64,000 nucleotides of DNA from Mytilus edulis (lineage: Eukaryota), in assembly GCF_963676685.1 (NCBI RefSeq), contig NC_092353.1, forward strand, positions 84,320,001 through 84,384,000, given 5' to 3'. The translations under genes were made by a program, and so were the position numbers. Under the pieces are notes generated by a model that was not told where the DNA came from, ran no database searches, and saw only the letters and a list, made by a program, of their open reading frames with translations. This document shows positions 1 through 64,000 of the stretch, one piece after another. Numbering within the stretch: position 1 is the first letter of the stretch; every line of letters starts with the position of its first letter.

Positions 1-3000
1 TTACCTTTATGTTTATACTCATCCCGTTATTGATCCCTGCAATACAACACATAGTTATATTCAATATTTATATACATATCACTTACCGAATTAATGTAAC
101 TGAAAGATATATGCTTTCAACAAACTTACAGGAATATTAATAAAAATCAATCCCTAAAGTCCAAAGTTTATATGGATATTCAATTGCATACATGTATCTC
201 TTTACATACAAAACCAATCTACTGCGAGTGGGTTCACACAATGACACTTTTGTTAGATGACAAAGACTTTAAAGTAGGTGAGCTTTCTGTTAAAGTTGAC
301 AAATAAGAATATAGAAATACACTGTATGGAAATGAAATATGTGTCGGACGAGATTTATTCTATTGACCTAGTTTCGGGGAGCGTATACAATATGTAATTA
401 AAATAAAGCGAAACCAACTGATTTCATCATCATCTTCACACAATTACTGTCATTATTATTCTATGTAAAACAACAATTGTTCATGTTTGGTTGGCTTTGT
501 TTCAAAACATAATTATAAATTATGTGATAAAAAAAAATCTGGTACAGTACATGAACCATGTACTGTTTGTTAAAACAAGGACAGTAATTGTGTAAAAATA
601 AGGAGGGATTCCGTGGACATTTCGCTTTATTTCAATAGGTTTTATACTATTATAGGTGTAGGTGGTCGGATGAAAATATGTAAACATCCGTATTATGTAT
701 GTGTCTTACCCAAGATAGGAGCCTACTGTTCAGTAATTGTTGTTTGAAGCCAAATTGCTGATCATCAAATTTTGGCTAATAATTGGGAAAAAGATCCAAC
801 CATTGTTTTTTTCCTTTTATATTGATGTTAATTTTTCATTGCTGGCAGCTGTTGTCGACCTTTAGTTGCTTACATGAAGGTAACCTGGTCTTATCTTTCT
901 TATTTGAATCCAGTAACTGTCCTGTGTACAAACTATGTTAGGAAATACAAAACCTAAACTACAACATCGATAAAGATATCATAAACTAGTCAAAACATTT
1001 ACTAAAATTTATCATCGGTGTAAGGAAATAATTCGTAAATATAACTCAACCTGCAGACATCTTATACGTTCAGTTATTTCACATCCAATCTTTAATGGTA
1101 ATATTCTTCACAAAGCACAAAAATGTCAGTATTCAAATCAAAAGCTAACGATCGAAAAGTCTGGCCAGCTCAGATAAAAAAAAATTTCAAACTTAGCCAG
1201 AAACATGAGAAAAACATTTGTCGTTCAATTCCTGCCAAAACTTGTTGAAACATTTATTGGTTATTAATCTTGAAAATCACAAACTTTTATCGAATTTGAT
1301 CGTATGGAATTTTCAAAATCTATAATCAAGTTTGTTAACAAGGCACACAAAAAAGTAGATTTTTTGTAAAAAATTCATTTCCCCCTCCAAACCTTCTACA
1401 GACTGTCTTTACATTCTTTTTATGTGTAATAGTCAAAGGCATACTGTCCCATTAATAATTGTTATAAATTTTATAAAGAAAAACAGCAATATTCAATATG
1501 GGACGAGTACCCTTCGGGCGAATTGACATAATTTATTATCACAACTTTTTATTGGTTTTTCTCCCCAGACCAAAAAATGCCCCTGTCATCAATAGCAGAC
1601 GCTATCAGAATTCATTCTTTTGACAGTCTGTCACTATATAAGTACTATCTTGGTGTTAATGTAAATTTTCTATATACATAAGCTTGTACGTAGATTGATT
1701 TTCAGATCATATCATCTGGAATAGTCACTTTTATATAAATTTGAAAAAACAAACAAACACAAACAGTAAGTACAAACTCTGTATCAATGACATAGCACTA
1801 AAACCAAATTACTTCATTATTTAATCCATTTGTTCTAATCGAATTTCACAAAACTTCTAAGATTTTTTCAAAAATGATGCCACAAGACAGTGTATAGTCA
1901 CTGGAATATTCATGCATAGTTGATGCCTAAGTTCATAACATAAAAAAGCGAAAACTACTTGTCAAAATACTATTTAACACTTTCATGCATCACTGCATTG
2001 GTTGAATGTTAATTAGTCGACTGACTGTCAATCGACAGCTCTACATGATCAATGTTTGTAATTTATTAGATTAATTACTTTTTTAAAAGGTCAAGTTTTA
2101 CGGACTCATAAAGCAATCAGTCAACACACACAAAAAGACTAAATAAAATATTCAAACAAAGGCTGAATAACAATGCCAATTACGAATAGGACTGAACCGA
2201 TACAGCAAGCACATTGTTATAATTATTATTCATCAAATGAATGTGAAAGGATTTATTTGAAATCAGCCATAAGAAAATATATATATAAGTTTTATAATAT
2301 AGCCAACTCTACTCAATCGATTAAATTACTTTCAATGTATCGCTTTGTTTTCTGTCATTAATTGTATAATGATCTATAGAATAGAATTTTGTTCAGTACG
2401 TATATCATGATTACACAGCTAATTATCAACCAGAACATAATTTTCTCGGGTACATCTCTACAACTAACAACCTGTGTCATTTGCATTATTTCATTTTGTT
2501 TCTATAAATATATATATACTAAGTACTTTGATAACGAAACACTAGCTTATCATAATTTTTAATTTTCGATTAGTATTTAAATAAACTCAAAGTACTTAAT
2601 AGCATACACAACCTACTGTTTTTTTATCGTTATTGTCAAAAGTAAAATTTTGGAACGAATGCATGTACTTATCATGTCGTATCGATCTTAATTTGCATAG
2701 TTTTCCCTCAGTAAAATGAGTGCCTAGTTGTCAGCTTGAAAGGACACCTAGTCGATTTAATAAAAAGTAAACAGTTTTACGGGGGATATCCTGGGATTTT
2801 TTAAATAAGGCCACACCATACCCTTGAGCATGTTTTATCTTTTGTGACAATTGCGGAAAAGTCTACCAACGTCATCCCTCATATCGGGTTTGAATACTAG
2901 TAACAGGCAACAGTAGTTTACTGATATTCACATATCTTCGGACCAAATGTATGTCGGCGTAATATTGGTAAACCAATTGAGTCAATAAATAGTCAAAATT

Positions 3001-4500
3001 CTTTTTTTTATACAACAAACAGGGCCCGGGATTGATTAGTTTTTCATTAAATACAAAACTATGACACTTGCTACCCAAACTTTACTTGTTTCAAAACAGA
3101 TTTATCGGCACAATCTGTACGAGTAATGAGTAGTCGAATGTCCACTGACTCATTTAAAACAAACTAATCGATTTCACTATGCTCCTTACCCTTTTCCCTC
3201 TCAGTTTAAGAATAGGTATTTACATTAGATGGGCTCTAGAAGAAAATCTATAATCGTTCAATTCAAACACATGTAGTATCAATTAATGTATTTAACCTTG
3301 ATCGTAATGCAATTCCTTATATAGCTATATATCATATCAAACATAAATATATAAACCTTGTTTAAAATATTCCAATCAATCTTAGTTAAATCGAAAAATT
3401 AGTACGAACAAGTAAAATGATGTAGTATCGATTAAAACGTTCTGTAAACAAAAGGGATTAGACAATCTTAAATAATCCTGTTTATATATTTTTATAATCA
3501 GTAAATCAGCGTATGTTAGATTGTTCAATCTCAATATATTACTTTAGTGTTTATATTCATCTCGTTATTGATCCCTGCAATACAACACATGGTTTTATCC
3601 CTGCAATACAACATATAGTTTTATTCAATATTTTTATATATATATATATATCACTTACCGAATTAATGTAACTGAAAGATATATGCTTTCAAGAAACTCA
3701 CAGAAATATTAATAAAAATCAATCCCTAAAGTTTAAAGTTAATATAGATATTCAATTGTATACATTTATCTCTTTATATAAAAAAACAATCTACTGCGAG
3801 TGGGTCCAAACAATGACGGTTTTGTTTAATGACAAAGACTTGGGTCTTGTATTGTTTGTTAAAACAAAAACAGTACTTGTGTAAAAATGAGGAGGGAATC
3901 CGTGAACATTTCGCTTTATTTCAATAGGTTTTATACTATTATATACTATTTATACCATTATAGGTAAAGGTGGTCGGATGAAAATATGTTCACATCCGTA
4001 TTATGTATGTGTCTTACCCAAGACAGGAGCCTATATTTCAGTAATTGTTGTTTGAAGCCAAATTGCTGATTATCAACTTTTTTGGCGAATAATTGGGAAA
4101 AAATTCGACCAGTGTTTTTTTCCTTTTATATTGATGTTCATTTTTCATTGCTGACAGCTGTTGTCGACCTCTAGTTGCTTACATGTGCGTAACCTGGTCT
4201 CAGGTGGTTAGTTGTTTAATTATTATTGCGTTACCAGTAATATCATATTTCTTATTTGAATCCAGTAACTGTCCTGTGTACAAACTATGTTAGAAAATAC
4301 AAAACCTAAACTACAACATCGATAAAGATATCAAAAACTAGTCAAAACATTACTAAATTTTATCATCGGTGTAAGGAATTAATTCGTTAATATAACTCTA
4401 CATGCAGACATCTTATACGTTCAGGTATTTCACATCCAATCTTTAATGGTAATATTCTTCACTAAGCACAACAATCTCAGTATTCACTTCAAAAGCTAAC
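1..4500. repeat. Macrosatellite array 1: ~3.5-kb unit (one full unit plus a partial; continues off the window start)
   Basis: Marker cgttattgatccctgcaatacaacac at ~25 and ~3563 (period ~3540), with colinear similarity to 10545-22360. Confidence 0.9.
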
Positions 4501-7001
4501 AAAACCTGTGTACTGTTGTCAGGTCATTAAACATTGCATGTTTTGGCTTTAATGTTGATTCACTTATAGGGTCTTTGAATCGGAACTATACACATTTATT
4601 CTAAAACCAGTTGTTGGCATGACACGGGTTATGTTCTTCTCATATCTTTCATGATGGTGTTATACTCAACCCCTAACAGGAGATATTGTGCCTGATACTC
4701 ATAAGATGAAGACACAATCTTTCAAACAGTTTAATTGAGATCTGGAGCTGGCATGTCAGTAATTTCTCAGTAACTAGTCTATTGTTATTTATGTATTATT
4801 GTCATTTTGTTTATTTTCTTTTGTTTCATTTTCTGACATCGAACTCGGACTTCTCTTAAACTGAGTTTTACTGTGCGTATTGTTGTGCGTTTGTTTTTTC
4901 TATATTGGATAGAAATATGTTTAACCCCTCCGCAATTTTGCTCCTGTCCCAAGTCAGGAGCCTTTGGCCTTTATTAGTCTTGTGTGATTTTTAATTTTAG
5001 TTTCTTGTGATTAATTCGGAGTTTAGTGTGACGTCCATCATCACTTAATTAGTATAATTATTTGTTAAGATGATAACACAATATTGACTGCTGTACCCCT
5101 ATTTTTGACATTTTTACTCTTTGAGTATGTTTGTTTTGTTCATGCATCGTTGACAATGTAATGTAATTTGATGCAACTGTCATACAAGTGTGAGGTTTAG
5201 CTAGCTATAAAACCAGGTTCAATCCACCATTTTCTACATTAGAAAATGCCTGTACCAAGTCAGGAATATGACAGTTGTTATCCATTCGTTTGATGTGTTT
5301 GGACTTTTGATTTTGCCTTTTGATTTTTGATTTTCCTTTTTGAATTTTCCTCGGAGTTCAGTATTTTTGTGTTTTTACTTTTTAAGGGGCCAGTTGAAGG
5401 ACGGCTTCGAGTGCGGGAGTTTCTCGCTACATTGAAGACCGATTAGTGGCCTTTGGCTGTTGTCTGTTCTATGGTTGGATTGTTTTTACACATTCCCCAT
5501 TTCCATTCTCAATTTTTAAATTACATTTTGCCATAATCATACTGGAATATTTCTACATTAAACCTAACAAATTACAATAACAATTGAGAGTTTTTCTCTT
5601 GTTTCTTAAGTTGTTAGCCGGACATAAATTTCAATTGCTAAATTTTCTATTAACAATTATTTGACTCTGAGAACCTAAAATTAAACATCATTATAACAAT
5701 AGTAAAACAGGTGCTTTATTGATATCAAAAAGTGTAACAAAAACAGAAAGTCAAGAGGCGTCGATTGAGCAAGTTTGTTTTGTTTTTACATCCTTCGTAA
5801 TTTAAGTCAAATGTCACAATTAGTTAATTTACAGATCAGACACCTATTCAGATATTTCAAGATCAAACATCACACATGCATCGATATACAGAATCATCAT
5901 ATTGATCAAACCGTTTGTATTGATGACTGTCAATCTTGAAAATCGTCAATTTAGCATTTCAATAGAATAAACTAGTCATATTAAGTCTGATGTTTTTTAT
6001 GTTTGTTTTTTGCCGAAATGTGTTCAGAAAAATGCTTTAAGAAACAACAAACTATGGCGGTATGTATCAATACCGAATACATGTAATAAGTAAAATTACA
6101 AAAAATACTGATCTCAGAGAAAAATTTAAAACGGAAAGTCCTTAATTAAATGGCATAATCAAAAGGCCAAACACATCAAACGAATGGATAACAACTATCA
6201 TATATCTGACTTGGTTCAGACATTTTCTTACGAAGAGCCACTTTAAAAGTGTTTAACTAAAAATGAACTTAACAATAAAGGTTTAAATTATGCAAAGACA
6301 AACAAAACGAATTAAGAGTATAAAAAACCTCAGTACCTAAAATTTTAACTTCAAGAACAGCATGTATTATTTTTGAAATAGATACTGAATATTAATCAAT
6401 AATGTCTTGGTAAATCTTCAATTGCATTTTTTTAAACGAAACGTCTTTTGACATTTACTATGTCCAAGCTTTAGAAGTCAAAATACGTTAGGAACATAGG
6501 AACATACATTGCATGTGCAGGGGGAAATAATATATTGCTCCTAAAGTGAAGAAAATTTAGAATTTCAAAATTGAAGTTGTCCTATTTTTCAGAGATTCTA
6601 GTACTGAGATGACTGCTCATGTCAAAATCGAGATATAAGTAAAATAATTGGGCAGACACAGCCATGACGTTTCTTTAATTTCTAGTTTTGTAGGATATAT
6701 AAATAGAACCTATTCAGAAAAGTTTGGAATGTTAGTAGAACAAAAGCCATCATCATTATATCTGAGTGTGAATGAAATAATCTGGCTTCTTCGCTTGTTT
6801 GTTTTAGAATAGTGTTTGAAGGAACCCTCACTCATACAAAATAAGACAAAAGCGATCTTTGGTACAATTTTCATCTATATTCAAATAAAAAGGTTTTTTT
6901 TACATTTGAAGATCAGAAAGGTTTAATTGTCATTCAAGAAGACTCTGGTAGTCTTTTGCAATATATATTTTGAATATCAATCTGCATATTGGACCTTCAG
7001 T
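4500..7001. repeat. Shared array tail, copy 1 (duplicate of 22360-24535)
   Basis: Colinear match ending at ggaccttcagt (6991-7001 and 24526-24536). Copy 1 has an extra ~315-bp insertion at ~5067-5383. Confidence 0.88.
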
Positions 7002-7987
7002 GAACCAGGTGAACCATACAAATCATATCGGATTGATTTGGGATACACATACATCAATCACACTATTTATTGCTTTCTTCAAATTTAAAAATGTATAAAT
7101 GAAATGAGAATTGTTTTCCGTGATAGCAATTTTCATCAGACTTAGAAACCTTCTCCTTGTAGGAAACTTAGAAGTAAAAATTCTTTACAATCATATTAGA
7201 TATAGCAATGGTTATGTTTTCCCAATGAAGTGCAGTATTTAAATTTCGTAGAAAATTTAAAAAATGGTCTTTGCTGTTTGATTCGATATAAGAAGATGTG
7301 GCATGAGTGTTTATGAGAAAACTCCAACTTAGTCCTATTTATCTAAAAAAAAACACTAAGAAAAACTTATGAACCGCATCAACAAACGACAACTACTGAA
7401 CATCAGATTGGAGAACGGTGCAATCAATTGCAGCAGTTTTTAACATTCTAATAGCAACAACCTTCACACTTATCTGAAACATCAAAACACACTATAGAAT
7501 ATCAATTGAAATGGCTTAACTCAATCAAAAGACAGTTGACACAAGTGAACAAACACTGAAGGAATAATTTGATCTATTCTACAATGTTAATACATGATAA
7601 TAGAATAAAATGTGAATAGATAAAGACCACAGTATAATATCGCTGTTGGATGTTTTAAAAATCTAAAACAACAATAACATAGAAAAAAATTCCGCCATTT
7701 ACAATAATACGCACAGATAAATGAAAACAATTTTGATGCTGGGTATTAAGTATAAAAACAAAAAAGAAATATTTTTAAGAAATAAACAATTCTGTTGTTC
7801 ACAGCACGATGACGTAAATTTATAGTCAAAGCAAACACTTATGAAAGCTGGTATATAGACGAGAAATAACCGCGAACAAGTAAATATTAAATGACAAAAA
7901 AGCATTATAAATAGTATCGACAGGTCAAATTAACAAGAAAGTCAGTGATTGTCTGTTTTACATTTTTGCAATTATATGTCATACAGC

Positions 7988-9490
7988 ATGATGTTTAGCT
8001 CTTAGATGTTTATGTCTTTTTTCCTCTACAATATTAGTAAAATCCGTGATTACTATTCAATTATCCGAGGAAAGCTCTCAAGACAATCAATTGTATGATG
8101 TTTAACTCTTAGATGTTTATGTCTTTGTTCCTCTACAATATTAGTAAAATCCGTGATTACTATTCAATTATCCGAGGAAAGCTCTCAAGACAATTAATTG
8201 TATGATGTTTAACTCGTATATGTTTATGTCTTTGTTCCTCTACAATATTAGTAGAATCCGTGATTACTATTCAATTATCCGAGGAAAGCTCTCAAGACAA
8301 TTAATTGTATGATGTTTAACTCGTAGATGTTTATGTCTTTGTTCCTCTACAATATTAGTAAAATCCGTGATTTACTATTCAATTATCCGAGGAAATCTCT
8401 CAAGACAATTAATTGTATGATGTTTAACTCGTAGATGTTTATGTCTTTTTTCCTCTACAATATTAGTAAAATCCGTGATTACTATTCAATTATCCGAGGA
8501 AAGCTCTCAAGACAATCAATTGTATGATGTTTAACTCTTAGATGTTTATGTCTTTGTTCCTCTACAATATTAGTAAAATCCGTGATTACTATTCAATTAT
8601 CCGAGGAAAGCTCTCAAGACAATTAATTGTATGATGTTTAACTCGTATATGTTTATGTCTTTGTTCCTCTACAATATTAGTAGAATCCGTGATTACTATT
8701 CAATTATCCGAGGAAAGCTCTCAAGACAATTAATTGTATGATGTTTAACTCGTAGATGTTTATGTCTTTGTTCCTCTACAATATTAGTAAAATCCGTGAT
8801 TTACTATTCAATTATCCGAGGAAATCTCTCAAGACAATTAATTGTATGATGTTTAACTCGTAGATGTTTATGTCTTTGTTCCTCTACAATATTAGTAAAA
8901 TCCGTGATTACTATTCAATTATCCGAGGAAAGCTCTCAAGACAATTAATTGTATGATGTTTAACTCTTAGATGTTTATGTCTTTGTTCCTCTACAATATT
9001 AGTAAAATCCGTGATTACTATTCAATTATCCGAGGAAAGCTCTCAAGACAATCAATTGTATGATGTTTAGCTCTTAGATGTTTATGTCTTTGTTCCTCTA
9101 CAATATTAGTAAAATCCGTGATTACTATTCAATTATCCGAGGAAATCTCTCAAGACAATTAATTGTATGATGTTTAACTCTTAGATGTTTATGTCTTTGT
9201 TCCTCTACAATATTAGTAAAATCCGTGATTACTATTCAATTATCCGAGGAAAGCTCTCAAGACAATTAATTGTATGATGTTTAACTCTTAGATGTTTATG
9301 TCTTTGTTCCTCTACAATATTAGTAAAATCCGTGATTACTATTCAATTATCCGAGGAAAGCTCTCAAGACAATCAATTTTATGATGTTTAACTCTTAGAT
9401 GTTTATGTCTTTGTTCCTCTACAATATTAGTAAAATCCGTGATTACTATTCAATTATCCGAGGAATGATCTCAAGACAATCAATTGTATG
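7988..9490. repeat. 107-bp satellite, ~14 highly similar copies
   Basis: Unit atgatgtttaactcttagatgtttatgtc...ctcaagacaattaattgt starts at 7988, 8095 and onward. Confidence 0.97.
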
Positions 9491-12400
9491 AAAAGACTGG
9501 GACAATATTCCTTAAGACACCGATTAGTCGAGCATTATTTTGGTATTTGATACTTTGTACTACCACGCGATTATAGAGTACTTGAGTAAAACATGACCAA
9601 GTATCGTCTGACCAGGTAAGAATATATTTACACTTTCAATTAGCCTCTCATTATTATAATCAAACTTTGATACTAGCGCACGTTAAGTATTAACATGATG
9701 AGAATAAGGAATGTAAATCGTTTAATAGTCATTTCAACAGATGGAAGGAGAGAACAATCAGATGGTTTTGTGATCACAAGAAGGATACATTATTTAACAT
9801 GGAGATTTCTCCTTCTTCGGGTACAATCTTATCTTGTTTATTTTAAATTCCCTCATTTAAAAAAAAATCAAATGATTACTTGAATAAGTTTTTCTCAAAT
9901 TGTATAATAACAAAACTTTATCAATACATTTTAAAATTGTTTGTTTTGATCCTACAACGTTGTGAACATAATGAAATTTTATGCGACGTCATACATTGAG
10001 AAATTAGCTAGCATTAACGCAGTTTACGTGCACCATTTTAGACAGCTGTTATTTATTCTTTTTATGTGTTTGAGCTGTGGATCTTGCCATTTTATAAGGA
10101 ACTTTTTGTTTTGAATTTTCCTCGGAGTTCTTATTTTGTGATTTTACTTTTTAACATCAGATTTAGATGCAATAATTTTGAACTCTCCAATAAAAATAAC
10201 TTTGAATATTACAAGTATCTTGCCTACACCTTTACCCCTTATCGATTCCCTTTTGTGGAGGGGGGATAGACTATAAGTTGGTACCCTCAAATAACCTTTA
10301 CAGTGTTGAAATCTCAACTGAAAGGTGTTATAATTTTTTTCTTCGGTAGCAAATGTTTATATCAATAAAACTTGGTCGCGGCAGGTTTTGAGTTGTGTAT
10401 GATATTTTATATAAACGGTGCTACTCAAACAGGAAAAGTTAACCGTCTCTTGGAATTCGTTTTCGTCTTTTTAATTTCATGACCATAAAACTACAAAAGC
10501 CATCACAACAGACAAAAGGTCGAACATGGAACGCTGTCAATTTATGCCGAAGTTCAAAACATAAAAAAGCTACTTGTCAAAATACTCTTTTAAAGTTTCA
10601 ACTTTGGTTGAATGTTAATTAGTAGACTTTGTAATTTATTAGATTTATTACCTTTTTTAAAGGTTAAGTTGTACGGACTCACAACACAATCACTAAAAAC
10701 ACACAAAAAGACTAAATAAAATATCCAAACAAAGGCTGAATAACAATGTCAATTAAAAAAGGACTGAACCGTTACAGCAAACACATTGTCATACTTCATT
10801 GTTATAATTATTATTCATCAATTAAATGTGAAAGGAGTTATTTAATATATATATATGTTTTTATAATATAGCCAACTCTACTCAATCGATTCAATTACTT
10901 TCAATATATCGCTTTGTTTTCTGTCATTCATTGTATAAAGGTCTTTAGAACAGGGTTTTGTTCAGTACGTATATCATGTTAACAGAGGTAATTATCAACC
11001 AGAACATAATTTTCTCGCGTACAACTCTGCGACTAACAAACTGTGTCATTTGCATTATTTTATTGTATTCAATAAATATATATATACTAAGTACTTTGAT
11101 TAAGAAACACTAGCCTATCATGATTTTCATTTTTCGATTTGTATTCAAATAAACTCAAAGTACTTTTGAATAGCATAAATCAACTACTGTTTTGTTTATG
11201 TACGCATGACAGCTTGAAAGGACACCTAGTCGATTTAATAAATCGTAAACAGTTTACCGGGGGATACTCTGGTATTTTTGAAATGAGGCCACACCATACC
11301 CTTGAGAATGTTTTTATCTTTTGTGACAATTGCGGAAAAGTCTACAAACGTCATCCCTCATATCGGGATTGAATACTAGTAACAGGCAACAGTAGTTTAC
11401 TGATGTTCACATATCTTCGGACCATATGTATGTCGACATAATATTGGTAAACCAATTGAGTCAACAAATAGTCAAAATTCCTTTTTTATACAACAAGCAG
11501 GGCCCAGGATCGATTAGTTTTTCATTAAATACAAAACTATGGCACTAGCTACCCAAACTTTACTTGTTTCGGAACAGAGTTATCGGCACAATCAATCTGC
11601 ACGAGTATTGAGTAGCCGAATGTCCACTGACTCATTTAAAACAAACCAATCGATTTCATTATGCCCCTTACCCCTTTCCCTCTCAGTTTTAAAATAGGTA
11701 TTTACATCAGATGGGCTCTAGAAGAAAATCTATAATCGTATAATTCATACACATGTAATATCAATTAATATATTTAACCTTGATCCTGATGTAATTCCTT
11801 ATATAGCTATATATCATACATAAATGAATCTTCGTAGAAATATTCCAATCAATCATAGTTACATCGAAAAATTAATACGGCAAAAAAAAAGTGATATAGT
11901 AGCGATAAAAACGTTCTGCAAACAAAGGTGATTAGACAATCTTAAATAATCCTGTTTATAGATTTTTATAATCAGTAAATCAGCGTATGTTAGGTTGTTC
12001 AATCTCAATTGATAACTTTTGTGTTTATACTCATCCCGTTTTTGATCCCTGCAATACAACATATAGTTTTATCCCTGCAAAACAACACATAGTTTTATCC
12101 CTGCAATACAACATATAGTTTTATACCTGCAATACAACACATAGTTTTATCCCTGCAATACAACACATAGTTTTATTCAATATTCATATATATATATATA
12201 TCACTTACCGAAACAATGAACCTGAATGATATATGCTTTCCACAAAATCACAGGAATATGAATAAAAACAATCCCTAAAGTCTAAAGTTAATATAGATAT
12301 TCAATTGTATACATGTATCTCTTTATATAAAAAACAATCTACTGCGAGTGGGTCCAAACAATGACGCTTTTGTTTAATGACAAAGACGTTAAATTAGGTT

Positions 12401-15400
12401 AGCTTTTTGTTAAAGTTGACAAAGAAGACTATAATAATACACTGTATGGAAATGAAATATGTGTCGAATGAGATTTATTCTATTGGCCTAGTTTTGGGGA
12501 GCGTATACAATATGTAATTAAAATTTAGCGAAACCCACTGATTTACTCATCAACTTCACACAATTACTGTCATTTTCTTTTATCTATATAAAACAATAAA
12601 TTGTTCATGTTTGGTTCGCTTTGTTTCAAACATAATTATAAATTCTGTGATAAAAAAAAATCTGGTCCAGTACATGAACCATGTACTGTTTGTTAAAACA
12701 AGGACAGTAATTGTGTAAAACTGAGGAGGGATTCCCTGGACATTTCGCTTTATTTCAATAGGTTTATACTATCAAAGGTGAAGGTGGTCGGATGAAAATA
12801 TGTAAACATCCGTATTATGTATGTGTCTTACCCAGGCCAGTTAGCACTGTTCAGTATTTGTTGTTGGAAGCCAAATTGTTGATTATCAAATGATGGCTAA
12901 TAATTGGGGATAAGATCAGACCATTGTTTTTTTCCTCTTATATTGATGTTCATTTTTCATTGCTGACAGCTGTTGTCAACCTTCAGTTGCTTACATGTGC
13001 GTAACCTGGTCTCAGGTGGTTAGTTGTCTAATTATTATTGCGTAACCAGTTCTATCATCTTTTTTATTTGAATCCAGTAACTTTCATGTGTACAAACTAT
13101 ATTAGGAAATACAAAACCTAAACTACAACGTCAATAAAGATGTCACAAACAAGTCAAAACATTTACTAAATTTTATCATCGGTGTAAGGAAATAATTTGT
13201 AAATATAACTCAACCAGCAGACATGTTATATGTTCAGGTATTTCACATCCAATCTTTAATGGTAATATTCTTCACAATAATTATTCACGTCAAAAGCTAA
13301 CAAACGAAAAGTGTGGCCAGCTCAGATAACATTTTTATTTCAAACTTAGCCAGAAAAATTTTGTCGTTTAATTTCTGCCTAAAATTGTTGAAACATTTAT
13401 TGGTTATTAATCTTGAAAATCACAAACTTTTTTCGAATTTGATCGTATGGAATTTTCAAACTCTATAATCAAGTTTGTTAACATGGCACAGAAAAAAAGT
13501 CGAACTTTGGGAAAAAAATCATTTCCCCCTTCCAGACCTTCTACAGACTGTATTTACATTCTTTTTATGTGTAATAGTCAAAGGCATACTGTCCCAATAA
13601 AAATTGTTATAAATTTTATAAAGAAAAACAGCAATATTCAGTATGGGACGAGTACCCTTCGGGCGAATTGAGATAATTTATGATCACAACTATATATTGG
13701 TTTCTCTCCCAGACCAAAAAAATGCCCCTGTCACCAATGGCAGACGCTATCAAAATTTATTATTTTGACAGTCTGTCGCTATTTAAGTACCATCTTTGTG
13801 TTGATGTAGATTTTCATATGCATAAGCTTGTACTTTAATTGATTTTATGGTCATATCTTCTGGAATAGTCAAATTTATGTAAATTTGAAAAAACTAACAA
13901 ACACAAATAGTAAGTACAAACTCTGTATCAATGACATAGCACTAAAACCAAATTATTCATTATCTAATCCATTTGTTCTAGTCGAATGTCACAAAAATTC
14001 CAAGATATTTTCAAAAATGATGCCACAAGACAGTGTATAGTCACTGGAATGTTCATGCATAGTTGATGCCTAAGTTCATAACATAAAAAGCGAAAACTAG
14101 TTGTCAAAATACTATTAAAAACTTTCATGCATCACTGCATTGGTTGAATGTCAATTAGTCGACTGACTGTCAATCTTCAACTCTACGTGATCAATGTTTG
14201 TAATTTATTAGATTAATTACTTTTTGAAAGGTCAAGTTTTACGGACTCATAAAGCAATCAGTCAACACACACAAAAAGACTAAATAAGATATCCAAACAA
14301 AGTATGAATAACAATGCCAATTAAAAATAGGACTGAACCGATACAGCAAACACATTGTTATAATTATTATTAATAAAATGAATGTGAAAGGATTTATTTG
14401 AAATCAGCCATAAGTAAATATATCTATAAGTTTTATAATATAGCCAACTCTACTCAATCGATTACATTACTTTCAATATATCGCTTTGTTTTCTGTCATT
14501 CATTGTACAATGATCTATAGATCAGAATTTTGTAAAGTAGTATGTATATCATGTTAACAGAGGTAATTATCAACCAACACATAATTTTCTCGGGTACAAC
14601 TCTGCGACTAACAACCTGTGTCATTTGCAGTATTTTATTTTGTTTCAATAAATATATATATACTAAGTACCTTGATTAAGGATCACTAGCTTATCATAAT
14701 TTTCATTTTTCGATTTGTATTCAAATAAACTCAAAGTACTTCATAGCATACACAACCTACTGTTTTTTCATCGTTATTGTCAAAAGTAAAATTTTGGAAC
14801 GCATGTACTTATCACGTCGTATCGATCTTAAATTGCATAGTTTTCCCTCAGTAAGATGAGTCTCTAGATGTCAGCTCGAAAGGAAACCAAGTCGATTTAA
14901 TAAAAAGTAAACAGTTTTACGGCGGATATCCTGGGATTTTTGAAATGAGGCCACACCATACCCTTGAGAATGTTTTTATCTTTCGTGACAATTGCGGAAA
15001 AGTCTACAAACGTCATCCCTCATATCGGGTTTGAATACTAGAAACAGGCAACAGTAGTTTACTGATGTTCACATATCTTCGGACCACATGTATGTCGGTG
15101 TAATATTGGTAAACCAATTGAGTCAATAAATAGTCAAAATTCCTTTTTTTTATACAACAAGCAGGGCCCGGGATTAATTAGTTTTTTTTTTGTTTTTTTT
15201 ATTAAAAACAAAAGTATGACACTTGCTCCCCAAATTTTTTTTGTTTCAGAACAGAGTTATCGGCACAATCTGCACGAGTAATGCGTAGTCAAATGTCCAA
15301 TGACTCATTTCAAACAAACCAATCGATTACAATATGATCCTTACCCTTTTCCATCTTAGTTTTAGAATAGGTATTAACATCAGATGGGCTCTAGAAGAAA

Positions 15401-16653
15401 ATCTATAATCGTATACTTCATACATATGTAGTATGAATTAATATATTTAACCTTGATCGTAATGAAACTCCTAATATAGCTATATATCATATCAAACATA
15501 AATACATAAACCTTGTTTAAAATATTCCAATCAATCTTAGTTAAATCGAAAAATTAGTACGGACACAAAAAAAGGATATAGTATCGATAAAAACGTTCTG
15601 TAAACAAAAGTGATTAGACAAACTTAAATAATCCTGTTTATAGATTTTTATAATCAGTAAATCGGCGTATGTTAGATTGTTCAATCTCAATATATTATCT
15701 TTGTGTTTATACCCATTCCGTTATTGATCCCTGCAATACAACACATAGTTTTATCCCTGCAATACAACAGATAGTTTTATTCAATATTTATATATATATC
15801 ACTTACCGAATTAATGTAACTGAAAGATATATGCTTTCATCAAACTCACAAGAATATTAATAAAAATCAATCCCTAAAGTTTAAAGTTAATATAGATATT
15901 CAATTGTTCCATTCTCAATTTTATGTATATCTTTATATAAAAAACCAATCTACTGCGAGTGACAATGACGCTTTTGTTTAATGACAAAGACTTGGGTCTT
16001 GTATTGTTTGTTAAAACAAAGACAGTACTTGTATAAAAATGAGGAGGGAATCCGTGGACATTTCGCCTAATTTCAATAGGTTTTATACTATTATATACTA
16101 TTGATACTATTATAGGTAAAGGTGGTCGGATGAAAATATGTTCACATCCGTATTATGTATGTGTCTTACCCACGACAGGAGCCTACAGTTCAGTAATTGT
16201 TGTTTGAAGCCAAATTGCTGATTATCAACTTTTTTGGCTAATAATTGGGAAACAAATTCGACCATTGTTTTTTTCCTTTTATATTGATGTTCATTTTTCA
16301 TTGCTGACAGCTGTTGTCGACCTCTAGTTGCTTACATGTACGTAAGGTGGTCTCAGGTGGTTAGTTGTCTCATAATTTCTGCGTTACTAGTAATATCATC
16401 TTTCTTATTTGAATCCAGTAACTGTCCTGTGTACAAACTATGTTAGGAAATACAAAACCTAAACTACAATATCGATAAAGATATCAAAAACTAGTCAAAA
16501 TATTTACTAAATTTTATCATCGGTGTAAGGAAATAATTCGTAAATATAACTCTACATGCAGACATCTTATACGTTGAGGTATTTCACATCCAATCTTTAA
16601 TGGTAATATTCTTTACAAAGCACAAACATTAAATCAACGGTACCAATTTTCTT

Positions 16654-16697
16654 GCACCAGATGCGCATTTCGACAATACATGTCTCTTCAGTGATGC
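16654..16697 (-). ncRNA. Minimal type I hammerhead ribozyme, copy 1
   Basis: Minus strand GCATCA-CTGAAGA-GACA tgtat TGTC-GAAA-TGCGCA-TC-TGGTGC: stem I, CUGANGA core, stem II, GAAA, palindromic stem III, AUC cleavage triplet. Confidence 0.85.
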
Positions 16698-17002
16698 TCG
16701 TGGCCAAAATATTTGAAATCCAAAGCTTATATAAAAGATGAAGAGCTATAATCCAAAAGGTCCAAAAAGTTTAGCCAAATCCGTGAAAGGAATCAGAGCT
16801 TTGCATGAGGGAGATACATTCCTTAATTTATAATAAATTCTATCATTTTGTAACAGCAAATTTTAATAACACAAAAATCCGTATTTTCATGCCAGTACCG
16901 AAGTACTGGCTACTGGGGTGGTGATACCCTCGGGGACTAATAGTCTACCAGCAGAGGCATCGACCCAGTGGTAGTAATTAAATCAACGGTACCAATTTTC
17001 TT

Positions 17003-17046
17003 GCACCAGATGCGCATTTCGACAATACATGTCTCTTCAGTGATGC
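17003..17046 (-). ncRNA. Minimal type I hammerhead ribozyme, copy 2
   Basis: Identical to copy 1, offset by 349 bp. Confidence 0.85.
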
Positions 17047-17351
17047 TCGTGGCCAAAATATTTGAAATCCAAAGCTTATATAAAAGATGAAGAGCTATAA
17101 TCCAAAAGGTCCAAAAAGTTTAGCCAAATCCGTGAAAGGAATCAGAGCTTTGCATGAGGGAGATACATTCCTTAATTTATAATAAATTCTATCATTTTGT
17201 AACAGCAAATTTTAATAACACAAAAATCCGTATTTTCATGCCAGTACCGAAGTACTGGCTACTGGGGTGGTGATACCCTCGGGGACTAATAGTCCACCAG
17301 CAGAGGCATCGACCCAGTGGTAGTAATTAAATCAACGGTACCAATTTTCTT

Positions 17352-17395
17352 GCACCAGATGCGCATTTCGACAATACATATCTCTTCAGTGATGC
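17352..17395 (-). ncRNA. Minimal type I hammerhead ribozyme, copy 3
   Basis: As copy 1 but GACA>GATA in stem II, which keeps pairing as a U-G wobble. Confidence 0.82.
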
Positions 17396-17760
17396 TCGTG
17401 GCCAAAATATTTGAAATCCAAAGCTTATATAAAAGATGAAGAGCTATAATCCAAAAGGTCCAAAAAGTTTAGCCAAATCCGTGAAAGGAATCAGAGCTTT
17501 GCATGAGGGAGATACATTCCTTAATTTATAATAAATTCTGTCTGTCATGTCAGTATTCACCTCAAAAGCTAACAATCGAAAAGTCTGGCCAGCTCAGATA
17601 ACATTTTTTTTTAAACTTAGCCAGAAAAGTTTTTTGTCGTTCAATTCCTGCCAAAAATTGTTGAAACATTTTAGTTATTGGTTATTAATATTGAAAATCA
17701 CAAACTTTTATCGAATTTGATCGTTTGGAATTTTCAAAATCTATAAACAAGTTTGTTTAA

Positions 17761-18310
17761 CGGGAGGGATTGTACCTGATATTCATATGATGAAGACATA
17801 ATCTTTCAATCAGTTTAATTGAGGTCTGGAGCTGGCTTGTCAGTTAACTGCTAGTAGTCTGTTGTTATTTATGTATTATTGTCATTTTATTTATTTTCTT
17901 TTGTTACATCTTTTGACATCAGACTCGGACTTCTCTTGAACTGAATTTTAATGTGCGTATTGTTATTCTTTTACTTTTCTACATTGGCTAGAGGTATAGG
18001 GGGAGGGTTGAGATCTCATAAACATGTTTAACCCCGCCGCAATTTTGCGCCTGTCCCAAGTCAGGAGCCTCTGGCCTTTGTTAGTCTTGTATGATTTTAA
18101 ATTTTAGTTTCTTGTGTATAATTCGGAGTTTAGTATGACGTCCATTATCACTGTACTATTATGCATATTTTAGGGGCCAGCTGAAGGACACCTACGGGTG
18201 CGGGAATCCTCGCTACATTGAAGACCCATTGGTTGCCTTCGGCTGTTGTTTGCTCTATGGTCGGGTGGTTGTCGCTTTGACATATTCACCATTTCCTTTC
18301 TCAATTTTAT
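17761..18310 (+). mobile_element. 5'-truncated interspersed retro-type repeat (same family as ~4540-5520 and ~22400-23052)
   Basis: Shared sequence ending ...tgacacattccccatttccattctcaatttt. Interrupts the macrosatellite at aagtttgttaac. Confidence 0.75.
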
Positions 18311-18675
18311 TGTTAACAAGATACACAAAATGGTTTCCCCCTTCCAAACCTTCTACAGACAGTCTTTACATTCTTTTTATGTGTAATAGTCAAAGGCATA
18401 CTGTCCCAATAATAATTGCTATAAATTTTATAAAGAAAAACATTAATTTTCAGTATGGGACGAGTACCTTTCGGGCGAATTGACATAATTTATTATCACA
18501 ACTATATATTGGTTTCTCTCCCTAGACCACAAAATGCCCCTGTCATCAATAGCAAACGTTATCAGAATTGATTGTTTTGACAGTCTGTCACTATTTAAGT
18601 ACTAACTTTGTGTTAATGTAGATTATCTATATGCATAAGCTAGTACTTGGATTGATGTTCAGGTCAAATCTTCTG

Positions 18676-19322
18676 TAAAAGAGGGACGAAAGATACCAAA
18701 GGGACAGTCAAACTCATAAATCTAAAACAAACTGACAACGCCATGTCTAAAAATGAAAAAGACCAAACAGAAAAACAATAGTACACATGACACAACATGG
18801 AAAATTAAAGAATAAACAACACGAACCCCAACAGAAACTAGGGGTGATCTTAGGTGCTTCGGAAGGGTAAGCAGATCCTGCTCCACATGCGGCACCCGTC
18901 GTGTTGCTTATGTGAATACAAATCCGGTAAATAGTCTAATTCGGTAGGTCAAATTCATGAAAGGGAAGGGGATTGTGGTTCCGACGTAAGGAACATATCC
19001 GATATCATTTGTGAAACGGTTATTCCATAACGGTCAACCAACTCGTGATGGCGTCCGTAAAATTTACGAAGGGATGATTTCAACTTCACCATTTGGAACT
19101 CTTGGTTTAATAGCTTCCTTGTGAGCAGTAACCATCTATCAAGAAAATTATGATAGGAAATGCAAGCACAGGAATATCGCATCAATTGGGAGATATATAC
19201 CCCGTATGCAGGTGCTGCTGGAATGTTGCTACTTAGAAAGGGAAAGTTCACAATTGCAAAGCTGAAATCATCTCTTTTGTCGTAAAGTTTTGTCTTCAAC
19301 CGACCCTCATTGTCAATTTCTA
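18676..19322 (-). mobile_element. 5'-truncated Penelope-like retroelement: RT C-terminal remnant plus 3' UTR
   Basis: ORF 18955-19299 KTKLYDKRDDFSFAIVNFPFLSSNIPAAPAYGVYISQL.... Interrupts the macrosatellite at tctg|aatagtcac. A second copy is at 63135-63870. Clade assignment is from memory. Confidence 0.75.
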
Positions 19323-21216
19323 GTAATAGTCACTTTTATATAAATTTGAAAAAAACAAACAAACACAAACAGTAAGTACAAACTCTGTATCAATGACTTA
19401 GCACTAAAACCAAATTAATTCATTATTTAATCCATTTGTTTTAATCGGATTTCACAAAACTTCCAAGATTTTTTCCAAAATGATGCCACAAGACAGTGTA
19501 TTGTCAGTGGAATGTTCATGCATAGTTTATGCCTGAGTTCATTAGATAAAAAAGAAAAAACTACTTTAAAATACTATTAAAACTTCCATGCCTCACTGCA
19601 TTGGTTGAATGTCAATTGGTCGACTGACTGTCAATCGGCAGCTCTACAGGATCAATGTTTGTAATTTATTAGATTTATTACTTTTTTAAAAGGTGAAGTT
19701 TTACGGACTCATAAAGCAATCAGTCACACACGAAGACTAAATAAAATATTCAAACAAAGGCTGAATGACAATGCCATTTAAAACTAGGACTGAACCGATA
19801 CAGCAAACACATTCAATTTGTTATAATCATTATTCATAAAATGAATGTGAAAGGAGTTATTTGAAATCAGCTATAAGAAAATATATATGAGTTTTATAAT
19901 ATAGCCAACTCTACTCAATCGATTAAATTACTTTCAATATATCGCTTTGTTTCCTGTCATTCTTTGTACAACGATATATAGAACAGGATTTTGTTCAGTA
20001 CGTTTATCATGTTAACAAGGTAATTATCAACCAGAACATATATTTCTCGGGTACAACTCTGCGACCTACAACCTGCGTCATTTGCATTATTTTTTTTTGA
20101 TTCAATAAATATATATATACTAAGTACTTTGATAAAGAAACACTAGCGTATCATAATTTTCATTTTTCGATTAGTATTCAAATAAACTCAAAGTACTTAA
20201 TAGCATACACAACCTAATGGGTTTTTTTTTATCCTTATTGTCGAAAGTCAAATTTTGGAACGAATGCATGTACTTATCACGTCGTATACATCTTAATTTG
20301 CATAGTTTTCACTCTATGAGATGAATCCCCAGTTGTCAGCTTGAAAGGACACATAATCGATTTGATAAAAAGTAAACAGTTTAACGGGGATATCCTGGGA
20401 ATTTTGAAAAAAGGCCACACCATACTTTTGAGAATGTTTTTATTTTTTGTAACAATTGCGGAAAAGTCTATAAACGTCATCCCTCATATCGGGTTCGAAT
20501 ACTGGAAACAGGCAACAGTAGTTTACTGATGTTCACATATCTTCGGACCACATGTATGTCGGTGTAATATTGGTAAACCAATTGAGTCAATAAATAGTCA
20601 AAATTCCTTTTTTTTATCCAACAAGCAGGGCCCGGGATTATTTTTTTTAATTTTTTTTATTAAAAACAAAAGTATGACACTTGCTCCCCACACTTTACTT
20701 GTTTCAGAACAGGGTAATCGGCACAATCTGCACGAGTAATTCGTAGTCAAATGTCCAATGACTCATTTCAAACAAACCAATCGATTACAATATGATCCTT
20801 ACCCTTTTCTATCTCAGTTTTATAATAGGTATTAACATCAGATGGGCTCTAGAAGAAAATCTATAATCGTATACTTCATACACATGTAGTATGAATAAAT
20901 ATATGGAACCTTGGTCGTTATGAAATTTCTTATATAGCTATATATCATATCAAACATAAATATATGAATCTTGTTTTAAATATTCCAATCAATCTTAGTA
21001 ACATCGAAAAATTAGTACGGACAAAAAAAAGGATATAGTATCGATAAAAACGTTCTGTAAACAAAAGTGATTAGACAATCTTAAATAATCCTGTTTTAAC
21101 ATTTTTATAATCAGTAAATCAGCGTATGTTAAATTGTTCAATTTCAATATATCACCTTTGTGTTTATACCCATCCCGTTATTGATCCCTGCAATACAACA
21201 CATAGTTTTTATTCAA

Positions 21217-21249
<33 letters not shown>

Positions 21250-22359
21250 CACTTACCGAATTAATGTAACTGAAAGCTATATGCTTTTAACAAACTCACA
21301 GGAATATTAATAAAAATTAATCCCTAAAATTTAAAGTTAATACAGATATTCAATTGTATACATGTATCTTTTTATATAAAAAAAAAACAATCTACTGCGA
21401 GTGGGTCCAAACAATGAAGCCTTTTGTTTAATGACAAAGTCTTTAAATTAGGTGAGCTTATGGTAAAGTTGACAAAGAAGAACATAAAAATAAACTGTAT
21501 GGAAATGAAATCTGTGTCGGATGAGATTTATACTATTGACCTAGGTTCGGGGAGCGTATACAATATGTAATTAAAATAAAGCGAAACCCACTGATTTCCT
21601 CATCATCTTCACACAATTACTGTCATTTTCTTTTAACTATGTAATACAACAAATTGTTCATGTTTGGTTCGCTTTGTTTCAAGCATTATTATAAATTATG
21701 TGATAACAAAAATCTTCTTCAGTACATGAACCATGTATTGTTGTTAAAACAAAGACAGTAATTGTGTAAAAATGAGGAGGGAATCCGCTGACATTTCGCT
21801 TTATTTTAATTGGTTTTATACTATTATAGGTAAAGGTGGTCGGATGGAAATATGCAAACATCCGTATTATGTATGTGTGTTACCAAAGGCAAGAGACTAC
21901 AGTTCAATCATTGTTGTTGGAAGCCAAATTGTTGATTATCAAATGTTTTGGCTAATAATTGGGAAAAAGATCCTACCACTGTTTTTTTCCCTTTTATATT
22001 GATGTTCGTTTTTCAGCTGTTGTCGACCTTTAGTTGCTTACATGTACGTAACCTTGTCTCATGTGGTTCGTTGTTTCATGATTTCTGCGTTACTAGTAAT
22101 AGCATCTTTCTTATTTGAATCCAGTAACTGTCCTGTGTACAAACTATGTTAGGAAATACAAAACCTAAACTGCAACATCTATAAAGATATCAAAAACTAG
22201 TCAAAATATTTACTAAATTTTATCATCGGTGTAAGGAAATAACTCGTAAATATAACTCAACCTGCAGACATCTTATACGTTTAGGTATTTCACAACCAAT
22301 CTTTAATGGTAATATTCTTCACAAAGCACAACAATCTGAGTATTCACTTCAAAAGCTAA

Positions 22360-24535
22360 CAAAACCTTTAAACTGTTGTCAGGTCATTTAACATTGCATA
22401 TTTTGGCTTTAATATTGATTCACTTATAGGGTCTTTGCATCGAAATTAAACACATTTATTCTAAAACCAGTTGTTGGCATGACACGGGTCATGTTCTTCT
22501 CATATATTTTATGATGGTGTAATACTCAACCCCTAACAGGCGGGATTGTGATTGATACCCATAAGATGAAAACACAAACAGTTTAATTGAGATCTAGTGC
22601 TGGCATGTCAATAACTTCTAGTAGTCTGTTTTTATTTATGTATTATTGTCATTCTGTTTATTTTCTTTTGTTTCATATTCTGACATCGGACTCGGACTTC
22701 TTTTAAACTGAGTTTTACTGTGCATATTGTTGTGTGTTTGTTTTTCTACATTGGATACAAATATGTTTAAGCCCGCCGCAATTTTGCGCCTGTCCTAAGT
22801 CAGAAGCCTCTGGCCTTTGCTAGTCTTGTATGATTTTTAATTTTAGTTTCTTGTGTATAAGTCGGAGTTTAGTGTGACGTCCATAATCACTTAACTAGTA
22901 TACATATTTGTTTAGGGGCCAGCTGAAGGACGGCTTCGAGTGCGGAAGTTTTTCGCTACATTGAAGACCGATTAGTGATCTTTGGCTGTTGTCTGCTCTA
23001 TGGTCGGATTGTTGTCGCTTTGACACATTCCCCATTTCCATTTTCAATTTTATATTACATTTTGCCATAATCATACTGGAATATTTCTACATTAAACCTC
23101 ACAAATTACAATAACAATGGAGAGATTTTCTCTTGTTTCTTTAGTTGTTAGCAGGACATAAATGTCAATTGGTAAAATTTTCTATTTACAATTAGTTGAC
23201 TCTGAGAACCTAAACATAAAACATCATTAGAAAAAAGGGGCTTTATTGATATCAAGCAGTGTAACAAAAACAGAAAGTCAAGAGGCACTGATCAAGTTTG
23301 TGTTGCTTCCCATACATCCTTCGCAATTTAAATCAAATCTCAGTCAAATGTCACAATTAGTTAATTTACAGATCAGACACCTATTCAGATATTTCAAGAT
23401 CAAACGTCACACATGCATCGAGATACAGAATAATCATATTGGTCAAACCGTTTGTATTGATGACTGTCAAACTTGGAAATCGTCAATTTAGCATTTCAAT
23501 AGAATAAAATAGTCAAATTATGTCTGATATTCTTTATGCTTGTTTTTTATCGAAATGTGTTAAGAAAATGTTTTCAGAAGCAACAAACTAATGGCAGTAT
23601 GTATTAATACCGAATAAAAAGTAAAATTACAAAAATACTGATCTCCGAGAAAAATTTAAAACGGAAAGTCCCTTATCAAATGGCATAATCAAAAGCTCAA
23701 ACACATCAAACGAATGGATAACAACTATCATATATCTGACTTGGTTCAGACATTTTCTTATGAAGAGCCACTTTAAAACTGTTTAAATCAAAATGGACTT
23801 AACAATAAAGGTTTAAATTATGCAAAGACAAACAAAACGAATTTAGTGTATAAAAAACGTCAGTACTTAATATTTTAACTTCAAGAACCAGCATGTATTA
23901 TTTTTGAAATAGATACTGAATATTAATCAACATTGTCTTGGTAAATCTTCAATTGCATTTTTTTAAACGAAACGTTCTTTGACATTTACTATGTCCAAGC
24001 CTTAGAAGTCCGAAAACGTTAGGAACATAGGAACATACATTGCATGTGCAGGGGGAAATAATATATTGCTCCTAAAGTGAAGAAATTTAGAATTTCAAAA
24101 TTGAAGTTGTCCACTTTATCCGAGATTCTAGTACTGAGATGACTGCTCATGTCAATGTCGAGATATAAGTAAAATAATTGGGCAGACACAGCCATGACGT
24201 TTCTTTAATTTCTAGTTTTGTAGGATATATAAATAGAAATTATTCAGAAAAGTTTGGAATGTTAGTAGAACAAAAGCCATCATCATTATATCTGAGTGAT
24301 GAATGAAATAATCTGGCTTCTTCGCTTTTTTGTTTTAGACAAGTGTTTGAAGGAACCGTCGCGCATATAAGATAAGACAAAAGCGATCTTTTGTACACTT
24401 TTCATCTATATTCGAATAAAAAGTTGTTGTTTTTGCACATTTGAAGATCAGAGAGGTTTAATTGTCATTCAAAAAGACTCTGGTAGTCTTTTGCAATATT
24501 TATTTTGAATATCAACCTGCACACTGGACCTTCAG
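22360..24535. repeat. Shared array tail, copy 2
   Basis: Colinear with 4500-7001, for example ggaacataggaacatacattgcatgtgcagggggaaataat in both. Confidence 0.88.
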
Positions 24536-25829
24536 TATGCTAGTGTTTTGTAAAAAAGAAACAAGAGTGCATACGCTGAAATTTATCGCAGGTTTCTTTT
24601 ATTATTGAATTCTTTTGAAACTATAAAAGCAAAGATGTGGTATAACTGCCAATGAGTAAATTCAGCACAAAAGACCAAAATGATACTGAAATTAACAACT
24701 ATAGGCGTTCAACAACAAGCAAAGCCCAAACCGTAGAGTCAGCTATTCAACGCCACGAAATAACAAATGAAAAACAATTCAAACGACAAAACAAACGGCA
24801 TAATTTTATGTAAAAAATATGAATGGAAAATAAATATTTAACACATCAACAAACAAAAAATAAATAGTTAACACATCAACAAACGTAAATTTATATTTAA
24901 CACATCAACAAACGACAACTACTGAATAAAAGTGTCCTGACTAGGAACAGGCCCAGACATTCAGAATGTGGCGGGTTTCAATATGTTAATGAAATCTCAA
25001 CCCTCTCCTTAACCCGGGACAGTAATGTTAACGTACAATATAAGAACGAACTATAAAAATCAGTTGAAAAGGGCTGAATTCAAAAGATGGATAAATAGAA
25101 ATTGAAAACAATAACAAAACACAGAGTGGGCGATTCACATCAATCATCCAATGGATTTGGTGTGAAGACGTCATTAACAGTCGGAAAAAAACCTGACCTG
25201 GTTAAATCCCAAAATACAAGTATCGACAGGTTATACATGTTGTACATCCTTGAATGTTAATAATATTTAGTTTGTTTTAATTTACTAATAACAAAAACAA
25301 ACAATATTCAATGATCTTAATACTATGTTGAATTGGTAACTTTTTAGAAGAAGTTTATTAAAAAGTCGAAAATTTACAGGGATCGTCTTTAAATTTCCAG
25401 GCACCCTAAACATCTTTTTCGTAAAAATGAGGATGTGCTATCCCATTTGAAATAAGTTTTCTACAGGTATAACCAAACTTCAAAACCAAATCTTACGTTC
25501 GTTAAAATCAAAAACGTCACAACAGACACGGGCATAGCGAACTAGTTAAGAAATGTAAACATCGTAAGATTGTGCCGATGGAGTATCACCATCTAAAAAG
25601 GAAAAAAATAACAATAGGGAACAAAATATTGTTCTTTTGGTCGTTACTTTTAGTGCTTTCCGTGTAAAAGCCAAATATCTAAATCTAGAAATGGACCACT
25701 GGTTAAATTTGATTTATTTAAAGTAAATTCCTTTGTATTAATTTCGGCAGAATATTTAGAATATTTTTGAATAATTAACAAAATAATTTCATGAATTTGT
25801 CAATTAAATGCAATTTAGACAGAACAGAG

Positions 25830-26420
25830 TACTACCGTTACCTGCCATATTGTTTGTTTACACATTACAGGGTGGCTAACCTACCTGACATATTTGTCTT
25901 TTATGCAATGAAGAGAATTAAAGCTATCTTACATATTGTTTGTTTACCCAATAAAGAAACACCAAACTGCTCGACATAGTGTTTGTTTACACATAACCGT
26001 ATGCCCAAGCTTTCTGACATACTATGGTTTGTTAACAAAAGACAGAGTGTCAAAGCTGCATGACATATTGTTTGTTTACACAGTACATACCTTAAAGATC
26101 ACCTGTTACCTAACATAATGTTTATTTACACAAAATAAAGTTTAACATGTCTGTCATATGGTTTGTAAACCCACAACAGAATGACAAGCTACCTGAAATA
26201 TTGTTTATTGCACACGCAAGTGTGATACAACTTCCTGACGAACTATGTGTTCACACACGTGACCAATCTTTTTTAAATATTGTTTGTTAACACAATACAG
26301 AGCGCCAAAGTGCCTTACATATTGCACAGTACAAAGTACCTCAGCTAGCTGACATATGGATTGTATAAACGCTATAGAGAGCCCACGCTACCTGTATTGT
26401 TTGTTTACACATTACAAATA
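25830..26420. repeat. Degenerate ~42-bp minisatellite
   Basis: Recurrent ct(g/a)cctgacatattgtttgtttacaca(a/t)tacaga motif. Confidence 0.7.
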
Positions 26421-26814
26421 GACTCCGAGTGTGGATTTTCTCGCTGTTTTGCAGAATCATTGATGTACTTCTGCTATTTAATGTACTTTTGTCGGATTGT
26501 TGTCTCTTTGACATATTCCCCATTTCCTTTATCAATTTTAAGATATAATGTTATAAAAAACACAGGTGAAAAATGGAAGAGCAAAAGTTTGATGTGTTTT
26601 AAATAATCGGTTGGTTTTCTGCATTTGACAACTTTTAAAGTATGTTTAAGTAAGTTTTATTGATCCTCCAACGTTATAGGTAGAATAAACCCAAGAACGT
26701 CTTAAACCACCAGAATTCAGAACAAAGCTTAACTGTATAAATACAGACTTTTAAGACATTTCGATAGTTGTTTAATAAATGATTATCTCGTCCGACTTTT
26801 GGTATACTAATTTT

Positions 26815-28608
26815 TTAGCTCACCTGGCCCGAAGGGCCAAGTGAGCTTTTCCCATCACTTGGCGTCCGTCGTCCGTCGTCGTCGTCCGTCGTCCGTCGTC
26901 GTCCGTCGTCGTCCGTCGTCGTTAACTTTTACAAAAATCTTCTCCTCTGAAACTACTGGGCCAAATTAAACCAAACTTGGCCACAATCATCATTGGGGTA
27001 TCTAGTTTAAAAAATGTGTGGCGTGACCCGGCCAACCAACCAAGATGGCCGCCATGGCTAAAAATAGAACATAGGGGTAAAATGCAGTTTTTGGCTTATA
27101 ACTCAAAAACCAAAGCATTTAGAGCAAATCTGACATGAAGTAAAATTGTTTATTAGGTCAAGATCTATCTGCCCTCAAATTTTCAGATGAATCCGACAAC
27201 CCGTTTTTGGGTTGCTGCCCCTGAACTGGTAATTTTAGGTAATTTTTGCTGTTTTTGGCTATTATCTTGAATATTATTATAGATAGAGATAAACTGTAAA
27301 CAGCAATTATGTTCAGCAAAGTAAGATTTACAAATAAGTCAACATGACCAAAATGGTCAGTTGACCCCTTAAGGAGTTATTGACCTTTATAGTCAATTTT
27401 TAATCATTTTTCCTAAATCTTAGTAATCTTTTACAAAAATCTTCTCCTCTGAAACTACATGGCCAAATTAATCCAAACTTGGCCACAATCATCTTTGGGA
27501 TATCTAGTTTTAAAAATGTGTGGCGTGACCCGGTCAACCAACCAAGATGGCCGCCATGGCTAAAAATAGAACATAGGGGTAAAATGCAGTTTTTGGCTTA
27601 TAACTCAAAAACCAAAGCATTTAGAGCAAATCTGACATGTGGTAAAAGTGTTTATCAGGTCAAGATCTATCTGTCCTGAAATTTTCAGATGAATCGGACA
27701 ACCTGTTGTTTGGTTGCTGCCCCTGAATTGGTAATTTTAAGGAAATTTTGCTGTTTTTGGTTATTATCTTGAATATTATTATAGATAGAGATAAACTGTA
27801 AACAGCAATAATGTTCAGCAAAGTAAGATTTACAAATAAGTCAGCATGACCAAAATGGTCAGTTGATCCGTTTAGGAGTTATTGCCCTTTATAGTCAATT
27901 TTTAACCATTTTTTCGTAAACCTTAGTAATCTTTTACAAAAATCTTCTTCTCTGAAACTACTGGACCAAATTAAACTAAACTTGGCCACAGTCATCATTG
28001 GGGTAACTTGTTTAAAAAATGTGTGACGTGACCTGGCCAATCAACCAAAATGGCTGCCACGGCTAATAATAGAACATAGGGGTAAACTGCAGTTTTTGGC
28101 TTATAACTCAAAAACCAAAGCATTAAGAGAAAATCTGACAGGGTTTAATTGTTTATCAGGTAAAGATCTATCTGCCCTGATGTTTTCACATGGATCGGAT
28201 AACCCGTTGTTAGGTTACTGTCCTGAATTGGTAATTTTAAGGAAATTTTGCCGTTTTTTGTTATTATCTTGAATATTATTATAGATAGAGATAAACTGTA
28301 TACAGCAATAACGTTCAGCAAAATAAGATCTACAAATAAGTTTTACATGACCAAAATAGTCAATTGACCCCTTAAGGAGTTATTTTTCATAAATTTTTGT
28401 TAATTTTTAGAAAATATTTTCCACTGTAATTACTGGGCCAAGTTCATTATAGATAGAGATAATTGTAGCAACAAGAATGTTCAGTAAAGTAAGATCTACA
28501 AACACATCACTATCACCAAAACACAATTATGTCATGAATTTATCCGTGTCCATTGTTTAATATGCACAAGACCAAGGTGAGCGACACAGGCTCTTGAGAG
28601 CCTCTAGT
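26815..28608 (+). mobile_element. Helentron-associated non-autonomous element (HINE / DINE-1 / pearl-like) with ~3 x 500-bp internal repeats
   Basis: 5' ttagctcacctgg with hairpin and (cgtc/cgt)n microsatellite. Internal repeats start at ~26927, ~27428, ~27932. 3' subterminal IR ggtgagc, stem-loop aggctcttgagagcct, then ctagt. T-rich insertion site. Confidence 0.85.
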
Positions 28609-31600
28609 TACGTATAAGATGCCCCAAAAGAATGTGCATAAGCAGAAATTTAATAGTTGCATGTCATTGAACTTTGATTTAAAACAGTTCAACTTTCTTT
28701 TTACTCTTTTAAAGAAAAATCGGAACAATTAATCTTTTTTGTCTTCTACTATTATTTAAAAGATGTCCAGCATCGATTAGGACAAAAATTCTAGCACCTA
28801 ACCTAATCTTTTTAGAACAATTTTATTAACCATGCTTACCGTGAAACAGAACATAGTAAATACGTACTATGTATTCAATAAATATTGTCTTAAATTTAAA
28901 GGTTACTGAATAGCCTTCAATAATGAGTAAAATAAATACTGAATAGCAAGAAGTTTACTTACGTATCCCATTTTGTGTGTCAATAATAATAAAAATAATT
29001 TGACTTATCAAACTATACGTCATCTATACGAGATTTTGTAAGGTCATGCATTATCATCATACCGTAATCAAAAATCATTGTAGGCTGATACAGTGTTACT
29101 GAATGCAGATAATTCATAGATTATAACTAACATTAACTTTTATCTCTCAAAGTTTAAAATATAGTGACACAGACCAAACAAAAAAAATGTCACGTCATCT
29201 GTTCATACACTGATGAAAACGGATTTAAATAAAAATCAAATGTATGAATAGCTAAGGTCTCTTCTTAACAAACAAGCTTCATAAAGATCATAAAACTTTT
29301 TACCAATATTGTTTCTTCTTTTAACATGCCTATTCATACGTACTCGAGTAACACTCGGTAGTACCAAGTATCAAATACCAATTATACTCGACTATTTGGT
29401 TTCCTGTTAAAATGTTATTGCTTTCCTTACTTATCAAGTGCACCTCCAGAGAAATTAAATATTTATGAAAATTACGTTTCTTATGTTTGTGCTTAATTGT
29501 CTTTTAAAACCTCATCAAGAGGCAGATCTAAAGAACCAAGTTAAAGTTTTTCGTGCAGAGATTAAGAGTAACAACCATGACCTTCACAACTTACAGTATC
29601 AATTGAGAGGCTTAGGGAGGAAAAACATTTGTATCTTGTAAATGGTTTTACAATGATACAGTAAATATGAAATGTATAGTATTAAACTGTACTCTTAGGA
29701 TGTACCTGTTTTTAAACAAATATTGTTTCTACTATGATGATTAAAAAACAAATATTTACAATCAAGGTGGAGAGCTAAGTTTATTTTACCCAACCAAAAG
29801 TTTTTAAAGGATAACTGTTTTAAAAAACTTTATTTTCTTTCTATTGAATTTTTTCAATGGCTTGTCCACCTTATTATGGTATTCTAATGGGCTTCTTTTG
29901 TTCAATCTTTTGTTCAATCTTTTGTCAGCTAAACTACTGTGTGTCTTTATATCATGCTTTTTCTTCTTAACATTGGGAACATTCACTCTAACATTTGCAA
30001 GAGTTAAAGAGTTAGCCAGCCTTCCATTTGAAAGAGTATGTGATTATTTTATTTTATATTAATATGTTTTAAAAGGGGGAGGGAGAGGTTGTGCATTGTG
30101 CATATTTTGTATTTGTTTATATATAGATAGTACTGTTTGTCTTTAGCCTAACAAATCAACTGATTAGGTCAAGTTTTGTTTTGTTAATTTATTTAGAATA
30201 TAAATGTTCTTTAGATTGTTTCATTTTACATCTTTTTAAAATAGTTATAGATATTACTCCAATATGGATGATATGTGATACAATGCATAGGCCTTATCTC
30301 TGTTAGCAACCCAACAACCGAAAAAACCCAGAATACACCTAGAGTCCAACATTCAACTATGCATTTATATTGTTAGATAAAAATAAGAAGATGAAAGGTA
30401 AAGGAAAGAGGAGACAGATGGATGAAGATGAAACAGAAGTTTTATCTGAAATGAACGGATTTACAGACAGAGTCAATGAAAAACAATATGAACCAGAAAC
30501 ATTTACTGATAGAACTCATATATCTGATGTGATAAAAGAAAATGAAGTGTTAAAATCAAAGGTAGGATTTACTCTCTGAGCCTTTATGTATGATATTGTA
30601 AAGTGAAAAATAAACTGAACTTGTGTCAAAAGTGAAGGTAGTGTTGCCTGATACATCGATATCCCAATGTTGACCATCATTAATATGATTTTTAGGAAAT
30701 TCGTGACTCGTGTGAAGAAATAAACATTTTGCCGCCAATTCCTCCCCCCCCCCAAACTAATAACAAAGGAAAATAATCCATTTATTAAAATTACATGTAA
30801 ACTGAGCCCATGATCAACTGGAACCACAACAAGACAAAACTGTATGACTCAAAACCATGTCACAAAAAATATAATTTAAAAAAAAAAAAAAATGGAAATA
30901 CTTACCTACCTACCCTATTTTTTTTTTTAAGTATGTAACCATAAACAGACATATAATTTTTTTGGCCTAATATTTGCCATTGGATAAACAGCAGTTATCA
31001 ATCATACAATCAACTAAAGTCCCTAATAATCACCAATACATCTTGACGTCTTTTGATAGAAATCAGTTGGTATCTGATAGAATGACTCTTAATAAATAAT
31101 ACTTAAAATGATCATTTAATAAGCGTCCTATGTGACACATGGCGCTTACCGGAGTTGTAAGTTGTAACTTAAAATGCTTATTTAAAAAGCTGATTCATTG
31201 AAATATACGAATTTTTTATAGAATTAGAGAGTACAGAGTTACTTCTATGACTTCTCACTCAGTTCAAGGGAAATTACTCTTGATGTCCTCACTCTGTTCA
31301 AGGCAAAAAACACTTGCTGCCCACATTCCATTTAAAAAAATAAATCTTGCTTCCTTCATTTAGTTGAAGGAACATTACTATTACTAAGTAACAGAATGAA
31401 TAGCTTCAGGTAATATATGTTTAAGTTTTATTTTATTAGGTTGATGAACTACAGCTAGAGGTAGATACACATAGGATTGAATTACAGAAATATCAGGCTC
31501 ATTTTGAAGATAAGAATCGTAAAACAAGAGAAAAATATGAAGAACAGGTACTTGTACATACATTTGGTAGTTTTATTAGAATGAGTTATTATAAGTATCT

Positions 31601-32072
31601 ATGGGATTTAGGAATTTGGTTGAGAAAATGCAGAGGGTGTGTTAATAATTACAATGAATTGTTAGGCTATCTATTTATTTTCACTATATTGAGGAACTTA
31701 AAAGGAGGCTAGTCACATGTATGCTTTAATTGTAAAATTGTTTAATAAAAATATAAAAAAAAGTAAAAACACAAAAATACTCAACTCTGAGGAAAATTCA
31801 AAAAAGAAAGTCCCAAATCAAACATCAAAATCAAAAGTTCAAACAAATCAAACAAATGGATAACATCTGTCATATTCCTAACTTAGTACAGGCATTTTCT
31901 TATGTAGAAAATGGTAAATTGAACCTGGTTTTATAGCTAGCTAAACCTCTCACTTGTATCACAGTCGCTTCAAATTCTATTATATTGTCAACGATGCTAC
32001 ACTGTTGAAAGATTGACTTTTAAACAATGTATGCTGAGATTTGGAATGGGTGAATAAATTTGAGTTCCTTAA

Positions 32073-32692
32073 GGGCATACGATACAGTTACAGGGGAGGT
32101 AATGACGTTGCTAACGTAAATTGTTATTTTCGCGACGTCAAACTGTGACATATCGGGAAAAGATGCCTTTTTCGTCTGATTTTTATCATTCAAACTGATT
32201 TAATTTGAAAACGAGTTCATGGACCCCTATTTTTCAAAACAGCAATTTGTTTCATTTTGCAGGGTGATTATGTGACCCAAATTTTATAAAACTGTTAATA
32301 TAGGATTTTATTTTAATTTTGATAAACATGCAGCCAAAAATGACGTATATTCCTCAATTCATGAACATTTGATAAATATGAGTTATTTCTGAATAAAATA
32401 TGCATAATTTTTCAGGGTGCTTATAAAATACAGAAATTACCGATTATTTAACAAAAAACAGTTTTTGTTTATCTTTTATAACAAAAAAGTTATGTCTTTC
32501 TTTCGAAAAAGAAGTTATGTCCACAAATCTGAATTTTGAGCAAATATACAAAATTTCGACCTCATTTTACTCAAAAAGTAGCACATGAAGGTAAATTTTT
32601 TATAACATATTTGATTTAATCAGGTAAAAAATAGACGATATGCAAATTTTCACGAACTTATAAATACATGATCAAAACTGTATCGTATGCCC
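32073..32692. mobile_element. 620-bp MITE with 17-bp TIRs and TTAA target duplication (Kolobok-like)
   Basis: TTAA-GGGCATACGATACAGTT...AACTGTATCGTATGCCC-TTAA. Purine termini with a TTAA site fit Kolobok better than piggyBac. Confidence 0.85.
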
Positions 32693-33840
32693 TTAAGGGA
32701 TTTGTTATTGTAATTTTTTGTGAAAAAGATAAATTGCATGCTGAGATAACTTGAATAGACAAAAGTTAAATCAGCATCTCATTGAAATAAAGTTATTGTG
32801 AAGGTAAATATTTATTTTGTTCTCCTTGATATAACCTTTCTGTTAGGTTAAATATTTTGTGATAAAACAAATGTAGTAGCCTTTTTGCCTTGAGTTTGAG
32901 TTTTGCCTTGATCAATATAAAGACTGTAAATCATTAGGAAGAGCAAAGACTGATTCATAATAATTTGTAAGGGTAGGGTGACAAGTTTTCCTGTTGGGAA
33001 ATAGCAAGTTAAAAATCAGGTTCAGTTTGTCTGTCTGGTATACTCAGTCTCATATCGCAGTAACATGATTGATTGAATGTTGGTTGCTTTTCGCCTCATT
33101 AGCACAAAAATCATGGCGAGAGCAAATAATATATTTTTAGTTTGAATAAAATTGAAAATGGAAATAGGAAATGTGCCAAAATGACAACAACCAAACCAAA
33201 GAAAGGACATAAAGCATATTTTTAAAATCAGACAAAAGGTCCTTCAATAAACTAAAATTCTTGACTAAAGCAAATTGATTATTTACAAATAAAAATCAAC
33301 AGTAAGAAAACTCGATAGAAATATCACCCTAACATAATCCTGTCCAGTAAATGCATGTTTTTGTCACATGACGTTAAACTGTCATCCAATCACCAATCAA
33401 AATTGAGCTATGTGTTTTATATATAGTTATCAATAAAAATGTCTTGAAATTTACCTTTTCATAGATTGGTGTACTAAGATCTTCACACTAGAGGGAGCTA
33501 CAGAAATTTTTGGCTGACAACGCTTTACAACATTCTGCTTCTAGAATGGCAGAGTTACAATCAAAAACAGATGCTCAATAGGTAAGAGTTCATTAGATAA
33601 GAAGATGTGGTATGAATGCCTATGAGACAGCTCTCCATCCAAGTCACAATGATTTAAAAGTAATCAACTATAGGTCAAAGTAATCTTAACCTTCTTTTCT
33701 GTTTTATAATTTTATAAAAAAAAATATTCATCTTTGTGAGGTAATGGCTTGCACATTTGATGAATAAAACAGTAAATTATTAAAATAGATGATTATAAAA
33801 TTCTTTTTTTCAGGTGATGATAAAACATTTAAAAGACAAG

Positions 33841-34258
33841 ATTTTGATTGAGTTAAGTCTGCCAATTGATATTTTATCGTATGTTTTTCTTTGTTGTGAT
33901 GTTATGCTATTGTTTCAGAAAAAGGGAGAAGGTTTGGATCCATTAAAACGTTTAATCCCGCTGCAAATGTTTGCACCTGTCCTAAGTCAGGAATCTGATG
34001 TACAGTAGTTGTCGTTTGTTTATGTAATATATACGTGTTTCTCGTTTCTCGTTTTGTTTATATAGATTAGACCGTTGGTTTTCCCGTTTGAATGGTTTTA
34101 CACTAGTAATTTTGGGGCCCTTAATAGCTTGTTGTTCGGTGTGAGCCAAGGCTCCGTGTTGAAGGCCGTACTTTAACCTATAATGGTTTACTTTTTAAAT
34201 TGTTATTTTTATGGAGAGATGTCTCATTGGCACTCACACCACATCTTCCTATATCAAG
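33841..34258 (-). mobile_element. Truncated interspersed repeat inserted in the last CEP162 exon
   Basis: Splits ...HLKDK | LNKSHLN.... CAAG occurs at 33837-33840 and 34255-34258 (possible target-site duplication). The terminus resembles AGAAGATGTGGTATGA(G/A)TG copies at ~7290 and ~33600. Confidence 0.7.
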
Positions 34259-36099
34259 TTAAATAAATCACATTTAAATTCCGAACAGCTCTCTATACTG
34301 CAGATACAGAATGTCAGTTTAGAAAACCAAAAACAAAAAATTATTAAAAATGCCAAACACACAGCTTCTGTGGAAATGGACCAGGAAGCAATTAAATGGA
34401 AAGGAATTGTTGATTCTAAAAATAGTGAAATTCAAAGATTTAGAACAGAATTAGATTCCATATTAGATGTGTTAAAATTACTCCACAATTAAGGAGTTGT
34501 TATACCTGTCAGTGCAGCAGTGTCATAGCAGTAGTTTTATTAATTTAAAATTTGTATTAATATTCCGTCCTTTATATTTTTGAGATATTTTAGTCTGTGG
34601 TACCTTAGGGAAAAAGAAACTTTCTATAATTGGAATTCTTTATTGTTTAACTATCATAGTGGGTCAATTTCTTATGATCTGTTGTTTGAAAAGACAAACA
34701 AATTATTTTAGAATGTTCTGAATTTGCATAGATTTCTAAAATGTTTTTGTCAATTATTAGAGCAATGTCTTCAACTTTTTGTTCAGAATTATGAAAATGT
34801 TGCTGTTGTAATACCATCAATTATAAAATGTCTACACAATTTAACGATGTGGTGCATTCTGTTTGTCACATGTGTTGTTTTGTGTTCCATGAAAAATTTG
34901 TTTTATAACTGTTAACATACCTCATTTAATGTTATTGTGTAAAACAAAAATTTTGATATTGTTATCTTTCGATGTAAAATTGATCAGTTAATGCTGACTG
35001 ATTCATGCTACATTTTACTGAAATCTTTATATTTTTTCCCTGGTCAGTTTTATTTTGAACATCAACTTTTTACTTAAACATATAAATTTATTTTCTAATC
35101 AGTGTAACACGCTGATCTGGAATTGTATTTGCAAGAACATAATACTGGGAGATTTCTTTGACTTGACAAGAACAAATTTAACAGTGTATATTGAATATGG
35201 GTCAGGTCTTCTTTCATACTTTTCCCTTTTTTTTACAAAATCTTATGAAGCCAAGAATCTTTTCTAATATAAGGTGTATTCAAGAGTATTGAGAGACTTT
35301 ACAGTAAAAGGGCAACACAAATTAGGGATGGATCTTCTTTCAAACAGCATCCACCAAACTTTATAAGTTTTTTTGATTAGTTTCCCTCTTTATTTCCTCT
35401 AGAACCTCAGTCTAGATTTTTTCCTTATTTTAAAAAGTTATCTACTTTGTTTACCATTTGTAAGTACCAGATTTTTGAAAATACTTTTTTGTAAAGAATA
35501 CTTTCGTATGATGTTGTATTTTCAAAAACGTATGTTTATGCAACTAAATTAAAAGGAGATCATTTCTTAACAAATGTCTCCTTTTCAGTACTAGAATTAT
35601 TTAATTAAAGATCTTCTTGAAATGAATGCAATGTGCTCTACTTCGATAAGATTTTGTATGATGTTGTAAGACTTACAAAAGTTGTGTCAAATACTTAGTT
35701 TTGTTTTAGTTTTATTAAATAATTTATTTTATTTATCATTATCATAATTTTACATATTGTTTAAAATTATATACATAAAATGGACAAAAATTTTATAATA
35801 AATTTACAATTATATATTTGTTTTTTTATAGATTCAGGAGAAATTTGGTTTGACCTTTTGATATTTATCTTATTTACTTCAAATGTCTGTAAGGAATCTG
35901 TTTCATTACTAAATATGCCAAAACCATTTTTTTTTTCATTTCCCTGAAAAAGGTTTTAGGTCATATAGAAATGTTATAGATACTGTTTACAATACAAGCA
36001 TATATTTAGTTAAGTTCTCAGCAAATGATGAGGAATTTTCTAAATATTCAAATGAAATTTATCTCATCAAACGGAACATTCATAGTGATAGATATATTC

Positions 36100-36970
36100 C
36101 TTTTTGTCACCTGTGTAACACGTTGCAGGGGACATGGAAATACTGGGCGTCCTTCTGTCGGTCCAGTCTTGTTAGCGCTCTCGCATGTACAATTATTGCC
36201 AGAGTTTTATGAAACTTTTATCATAGGTTTATATCAACAATGTTTTAGCGAATTTGAAAATTAATGCCGATCAATAATTTTAAGAAGAGTTATGCCCTTG
36301 GAAATATTATTCATATGTAAAATTGCCTTATGTGCTCTTTAATATGTACAGTTCTTACCTATACAGATGCCCTATGTTATGAAGTTTCCATTTGTCATAT
36401 GTCCTTTGTCCTTGACCTCATTTTCATAGTTCAGTCACTGGTTTGAAAAAAACAACATTTAATGGTTTTTGTCATTTGAATTTATCACTTATGAGTAATA
36501 GGATGATATAATTTGCAGGGTTTACATGTCCGGCAGATAGGATTCATTTGACCTCGACCTTATTTCATTGATCAGTGATCAAAGTCAAAAGTTACGTGAT
36601 AAAGTCTGTTTCTCAGATACTATAAGCACAAGGTCAACTATATTTTGTATATGAAATGATTGTTAGGTGTACATTTCAGAATGGAAGGTTTCATTTTACC
36701 TTGAACTTATTTTCATGGTTCATTTGTCAATGTTTTGTGTTTTGGTCTGTTTTATCAGATACAATAAATGATAGGTTAGCTGTGTCTGGTGTATTGATTT
36801 ATTATAGGGTATACATGTCTCTCTGGCAGGGTTCATCTTGGCCTTGTTTTCTTAAACATGGATGATCGATAAAATGAATTCTATTTGCCATTGGTAGTAA
36901 AACCTTCATCTGGATGACTTTCTACATAATATCGATCATGATAAGTAAAGCAGTGTGTACTGTTGTTCCT
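36100..36970 (+). mobile_element. Old degraded HINE-like element
   Basis: tttttgtcacctg...caggggaca 5' hairpin, residual gtcc-type microsatellite, internal repeats of ttgacct(c/t)ga(c/a)ct(c/t)attttcat. Confidence 0.45.
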
Positions 36971-37127
36971 CTTATTATATTTGGGGATATAGGACATCAT
37001 TACAATACTGACAACAATACCTTTCTCGCCGGCCAAAATAATAAAGATGAAAGTCTACAAGGTAAATTACTCCTCTTGTTTGAAAGATATTAAAAATGAT
37101 TTCATATGTTCACAAAGGAATGCAGAT

Positions 37128-38339
37128 GTGAGCTTTCTCATCACTTGGCGTCCGTCGTCATCGTCTGTTAACTTTTACAAAAATCTTCTCCTCTGAAACT
37201 ACTAGACCAAATTTAACCAAACTTGGCCACAATCAACAATAGAGTATCTAGTTTAAATAAATGAAGAATGTGTCCCCATGGACACAGATGATGCCCCTGC
37301 TTGCATACAACATTATAAAAGGACATAACTCAAGAACAATAATAGTGACGCTACCCAAATTTGTCCTTAATCTGAGTTTTGTGGTAATAAGTATTGTGTA
37401 TAGGGTTCGTGCTGTTTATTCTTTGGTTTTCTATGTTGTGTTATGTCTTCTTTTCTTTTGTTTGTCTGTTTGTCTTTTTCATTTTTAGCCATGAAGTTGT
37501 CAGTTTGTTTTAGATTTGTTTTTATGAGTTTGACTGTCCCTTTGGTATCTTTCGTCTTAAGATTAAAGTGACGCCACCAAAATTCAACCTTATCTTTGTT
37601 TTGTGGTAAAAAGCATTGTGTACAAGTTTCATAACATTTGGTTGAGGCAACTTAAGTTAGAGAACGGAAACTAAAAATTTTGCATTTCTTTCCATTAATA
37701 AAGGGCATAACTCGAGAATGGCTAAAGTGACCCCCCCCCCCCCAAAAAAAAAAATAATTCAAACTTGATCTTTATTTTTTGGTAATAAGCATTGTGTATA
37801 AGTTTTATTACATTTGGTTTAGGCAAACTTAAGTTAGAGAACGGGAAATAAGAATTATGCAATTTTTCCATTTATAAAGGGGCATCACTCTAGAACGGTT
37901 AGAGTGACGCTACCAAAATTCCCTCGATCTGTGTTTTGTGGTAATAAGCATTGTGTATAAGTTTCATAACATTTGGTTGAGACAAACTCAAGTTAGGGAA
38001 CGGAAACCAATTTTGGAATCTTAACCTGATGAAAATGTTTATCCCATGTCAGATTTGATTTAAAGGCTTTAGTTTCAGATATATAAGTCATAAACTGCAT
38101 TTTACCCCTATGTTCTATTTTTAGCCATGTCGGGCCAGGTGAGCTAAACATGTGTCTAATGACCCCCCCTGCCAACAAACATGGTCAACAAGGCTAAAAA
38201 TAGAACATAAGGGTAAACTGCAGTTTTTGGCTTATATCTCTGAAACTAAAGCAAAAGTATAAGTGTTGCATTATTTCATGCATCAATTGTAAACAGAAAT
38301 ATCAGGTGAGCGACACAGGCTCCTTGGAGCCTCTAGTTT
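37128..38339 (+). mobile_element. Rearranged HINE of the 26815-28608 family with nested fragments
   Basis: Shares catcacttggcgtccgtcgtc and the 3' end caggtgagcgacacaggctccttggagcctctagt. Contains an unrelated ~170-bp tandem block (37261-38020) and an inverted self-fragment (38020-38147). Confidence 0.7.
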
Positions 38340-38450
38340 AAGAAGAAAACGATACTATTTCAAGATTACATGCAGGATGTTGATGCCTGAAAAAAGACTG
38401 AATAAACCAGAGACAATCAATGTCGTTTGATTGATCGTGTGCAATAACTG

Positions 38451-39207
38451 CTGTGAAAGTATTTTAATTCGTGGGTATCAATGTTCGTGGTTTGAGCAAT
38501 ATTTACATGTTCGTGGGTTTTTAAATTCGTGAATTTTAGTTTTCTTAAATAAAAATTGAAAAATTAAAGCCTTTAGAAACGAAGGTTACAAATAGTCTGG
38601 ATTGAAGGAAATTGCAAAGTAAACATTGACTCGTGTAAATCGTAGTGACAACACTAATTAACCCAAGATAAAGTGATCAACAGATTAAGGACCATCAAAG
38701 GTGTTAATTAGGCCATAAACATGTCACCTAAAGAAATCAGTATCATAAACAAATGCTATAATTGTATCTTGAATTGTCAAAAATTCTAAATCAAGCCCAG
38801 CATGAAATAATTATTTCCCATATGTACGAGAAATATGAGAATATAAAATGAACACTTTATCATACTAGCATATATGCTAATCAATACCGGAAATCTGACT
38901 TTCATCGATTGTTTTTTTATGAGAATTAAAAGTCAAAAGTTGTACAGTTTAGGTTATTTAATATTAAATTGGTATAATCCTGCATGCAGTTATAGTGCTG
39001 TGACTGCTATTAAAGTATTCTCAGATTCGAGGTTATTCAATATATTTTCTAGATCAGTCATATCAGTAGTCAAACCTTCATGGGGATCTTTCCATGTCTT
39101 GATTTGGACAATGGTTATTTTATTTCGTTGGACAATTAAATTCGTGGATAAAGTCATCCACGAAAACTACGAAAATTGATACCCCACCAATAAAAGTACT
39201 TTCACTA
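38451..39207. mobile_element. ~750-bp MITE with imperfect ~40-bp TIRs
   Basis: ctgtgaaagtattttaattcgtgggtatcaatgttcgtggttt versus the reverse complement of aaactacgaaaattgataccccaccaataaaagtactttcac. Confidence 0.7.
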
Positions 39208-39406
39208 TGTTGAATTAATGAGATGAAACATTGAACTGTTATCAAAAATTATGAGCTAACCTGAGAAAAATTGTTAAAGGCATGATTTTCATCTCAAAAC
39301 TTGAGAATATTTGTGGGATTGAAAAAAAAATTTACTTATACAAGTAATTTTTTAGAAAATTTAGGGGAGATTATTCAAACATTATAATTAACTTAAAGAA
39401 GTATAT

Positions 39407-39412
39407 TTTATT
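39407..39412 (-). promoter_or_regulatory. Candidate polyadenylation signal (AATAAA) of the ancestral full-length transcript
   Basis: tttatt on the + strand ~70 nt downstream of the reconstructed terminal stop. The AT-rich context makes a chance match plausible. Confidence 0.35.
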
Positions 39413-39478
39413 TACTTCAAATAAATAAAGATTACTTGTACAAGTAGTACTCGTGACTGATTAATTTTTAAACTACTG

Positions 39479-42400
39479 CTATGCATAATAATTAATATTA
39501 TTGTTCCATCTTTCCAATAAATGTACAATATTTGTATGGTTTTCTCTTCTAGTAATAGCTAATGGTGTAAGTCCTCTCCATTTCCGGTAACAGTCTGCTT
39601 TATGTTTCAATAAAAAAATCAACAATTTCTGCATGGCCTTTATAACATGCTATAAATATGGAAGATTCTCTATTTTCTGTACACTTATTAATGTCTGCCT
39701 TATTATTCATTAACATCTGAAATACTTCAGTATGCCCTTTCCAACAAGCAATGTACAGAGGTGATTCTCTATCAGTATCTCTACGCTTATTAATGTCTGC
39801 CTTATTGTTTATAAACATCTGAACTACTTCAGTATGTCCTTCCTGACAAGCAATGTACAGAGGTGATACTTCTTCATCATCACACTTATTAATGTCAGCC
39901 TTATTGTTTATTAACATCTGAATTACTTCAGTATGTCCGTCCTGACAAGCAATGTACAGAGGTGATACCTCTTCATCATCACACTAATTAATGTCTGCCT
40001 TATTGTTTATCAACATCTGAACTACTTCAGTATGTCCTTCATGACAAGCAATGTACAGAGGTGATACTTCTTCATCATCACACTTATTAATGTCAGCCTT
40101 ATTTTTTATTAACATCTGAACTACTTCAGTATGTCCGTCCTGACAAGCAATGTACAGAGGTGATACCTCTTCATCATCACACTTATAAATGTCTGCCTTA
40201 TTGTTTATCAACATCTGAACTACTTCAGTATGTCCTTCATGACAAGCAATGTACAGAGGTGATACTCCATCAGTATCTCTATACTTATTAATGTCTACCT
40301 TATTGTTTATAAACATCTGAACTACTTCAGTATGTCCTTCCTGACTAGCAATGTACAGAGGTGATACCTCTTCATCATCACACTTATTTATGTCTGCCTT
40401 ATTGTTTATAAACATCTGAACTACTTCAGTATGTCCTTCAAGACAAGCAATGTACAGAGGTGATACTTCTTCATCATCACACTTATTAAAGTCAGCCTTA
40501 TTGTTTATTAACATCTGAACTACTTCAGTATGTCCGTCCTGACAAGCAATGTACAGAGGTGATACCTCTTCATCATCACACTTATTAATGTCTGCATTAT
40601 TGTTTATCAACATCTGAACTACTTCAGTATGTCCTTCATGACAAGCAATGTACAGAGGTGATACTCCATCAGTATCTCTACACTTATTAATGTCTGCCTT
40701 ATTGATTATAAACATCTGAACTACTTCAGTATGTCCTTCCTGACTAACAATGTACAGAGGTGATACTTCTTCATCATCACACTTATTAATGTCAGCCTTA
40801 TTGTTTATTAACATCTGAACTACTTCAGTATGTCCTTAAGGCAAGAAATGAACAGAGGTGATTCTCCAGAATCTCTACACTTATTAATGTCTGCCTTATT
40901 GTTTATTAACGTCTGAACTACTTCAGTATGTCCTTTCTGACAAACAATAATCAGAGGTGATGATCCAGTTTTTCTACACTTATTAATGTCAGCCTTATTG
41001 TTTATTAACATCTGAACTTCAGTATGTCCTTTATAATAAGCAATGTACAGAGTTGATTCTTCTGTATCTCTACACTTATTAATGTCAGCCTTATTGTTTA
41101 TTAACATCTGAACTACTTCAGTATGTCCTTTCTGACAAGCAATGTAAAGAGGTGATGATCCAGTATCTCTACACTTATTAATGTCTGACTTATTGTTTAT
41201 TAAAATCTGACCTACTTCAGTATGTCCTTCCTGACAAGCAATGTACAGAGGTCATACTTCTTCATCATCACACTTATTAATGTCTGCCTTATTGTTTATT
41301 AACATCTGAACTACTTCAGTATGTCCTTAATAACAAGAAATGTACAGAGGTGATTCTCCATTATATCTACACTTAATAATGTCTGCCTTATTGTTTATTA
41401 ACATCTGAACTACTTCAGTATGTCCTTTCTGACAAGCAATGATCAGTGGTGATGATCTAGTTTTTCTACACTTTTTAATTTCAGCCTTATTGTTTATTAA
41501 CATCTGAACTACTTCAGTATGTCCTTTATAACAAGCAATGTACAGAGGTGATGATCCAGTATCTCTACACGTATTAATGTCTGCCTTATTGTTTATTAAC
41601 ATCTGAACTACTTCAGTATGTCCTTTCTGACAAGCAATGTACAGAGGTGATGCTCCAGTATACCTACACTTATTAATGTCTGCCTTATTGTTTATTAACA
41701 TCTGAACTACTTCAGTATGTCCTTTCTGACAAGCAATGTACAGAGATGATGATCCAGTTTTTCTACACTTATTAATGTCTGCCTTATTGTTTATTAACAT
41801 CTGAACTACTTCAGTATGTCCATTATGACAAGCAATGTACAGAGGTGATACTTATTCATCATCACACTTATTAATGTCAGCCTTATTGTTTATTAACATC
41901 TGAACTACTACTTCTGTATGTCCTTTCTGACAAGCAATGTACAGAGGTGATGATCCAGTATCTCTACACGTATTAATGTCTGCTTTATTGTTTATTAACA
42001 TCTGAACTATTTCAGTATGTCCTTTCTGACAAGCAATGTACAGAGGTGATGATCCTGTATATCTACACTTATTAATGTCTGCCTTATTGTTTATCTACAT
42101 CTGAACTACTTCAGTATGTCCTTTCTGACAAGCAATGAACAGAGGTGATGATCCAGTTTTTCTACACTTATTAATGTCTGCCTTATCATTTATTAACATC
42201 TTAACTACTTAAGTACATACATCATGACAAGCAATGTACCGATGTGATACTTATTCATCATCACACTTATTAATGTCAGCCTTATTGTTTATTAACATCT
42301 GAACTACTTCAGTATGTTCTTTCTGACAAACAATGATCAGAGGTGATACCTCTTCATCATCACACTTATTAATGTCTGCCTTATTGTTAATTAACATATG

Positions 42401-45400
42401 AACTACTTTAGCATGTCCATCATGACAAGCAATGATCAGAGGTGATACTTATTCATCATCACACTTATTAATGTCAGCCTTATTGTTTATTAACATCTGA
42501 ACTACTTCAGTATGTTCTTTCTGACAAGCAATGTACAGAGGTGATACCTCTTCATCATCACACTTATTAATGTCAGCCTTATTGTTTATTAACATCTGAA
42601 CTACTTCAGTATGTCCATCATGACAAGCAATGTACAGAGGTGATACTTATTCATCATCACACTTATTAAAGTCAGCCTTATTGTTTATTAACATCTAAAC
42701 TACTTCAGTATGATCTTTCTGACAAGCAATGATCAGAGGTGATGATCCAGTATCTCTACACTTATTAATGTCTGCCTTATTGTTGATTAACATCTGAACT
42801 ACTTCAGTATGTCCTTTCTGACAAGCAATGTACAGAGGTGATGATCCAGTATCTCTATACTTATTAATGTCAGCCTTATTGTTTATTAACATCTGAACTA
42901 CTTCAGTATGTCCTTTATAACAAGACATGTACAGAGGTGATTCTCCAGTATCTCTACACTTATTAATGTCTGCCTTATTGTTTATTAACATCTGAACTAC
43001 TTCAATATGTCCTTTCTGACAAGCAATGTACAGAGGTGATGATCCAGTTTTTCTACACTTATTAATGTCTGACTTATTGTTTATTAACATCTGAACTACT
43101 TCAGTATATCCACCATGACAAGCTATGTACAGAGGTGACACTTCATCATAATCACACTTATTAATGTCAGCCTTATTGTTTATTAACATCTGAACTACTT
43201 CAGTATGTTCTTTCTGACAAGCAATGATCAGAGGTGATGATCCAGTTGTTCTACACTTATTAATGTCAGCCTTATTGTTTATTAACATCTGAACTACTTC
43301 AGTATGTCCTTCCTGACAAGCAATGAACAGAGGTGATACTTCTTCATCGTCACACTTATTTATGCCAGCCTTATTGTTTATTAACATCTGAACTACTTCA
43401 GTATGTCCTTTATAACAAGCAATGTACAGAGGTGATTCTCCAGTATCTCTACACTTATTAATGTCTGCTTTATTGTTTATTAACATCTGAACTACTTCAG
43501 TATGTCCTTTCCAACAAGCAATAAACAGAGGTGATTCTTCAGTATCTCTACACTTATGAATGTCTGCTTGATTGTTTGTTAACATCTGAACTACTGCAGT
43601 ATGCCCTTTCCAACAAGCAATGTACAGAGTCGATTCTCCAGTATCTCTACACTTATTAATGTCTGCCTTATTGTTTATTAACATCTGAACTACTTCAGTA
43701 TGTCCTTTCTGACAAGCAATGTACAGAGGTGATGATCCACTTTTTCTACACTTATTAATGTCTGACTTATTGTTTATTAACATCTTAACTACTTCAGTAT
43801 ATCCACCATGACAAGCAATGTACAGAGGTGATACTTCATCATCATCACACTTATTAATGTCAGCCTTATTGTTTATTAACATCTGAACTACTTCAGTATG
43901 TTCTTTCTGACAAGCAATGATCAGAGGTGATGATCCAGTATCTCTACACTTATTAATGTCTGCGTTATTGTTGATTAACATCTGAACTACTTCAGTATGT
44001 CCTTTCTGACAAGCAATGTACAGAGGTGATGATCCAGTATCTCTATACTTATTAATGTCAGCCTTATTGTTTATTAACATCTGAACTACTTCAGTATGTC
44101 CATTATAACAAGACATGTACAGAGGTGATTCTCCAGTATCTCTACACTTATTAATGTCTGCCTTATTGTTTATTAACATCTGAACTACTTCAATATGTCC
44201 TTTCTGACAAGCAATGTACAGAGGTGATGATCCAGTTTTTCTACACTTATTAATGTCTGACTTATTGTTTATTAACATCTGAACTACTTCAGTATATCCA
44301 CCATGACAAGCTATGTACAGAGGTGACACTTCATCATAATCACACTTATTAATGTCAGCCTTATTGTTTATTAACATCTGAACTACTTCAGTATGTACTT
44401 TCTGACAAGCAATGATCAGAGGTGATGATCCAGTTGTTCTACACTTATTAATGTCAGCCTTATTGTTTATTAACATCTGAACTACTTCAGTATGTCCTTC
44501 CTGACAATCAATGTACAGAGGTGATACTTCTTCATCGTCACACTTATTTATGCCAGCCTTATTGTTTATTAACATCTGAACTACTTCAGTATGTCCTTTA
44601 TAACAAGCAATGTACAGAGGTGATTCTCCAGTATCTCTACACTTATTAATGTCTGCTTTACTGTTTATTAACATCTGAACTACTTCTTTATGTCCTTTCC
44701 AACAAGCAATAAACAGAGGTGATTCTTCAGTATCTCTACACTTATTAATGTCTGCTTGATTGTTTGTTAACATCTGAACTACTGCAGTATGCCCTTTCCA
44801 ACAAGCAATGTACAGAGTCGATTCTCCAGTATCTCTACACTTATTCATGTCTGCCTTATTGTTTATTAACATCTGAACTACTTCAGTATGTCCTTTCTGA
44901 CAAGCAATGTACAGAGGTGATGATCCACTTTTTCTACACTTATTAATGTCTGACTTATTGTTTATTAACATCTTAACTACTTCAGTATATCCACCATGAC
45001 AAGCAATGTACAGAGGTGATACTTCATCATCATCACACTTATTAATGTCAGCCTTATTGTTTATTAACATCTGAACTACTTCAGTATGTTCTTTCTGACA
45101 AGCAATGATCACAGGTGATGATCCAGTTTTTCTACGTTTATTAATGTCAGCCTTATTGTTTATTAACATCTGAACTACTTCAGTATGTCCCTTCTGACAA
45201 GCAATGTACAGAGGTGATGATCCAGTATTTCTACACTTATTAATGTCAGCCTTATTGTTTATTAACATCTGAACTACTTCAGTATGTCCTTTATAACAAG
45301 CAATGTACAGAGGTGATTCTCCAGTATCTCTACACCTATTAATGTCTGCGTTATTGTTTATTAACATCTGAACAACTTCAGTATGTCCTTCCTGACAAGC

Positions 45401-48006
45401 AATGTACAGAGGTGATACTTCTTCATCATCACACTTATTTATGCCAGCCTTATTGTTTATCAACATCTGAACTACTTCAGTATATATTTTATAACAAGCA
45501 ATGTACAGAGGTGATGATCCAGTATCTCTACACTTATTTATGTCAGCCTTATTGTTTATTAACATCTAAACTACTTCAGTATGATCTTTCTGACAAGCAA
45601 TGATCAGAGGTGATGATCCAGTTTTCTACACTTATCAATGTCTGCCTTATTGTTTATTAACATCTAAACTACTTCAGTATGTCCTTTCTTACAAGCAATG
45701 TACAGAGGTGATGATCCAGTATCTCTATACTAATTAATGTCAGCATTATTGTTTATTAACATCTGAACTACTTCAGTATGTCCTTTATAACGAGCAATGT
45801 ACAGAGGTGATTCTCCAGTATCTCTACACTTATTAATGTCTGCCTTATTGTTTATTAAAATCTGAACTACTTCAGTATGTCCTTTCTGACAAGCAATGTA
45901 CAGAGGTGATGATCCAGTATCTCTACACTTATTAATGTCTGCCTTATTGTTTATTAACATCTGAACTACTTCAGTATGTCCTTTCTGACAAGCAATGTAC
46001 AGAGGTGATGATCCAGTATCTCTATACTTATTAATGTCAGCCTTATTGTTTATTAACATCTGAACTACTTCAGTATGTCCTTTGTAATAAGAACTGTACA
46101 GAGGTGATTCTCCAGTATCTCTACACTTATTAATGTCTGCCTTATTGTTTATTAACATCTGAACTACTTCAATATGTCCTTTCTGACAAGCAATGTACAG
46201 AGGTGATGATCCAGTTTTTCTACACTTATTAATGTCTGACTTATTGTTTATTAACATCTGAACTACTTCAGTATATCCACCATGACAAGCTATGTACAGA
46301 GGTGACACTTCATCATAATCACACTTATTAATGTCAGCCTTATTGTTTATTAACATCTGAACTACTTCAGTATGTTCTTTCTGACAAGCAATGATCAGAG
46401 GTGATGATCCAGTTGTTCTACACTTATTAATGTCAGCCTTATTGTTTATTAACATCTGAACTACTTCAGTATGTCCTTCCTGACAAGCAATGTACAGAGG
46501 TGATACTTCTTCATCGTCACACTTATTTATGCCAGCCTTATTGTTTATTAACATCTGAACTACTTCAGTATGTCCTTTATAACAAGCAATGTACAGAGGT
46601 GATTCTCCAGTATCTCTACACTTATTAATGTCTGCTTTATTGTTTATTAAAATCTGAACTACTTCGGTATGTCCTTTCCAACAAGCAATAAACAGAGGTG
46701 ATTCTTCAGTATCTCTACACTTATTAATGTCTGCTTGATTGTTTGTTAACATCTGAACTACTGCAGTATGCCCTTTCCAACAAGCAATGTACAGAGTCGA
46801 TTCTCCTGTATCTCTACACTTATTAATGTCTGCCTTATTGTTTATTAACATCTGAACTACTTCAGTATGTCCTTTCTGACAAGCAATGTACAGAGGTGAT
46901 GATCCACTTTTTCTACACTTATTAATGTCTGACTTATTGTTTATCAACATCTGAACTACTTCAGTATATCCACCATGACAAGCAATGTACAGAGGTGATA
47001 CTTCATCATCATCACACTTATTAATGTCAGCCTTATTGTTTATTAACATCTGAACTACTTCAGTATGTTCTTTCTGACAAGCAATGATCACAGGTGATGA
47101 TCCAGTTTTTCTACATTTATTAATGTCAGCCTTATTGTTTATTAACATCTGAACTACTTCAGTATGTCCTTTCTGACAAGTAATGTACAGAGGTGATGAT
47201 CCAGTATCTCTACACTTATTAATGTCAGCCTTATTGTTTATTAACATCTGAACTACTTCAGTATGTCCCTTCTGACAAGCAATGTACAGAGGTGATGATC
47301 CAGTATTTCTACACTTATTAATGTCAGCCTTATTGTTTATTAACATCTGAACTACTTCAGTATGTCCTTTATAACAAGCAATGTACAGAGGTGATTCTCC
47401 AATATCTCTACACTTATTAATGTCTGCCTTATTGTTTATTAACATCTGAACAACTTCAGTATGTCCTTCCTGACAAGCAATGTACAGAGGTGATACTTCT
47501 TCATCATCACACTTATTTATGCCAGCCTTATTGTTTATCAACATCTGAACTACTACAGTATATCCTTTATAACAAGCAATGTACAGAGGTGATTCTCCAG
47601 TATCTCTACACTTATTTATGTCTGCCTTATTGTTTATTAACATCTGAACTACTTCAGTATGTCCTTTCCAACAAGCAATGTACAGAGGTGATTCTCCAGT
47701 ATCTCTGCACTTATCAATGTCTGCCTTATTGTTTATTAACATCTAAACTACTACAGTATATCCTTTATAACAAGCAATGTACAGAGGTGATTCTCCAGTA
47801 TCTCTACACTTATTTATGTCTGCCTGATTGTTTGTTAACATCTGAACTACTTCAGTATGTCCTTTCCAACAAGCCATGTACAGAGGCGATTCTCCAGTAT
47901 CTCTGCACTTATCAATGTCTGCCTTATTGTTTATTAACATCTAAACTACTTCAGTATGTTCTTTCTTACAAGCAATGTACAGAGGTGATGATCCAGTATC
48001 TCTATA
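39479..48006 (-). pseudogene. Disabled distal part of the ankyrin array plus ancestral C-terminal capping repeat
   Basis: Nonsense codons at 47941, 47743, 45730, 45664, 45566, 42695, 42647, 42449, 42251, 42095, 41852, 41327, 41252, 39984 (list may be incomplete). Frameshifts near 45620, 40838 and 39612-39618. Removing one base at the last gives ...DFLLKHKADCYRKWRGLTPLAITRRENHTNIVHLLERWNNNINYYA* with TAG at 39479-39481. Confidence 0.8.
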
Positions 48007-51000
48007 CTAATTAATGTCAGCATTATTGTTTATTAACATCTGAACTACTTCAGTATGTCCTTTATAACGAGCAATGTACAGAGGTGATTCTCCAGTATCT
48101 CTACACTTATTAATGTCTGCCTTATTGTTTATTAAAATCTCAACTACTTCAGTATGTCCTTTCTGACAAGCAATGTACAGAGGTGATGATCCAGTATCTC
48201 TACACTTATTAATGTCTGCCTTATTGTTTATTAACATCTGAACTACTTCAGTATGTCCTTTCTGACAAGCAATGTACAGAGGTGATGATCCAGTATCTCT
48301 ATACTTATTAATGTCAGCCTTATTGTTTATTAACATCTGAACTACTTCAGTATGTCCTTTGTAACAAGAACTGTACAGAGGTGATTCTCCAGTATCTCTA
48401 CACTTATTAATGTCTGCCTTATTGTTTATTAACATCTGAACTACTTCAATATGTCCTTTCTGACAAGCAATGTACAGAGGTGATGATCCAGTTTTTCTAC
48501 ACTTATTAATGTCTGACTTATTGTTTATTAACATCTGAACTACTTCAGTATATCCACCATGACAAGCTATGTACAGAGGTGACACTTCATCATAATCACA
48601 CTTATTAATGTCAGCCTTATTGTTTATTAACATCTGAACTACTTCAGTATGTTCTTTCTGACAAGCAATGAGCAGAGGTGATGATCCAGTTGTTCTACAC
48701 TTATTAATGTCAGCCTTATTGTTTATTAACATCTGAACTACTTCAGTATGTCCTTCCTGACAAGCAATGTACAGAGGTGATACTTCTTCATCGTCACACT
48801 TATTTATGCCAGCCCTATTGTTTATTAACATCTGAACTACTTCAGTATGTCCTTTATAACAAGCAATGTACAGAGGTGATTCTCCAGTATCTCTACACTT
48901 ATTAATGTCTGCTTTATTGTTTATTAACATCTGAACTACTTCGGTATGTCCTTTCCAACAAGCAATAAACAGGGGTGATTCTTCAGTATCTCTACACTTA
49001 TTAATGTCTGCTTGATTGTTTGTTAACATCTGAACTACTGCAGTATGCCCTTTCCAACAAGCAATGTACAGAGTCGATTCTCCAGTATCTCTACACTTAT
49101 TAATGTCTGCCTTATTGTTTATTAATATCTGAACTACTTCAGTATGTCCTTTCTGACAAGCAATGTACAGAGGTGATGATCCACTTTTTCTACACTTATT
49201 AATGTCTGACTTATTGTTTATCAACATCTGAACTACTTCAGTATATCCACCATGACAAGCAATGTACAGAGGTGATACTTCATCATCATCACACTTATTA
49301 ATGTCAGCCTTATTGCTTATTAACATCTGAACTACTTCAGTATGTTCTTTCTGACAAGCAATGATCACAGGTGATGATCCAGTTTTTCTACATTTATTAA
49401 TGTCAGCCTTATTGTTTATTAACATCTGAACTACTTCAGTATGTCCTTTCTGACAAGCAATGTACAGAGGTGATGATCCAGTATCTCTACACTTATTAAT
49501 GTCAGCCTTATTGTTTATTAACATCTGAACTACTTCAGTATGTCCCTTCTGACAAGCAATGTACAGAGGTGATGATCCAGTATTTCTACACTTATTAATG
49601 TCAGCCTTATTGTTTATTAACATCTGAACTACTTCAGTATGTCCTTTATAACAAGCAATGTACAGAGGTGATTCTCCAGTATCTCTACACCTATTAATGT
49701 CTGCCTTATTGTTTATTAACATCTGAACAACTTCAGTATGTCCTTCCTGACAAGAAATGTACAGAGGTGATACTTCTTCATCATCACACTTATTTATGCC
49801 AGCCTTATTGTTTATCAACATCTGAACTACTACAGTATATCCTTTATAACAAGCAATGTACAGAGGTGATTCTCCAGTATCTCTACACTTATTTATGTCT
49901 GCCTTATTGTTTATTAACATCTGAACTACTTCAGTATGTCCTTTCCAACAAGCAATGTACAGAGGTGATTCTCCAGTATCTCTACACTTATTAATGTCTG
50001 CCTGATTGTTTGTTAACATCTGAACTACTTCAGTATGTCCTTTCCAACAAGCCATGTACAGAGGCGATTCTCCAGTATCTCTGCACTTATTAATGTCTGC
50101 CTTATTGTTTATCAACATCTGAACTATTTCAGTATGTCCTTTATAACAAGCAATGTACAGAGGTGATTCTCCAGTATCTCTGCACTTCTTAATGTCTGCC
50201 TTATTGTTTATTAACATCTGAACTACTTCAGTATGTCCTTTCCAACAAGCCATGTACAGAGGTGATTCTCCAATATCTCTACACTTATTAATGTCTGCCT
50301 TATTGTTTATTAACATCTGAACTACTTCAGTATGCCCTTTCCAACAAGCAATGTACAGAGGCGATTCTCCAGTATATCTACACTTATTAATGTCTGCCTT
50401 ATTGTTAATTAACATCTGAACTACTTCAGTATGTCCTTTCTGACAAGTAATGTACAGAGGCGATGCTCCAGTATCTCTACACTTATTAATGTTTGCCTTA
50501 TTGTTTATTAACATCTGAACTACTTCAGTATGTCCTTCATGACAAGCAATGTACAGAGGTGATACTTCTTCATCATTACACTTATAAACGTCTGCCTGAT
50601 TTTTTATTAACATCTGAACTACTTCAGTGTGTCCTTCCTGACAAGCAATGTACAGAGGTGATATTTCTTTATCATCACACTTATTTATGTCAGCCTTATT
50701 GTTTATTAACATCTGAACTACTTCAGTATGTCCGTTCCAACAAGCAAAGTACAGAGGTGATACTTCGTCATCATCACACTTATTAATGTCTGCCTTATTG
50801 TTTATTAACATCTCAACTACTTCAGTATGTCCTTTCTGACAAGCAATGTACAGAGGTGATGATCCAGTATCTCTACACTTATTAATGTCTGCCTTATTGT
50901 TTATTAACATCTGAACTACTTCAGTATGTCCTTTCTGACAAGCAATGTACAGAGGTGATGATCCAGTATCTCTATACTTATTAATGTCAGCCTTATTGTT

Positions 51001-51170
51001 TATTAACATCTGAACTACTTCAGTATGTCCTTTGTAATAAGAACTGTACAGAGGTGATTCTCCAGTATCTCTACACTTATTAATGTCTGCCTTATTGTTT
51101 ATTAACATCTGAACTACTTCAGTATGTCCTTCCTGACAAGCAATGCACATAGGTGATTCTCCATCACTAT
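39600..51170 (-). repeat. Tandem array of ~116 ankyrin-encoding 99-bp units (a few 102 or 96 bp)
   Basis: Consensus xxxxSPLYIACxxGHTEVVQMLINNKADINKC repeats continuously. 11.57 kb / 99 bp gives ~116-117 units (estimate). Confidence 0.97.
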
Positions 51171-52487
51171 CACGACTATGGTTTACATTATTGGTATAAT
51201 GATGGAGACACCATTTAACTAAATCAATATTTCCTATAAAACAACACTGTATTAATGGAGTACTGTTGTCAGTGTCATATGAACTGGCCAATTGTTTTTG
51301 TTGTGATATTGCTAAGCTTTTTATATGAAGTAGTAATTGTTTTCCGAAGATGCAATCGTCCATATTGATGTTACAGAAAACATCCACTACCTTTCCTCTT
51401 GACCAGTCATCAACCATTCTGTTTAGATACATTTGCTGATATTTTTTTGGTACAATAATTGTAAATTCATCATTTTTGCTTTTTCTTTCAAATAAAAATC
51501 TTTCACTAATAAATTGACTTGTAGTATTATTAATTAAACAATAAATCATTTTATTGCCAAAGTAAAAAGCAAGAAAGTCAAATAGCTTGTCATGAATGGT
51601 TCTGTAGACTTCACCATCCTTTCTGATGTATGTACGTGTAAGTGAATCTAGCTCATCACGTAAAACCAATCGTGACGTCCCTTCAACCACTTTACAAGCT
51701 TCATATGTGTTCTTTATAATTGTTTTGATGTTTTCATTCACATGTTCAGTAAGCCATTCTTCTTTCAACTGATTGTTAAACATTACACATAGAGCAAGTG
51801 CACAGTATTTGACATGTGCTCCCTCTGTCTGTAATTTATCTATCTCTTCTTTGTAAACTGTAAATGGATTCGTAAAGAAATTTACAATGTTCAGTTTTGG
51901 GTTTTTGCTGTACAATTGACACAAAAGAGGAAAACAGTCAAACATGTCAAACAATTCACTGATATCAGAAGCGTTTGTTTTCAGGTAAAATTCAGCAATG
52001 GATTGTTTTTCTGTTTTCAATAAACACAAATCGGCAGACTGAAGATTGCATTCACAAGTTTGAAAGAATGATAACGCTTTCATTTGCCTATCCCTATAAA
52101 CCTGTAGTCTACAAGACATTATTAACTTCACTTGTTTCTTTTCTACTAATGTCTTGATTTTTTCCATAACATTTTTCCAGGTTTCTAACTTCATTGGATT
52201 TAAACTATATGTTCCACAAAAATCATCCACTACAAACAATGTCTTCTTACTTGGATCGTACCACTTGATGATTTCCTTTGGATTTGATACTGATAAAATC
52301 TCATAGCCTTCATTTTGCATCTGTAAAGCTACGTGACGCACCAATGATGTTTTCCCTGTACCAGAACTTGCTGTGACAACAACACAACCATTTTCTTTAA
52401 TGCACTTTAATACACATTTTGCTCCGTTTGTTTCTATAAATGTTTTGTCATCTTCTTTCCAGTTTTCTAATTCCTCATTAATTTGTC
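48007..52487 (-). CDS. Coding exon 4: nSTAND3-type P-loop NTPase, helical region, ~32 ankyrin repeats
   Basis: Acceptor TTTTCTTTTCCAG ends at 52488, extending the listed ORF 5' to GQINEELENWKEDD.... Walker A ASSGTGKT at 52348-52371, Walker B LFVVDD. Canonical ankyrin units start near 51165. Confidence 0.9.
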
Positions 52488-55400
52488 CTGGAAAAGAAAA
52501 TTTGACAACTCTTTTAATACTTCTTTTTTAAGATGAAAGTTCAGAAATATTTGACATATATGATAAAGAAAATTTGCTTGACATATGGTATAAACAACAG
52601 GCTTGACCTATCCATGCTATGTATAGGTAAAAGACTTGACATACGGTATGAACAATTTGCTTGTCAAATGGTATAGACAAAAGGCTAGACATATGGTATG
52701 GACAAAAGGCTTGACCTATGAATACTATGTATTTAGGCAAAAGGCTTCACATACGTATTTATAATTTGCTTGAAAATAAGTATAGACAAAAGGCTTGGAT
52801 ACGGTGTCGAAAAAGGGCTTGACCTACAGTATAGACAAAAGGCTCAACCTATGGTATAGACAAAGGCTTGACCTATAATAAATAAAGGCAACAGTAGTTT
52901 ACCGCTGTTCAAAACTGATAAATCCATGGAAAAAAACAAAATCGGGGTAACAACCTAAACCCGATGGAAACGCATTTCACAATGATATGCACTGGAAATA
53001 GGTTTGGAATATGATAATTTGCCAGACATAGTGTATGGACAAAAGGCTTGACTTATAAATGCTATGTATTTATGACTTATAATATGGACAATTCACTTAA
53101 CATATGGTTTAGATTTGATTTTTGAATTTTGGTGTTTTAACCGCTTTTTGTTATATTTCATGGCGGTTTGTATTGGTGGAGGAAGCCCGAGTGCCTGGAG
53201 ACCACCACCGACCTTCGATATATGGTTTAAACATTTCACTTGACATATGGTTCACATAACTGACATAACATCTATAGGGTATGGATACTTGACTTGACAT
53301 ATTATATAGACATTTCACTTGACATACTGTACATATAATTGACATAACATCTATAGGGTATAGATAACTGACATAACATCAATAGGGTATGGATAATTGA
53401 CTTGACATATGATATAGACATCACTTGACATAGGGTACTATATAAATAACATATAGCTGAGAGGGTGATAGAGCAGATTGGTACCCCGAGAAAACATTGT
53501 CAACCGCGGCGAAGCCAAGGTTGACAATGCCTTTTCGAGGGGTTCCAATCTGCTCTATCACCCTCTCAGCTATGTGTTATTTAATTTATTATACTGAATG
53601 TTCTGTTATTACTGTCGATTTTTTAAATTCAAAGTAATAAACTGTGACATCTTGTACATAACCATCCGTATTTAGTAAAGCGCACACTTGATCAAACGTC
53701 TCCGTGAAGGGTAATAGAGTATTTGCCATAGGATAGTGTCGTATTGAATAAAGCGCACACTTGATCAAGCGTCTCTGGGAAGGGTGATAGAGTATTTGTC
53801 ATAGGATAGAGTCGTATTTAATAAAGCGCACACTTGATCAAGCGTCTCCATGAAGGGTAATAGAGTAAATTGACACCCTCGTATTAGCCAATCAAAATCT
53901 GGCATTTTGACATGAAGTATAATAAATATAATTGACATAACATCTATACGGTATAGATAACTGACATAACATCTATAGGGTGTGGATAATTGACTTGACA
54001 TATAATATAGACATTTCACTTGACAAACGGTACATATAATTGACATAACATCTATAGGGTATAACTGACATAACATCTATAGGGTTTGGATAATTGACTT
54101 GACATATAATATAGACATTTCACTTGACATACGGTACATATAATTGACATAACATCTATAGGGTAAAGATAACTGACACAACATCTATAGGGTACGGATA
54201 ATTGACTTGACATATGATATAGACCTTTTAATCGACATAGGGTACATATAATTGACATAACATATATAGGGTACAGATAACTGACATAACATCTATAGGG
54301 TATGGATAATTGACTTGACATATGATATAGACACTTCACTTGACATAGGGTACAGATAATTGACATAACATCTATAAGGTACAGATAATTGACACAACAT
54401 CTATAGGGTATGGAAAATTGACATAACATCTATAGGGTATGGATAATTGACTTGACATATGATATGGTATCATATGGATATATGGTATGGACGATTGACT
54501 TCACATGAAGTATGGACAACTATCTTTACATATGGTATGGACAAGTAATTTGATGTCTGGTATAGACAATTAAATTGATATATGGTATAGACAATTTGTA
54601 TGACTCATGGTGTAGACAATTGACTTGATATATGAAATGGAAAATTGACTTGACATATATGGTATGGACAACTAGTTTGACATAGTCATTGACTTTGAAT
54701 ATGGTATAGACATACTAAACTGATAGTTGACTTGATATATGGTAAAGCCAAGTGGTTTAACAATAGGTTTAGACAGTTGACTTGACATATGTGTAGCTAA
54801 ATGGCATCAGATTATATAAAGCCAGTTTTACTGGACATACGAGGGTCGTAATGGGTGTACCTTCACGATGAATAACTGTAAAAAATCGTGCCGAATGACG
54901 TTAACGGTAATTTTCGGTGGATAACGATAATATGTACACTTTCTTTAAGACGATTTAAAAGTCCAATGATTTTGACGAATCACATTAATTTTATTCCAAA
55001 AAACTATAATTATTTGAGACCTCTGACGAATCACGGTAAGGATATTTTGAGGAATCACGATAAAATTTAACCAATTAGACGCTATCAGTAGATGAAAATG
55101 ACCGTTTGACTCCTGACGGTAAAGGACATTACTATCCTCACATATGTGTAGCCAAATAACTTCAGATAAGATATAGACAATTGACTTGACATATGGTATA
55201 GCCAAGTGTAAGACATAAGGTATAGACAATTAGCTTGACATATGGTACCGAAAAGTAGTTTGAGATAACAGTTTACTTGGCATACGGTTAAGATAATTGT
55301 CTTGACATATCAAGCAAACAATTGCTATATGTTAGAAAAAGTGGTCGACATCAGGTAAGGACAAGTGACTTGACATATGGTTAATACAACTGGCTGGACA

Positions 55401-58400
55401 TTTGGTATAAATAATTGATTTGACATATGCTATGGACTATTGACTTGACATAAGATACGGACTATTAACTTGACACGTTGTATGGACAATTGACTTGATA
55501 TATGGCATTGATAAGCCATAATTGACATAAGGTATAGACTAATTACTTTACATACGATAAAGACAATGATTTGACATATGGTTTGGACAATTGACTTGAC
55601 ATATGTAATATGGACAATACAATTGACATATGATATGGGCATTTGATTTGAAATATGGTATGGACTATAGATTAACATAGGATCAGGACAACGGAACTGC
55701 AATCAAGTCTTGACATTGACATTGTTGAAACATTTTCATGCCATAATAAATTGACAATTGACTTGACATATGGTATTGACTATGGAAGCAACATTATTTA
55801 TAAACATTTGACTTGACACATGATATTGCCAAGTAGCTTGACATGAGTTATAAACAATTGGTTTACCATATTGTATGGATAATTGGTTTGACATAATAAT
55901 TGATGGCATATGGGGTAGATAATTGACTTGACATCTCAATGAGATAATTGACTTGATATATTGTATAGCAAAGTGACTAGAAATCAGATATTGACAACTG
56001 GCTTGGGATAAGATATGGACAATTGATTTGACATATGGTTAAGACAGTTTACTTGACAGATGTGATGGACAATTGGTTTGATATACGGAATGGAAAATTT
56101 ACTTGACATATGGTATAGATGATTGGTTTGACATAATAAATGATTTGGCATAAGGATATATAGATAAATGGCTTGACATTTCTAACAGATAATTGACTTC
56201 ACATAGGATATAGCCAAGTATCGTGACATTAGATACAGACAACTGACTTGATATATAGTGTGGACAAATTGGTTTTGCATATAATAATTGACTTGGTATA
56301 TTGTAAAGACAATTGACATGAAATAAAGTATGGCAAAGAGGCTTGACATATGGTATTACCAAGTGCATTGATATGTATAGATAATTGACTTGGTATATGG
56401 CATAACATATGGTATAGCATATTAATCTATTGCAATAAAAAAATCATAGTATCTAATAAAATTTGTAGATTAAGCTAACAAAGTCCTCATATTTGGATAC
56501 AAGTAACATTCGTTTATAGTGGATAATTGTTTTAACGTTGAATAAGCTTCAAATAAAAATTGCTTGCTAGTCCCTCTCTGTGATTACCATTAAATATTTC
56601 TGGTTCATTTCCCAATCAATCTATCATCAAGTGAAGATAAATACTTCGATTTTCATTCAAACTCTTTTTCAAAAATGATAAACGGTTCTTTATATTGGTA
56701 TGTAATCATTTTAAACGTTTCAAATTTATGAAATTATATTCGTACATCAATGTTTTTGATATACCAATAACAAAAACTGAAATATATTCAATTGATACAT
56801 TTTGTAATTATTCAAAATTATATCATAAACCTTAACTTAATTATAAAAAAATTAACAGGTTTAGGGGAGACAATACTCGCATAACTTTTTCGAATTGGCA
56901 CATAACACAACGGAATGTCACTCTTGCATACAAATGGCACATCAATATAATTTATTAACTGTGCAATCGTGCTACACCTTCAACTATGATTCTAGATTAT
57001 AAATATAATCAAAAGTTGTTAATCTATAGATAGTGAAGCTAATGAAAGCTAACCCACTGTAAAAATATTTCTTTGCGATTTTTTAAAACTTTCTCAAAAA
57101 AATGCTCGAGCCACTTGAATTTCATAGCTCAAAATTAACGTTTATACACAATTTTTGAATAAAGTAGTTGAAGATTATTCGCTTCTTAAAATATAAGACG
57201 CAATTAAAATCGTATGCTTGCACCATCTTACCGAAATATGTATTTAATTAAGTCCTGAACATTTAGACATTTCTTCGTCTATTTTAATCAAAACCGGTTT
57301 TAAACAACTTACAAGTACGTGTTAAGATCCGACTAAATACATATTTCCCGCTATGGTCAGGTAAATTTGCTACTATTATAATATATACCTCTTAGGTTCC
57401 ATGGTATTGGGTCTTTTAAAATCTCTGTGACTTTTGAGTGTTCAATTTGTAAATCCCTATGGGAATTCTTCAGATCTATCAGATTTTTTGTAGTGCTTGA
57501 GTTTTCTGTTTGCAAAGCTGTAAGATTTTCCCTCATGGTAGAGTGTTCAATTTCTATTGTTCGTCTCAATTCCTTCATTTCTTCCTGTGATTGTTTGATT
57601 TCCAGCATAATTTCCTGGTTTGACTGATCTAAGATTTTAACCTTTAGATCTAGGCACTCCTGATTCATTGGTAAACCACCCAATCTATTTACAGCCTGAA
57701 GATAAATATTCCAGAAAGTTACCATAAACAGAGTTGCAATCTTCGTATATTCATAAGAAGTAATTATTTTTGGGTTAGGTATAGATTTTAAATTTATGAT
57801 AATGGAAAAAAAAACTCAGGAAATATATGTCACAGGATGAATACGAAATATGCCAACATTTTAGTCAATGAATTCAAGAGGGGCGAAAGATACCAGAGGA
57901 ACAGTCAAACTTATAAATCGACAATAAACTGACAACGCCAAGGCTTTAAATGAAAAAGAAAAACAGAGACATCATAGTACACAAGAAACAACATAGAAAA
58001 CTAAAGACTGAGCAACACGAATCCCACCAAAAACGGGAGGTGTTCTCAGGTGCCCTGGGAAATTGTGACTTATATATACTAGTAATAAGATGATGTACTT
58101 ATTGATATCTAAGTCTGTTTTGCACGATGTATGTCATCTACGAGGGTTTTTTTATAAGTTGTCAGTAAGTGTAGGTGCTTTTTTTCTTTACTCTTATCAC
58201 ATTATTGATTGTGAATCTGATGAGTCAAGCCCTTTTCAGATGATTTTCAAAAAAATCATGGCTGTTCGGTTTTGTAGTGATGTTTTAGTTCATTTTCGAA
58301 TAATGAGTTTATATGTCCCTTTGGTATTTTTTGCCTCTCTATTACCTATCTGTCACAGGTTAGATACGGGTTGGGTGCTCACAAACATTTTTAACAATAC

Positions 58401-59992
58401 CACAATATTTTTATGTCTATCCCAAATCAAGAGCCGCCAATTCATTGGTTTTCAGTAATTGCTGTCTACAACTTTTTTTTCGTTTAATGTTTGTTTGATA
58501 AATACGGTTGTTTATTTTGTTTTAAATATTGTGTTCATCAAGTTTTTTACAGTTTACTTAATGGTATATGTTTTGCTCATTGCTGAAACTATGCGCCGAC
58601 CTGTACAATATAATTATTTTTTAAAGAATGTACTTACATCTACTACATTTGTCCATGCTGTATTGAAATCACCTGTTGGCATGGTGTTACTATCATGATG
58701 AGCTAGTATATTTCTGTACCATTTAATCCTGGCAAGATCAGACCCTGGAGTTGTCTCCCCTGGTAGTGGTAGCTTATCAAATCCATTGATTGGAGGGGTG
58801 ACAGATGTCAAGTTTCTGATCAAACATATCATCAACGTTACATCAAAAGTTTTGGAATTCGGTACACCTGTAACAACGGCAGACATTGAACGTCAACAGC
58901 TATTCATTTCTCTTTATAAACAAAATTCGCTCTAGTAAATAACGGCAACGGTTGTCTACCGCTGTTCAAAAGTAATCAATCGATTGTGAGAAAACAGATC
59001 CGGGTTTATTATCAAAACCGAGGGTAACACATTACATACTAGTATAAGAACATAACAACGGAACAACAGAAACGCTGAAATGCAACAAACAGACGCAAAC
59101 AAACATAGCAATGAACTGTTTGGCGTGACTGGTAGATAAATTCATATATCACCATGTACGTAATACAAATTGTATAAAATTCACCATCTACTGCATCTAG
59201 ATGAGTAACCTTCTGACCGGTATTATAACGTTGGTGTTGTCTCTCTCTACTGTTCTTCTTATGTTTAGCATTAAGATATTTGAAATATTTTTACATTATT
59301 TGATTTTTGTTTTAAAGTTTTATAACACTATATTTTGTTTGTTTTTGAAAAACTTTCATTGAAAGATGGATGTATTAATCAATTCAATGACAAAATAAAT
59401 GCATATTGAGGACAAGAACAAATTAACAGACAGCAAAATAAGTAAGTCTGCAATTTATACAGAGAGTATAAAAATAATTGTTCTTTAACCAACTAAAGCC
59501 CAAGCTATTTTCTGTTTCTTTTAGCTTTACTTTAACATGTTTAATTCATGACTTTTATAGAATAAAGATAATTTGTATTAGAGCTTGGCCTAATGCTTTA
59601 TATGTGTCTGTTGATGAGGAGTGTATGTTGTCCTTCTTTTATTCCTACATTGTTGGATCCATATCACCGCAAAATCTGCATAAAATCAGATTGTCAATTC
59701 ATATCAATCAAATATAAAACAGAGCTACTGTATTTCTGTAGACATATATAGATACATACCGGTATATAAAATACGTACCATTTGTTGGAAATAAAAGATT
59801 CCACTGAGCTTGGTTTAAGATTCTCTTTTTAAACAATCCATTCAGAGTGTTGTAGTTTTTTTTCAACGTTGATGGTAGAAAAGTAGGTGGAAATTCCTTG
59901 TCAAAGAAAGTACGGACTGCTCTTGGTGTTACTCCTCTCAATAACAAAGCTAATCTGATATAATTCTCTTCTTCGTCCGAAAGAGGTGACAT
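48007..59992 (-). CDS. HEPN (DZIP3-like) - coiled coil - nSTAND3-type NTPase - ~32x ankyrin protein (NLR/STAND-like); join of complement(59779..59992, 58638..58867, 57389..57695, 48007..52487), 1743 aa
   Basis: Four exons joined at GT-AG sites with matching phases (1,0,1). Lengths 214+230+307+4481=5232 nt, divisible by 3 and open to TAG at 48007-48009. Motifs: FDVTLMICLIRNL and DLARIKWYRNILAH (HEPN), VVVTASSGTGKT (Walker A), LFVVDDFCG (Walker B), then ankyrin repeats. Domain names are from recognition, not a search. Confidence 0.88.
53443..53925. mobile_element. Foldback-type insertion: 141-bp terminal hairpin plus 3 x ~73-bp internal repeats
   Basis: Inverted repeat 53443-53583 centred on gcGAAgc. 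taaagcgcacacttgatcaa occurs three times. The insertion splits one minisatellite unit at a TA-rich site. Confidence 0.7.
54841..55138. mobile_element. Possible ~300-bp MITE
   Basis: Imperfect 13-bp TIR gagggtcgtaatg / cattactatcctc, with internal gaatcac repeats. Confidence 0.45.
57389..57695 (-). CDS. Coding exon 3: end of HEPN plus coiled-coil linker
   Basis: Acceptor TCTTCAG ends at 57696; GT donor at 57388. Heptad-like E/Q/K/L-rich sequence ending DPIPWNLR. Confidence 0.82.
58638..58867 (-). CDS. Coding exon 2: HEPN core with R-x4-H motif (RNILAH, 58698-58715)
   Basis: Acceptor TTACAG ends at 58868; donor GTAAGT starts at 58637. Translation is VPNSKTFDVTLMICLIRNL...DLARIKWYRNILAHHDS...AWTNVVD. 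Confidence 0.88.
59779..59992 (-). CDS. Coding exon 1: N-terminal helix of DZIP3-like HEPN region (MSPLSDEEENYIRLALLL...NQAQWNLLFPTN)
   Basis: ATG at 59992-59990. Donor GTACGT starts at 59778. A TTTTTTCCAG acceptor at 60060-60059 suggests the exon starts near 60058 and that a 5' UTR exon lies further upstream. Confidence 0.85.
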
Positions 59993-60384
59993 TTTTCTAG
60001 AAATCTCTCCGATTTTCAATAGTAAACTATTCCATTTTTACTTTATGGTCAATGTATACTGGAAAAAATACAAGTCCATTTCACATCACTCATGTATAGA
60101 ATATAAGAACAAATTATTGGATATGAAATATAAGTTCAGAAGGTCAGTTCTTTTTTTTTAGCAATATATAATTCCAGGTATGCTACAATAAAAACACATC
60201 TGAGCCTATATTCCCATTTACCCTTAACAGAGCTCTACTATTTGCAATTTGGCAAGAAACATATGATGATGTTAATAACATTGTGATACATAAATAAAAT
60301 AATCATCATGCTAAAGAAATGAAAGGAGCAGAACCAAATGTAAACTCAATCTAAATCACATCATAGTGGACTCAAAACTATGTA

Positions 60385-61620
60385 AAAAGTAAAATCACAA
60401 AAATACTGAACTTAGAGGAAGATCAATTGGGAAAGTCCATAATCACATGGCAAAATCAAATAACAAAACGCATCAAAAACGAATGGACAAGAACTGTCAT
60501 ATTCCTGACTTGGTACAGGCATTTTCAAATGTAGAAAATGGTGGATTAAACCTGGTTCTATAGCGCTAACCCTCTCACTTTTGTAATGACAGTCTCATCA
60601 ATTTCCGATATTTTTACATTGATGCGTTAAATAAACAGACACAATAAATATAATAGTCAAAATATGGGTACATCAGTCATCATCGTTTAACAATTTTAAA
60701 AGGAACAATTTAACAGAACACAAAAACATCTACTATCTACGAACACATTTATTGAGTGTCTGACGTCAGAAAATTTTATACGTCACATAAATTTGTCGTT
60801 CAATGTGCGTACAAACAATTTTAAAATTTTCATGGGAATGTTAGCATACAGGGTTAAAAAATCAAAAGTATGTAAGAATAAATTTAAGAAATAGACCGAG
60901 ATTTAAACTAGTCCAAAAGTTATATATAGAATTTATAAGAATCCAAAAATAGTTAATACCACTACGCGATTGAATGATTTTGACGTTTGTGGTTCAACGT
61001 ATATTGTAATTCATAATAGAAATATATCATAATGACATATAATAGAACAATATCATACTGACGGGATCTTTTAAAGTACAGAGTCACGTTATAAGAACAA
61101 AAGAAATACAAAAAGTCGCAAATACAAAACAAACCACAAAAAAATGAAAGCCAATACAAACACATTGACGAGATGTATAAGTACCGAGCCACGTGAAACG
61201 GATATCACATGAAACCATTTAACAGTAAAAGTAATATTAATAATAGAACAAAGACAAATGAAAGAACTATAAAACACGTTGTTAAGATGATAAACAACAT
61301 CAGTACGAAGAATCTATACATCAAGACCATCGTGTATTATTTGAGAAGTTGATACGGAATATTTATCAACAAGGTCTTGGTACCTTCCGATGAACTTTTT
61401 TAGAAAAAGAACGAGACGTTCTTTGACATACCCCTGTTTCATCAACTTTCTACTCAGACACTGATGACGTATTACAAAGTCTGAGTAGGAGCTGCAAGCT
61501 CTTGAATATCGAATAAGTTGGGAAATATATATCCCATATGCAGGTGAAGTTGGTATATTGCTACTAAGGTGGGGGAAATTTATGATTTCAAAATTAAAAT
61601 CGTCTCGTTTGTCATAGATT
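60385..61620 (-). mobile_element. Second Penelope-like RT family remnant with long 3' UTR
   Basis: Minus strand ~61620-61380 translates YDKRDDFNFEIINFPHLSSNIPTSPAYGIYISQLIRYSRAC. The terminus aagtaaaatcacaaaaatactgaac is shared with short fragments at ~6090, ~23620, ~31760 and, inverted, ~5380 and ~10150. Confidence 0.75.
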
Positions 61621-62624
61621 AAAAATTCAGCTCAATGTAAGAAAACTTTTATAAAAAGTATGTCTAACTGTTATCATCGTAATACAATTTTCAAAGTTCA
61701 AAGCCTGTATACGCAATGTCAGCAAACATCAGCCGAGCACAACTAAGCGTAAACTACAATTGCAACTCATCATTGTAGACTCACATATTAAAAAGTACAT
61801 CAATTACGCAAAGGCGTTAAGAAAAAAGTCCACATTACTAATTGTTGTGGAATTATGGATTGACGGAATGACAAAAAAATATCCTAATTATTTAGGTACG
61901 TGCTTTTAAGATGTATTAATAGTAAGCTCACTCCTTCTTAACAACCATAATTCATTTATCATACTTATACACAAAAAGTACTTCTTTATACAATTTTAGC
62001 TTTCACATTTGACTGTATAAGTATATATATATTCTTTAAATATATGTAATCTCATCCGAAATTTTATGCATTTTTAATGCATTTTTATTTTCGTTATTAT
62101 GTATATTATTTTTTTAACTTCTCTGTAATCTTTGTACTTGCATGGTTTTATGAGAATAAACTATCTATCTATCTTAAGAAAGTACATCTTTTGTGACATA
62201 CTTTAACAATAATGCTGTACATACTCAGGCAACAAGGTGTCATCAAACGATTCCAAACATGTCAACTTATTTGTGGAACTTATCTTGTTGACCATTTGTG
62301 CTATTTAAAGTTTTCTCCATTTCTATAATAATCTCATTATAATAGGCAAACATTTCAAAAATAAGTACATTTGTCATTTAAGGGCAATAAATTCTATAAA
62401 AAGTCGTCTTCCAGCTTGGAAGTAAATGAACAACTAATCTCATCTTTCCAAACATATCGGCCATCTTCAGATTTTCTTAATTTATAGGAGTTTCAAGTTA
62501 ATGGACAAAAACTACATGTTAACCCTTATTTCTATTTTTTACCGTGTCGACTATTTTGGTTGTCAGGCAGACACAATTTCAAACTAAATTACATAATGAT
62601 TGTGATTAGTTTGGTTACATTTAG

Positions 62625-62994
62625 ATTAGATTGATGGATGGATTGTTGGGTGATTGTTTAACGTCCAGCGGCAAATTGATATGCATATTCAGGACGAGAA
62701 CATGTTAATTTTATATGAATATTTATCCTGCTTTGTACTAGACCGATACTCTGAGTCGTTTATTTAACGTGCTAGCTCACAAGATACTAGTCCGCAGGAA
62801 GACATGTCACCTTACCCGGACACATTGTTCTGACTCCGAGCCAACCAGACTTTGCTGTAACTCATTAATGCCGCGTGCTTGGCGAAGAAGCAGCAAAAAA
62901 ATAATTAAGTCTTTGGTTTGATCCTGATGGTGTTCGAACCCATGACCTCCCGCACTAGAGACGAACGCGCTACCACGAGAACACCGAGACGGTT
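62625..62994 (-). mobile_element. tRNA-derived SINE
   Basis: Minus-strand head with A-box-like GTGGTAGCGCG and B-box GGTTCGAAC, a body, and a (CAAT/CCAT)n-like tail after ggacgttaaac. Confidence 0.7.
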
Positions 62995-63134
62995 CATTTG
63001 GATTTCAAGATTCAGAGAAAAGGAGTGTTGTTAAGTATGTAAAAGTTAACAAAGCCGGGTGGTTGCGAAGTGAATAGAAAAACTCCATTGCCATGAGAAA
63101 GCGGTGTAAATGCACAATATAAAAAAAAACTATA

Positions 63135-63870
63135 AAAGAGGGGCGAAAGATACCAGTGGAACAGTCAAACTCATAAATCGAATATAAACTAACAACGCCA
63201 TGGCTGAAAATGAAAGACATACAGACACGCAAGAGAACACAAGAAACAATATAGAAAACTCAAGACTGAGCAATTCGAAACAACCCCACCAAAAACTGGA
63301 GGTGATTTCAGGTGCTCCAGTTAGGTAAGCAGATCTTGCTCCACATGTGGCACCCGTCGTGTTGCTCATGTTATTACAAACCCGGTAAATGAAGTCTAAT
63401 TCGGTAGGTTACATTCATGAAAAGGGAAGGGAATTGTAGTTACGACTTAAGAAACATATCCGATATCAACTGTGAAACGGTTATGCCATACCAGTCAACC
63501 AACTCGTGATAGCGTCCGTAAAATTTACGAAGGGATGATTTCAACTTCATCATTTGGAACTCTTGGATTAATAGCTTCCTTGTAAGCAGCAATCCTCTAT
63601 CAAGGAAATCATGATAGGAAATACAAGTCTGGGAATATTATATCAATAGGGAGATATATACTCCGTATGCAGGCACTGCAGGAATGATGCTACATAAAAA
63701 TGGAAAGTTCACAATTCAGAAAATGAAATCATCTCACTTGTCGTAAAGTTTTGTTTTCAACCGACCCTATTTTCAATTTCTAGATGTAAGTCAAGATATT
63801 AGGCAGACTTAACTTTATCTGTTGTATCCTTTATCTCTACTTCGAAAGGATAAATGCGTTGAACATAGCC
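63135..63870 (-). mobile_element. Decayed copy of the same Penelope-like RT element
   Basis: Colinear with 18676-19322 (aagaggg(a/g)cgaaagatacc... to ...tgtcgtaaagttttg). Confidence 0.75.
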
Positions 63871-64000
63871 ACCAGTCTGTTGAAAAACACGTCCTCCAAA
63901 CGTAACAAATATGTTGTCAAGAATCAGTTTTAAAGGAATTAATTAATCAGATCGAAATAAAGAAAAAAATTTGAAAAAAAAGACAGGATTTGCCAGGGTA

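Follow-up and report, generated by a model that had tools for sequence, protein, structure and literature searches.

The window analysed here is a stretch of 64,000 nt of Mytilus edulis DNA (assembly GCF_963676685.1, contig NC_092353.1, positions 84,320,001–84,384,000 of the forward strand). It carries, on its minus strand, a gene in which a P-loop NTPase is followed by a very long array of ankyrin repeats. Exon 1 (59777–59992, minus strand), with the start of the HEPN region, was located by tblastn with the N-terminus of the Mytilus homolog P0006 (79% identity, no stop); since the exons were searched singly and not as a joined model, its HEPN_DZIP3 score of 25.1 bits, below the Pfam cutoff of 27, refers to this exon alone. 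Exon 2 (58635–58868, minus strand; 95% identity in tblastn) encodes the core of a DZIP3-like HEPN domain with the RIKWYRNILAHH motif; it matched Pfam PF18738 with an E-value of 1.1e-20 (74.3 bits, cutoff 27), and the R-x4-6-H motif of HEPN is present as RNILAH. The region of exon 3, a coiled-coil linker with approximate limits at 57390–57767 (minus strand), aligned to residues of about 150–278 of P0006 with two gaps, and intron 3/4 (52576–56135) is full of 25-, 29-, and 108-bp tandem repeats found by Tandem Repeats Finder. The large exon begins, after a cag splice acceptor (52490–52488), with an nSTAND3 NTPase and a helical linker (51172–52487, minus strand). Its translation contains intact Walker A (SSGTGKTS, including GTGKT) and Walker B (LFVVDD) motifs, and PF20720 was matched over profile positions 1–153 of 155 (E = 1.8e-29, 102.9 bits, cutoff 27.2). 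The ankyrin part of the same exon scored 1170 bits with PF12796 and 824 bits with PF00023. Exons 1–4 are all open in the tblastn alignments, and the predicted order of the protein would be an RNase-type HEPN head, a coiled coil, the nSTAND3 P-loop NTPase, ankyrin repeats, and a C-terminal cap. A degenerate penultimate unit and the ancestral cap (LLKHKADCYRKWRGLTPLAITRRENHTNIVHLLERW...) were recognised by three-frame translation at 39479–39680 (minus strand), the cap matching the C-termini of the homologs P0002, P0006, and P0011.

A protein search returned 227 matches at E ≤ 0.001; among the best 120, 119 were from Mytilus, and these best 120 share the Pfam set of the locus. At least 596 candidate loci of the family were found in the same genome, of which 96 were scored. 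The family appears in the databases under the names 'uncharacterized protein', 'ankyrin-1-like', and 'DZIP3-like HEPN domain-containing protein'. With this lineage-specific Mytilus expansion the locus shares its domain order, unit framework, C-terminal cap, and NTPase (up to 87% identity); it is a member of a very large family of HEPN-nSTAND3-ankyrin (NLR-like) genes, with the array as its probable C-terminal sensor end. The Mytilus homologs compared have from a handful to about 20 units (an uncounted estimate) and an in-frame cap, whereas the array described here has 116 units interrupted by stops, by far the longest among the loci read. Intact paralogs with very long arrays are present in the same genome, with open frames of up to 3810 amino acids. 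We know of no member of the family with an established binding partner or function. In one raw RNA run, of which about 18% was read, four partial reads were found, on the array only; a second run gave none in the roughly 6% read, a result that does not count as a test.

Tandem Repeats Finder reported a single array at 39664–51164 with a period of 99, 116.1 copies, and 87% matches. Cutting it at a conserved anchor gave 116 units of 99 bp on the minus strand, from window position 51171 to 39681. An AF2 model of units 1–10 has paired helices in every unit, helix 1 at unit positions 7–14 and helix 2 at positions 17–25. A Foldseek search with this model gave TM-scores of 0.87–0.92 to a DARPin, AnkR, and AnkB, the closest fold being the DARPin (TM 0.91), and in the HMMER alignment to DARPin 6mol_A unit positions 1, 4, 6–8, and 15–16 correspond to the DARPin framework residues D, G, TPL, and GH.

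Only units 1–31 (48103–51171, minus strand) can be translated from the gene start; they are in frame with the NTPase in the ORF at 48007–52344 and were identified from the unit table, the Pfam Ank families, and, for units 1–10, the AF2 model. The first in-frame stop, TAG at 48007–48009, is codon 32 of unit 32 (48004–48102, minus strand), and units 33–116 (39681–48003, minus strand) are untranslatable, higher-order block duplicates, according to the unit table, stops, and deletions. In this single assembly, about 17 stops and three frameshifts follow unit 31. Beyond unit 32, stops lie in units 33, 35, 55, 56, 57, 86, 87, 89, 91 (two), 92, 95, 100, 101, 105, and 113; 14 stops were mapped in gap-free units, and those in units 56, 57, and 105 are additional. 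Two of the frameshifts are due to the loss of a single base, in units 57 and 105, and the third puts the C-terminal cap out of frame with the last units; one of the three falls in an A-run. Units 32 and 55 are identical, including the stop, so stops were copied in register; the blocks were therefore amplified while already untranslatable. Units 13–32 and 36–55 differ at 13 sites in 1980 nt, other blocks are 98.4–99.5% identical, and units 2–4 likewise have identical or nearly identical copies in the tail (units 52–54). Altogether, the 116 units comprise 90 distinct DNA sequences and collapse into 55 clusters at no more than two differences. A plausible course of events is that a stop arose in unit 32 and that several rounds of duplication then copied blocks of about 12–23 units together with their stops, the distal 85 units presumably decaying neutrally. 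A preliminary description had spoken of a natural DARPin-like library; given the limits of the open frame, the 116 units do not make up one translated library. In this haplotype the array is probably a 31-repeat receptor-like gene lacking its C-terminal cap, followed by a pseudogenised repeat tail, and not a library of 116 modules.

Variation within the unit is strongly position-specific. Across the 116 units, amino-acid entropy reaches 0.93–1.91 bit at positions 1, 2, 3, 4, 5, 9, 13, and 14 and does not exceed 0.74 at the other 25, and these 8 of the 33 positions hold 58% of the pairwise amino-acid differences. This is what the preliminary description had reported, namely a concentration of variants in the hairpin and in helix 1, and all the variants listed there were found: RDTG, RKTG, RTTG, RNTG, RKSG, DDEE, DDDE, or DYDE followed by E, S, V, or A in the hairpin, and Y/I/F at position 9, Q/Y/W/H at position 13, and K/E/G/D at position 14 in helix 1. 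In 18 array segments from paralogs the same positions are hot (5, 14, 3, 13, 9, 10, and 2). On the AF2 model, the variable positions belong to the hairpin/loop and to helix 1 of the ankyrin solenoid, as had been anticipated; judged by homology and the DARPin register, they would lie on the concave binding surface. The correspondence with DARPin contact positions is partial: positions 2, 3, 5, 13, and 14 are variable, but so are 1, 4, and 9, while position 33 is not. The framework had also been described as nearly invariant at the DNA level. Its nucleotide diversity is indeed low (0.063–0.065 in the 25 framework codons versus 0.30–0.33 in the 8 variable ones), but only 12 of the 99 nucleotide columns are invariant, and synonymous diversity is equal in the two classes (pS of 0.11–0.14 in the framework and 0.12–0.18 in the variable codons). 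Among units 1–31, mean pairwise identity is 80% for amino acids and 88% for nucleotides.

In the framework, omega was 0.33–0.7, which supports purifying selection. At the variable sites the non-synonymous excess depends on the method: pairwise omega (pN/pS) was 1.8–3.3, but tree-based omega was 1.2–2.2 and not significant, and FEL, a site-by-site likelihood analysis run with the full-data tree, gave a nominally positive result at site 9 alone (p = 0.019). A tree built from the framework only yielded very large positive signals from an unreliable fit, and in the pool of 18 paralog array segments site 5 had the highest value, 1.55 (uncorrected p = 0.012). On internal branches omega was 0.37 in the framework (p of about 0.001) and 1.5–2.2 at the variable sites; on terminal branches it was 0.9–1.2 in both site classes (Fisher p 0.37–0.83). 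The 28 private changes that followed block duplication (22 non-synonymous, 6 synonymous) include only 4 at the 8 variable codons; mutations of the most recent age are distributed evenly over the unit and look neutral. Diversifying selection on contact residues, proposed earlier, was thus not demonstrated, but the pairwise values and the signals on the framework-only tree leave room for it, and the tree-based tests may understate it. The cassette positions are probably either unconstrained or subject to mild diversifying selection, while purifying selection holds the framework.

Free reassortment of hairpin and helix variants, which the preliminary description had proposed to check, is not seen. 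Only 30 of 220 possible combinations occur, compared with 36.1 ± 1.6 after shuffling (p = 0.0004), and positions 5 and 13 are associated (chi-square p = 2e-7); the variable positions thus lack the independent assortment of a combinatorial DARPin-like library. Between genes the combinations differ, only 3 of 32 recurring. The states of the hairpin and of helix 1 go together in a 14-codon cassette, and exchange within the conserved half of the unit brings cassettes into new combinations with the framework. Unit 35 (47707–47805, minus strand) is an exact chimera: bases 1–60 are those of units 14 and 37 and bases 61–99 those of unit 33, with no differences on either side of a crossover inside the conserved half. 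Of 741 informative site pairs, 149 have all four gametes, and 48 of these 149 pair a hairpin site with one in the second half of the unit. The distance between frameworks does not depend on the hairpin type: between acidic and basic units it is 0.061, equal to the within-type distance, while units of the same type in paralogs are 0.05–0.22 apart. Within the array, framework pS is 0.125; between genes, dS is 0.10–0.24 in the framework and 0.19–0.62 in the NTPase (L002–L010). The chimera, the four gametes, the framework distances, and the order of pS below dS together testify to concerted evolution and repeat shuffling, and the homogenised scaffold bears out that part of the earlier interpretation. 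As a whole, the preliminary description was correct in its observation and only partly supported in its interpretation.

The cassettes appear to be older than the array. In the 22 other genes examined, the hairpins RDTGE, RDTGA, and DDEEV were found in 9, 8, and 3 genes, respectively, the array has its acidic hairpin codons in common with the paralogs L004 and L017, and the same cassette types occur in proteins of M. galloprovincialis, M. trossulus, and M. californianus. The basic RxTG, acidic DDEE, and 34-residue RDTDG types, common to paralogs and other Mytilus species, would then predate the array. The 33-residue unit consists of the 14-codon variable cassette (the hairpin tip and helix 1, on the groove side as judged by homology) and a 19-codon conserved segment (helix 2 and the loop). 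The long conserved segments may provide the homology at which unequal crossing-over and gene conversion take place. Such exchange would multiply, remove, and re-order entire cassettes and keep the framework uniform. Anatomy, redundancy, lesions, position-specific variability, framework constraint, and mosaic exchange are seen in the data, whereas it is inferred that the groove binds a ligand, that the gene has an immune role, and that unequal crossing-over drives the changes. The locus is probably the cassette-exchanging sensor array of an NLR-like gene, which has run away and become mostly pseudogenised.

Other readings were weighed against this one. If all 116 units formed a functional, selected DARPin-like library, with diversifying selection on contacts and an order of acidic, basic, and aromatic modules that encodes specificity, one would understand why variation is concentrated in the hairpin and helix 1, why pairwise dN/dS is 1.8–3.3 there and 0.33–0.8 elsewhere, why fold and register match DARPins, and why intact long-array paralogs exist. 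It is nevertheless highly improbable, given the stops and frameshifts past unit 31, the out-of-frame cap, blocks untranslatable when amplified, the even and neutral post-duplication changes, the few and linked combinations, and the collapse of the units into 55 clusters. It is also very unlikely that tail units 33–116 are kept as silent cassettes from which gene conversion or unequal exchange, be it in germ-line or in somatic cells, supplies the expressed units 1–31. The V pseudogenes that act as donors in birds and the silent antigen cassettes of parasites would be parallels. The tail copies of open-frame units, the chimera, the widespread four-gamete incompatibilities, and a framework homogenised across cassette types agree with such a reservoir, but plain tandem block duplication yields the same data, the tail decays neutrally in framework and cassette alike with no sign of maintenance, and neither somatic variation nor the partial sampling of the two RNA runs provides evidence for it.

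It is unlikely that errors of assembly or polishing produced the block count, part of the stops, and the deletions of single bases, and that the real gene is intact with another number of repeats. The 2.3-kb blocks, at 98.4–99.5% identity, are difficult for an assembler, an A-run holds one of the frameshifts, the array is covered by short-read contigs only as 54–137-nt pieces of very uneven depth, too short to span the repeats, and no self-identical annotated protein was found in the length range searched. However, most of the lesions are substitutions, which create TAG, TAA, and TGA stops in different codons, some are common to block copies that differ elsewhere, the cap is out of frame as well, and two DNA runs have no listed difference in the bin of the first stop, at the level of the bin and not of codon coverage. 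By analogy, the family may be the animal counterpart of fungal HIC NLRs, with exchange of 14-codon cassettes rebuilding recognition surfaces and untranslated tails feeding the expressed repeats as reservoirs, an extension of the cassette-exchange reading that we consider quite unlikely.

To our knowledge, bivalves have no adaptive immunity. Their NLR-like gene families are huge and fast-changing, and the sensing domains are unstudied. The locus illustrates how an ankyrin sensor array may change, hairpin/helix cassettes being duplicated and re-ordered through exchange in the conserved half, as in fungal HIC NLRs, and it makes the cost of array instability visible in a runaway array that lost its reading frame. 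The family is a place to test repeat shuffling as a diversity mechanism in animals; if cassettes were exchanged with reservoir tails, an innate receptor of a bivalve would have its diversity generated in the germ line, or even somatically. The locus is useful as a worked example, but since the match to DARPin positions is expected and the array is mostly non-coding, no new principle emerges.

The idea that order encodes specificity is modelled on TAL effectors, whose 34-residue repeats have two hypervariable residues and spell the DNA target by their order; near-identical units with few hypervariable residues are common to them and the locus. The ligands of ankyrin grooves are protein surfaces, either folded or extended, and we know of no one-module-one-letter code for these grooves. 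The likeness to DARPins and ANK-N5C comprises the 33-residue unit, its register, the fold, and variable positions 2, 3, 5, 13, and 14, which coincide with randomised ones (in DARPins, we take these to be 2, 3, 5, 13, 14, and 33). The locus differs in that the array is natural and, with linked hairpin and helix states, not combinatorial, and in that positions 1, 4, and 9, which belong to the design framework, vary while 33 and 26 do not. According to the ANK-N5C report (PMC4308713), positions 2, 3, 5, 10, 13, and 33 were randomised as the sites of highest entropy in natural repeats. The resemblance is expected because the designs derive from the variability pattern of natural repeats.

A close parallel is with fungal HIC NLRs with ANK, TPR, or WD repeats (Podospora nwd/het-e/het-d, Pa_3_8560). 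HIC NLR-like proteins are described in animals too, with nSTAND3 among the ATPases considered, in section 12 and the Fig. 8 legend of PMC13449251. The locus differs from the fungal genes by an nSTAND3 domain in place of NACHT or NB-ARC, by its HEPN head and bivalve host, by positive selection that is not significant on the tree, by the pseudogenisation of two thirds of the array, and by a mean unit identity of 80%, under the 85% threshold for 'high internal conservation' of Dyrka et al. 2014 (PMC4986451). Many pairs of units in the array are identical. Both have a STAND NTPase followed by near-identical repeats, variability in a few inner-helix and hairpin positions of the concave face (at the locus, as judged by homology), and concerted evolution with repeat shuffling, accompanied in the fungi by changes in repeat number.

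A single 99-bp tandem array occupies positions 39664–51164 of the window (116.1 copies, 87% matches in Tandem Repeats Finder). Cutting the minus strand at a conserved 24-base anchor, with a few indels repaired, yielded 116 ankyrin units running from 51171 to 39681, which are numbered here in the direction of translation. The residues of a unit were numbered R1 D2 T3 G4 E5 S6 P7 L8 Y9 I10 A11 C12 Y13 K14 G15 H16 T17 E18 V19 V20 Q21 M22 L23 I24 N25 N26 K27 A28 D29 I30 N31 K32 C33. In a HMMER alignment, D/R1, G4, S6-P7-L8 and G15-H16 coincide with the D, G, TPL and GH of 6mol_A, a designed ankyrin repeat protein (DARPin) chain, and the unit numbering is therefore also the DARPin register.

The variation among the units is concentrated at a few positions, as the preliminary description had claimed. 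The amino-acid entropy over the 116 units is 0.93, 1.36, 1.60, 1.19, and 1.74 bit at positions 1, 2, 3, 4, and 5, and 0.96, 1.91, and 1.52 bit at positions 9, 13, and 14, while it does not exceed 0.74 bit at the remaining 25. Nucleotide diversity is 0.30–0.33 in these eight codons versus 0.063–0.065 in the other 25, and 58% of all pairwise amino-acid differences fall within the eight. In an AF2 model of units 1–10 (mean pLDDT 79.9, pTM 0.75), whose best structural match is DARPin 6mol_A (TM 0.91, rmsd 2.2), with AnkB and AnkR next, helix 1 comprises positions 7–14 and helix 2 positions 17–25. Taken together with the entropy values, these limits place the variation in the loop or hairpin ahead of helix 1 and in helix 1 itself, in agreement with the location proposed earlier; according to PMC4986451 and PMC4308713, these elements face the concave binding groove in fungal NLR ankyrin repeats and in a designed ankyrin library, respectively. 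The pLDDT of the model falls below 50 at residues 198–201 only; there, in unit 7 (window 50479–50577), begins an acidic NDEE hairpin devoid of the usual glycine at position 4. Acidic hairpins may adopt another turn. In 18 segments of arrays at paralogous loci, the mean entropy is likewise high at position 5 (1.69), position 14 (1.60), positions 3 and 13 (1.44), positions 9 and 10 (1.20), and position 2 (0.96), which makes the pattern of variability a property of the family.

The positions randomised in DARPins, reportedly those of Binz et al. 2003, had been put forward as the counterpart of this pattern. The match is real, but it is imperfect: the array also varies at positions 1, 4, and 9, and shows no variation at 33 and 26. 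It is also expected, since designers picked the high-entropy positions of natural repeats; for the library ANK-N5C, positions 2, 3, 5, 10, 13, and 33 were randomised because the entropy of natural repeats peaks there (PMC4308713). The pattern is a general property of natural ankyrin repeats, and the resemblance to DARPins is an instance of this generic variability.

The array forms the 3′ part of one large exon (splice acceptor in the sequence at 52490–52488), which carries an nSTAND3 P-loop NTPase upstream of the units (PF20720, 102.9 bits; Walker A GTGKT, Walker B LFVVDD). Three further exons, all free of stops, were found upstream when the exons were searched one by one and not as a joined protein: exon 1 (59992–59777), exon 2 (58868–58635), and exon 3 (about 57767–57390) all match the N-terminus of Mytilus homologs, and exon 2 encodes a DZIP3-like HEPN domain (PF18738, 74.3 bits) with an RNILAH motif. 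A bacterial or viral origin can be dismissed, given that the gene has introns and sits in a 1.37-Gb eukaryotic genome. Homologs from M. galloprovincialis, M. trossulus, and M. californianus have the order HEPN, coiled coil, nSTAND3, ankyrin units, a penultimate unit containing IFIACYKGHAEIVEFLLKHKADC, and a cap ending in RENHTNLVHLLERWNKQSI; by estimate, and not by count, these homologs have between a handful and some twenty ankyrin units. A protein-database search at E ≤ 0.001 returned 227 proteins, and of the 120 top-scoring ones 119 bear the name Mytilus. Within 0.55–1.75 times the query length, this search gave no annotated protein that is identical to the array gene, a result that would fit a pseudogene call but proves nothing.

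The family comprises at least 596 candidate loci in this genome, and the open frames of the 96 that were scored range from 332 to 3810 aa. The longest belongs to L028/L022 (G000:C7:93001974-93003302), a locus with 45% NTPase identity to the array gene, whose uninterrupted 3810-aa frame has room for roughly a hundred ankyrin repeats with a framework unlike that of the array (WSPLNSASDEGHTDIVKLLLEK...); if real, this would be an exceptionally long intact ankyrin array. Just outside the window, at G000:C10:84199354-84305707 on the same chromosome, three further members lie within 170 kb, namely the intact L004 (83% identity) and two broken copies with 4 and 2 stops. In the 86%-identical paralog L003/L012 (G000:C13:35740864-35755680), the open frame stops after 755 aa, and a second open run of 383 aa with the same ankyrin units follows about 1 kb downstream, suggesting that a repeat tail past the first stop may be recurrent in the family.

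Several other repeats were observed in the window. The intron between exons 3 and 4 (52576–56135) contains 25-, 29-, and 108-bp tandem repeats with a TTGACATATGGTATAGACAA-like motif. A 107-bp satellite is present at 7988–9491 (14 copies, 97% matches, 429-bp higher-order period), and a 349-bp tandem repeat at 16628–17539 (2.6 copies, 99% matches). Short tandem arrays of a 26-bp unit (ATCCCTGCAATACAACACATAGTTTT) at 3571–3624, 12041–12176, and 15727–15780 may derive from a dispersed element, as its termini or as a repeat within it.

The 116 units do not form one translated library. The NTPase frame stays open as far as the end of unit 31, and its first stop is a TAG at codon 32 of the next unit, unit 32 (48007–48009). 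The alignment contains 17 stop codons in 16 units, 14 of which, in gap-free units, have mapped coordinates; those beyond the first are in units 33, 35, 55, 56, 57, 86, 87, 89, 91 (two), 92, 95, 100, 101, 105, and 113. Unit 57 has lost one base within an A-run, unit 105 carries another one-base deletion, and the C-terminal cap typical of the family, located at 39613–39479, is in a frame different from that of the last units, which amounts to a third frameshift. A satellite with no coding history is ruled out by the ankyrin frame kept in the units and by this cap 3′ of the array.

Redundancy was assessed from unit-by-unit distances, since fixed-lag self-identity was blurred by indels. The 116 units represent 90 distinct DNA sequences, which collapse to 55 clusters when up to two differences are allowed, and they are organised in higher-order blocks. 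Between units 13–32 and 36–55, 13 of 1980 bases differ (99.34% identity), units 2–4 match units 29–31 and 52–54 (99.33%), and identities of 99.08% and 98.57% were found between units 63–73 and 75–85 and between units 42–53 and 62–73, respectively. Units 32 and 55 are identical, stop included, and units 33 and 56 have a codon-21 stop in common. Stops common to block copies must be older than the last block duplications, so that the blocks were amplified when already untranslatable. The locus is not a selected library of 116 modules.

Raw reads were compared with window positions 47600–52600. One DNA run (X1) covered the NTPase exon in a single 1814-base contig with 6 differences, and another (X7) in short pieces; on the array, both gave only pieces of 54–137 bases with very uneven depth, so that the lesions and the number of blocks rest on one assembly. 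No difference is listed at the first stop in the DNA runs, though the coverage of that codon was not displayed. The RNA runs gave the gene no support. From run X24, of which about 18% was read, 4 reads were recovered, all partial and confined to the array; run X21 gave none at about 6% of the run, too little for a test.

Each unit can be divided into a 14-codon cassette, comprising the hairpin, for instance basic (RxTG) or acidic (DDEE), and helix 1, and a conserved second half. Hairpin and helix variants do not reassort freely: only 30 of 220 possible combinations occur among 48 cluster representatives, against 36.1 ± 1.6 after shuffling (p = 0.0004). Among the major states, E5 accompanies Y/W13 in 16 of 17 cases, S5 accompanies Q13 in 10 of 12, and V5 accompanies Q or H in 13 of 14 (chi-square p = 2e-7); linkage was judged from the combination count and this 3 × 3 table, Cramer's V being noisy with many rare states. 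The cassette is, however, shuffled relative to the remainder of the unit. All four gametes are present in 149 of 741 informative site pairs, 48 of which join the hairpin to the second half of the unit, and a silent A/T polymorphism at codon 28 occurs in equal proportion in basic and acidic units. In the framework, acidic units are as far from basic ones (0.061) as units of one type are from each other (0.054 and 0.063). An exact chimera is seen in unit 35: its bases 1–60 are those of units 14/37 and its bases 61–99 those of unit 33, neither part showing a single difference. These patterns fit the concerted evolution of the scaffold proposed in the preliminary description.

Comparison with other genes of the family indicates that the cassette types predate the array. 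RDTGE, RDTGA, and DDEEV hairpins are found in 9, 8, and 3 of 22 other genes, respectively, and the acidic hairpin codons of L004 and L017 are the same as in the array; only 3 of 32 hairpin–helix combinations of the array recur in other genes. Silent divergence of the framework is 0.125 within the array and 0.10–0.24 between genes, and for these pairs of genes it reaches 0.19–0.62 in the NTPase domains. The arrays of L017, L019, and L026 are old and heterogeneous (pS 0.48–0.69). The framework distance to the array units is 0.051 for the acidic units of L004 versus 0.158 for its basic units, a pattern that hints at exchange between neighbouring genes. The observed linkage, shuffling, and divergence are consistent with recombination, in which unequal crossing-over and gene conversion would find their homology tract in the conserved 57 bases of each unit, and the 42-base cassette would travel as one block. 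The locus neatly illustrates how cassettes are shuffled in an NLR-like ankyrin sensor of an animal.

A non-synonymous excess at the variable sites, also anticipated earlier, appeared in pairwise comparisons and was not significant for changes counted on a tree. By the Nei–Gojobori method, the eight variable codons have pS 0.12–0.18, pN 0.34–0.38, and dN/dS 2.6–3.3, and the framework has pS 0.11–0.14, pN 0.047–0.060, and dN/dS 0.33–0.49. With site classes fixed beforehand (paralog-defined positions 2, 3, 5, 9, 10, 13, and 14, the DARPin list, or the ANK-N5C list), pN/pS was 1.8–2.25 versus 0.55–0.81 for the rest. Equal silent divergence in both classes means that the framework is not more homogenised than the cassette at the DNA level, which excludes stronger homogenisation of the framework at silent sites. 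When parsimony changes were counted on a maximum-likelihood tree built from the 90 different unit sequences, omega over the whole tree was 1.2–1.6 in the variable classes (p for >1 = 0.10–0.43) and 0.64–0.71 at other sites (p for <1 = 0.01–0.03). On internal branches, the values were 1.5–2.2 (p = 0.12–0.24) versus 0.37–0.43 (p = 0.001–0.004), with a significant difference between the classes (Fisher p = 0.001–0.006), and on terminal branches 0.9–1.2 in both (Fisher p = 0.37–0.83).

In a site likelihood test (custom script, MG94-type, fixed tree), the full-data tree gave a global omega of 0.69, with only site 9 nominally positive (p = 0.019) and sites 6, 23, 28, 30, and 33 negative. On a framework-only tree, which is poorly resolved, sites 1, 2, 3, 5, 9, and 13 became enormously positive in an unconverged fit, with parameters stuck at starting values and numerical warnings, so that this run shows tree dependence only. 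Such dependence is expected, because the units are mosaics. In the 18 pooled paralog segments, the highest omegas were at site 5 (1.55, p = 0.012 uncorrected) and sites 2 and 3 (1.42), and class omegas were 1.12–1.14 for variable sites versus 0.47–0.53 for the rest. Minimum-spanning-tree counts of the different codons in each column were saturated at synonymous sites and were set aside. After block duplication, 28 private changes arose (22 non-synonymous and 6 synonymous), of which only 4 hit the eight variable codons against an expectation of about 7; the 20 open-frame copies (6 non-synonymous, 1 synonymous) and the 46 copies outside (16 and 5) look alike. In our reading, the framework has been shaped by purifying selection, the cassette positions were unconstrained or mildly positively selected in their older history, and nothing except neutral decay is visible since the array expanded.

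A limited literature search returned no publication on repeat variability in the Mytilus HEPN–nSTAND3–ankyrin family. Lineage-specific expansions joining HEPN, STAND, and ankyrin modules in bivalves have been described from sequence analysis (PMC8195603). The closest described system to the array is that of fungal NLRs whose ANK, TPR, or WD repeats are of high internal conservation, for which PMC4986451 reports concerted evolution, variable repeat number, and positively selected sites on the concave face. NLR-like proteins with such repeats are stated to exist in animals as well, nSTAND3 being one of the ATPases considered (PMC13449251). The gene described here is a further member of an already known kind of NLR-like ankyrin protein.

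What the first reader, a model, noticed from the sequence alone, without database searches (positions are those of the whole stretch)
51170..59992. Intact HEPN R-x4-H motif fused to a STAND NTPase: animal counterpart of Avs / RNase L logic
Seen: RNILAH at 58698-58715, a coiled coil, Walker A ASSGTGKT (Ala at the first position) and Walker B LFVVDD. Established: HEPN RNases form their active site by dimerisation, and STAND proteins oligomerise on ligand binding, as in bacterial Avs antiviral STANDs; RNase L pairs ankyrins with a HEPN-related KEN domain. Inference: ligand-triggered RNA cleavage. This domain combination is, to my knowledge, already annotated in bivalve proteomes, but I know of no functional characterisation.
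Basis: partly seen in the sequence, partly recalled or inferred. Interest (0 to 1): 0.72.

Follow-up and report, generated by a model that had tools for sequence, protein, structure and literature searches.

The report
Mussel HEPN–STAND–ankyrin immune receptor, truncated
This mussel gene joins a likely RNA-cutting domain to an ATP-binding switch and a long, fast-changing row of ankyrin repeats; the design is already on record in bivalves, its RNA-cutting role is predicted but untested, and this copy stops early in a repeat row of about 117 units.

Summary
A four-exon minus-strand gene encodes 1,743 aa: DZIP3-like HEPN (RNILAH), coiled coil, nSTAND3 NTPase and about 33 ankyrin repeats. R, N and H of the motif are invariant in 118 of 118 HEPN-bearing relatives, and HEPN dN/dS is about 0.2. 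Ala in Walker A is the family norm (84 of 111). Relatives splice at introns 1 and 2; this copy itself had no exon reads. The HEPN+nSTAND3+ankyrin module is listed for oyster in Kaur 2021 source data, and this scan noted it before on other bivalve DNA. I found no functional test in print. At least 78 HEPN–nSTAND3 pairs lie in this genome. It likely works like Avs (the NTPase module aligns with bacterial REase–nSTAND3 proteins), but it is neither an Avs nor an RNase L. Beyond the finding's coordinates: the ankyrin array has about 117 near-identical units that vary at the binding face (pN 0.33 against 0.05). A TAG in unit 32 leaves about 84 units and the terminal cap untranslated, so this copy may be a truncated allele or a young pseudogene. 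New member of a known, untested kind.

The parts
59779..59992 (-). Exon 1: ATG and N-terminal half of the DZIP3-like HEPN domain
   Evidence: GT donor; PF18738 positions 3-34, E 3e-5; intron 1 (911 nt) skipped by RNA contigs of relatives in 4 of 4 runs
58638..58867 (-). Exon 2: HEPN core
   Evidence: PF18738 E 1.8e-20; AG/GT ends; intron 2 (942 nt) skipped at these ends in 2 of 4 runs
58698..58715 (-). R-x4-H motif RNILAH (residues 123-128)
   Evidence: R, N and H invariant in 118 of 118 HEPN-bearing rows of a 143-row alignment
57389..57695 (-). Exon 3: last HEPN helix and coiled coil (about 57626-57411)
   Evidence: long helix in the model of relative P0007
52488..57388 (-). Intron 3 (4.9 kb) holding degenerate 25-, 29- and 108-bp tandem repeats
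   Evidence: GT-AG ends; TRF; this junction was not tested with reads
48007..52487 (-). Exon 4 coding part: nSTAND3 NTPase, helical and winged-helix subdomains, about 33 ankyrin repeats, TAG stop
52348..52371 (-). Walker A ASSGTGKT
   Evidence: Lys 112 of 112, first position Ala 84 of 111
52222..52239 (-). Walker B LFVVDD
   Evidence: first Asp 108 of 108, second Asp 98 of 108
52108..52110 (-). Conserved Arg377 after the NTPase strand (sensor-type arginine; label recalled)
   Evidence: Arg in 110 of 114; coordinates
51928..51936 (-). CFP motif, likely the STAND GxP equivalent (label recalled)
   Evidence: Phe and Pro 112 of 112
51589..51597 (-). IHD motif at the end of the winged helix, likely the MHD-type motif of STAND proteins (label recalled)
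   Evidence: His 113 of 118, Asp 105 of 118
48010..51273 (-). In-frame ankyrin array, about 33 repeats of 99 bp with high internal conservation
   Evidence: 33 Pfam Ank stretches; mean pairwise aa identity 0.81 among units 1-31; variable binding-face positions
39600..48006 (-). About 84 further ankyrin units behind the first stop, with stops and two frameshifts, ending in a broken terminal (cap-like) repeat
   Evidence: 16 of 115 units carry a stop or frameshift, all from unit 32 on

Best explanation
This gene is a member of a large mussel family of NLR-like receptors in which an ankyrin sensor and an nSTAND3 ATP switch likely control a HEPN domain predicted to cut RNA, and this copy carries a sensor cut short by a stop codon. 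Shown: the architecture, the conserved motifs, purifying selection on HEPN and NTPase, and diversification of the ankyrin binding face. Inferred from STAND and HEPN biology: (1) at rest the protein is closed and ADP-bound; (2) a foreign or damage-linked protein binds the concave ankyrin face; (3) nucleotide exchange lets the nSTAND3 modules oligomerise; (4) the coiled coil and first HEPN helix pair two HEPN domains so that two R-N-x3-H motifs form one active site; (5) viral or host RNA is cut and the cell stops translating or dies. Specificity would be varied by duplication and reshuffling of repeats.
For: PF18738 and PF20720 hits above cut-off. R, N and H invariant in 118 of 118 rows; dN/dS of the HEPN part 0.17-0.23 against 9 of 9 paralogs, and pN/pS 0.28 on this copy's own branch (p 1.4e-6). 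Walker A Lys, Walker B Asp, Arg377, CFP and IHD are conserved. The NTPase-to-winged-helix module aligns with a bacterial Mrr-like nuclease + nSTAND3 protein (hhalign probability 97.4, E 9e-12, 326 columns) and hits the PADLOC defence candidate PDC-S73 at E 1.4e-20. Avs5, with nSTAND3, needs its Walker A Lys, effector and repeat sensor (preprint passages). Residues 1-200 of relative P0007 are predicted to self-pair: score 0.51, best of 3 controls 0.00; runs agree in at least 91% of contacts, pLDDT at least 87. The mark was reached by 21 of 30 solved pairs and 0 of 23 single chains in microbes, and by 17 of 29 and 0 of 30 in eukaryotes (animals 7 of 16; only 1 of 7 with no older solved relative, so a pass may be from memory). 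Ankyrin positions 2, 3, 5, 13, 14, 33 have mean entropy 1.31 against 0.39 bits (p 0.002) and pN 0.33 against pS 0.18; framework pN 0.046 against pS 0.12. At least 78 HEPN-nSTAND3 pairs in the genome. Relatives are transcribed and spliced at introns 1 and 2.
Against: No activity, ligand or induction data exist here, and none was found in print. In the predicted dimer the confident contacts are helix 17-28, residues 61-66, 78-84, 133 and the coiled coil 173-196; the motif Arg and His (124, 129 in P0007) are not named, so a composite active site is not shown. This copy had no reads on exons 1 and 2 and only stray depth under 1 on exon 3 in 4 of 4 raw RNA runs (6-18% of each read, 95% identity). 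Its frame ends without the capping repeat that most near paralogs have. Private changes in the in-frame repeats are 10 nonsynonymous to 3 synonymous, which is no sign of recent purifying selection. The repeat pN/pS uses non-independent pairs from duplicated blocks.
Confidence: 0.5

Rival explanations
1. This particular copy is a young pseudogene: the repeat array ran away by block duplication, took stops and lost its cap, and the intact 5' half simply has not decayed yet. The family mechanism may still hold for intact paralogs.
For: TAG in unit 32 and 15 more broken units behind it; no exon 1 or 2 reads in 4 of 4 raw RNA runs; 4 of 26 fetched paralogs are broken inside the NTPase part and 1 more has a mid-array stop; 24 of 150 NTPase exons lie in frames under 450 aa.
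Against: The stop lies in the last predicted exon and 33 repeats remain, within the family's range (27 of 150 frames reach 1,500 aa or more). No lesion in about 5.1 kb of 5' coding sequence, while the distal 3.1 kb has 10 broken units. Branch pN/pS is 0.28-0.35 in HEPN and NTPase parts, though this may predate the stop. The RNA runs come from other animals, which may lack this copy.
Confidence: 0.25
2. The HEPN domain is a conserved RNA-binding or dimerising adaptor, or a constitutive dimer, and the receptor signals by recruiting partners instead of cutting RNA.
For: No DZIP3-like HEPN has a solved relative detectable by sequence profile, and I found no assay in print. The predicted dimer interface is led by the coiled coil and does not name the motif residues. 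In relatives the nSTAND3-ankyrin module also occurs without HEPN (77 of 120 hits lack the HEPN core, some being partial models).
Against: Invariance of exactly R, N and H, plus Arg119, Lys121 and Asp81 (99-100%), fits catalysis better than a scaffold; HEPN families that turn non-catalytic tend to lose the motif (passages of PMC3710099).
Confidence: 0.15
3. The receptor is an RNase switch, but its trigger is a self or allo-variant protein (allorecognition, transmissible cancer cells, gamete or larval incompatibility), as with the high-internal-conservation NLRs of Podospora.
For: The array meets the high-conservation pattern with a few hypervariable positions, which in fungi marks allorecognition NLRs (PMC13449251, passages and section 12). 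Kaur 2021 raises infectious tumour cells as triggers for related bivalve receptors.
Against: No direct evidence. Scores of dispersed paralogs with birth and death fit pathogen-driven repertoires at least as well. No repeat is shared letter for letter with 8 of 8 near paralogs (best 96 of 99).
Confidence: 0.1

Closest known systems
Bivalve HEPN+nSTAND3+Ankyrin module (Kaur et al. 2021, PMC8195603, Figure 4 source data; Crassostrea virginica XP_022306070.1, XP_022308753.1)
   Same: Same three domains in the same order; nSTAND3 was defined there from bivalve proteins; HEPN read as an RNase effector.
   Different: The oyster rows that I saw (6 isoforms of 2 genes) carry an extra N-terminal TM, cysteine-rich and TRADD-N part; here the HEPN starts at the first Met. 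No experiment in the passages read.
DZIP3/hRUL138-like HEPN family PF18738 (Anantharaman 2013, PMC3710099; pearl oyster HEPN-NACHT receptors, PMC9646362)
   Same: Same HEPN family, Rx4H intact, lineage-specific expansion in bivalves, fused to a STAND NTPase and repeats, RNase role inferred.
   Different: Those receptors use NACHT with LRR, TPR or WD40; this one uses nSTAND3 with ankyrins and a coiled coil.
Uncharacterised Mytilus proteins, e.g. LOC127724554 (P0007), LOC143049638 (P0003)
   Same: Same architecture in five Mytilus species, up to 88% identical over the NTPase part.
   Different: The near paralogs that I fetched mostly have 6-15 repeats and a terminal cap; this copy has about 117 units with a stop in unit 32.
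Bacterial nSTAND3 defence proteins: Avs5 (Sir2-nSTAND3-TPR) and PADLOC candidate PDC-S73 (Mrr-like nuclease + nSTAND3)
   Same: Effector-STAND-repeat layout; homologous nSTAND3 module.
   Different: Prokaryotic; NADase or DNase-type effector; Avs5 has TPR/Sel1/PPR sensors and no ankyrins; about 18% identity.
Vertebrate RNase L
   Same: Ankyrin repeats and a HEPN-superfamily RNase in one chain; activation by dimerisation (recalled; KEN row of Table 1).
   Different: No kinase or pseudokinase, no KEN-type hit, opposite domain order, a STAND switch instead; no reason to expect 2-5A sensing.
High-internal-conservation NLRs of Podospora (HNWD and ankyrin/TPR types; PMC13449251)
   Same: Near-identical repeats with a few hypervariable positions, repeat gain and loss, frequent pseudogenes.
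   Different: Animal host, nSTAND3 instead of NACHT/NB-ARC, HEPN effector; exchange of repeats between genes was not seen here.

Membership tests
DZIP3/hRUL138-like HEPN (PF18738) | Profile match above the curated cut-off | tested here: met
   Exon 2: 73.6 bits against cut-off 27, E 1.8e-20; Atlas first hits are PF18738 clusters, 0.95-0.96 (relative P0007)
DZIP3/hRUL138-like HEPN (PF18738) | Rx4-6H motif, conserved in relatives | tested here: met
   RNILAH; R, N, H in 118 of 118 rows
DZIP3/hRUL138-like HEPN (PF18738) | Dimer that brings two motifs into one active site | tested here: inconclusive
   Self-pairing predicted for relative P0007 (0.51, best control 0.00), but motif residues are not among the confident contacts and no coordinates were available
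DZIP3/hRUL138-like HEPN (PF18738) | RNase activity | not testable with these tools
   Needs an assay; none found in print
STAND NTPases, nSTAND3 clade (PF20720) | Profile match, Walker A Lys-Thr/Ser, Walker B Asp, sensor Arg | tested here: met
   E 9.5e-30 over 153 of 155 positions; conservation
STAND NTPases, nSTAND3 clade (PF20720) | Helical and winged-helix subdomains with GxP-like and HD motifs, then a repeat sensor | tested here: met
   CFP and IHD conserved (motif labels recalled); module aligns with a bacterial nSTAND3 protein over 326 columns; ankyrins follow
STAND NTPases, nSTAND3 clade (PF20720) | Ligand-triggered, nucleotide-dependent oligomerisation | not testable with these tools
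   No ligand known; not modelled
Avs (bacterial antiviral STAND) | Effector-STAND-repeat sensor architecture with a homologous NTPase | tested here: met
Avs (bacterial antiviral STAND) | Prokaryotic gene with TPR-like phage-protein sensor; match to an Avs model | tested here: not met
   Intron-containing animal gene with ankyrins; no model named Avs was hit in PADLOC 2.0, only PDC-S73 and ankyrin-bearing models. It works like an Avs at most.
RNase L / KEN | Ankyrin - (pseudo)kinase - KEN order | tested here: not met
   No kinase or KEN-type family among the Pfam rows shown for the four exons (best 25 per protein); order is HEPN - coiled coil - STAND - ankyrin
Canonical animal NLR | NACHT domain with LRR sensor | tested here: not met
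   nSTAND3 and ankyrins; no NACHT or LRR among the rows shown
NLR with high internal conservation | Repeat similarity of 0.7 or more | tested here: met
   Mean pairwise aa identity 0.81, 0.88 to the commonest residue, units 1-31 (my own measure, not T-REKS Psim)
NLR with high internal conservation | A few hypervariable binding-face positions with excess amino-acid change | tested here: met
   pN 0.33 against pS 0.18 at six positions; framework 0.046 against 0.12 (pairs not independent; position choice from recalled DARPin numbering)
NLR with high internal conservation | Repeat exchange between genes | tested here: inconclusive
   No identical unit in 8 of 8 near paralogs, best 96 of 99 bases; only a small part of the family was compared
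NLR with high internal conservation | Repeat-number polymorphism between alleles | not tested
   One assembly only

The most novel reading that the evidence does not exclude
Mussels keep a repertoire of scores of direct-acting NLR ribonucleases, built on the same nSTAND3 switch as bacterial antiphage Avs5/PDC-S73 proteins, whose ankyrin sensors are diversified like a natural DARPin library by block duplication; the 84 untranslated repeats behind the stop are a reservoir that unequal crossing-over can bring into frame. This would be an animal pathogen sensor that destroys RNA by itself, without interferon or 2-5A.
Probability: 0.2. Interest if true: 0.75.

Novelty: new member of a known kind. 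Interest (0 to 1): 0.38.

Why it matters
Bivalves lack adaptive immunity, yet carry hundreds of HEPN and STAND genes whose function has only been inferred. If the motif-dependent RNase activity is real, these are self-contained sensor-nuclease receptors in animals, the closest animal parallel to bacterial Avs defence, and candidates for disease resistance in farmed mussels and oysters. The domain combination itself is not new. What this locus adds is a well-conserved, easily expressed test case (intact paralogs such as P0007), quantitative signs of selection on the catalytic motif, and a clear animal example of a highly conserved, binding-face-variable ankyrin sensor array.

Tried and rejected
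Fold comparison of the HEPN and NTPase parts was not achieved: both searches with the 881-aa model of P0007 (pLDDT 89.5, pTM 0.62) were filled by ankyrin matches, and a single-sequence model of an ankyrin-free relative was unusable (pLDDT 41). A sequence search of the PDB with exon 4 gave only ankyrins among the best 60 of 327; a profile of 26 ankyrin-free rows gave nothing better than E 0.012. Ala in Walker A as a sign of inactivity: rejected. The 117-unit array as a pure assembly duplication: unlikely, since duplicated blocks differ by 0.7-1.6% and carry shared stops, but it was not checked with reads. The giant array as unique: rejected; a paralog on contig C7 has a 3,810-aa open frame with roughly 87-102 repeats. 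The tail as a donor to other genes: no identical unit in 8 near paralogs, and a DNA search with the stop region listed no other place above 92% (150 of 255 matches shown). Private-mutation test of front against tail: too few changes to decide. Expression in raw RNA reads: only an intronic repeat was covered. RNA runs with word shares of 0.16-0.19 proved to hold relatives, not this copy. Literature: no paper for PDC-S73 or for Mytilus + ankyrin + presence-absence + NTPase; an oyster single-nucleus preprint lists 'Dzip3' as induced by OsHV-1 but as a ubiquitin enzyme, so it cannot be tied to this family (passage); PMC7773633 has HEPN only in its references. The 2026 STAND survey preprint names no mollusc or ankyrin in its main text; its supplements could not be seen and may place nSTAND3 clades.
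Full report
1. The observation. Removing three GT-AG introns gives one open frame of 1,743 aa from the ATG at 59992 to a TAG at 48009-48007. Exon 2 matches PF18738 (DZIP3-like HEPN, E 1.8e-20), exon 1 the start of that model, exon 4 PF20720 (nSTAND3, E 9.5e-30) followed by 33 ankyrin stretches. R-x4-H alone would arise by chance 0.27 times in 250 aa, so the profile hit and conservation carry the claim, not the motif.

2. The splice model. A database protein of Mytilus californianus (P0007, 881 aa) is collinear with all four exons. RNA contigs of relatives (mostly 82-95% alike) skip exactly the 911-nt intron 1 in 4 of 4 runs from 4 studies, and the 942-nt intron 2 in 2 of 4; several end on the exon 3 donor and run on. 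At 95% identity, 4 of 4 raw RNA runs (6-18% of each read) gave no reads on exons 1 and 2 and only stray depth on exon 3. So the family is transcribed; this copy is not shown to be.

3. The family. A search with the NTPase part gave 198 proteins, 120 listed; every named one is from Mytilus (five species, up to 88% identity), which places the window in a Mytilus mussel. Of these 120, 43 carry the HEPN core and all 43 keep R-N-x3-H. In a 143-row alignment, R, N and H are invariant in the 118 rows with the core. Among the 119 hits of a HEPN search, 110 fit my motif pattern; of the 9 misses one has RNYIAH, four (an octocoral protein and three unnamed relatives, HEPN-NACHT-WD40) have R-x5-H, two lack exon 2, one has lost the motif and one was not resolved. 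In the own genome 150 HEPN exons (of 343 candidates) and 150 NTPase exons (of 443) were scored; 78 of the 150 NTPase exons have a HEPN exon within 20 kb upstream on the same strand, 57 of them in frames of 600 aa or more. These are lower bounds.

4. Selection. Against 9 of 9 fetched paralogs, dN/dS is 0.17-0.23 for HEPN; it is 0.15-0.47 for the nucleotide-binding part in the 8 with exon 4 fetched. On this copy's own branch pN/pS is 0.28 (HEPN, p 1.4e-6), 0.34 (NBD, p 0.015) and 0.35 (helical/winged helix, p 9e-4); the coiled coil is not significant (crude majority ancestor). Walker A Lys is 112 of 112 and its first position Ala in 84 of 111, so the Ala is normal. Walker B Asp, Arg377, CFP and IHD are conserved; reading them as sensor, GxP and MHD-type motifs is recalled knowledge.

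5. Structure. AlphaFold2 on P0007 with 143 rows gave pLDDT 89.5, pTM 0.62: helical HEPN, one long helix 173-249, a P-loop alpha/beta domain, helical subdomains, ankyrins. Fold searches were filled by ankyrins, so the HEPN and NTPase folds were not compared with solved structures. Two copies of P0007 residues 1-200 scored 0.51 against a best control of 0.00, runs agreeing in at least 91% of contacts, pLDDT at least 87; the mark was reached by 21 of 30 solved pairs and 0 of 23 single chains (eukaryotes 17 of 29 and 0 of 30; animals 7 of 16; 1 of 7 with no older solved relative). The contacts are the first HEPN helix, the loop with invariant Asp81, residue 133 and the start of the coiled coil; the motif Arg and His are not named. 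The model supports pairing, not catalytic geometry.

6. The bacterial link. The NTPase part hits PADLOC PDC-S73 (E 1.4e-20) and 22 plasmid records, several annotated as restriction endonucleases. Two that I fetched are Mrr-like nuclease + nSTAND3 proteins and match PDC-S73. A profile of 26 mussel rows aligns with one over 326 columns (probability 97.4). Atlas neighbours are molluscan, then bacterial nSTAND3 clusters. Avs5 is reported as Sir2-nSTAND3-repeat and needs its Walker A (preprint passages). The Avs analogy therefore rests on a homologous switch. Direction or timing of transfer was not tested. The RNase L analogy is loose: no kinase, no KEN, different order.

7. What lies beyond the finding. 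The ankyrin array has 116 anchored 99-bp units from 51120 to 39728 plus a diverged first repeat. Units are about 87% alike in DNA and arose partly by block duplications of 11-20 or more units that differ by 0.7-1.6%. Variation concentrates at positions 2, 3, 5, 13 and 14, which in designed ankyrin proteins form the binding face (numbering recalled): entropy 1.31 against 0.39 bits, pN 0.33 against pS 0.18, framework pN 0.046 against pS 0.12 (pairs are not independent). The first stop is in unit 32; 16 of 115 units are broken, 10 of them in units 86-113, and stops in units 32-33 recur in 55-57, so they were copied with the block. The terminal repeat starts like the cap of paralogs and stops at 39600. 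Among 26 paralogs that I fetched (the nearest and the longest, not a random sample), 4 are broken in the NTPase part and 1 has a similar mid-array stop with 22 units behind it; another has a 3,810-aa open frame. Long arrays and breakage are thus family traits; this copy is an extreme case.

8. Mechanism. Shown: architecture, motif conservation, purifying selection, binding-face diversification, family size. Inferred: autoinhibited rest state, ligand binding by ankyrins, oligomerisation of nSTAND3, pairing of HEPN through the coiled coil, RNA cleavage and cell arrest. I give 0.5 to this reading with a working truncated copy, 0.25 to a young pseudogene of such a family, 0.15 to a non-catalytic HEPN and 0.1 to an allorecognition trigger.

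9. What is known. PMC3710099 (passages, Table 1) lists DZIP3-like HEPN fused to ankyrin and NACHT with an expansion in oyster. PMC9646362 (passages) describes over 50 HEPN-NACHT receptors in pearl oyster, 194 of 202 HEPN proteins with Rx4-6H, and infers RNase activity. PMC8195603 (passages; supplement hits) defines nSTAND3 from bivalve proteins and lists HEPN+nSTAND3+Ankyrin in 6 isoforms of 2 oyster genes (file 4 was cut when stored, file 13 not searched). PMC13449251 (passages, section 12) reports NLR-like proteins with highly conserved repeats in animals and includes nSTAND3 in its survey. Searches found no functional test; the library lacks most subscription journals.

10. Verdict. Real, well supported as an annotation, already on record as an architecture, and untested as a mechanism. 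New member of a known kind; interest 0.38.

Noticed in passing
window 39600-48006 (-): About 84 ankyrin units lie behind the first stop; two stretches stay open for 670 and 956 codons, and stops were copied along with duplicated blocks.
   Followed up: yes
G000:C7:92991800-93003233 (L033/L034): A distant paralog has a 3,810-aa open exon with roughly 87-102 in-frame ankyrin repeats of another consensus. Whether it has a HEPN exon was not checked.
   Followed up: partly
L041 (G000:C13:35746000-35755999): A close paralog (87%) also has a stop after 8 repeats with 22 more units behind it.
   Followed up: partly
G000:C10:84200287-84309928: Three more family members lie within 120 kb before the window on the same strand: one intact, one frameshifted in the NTPase, one fragmentary.
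   Followed up: partly
window 57411-57626 (-): The coiled coil has His-bearing heptads and changes length among relatives in steps of 7 or 21 residues (21-nt insertion at 57509 in RNA contigs). It may set the spacing between switch and effector.
   Followed up: no
window 29808-39179 (+): Several short open frames, two of them rich in charged helical sequence (31440-31712, 34199-34492), suggest a convergent coiled-coil gene ending close to the array; no Pfam hit for the four frames scanned.
   Followed up: partly
window 18955-19329 and 61314-61631 (-): Two similar open frames that resemble retroelement fragments (resemblance recalled); no Pfam hit.
   Followed up: partly
window 57876-58053: An intronic interspersed repeat draws nearly all RNA reads and very deep contig cover.
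   Followed up: no
P0207-P0210: An octocoral protein and three unnamed relatives join the same HEPN, with R-x5-H, to NACHT and WD40.
   Followed up: no
P0056, P0165: Domain swaps in Mytilus: nSTAND3-ankyrin behind a Roc-type GTPase (P0056), and the HEPN with PF01607 and no STAND (P0165) (precomputed Pfam).
   Followed up: no
L011:3476-7660: On a Rhizobium plasmid the nuclease-nSTAND3 gene is followed by a second restriction-endonuclease gene and a NACHT gene, a likely defence island.
   Followed up: no
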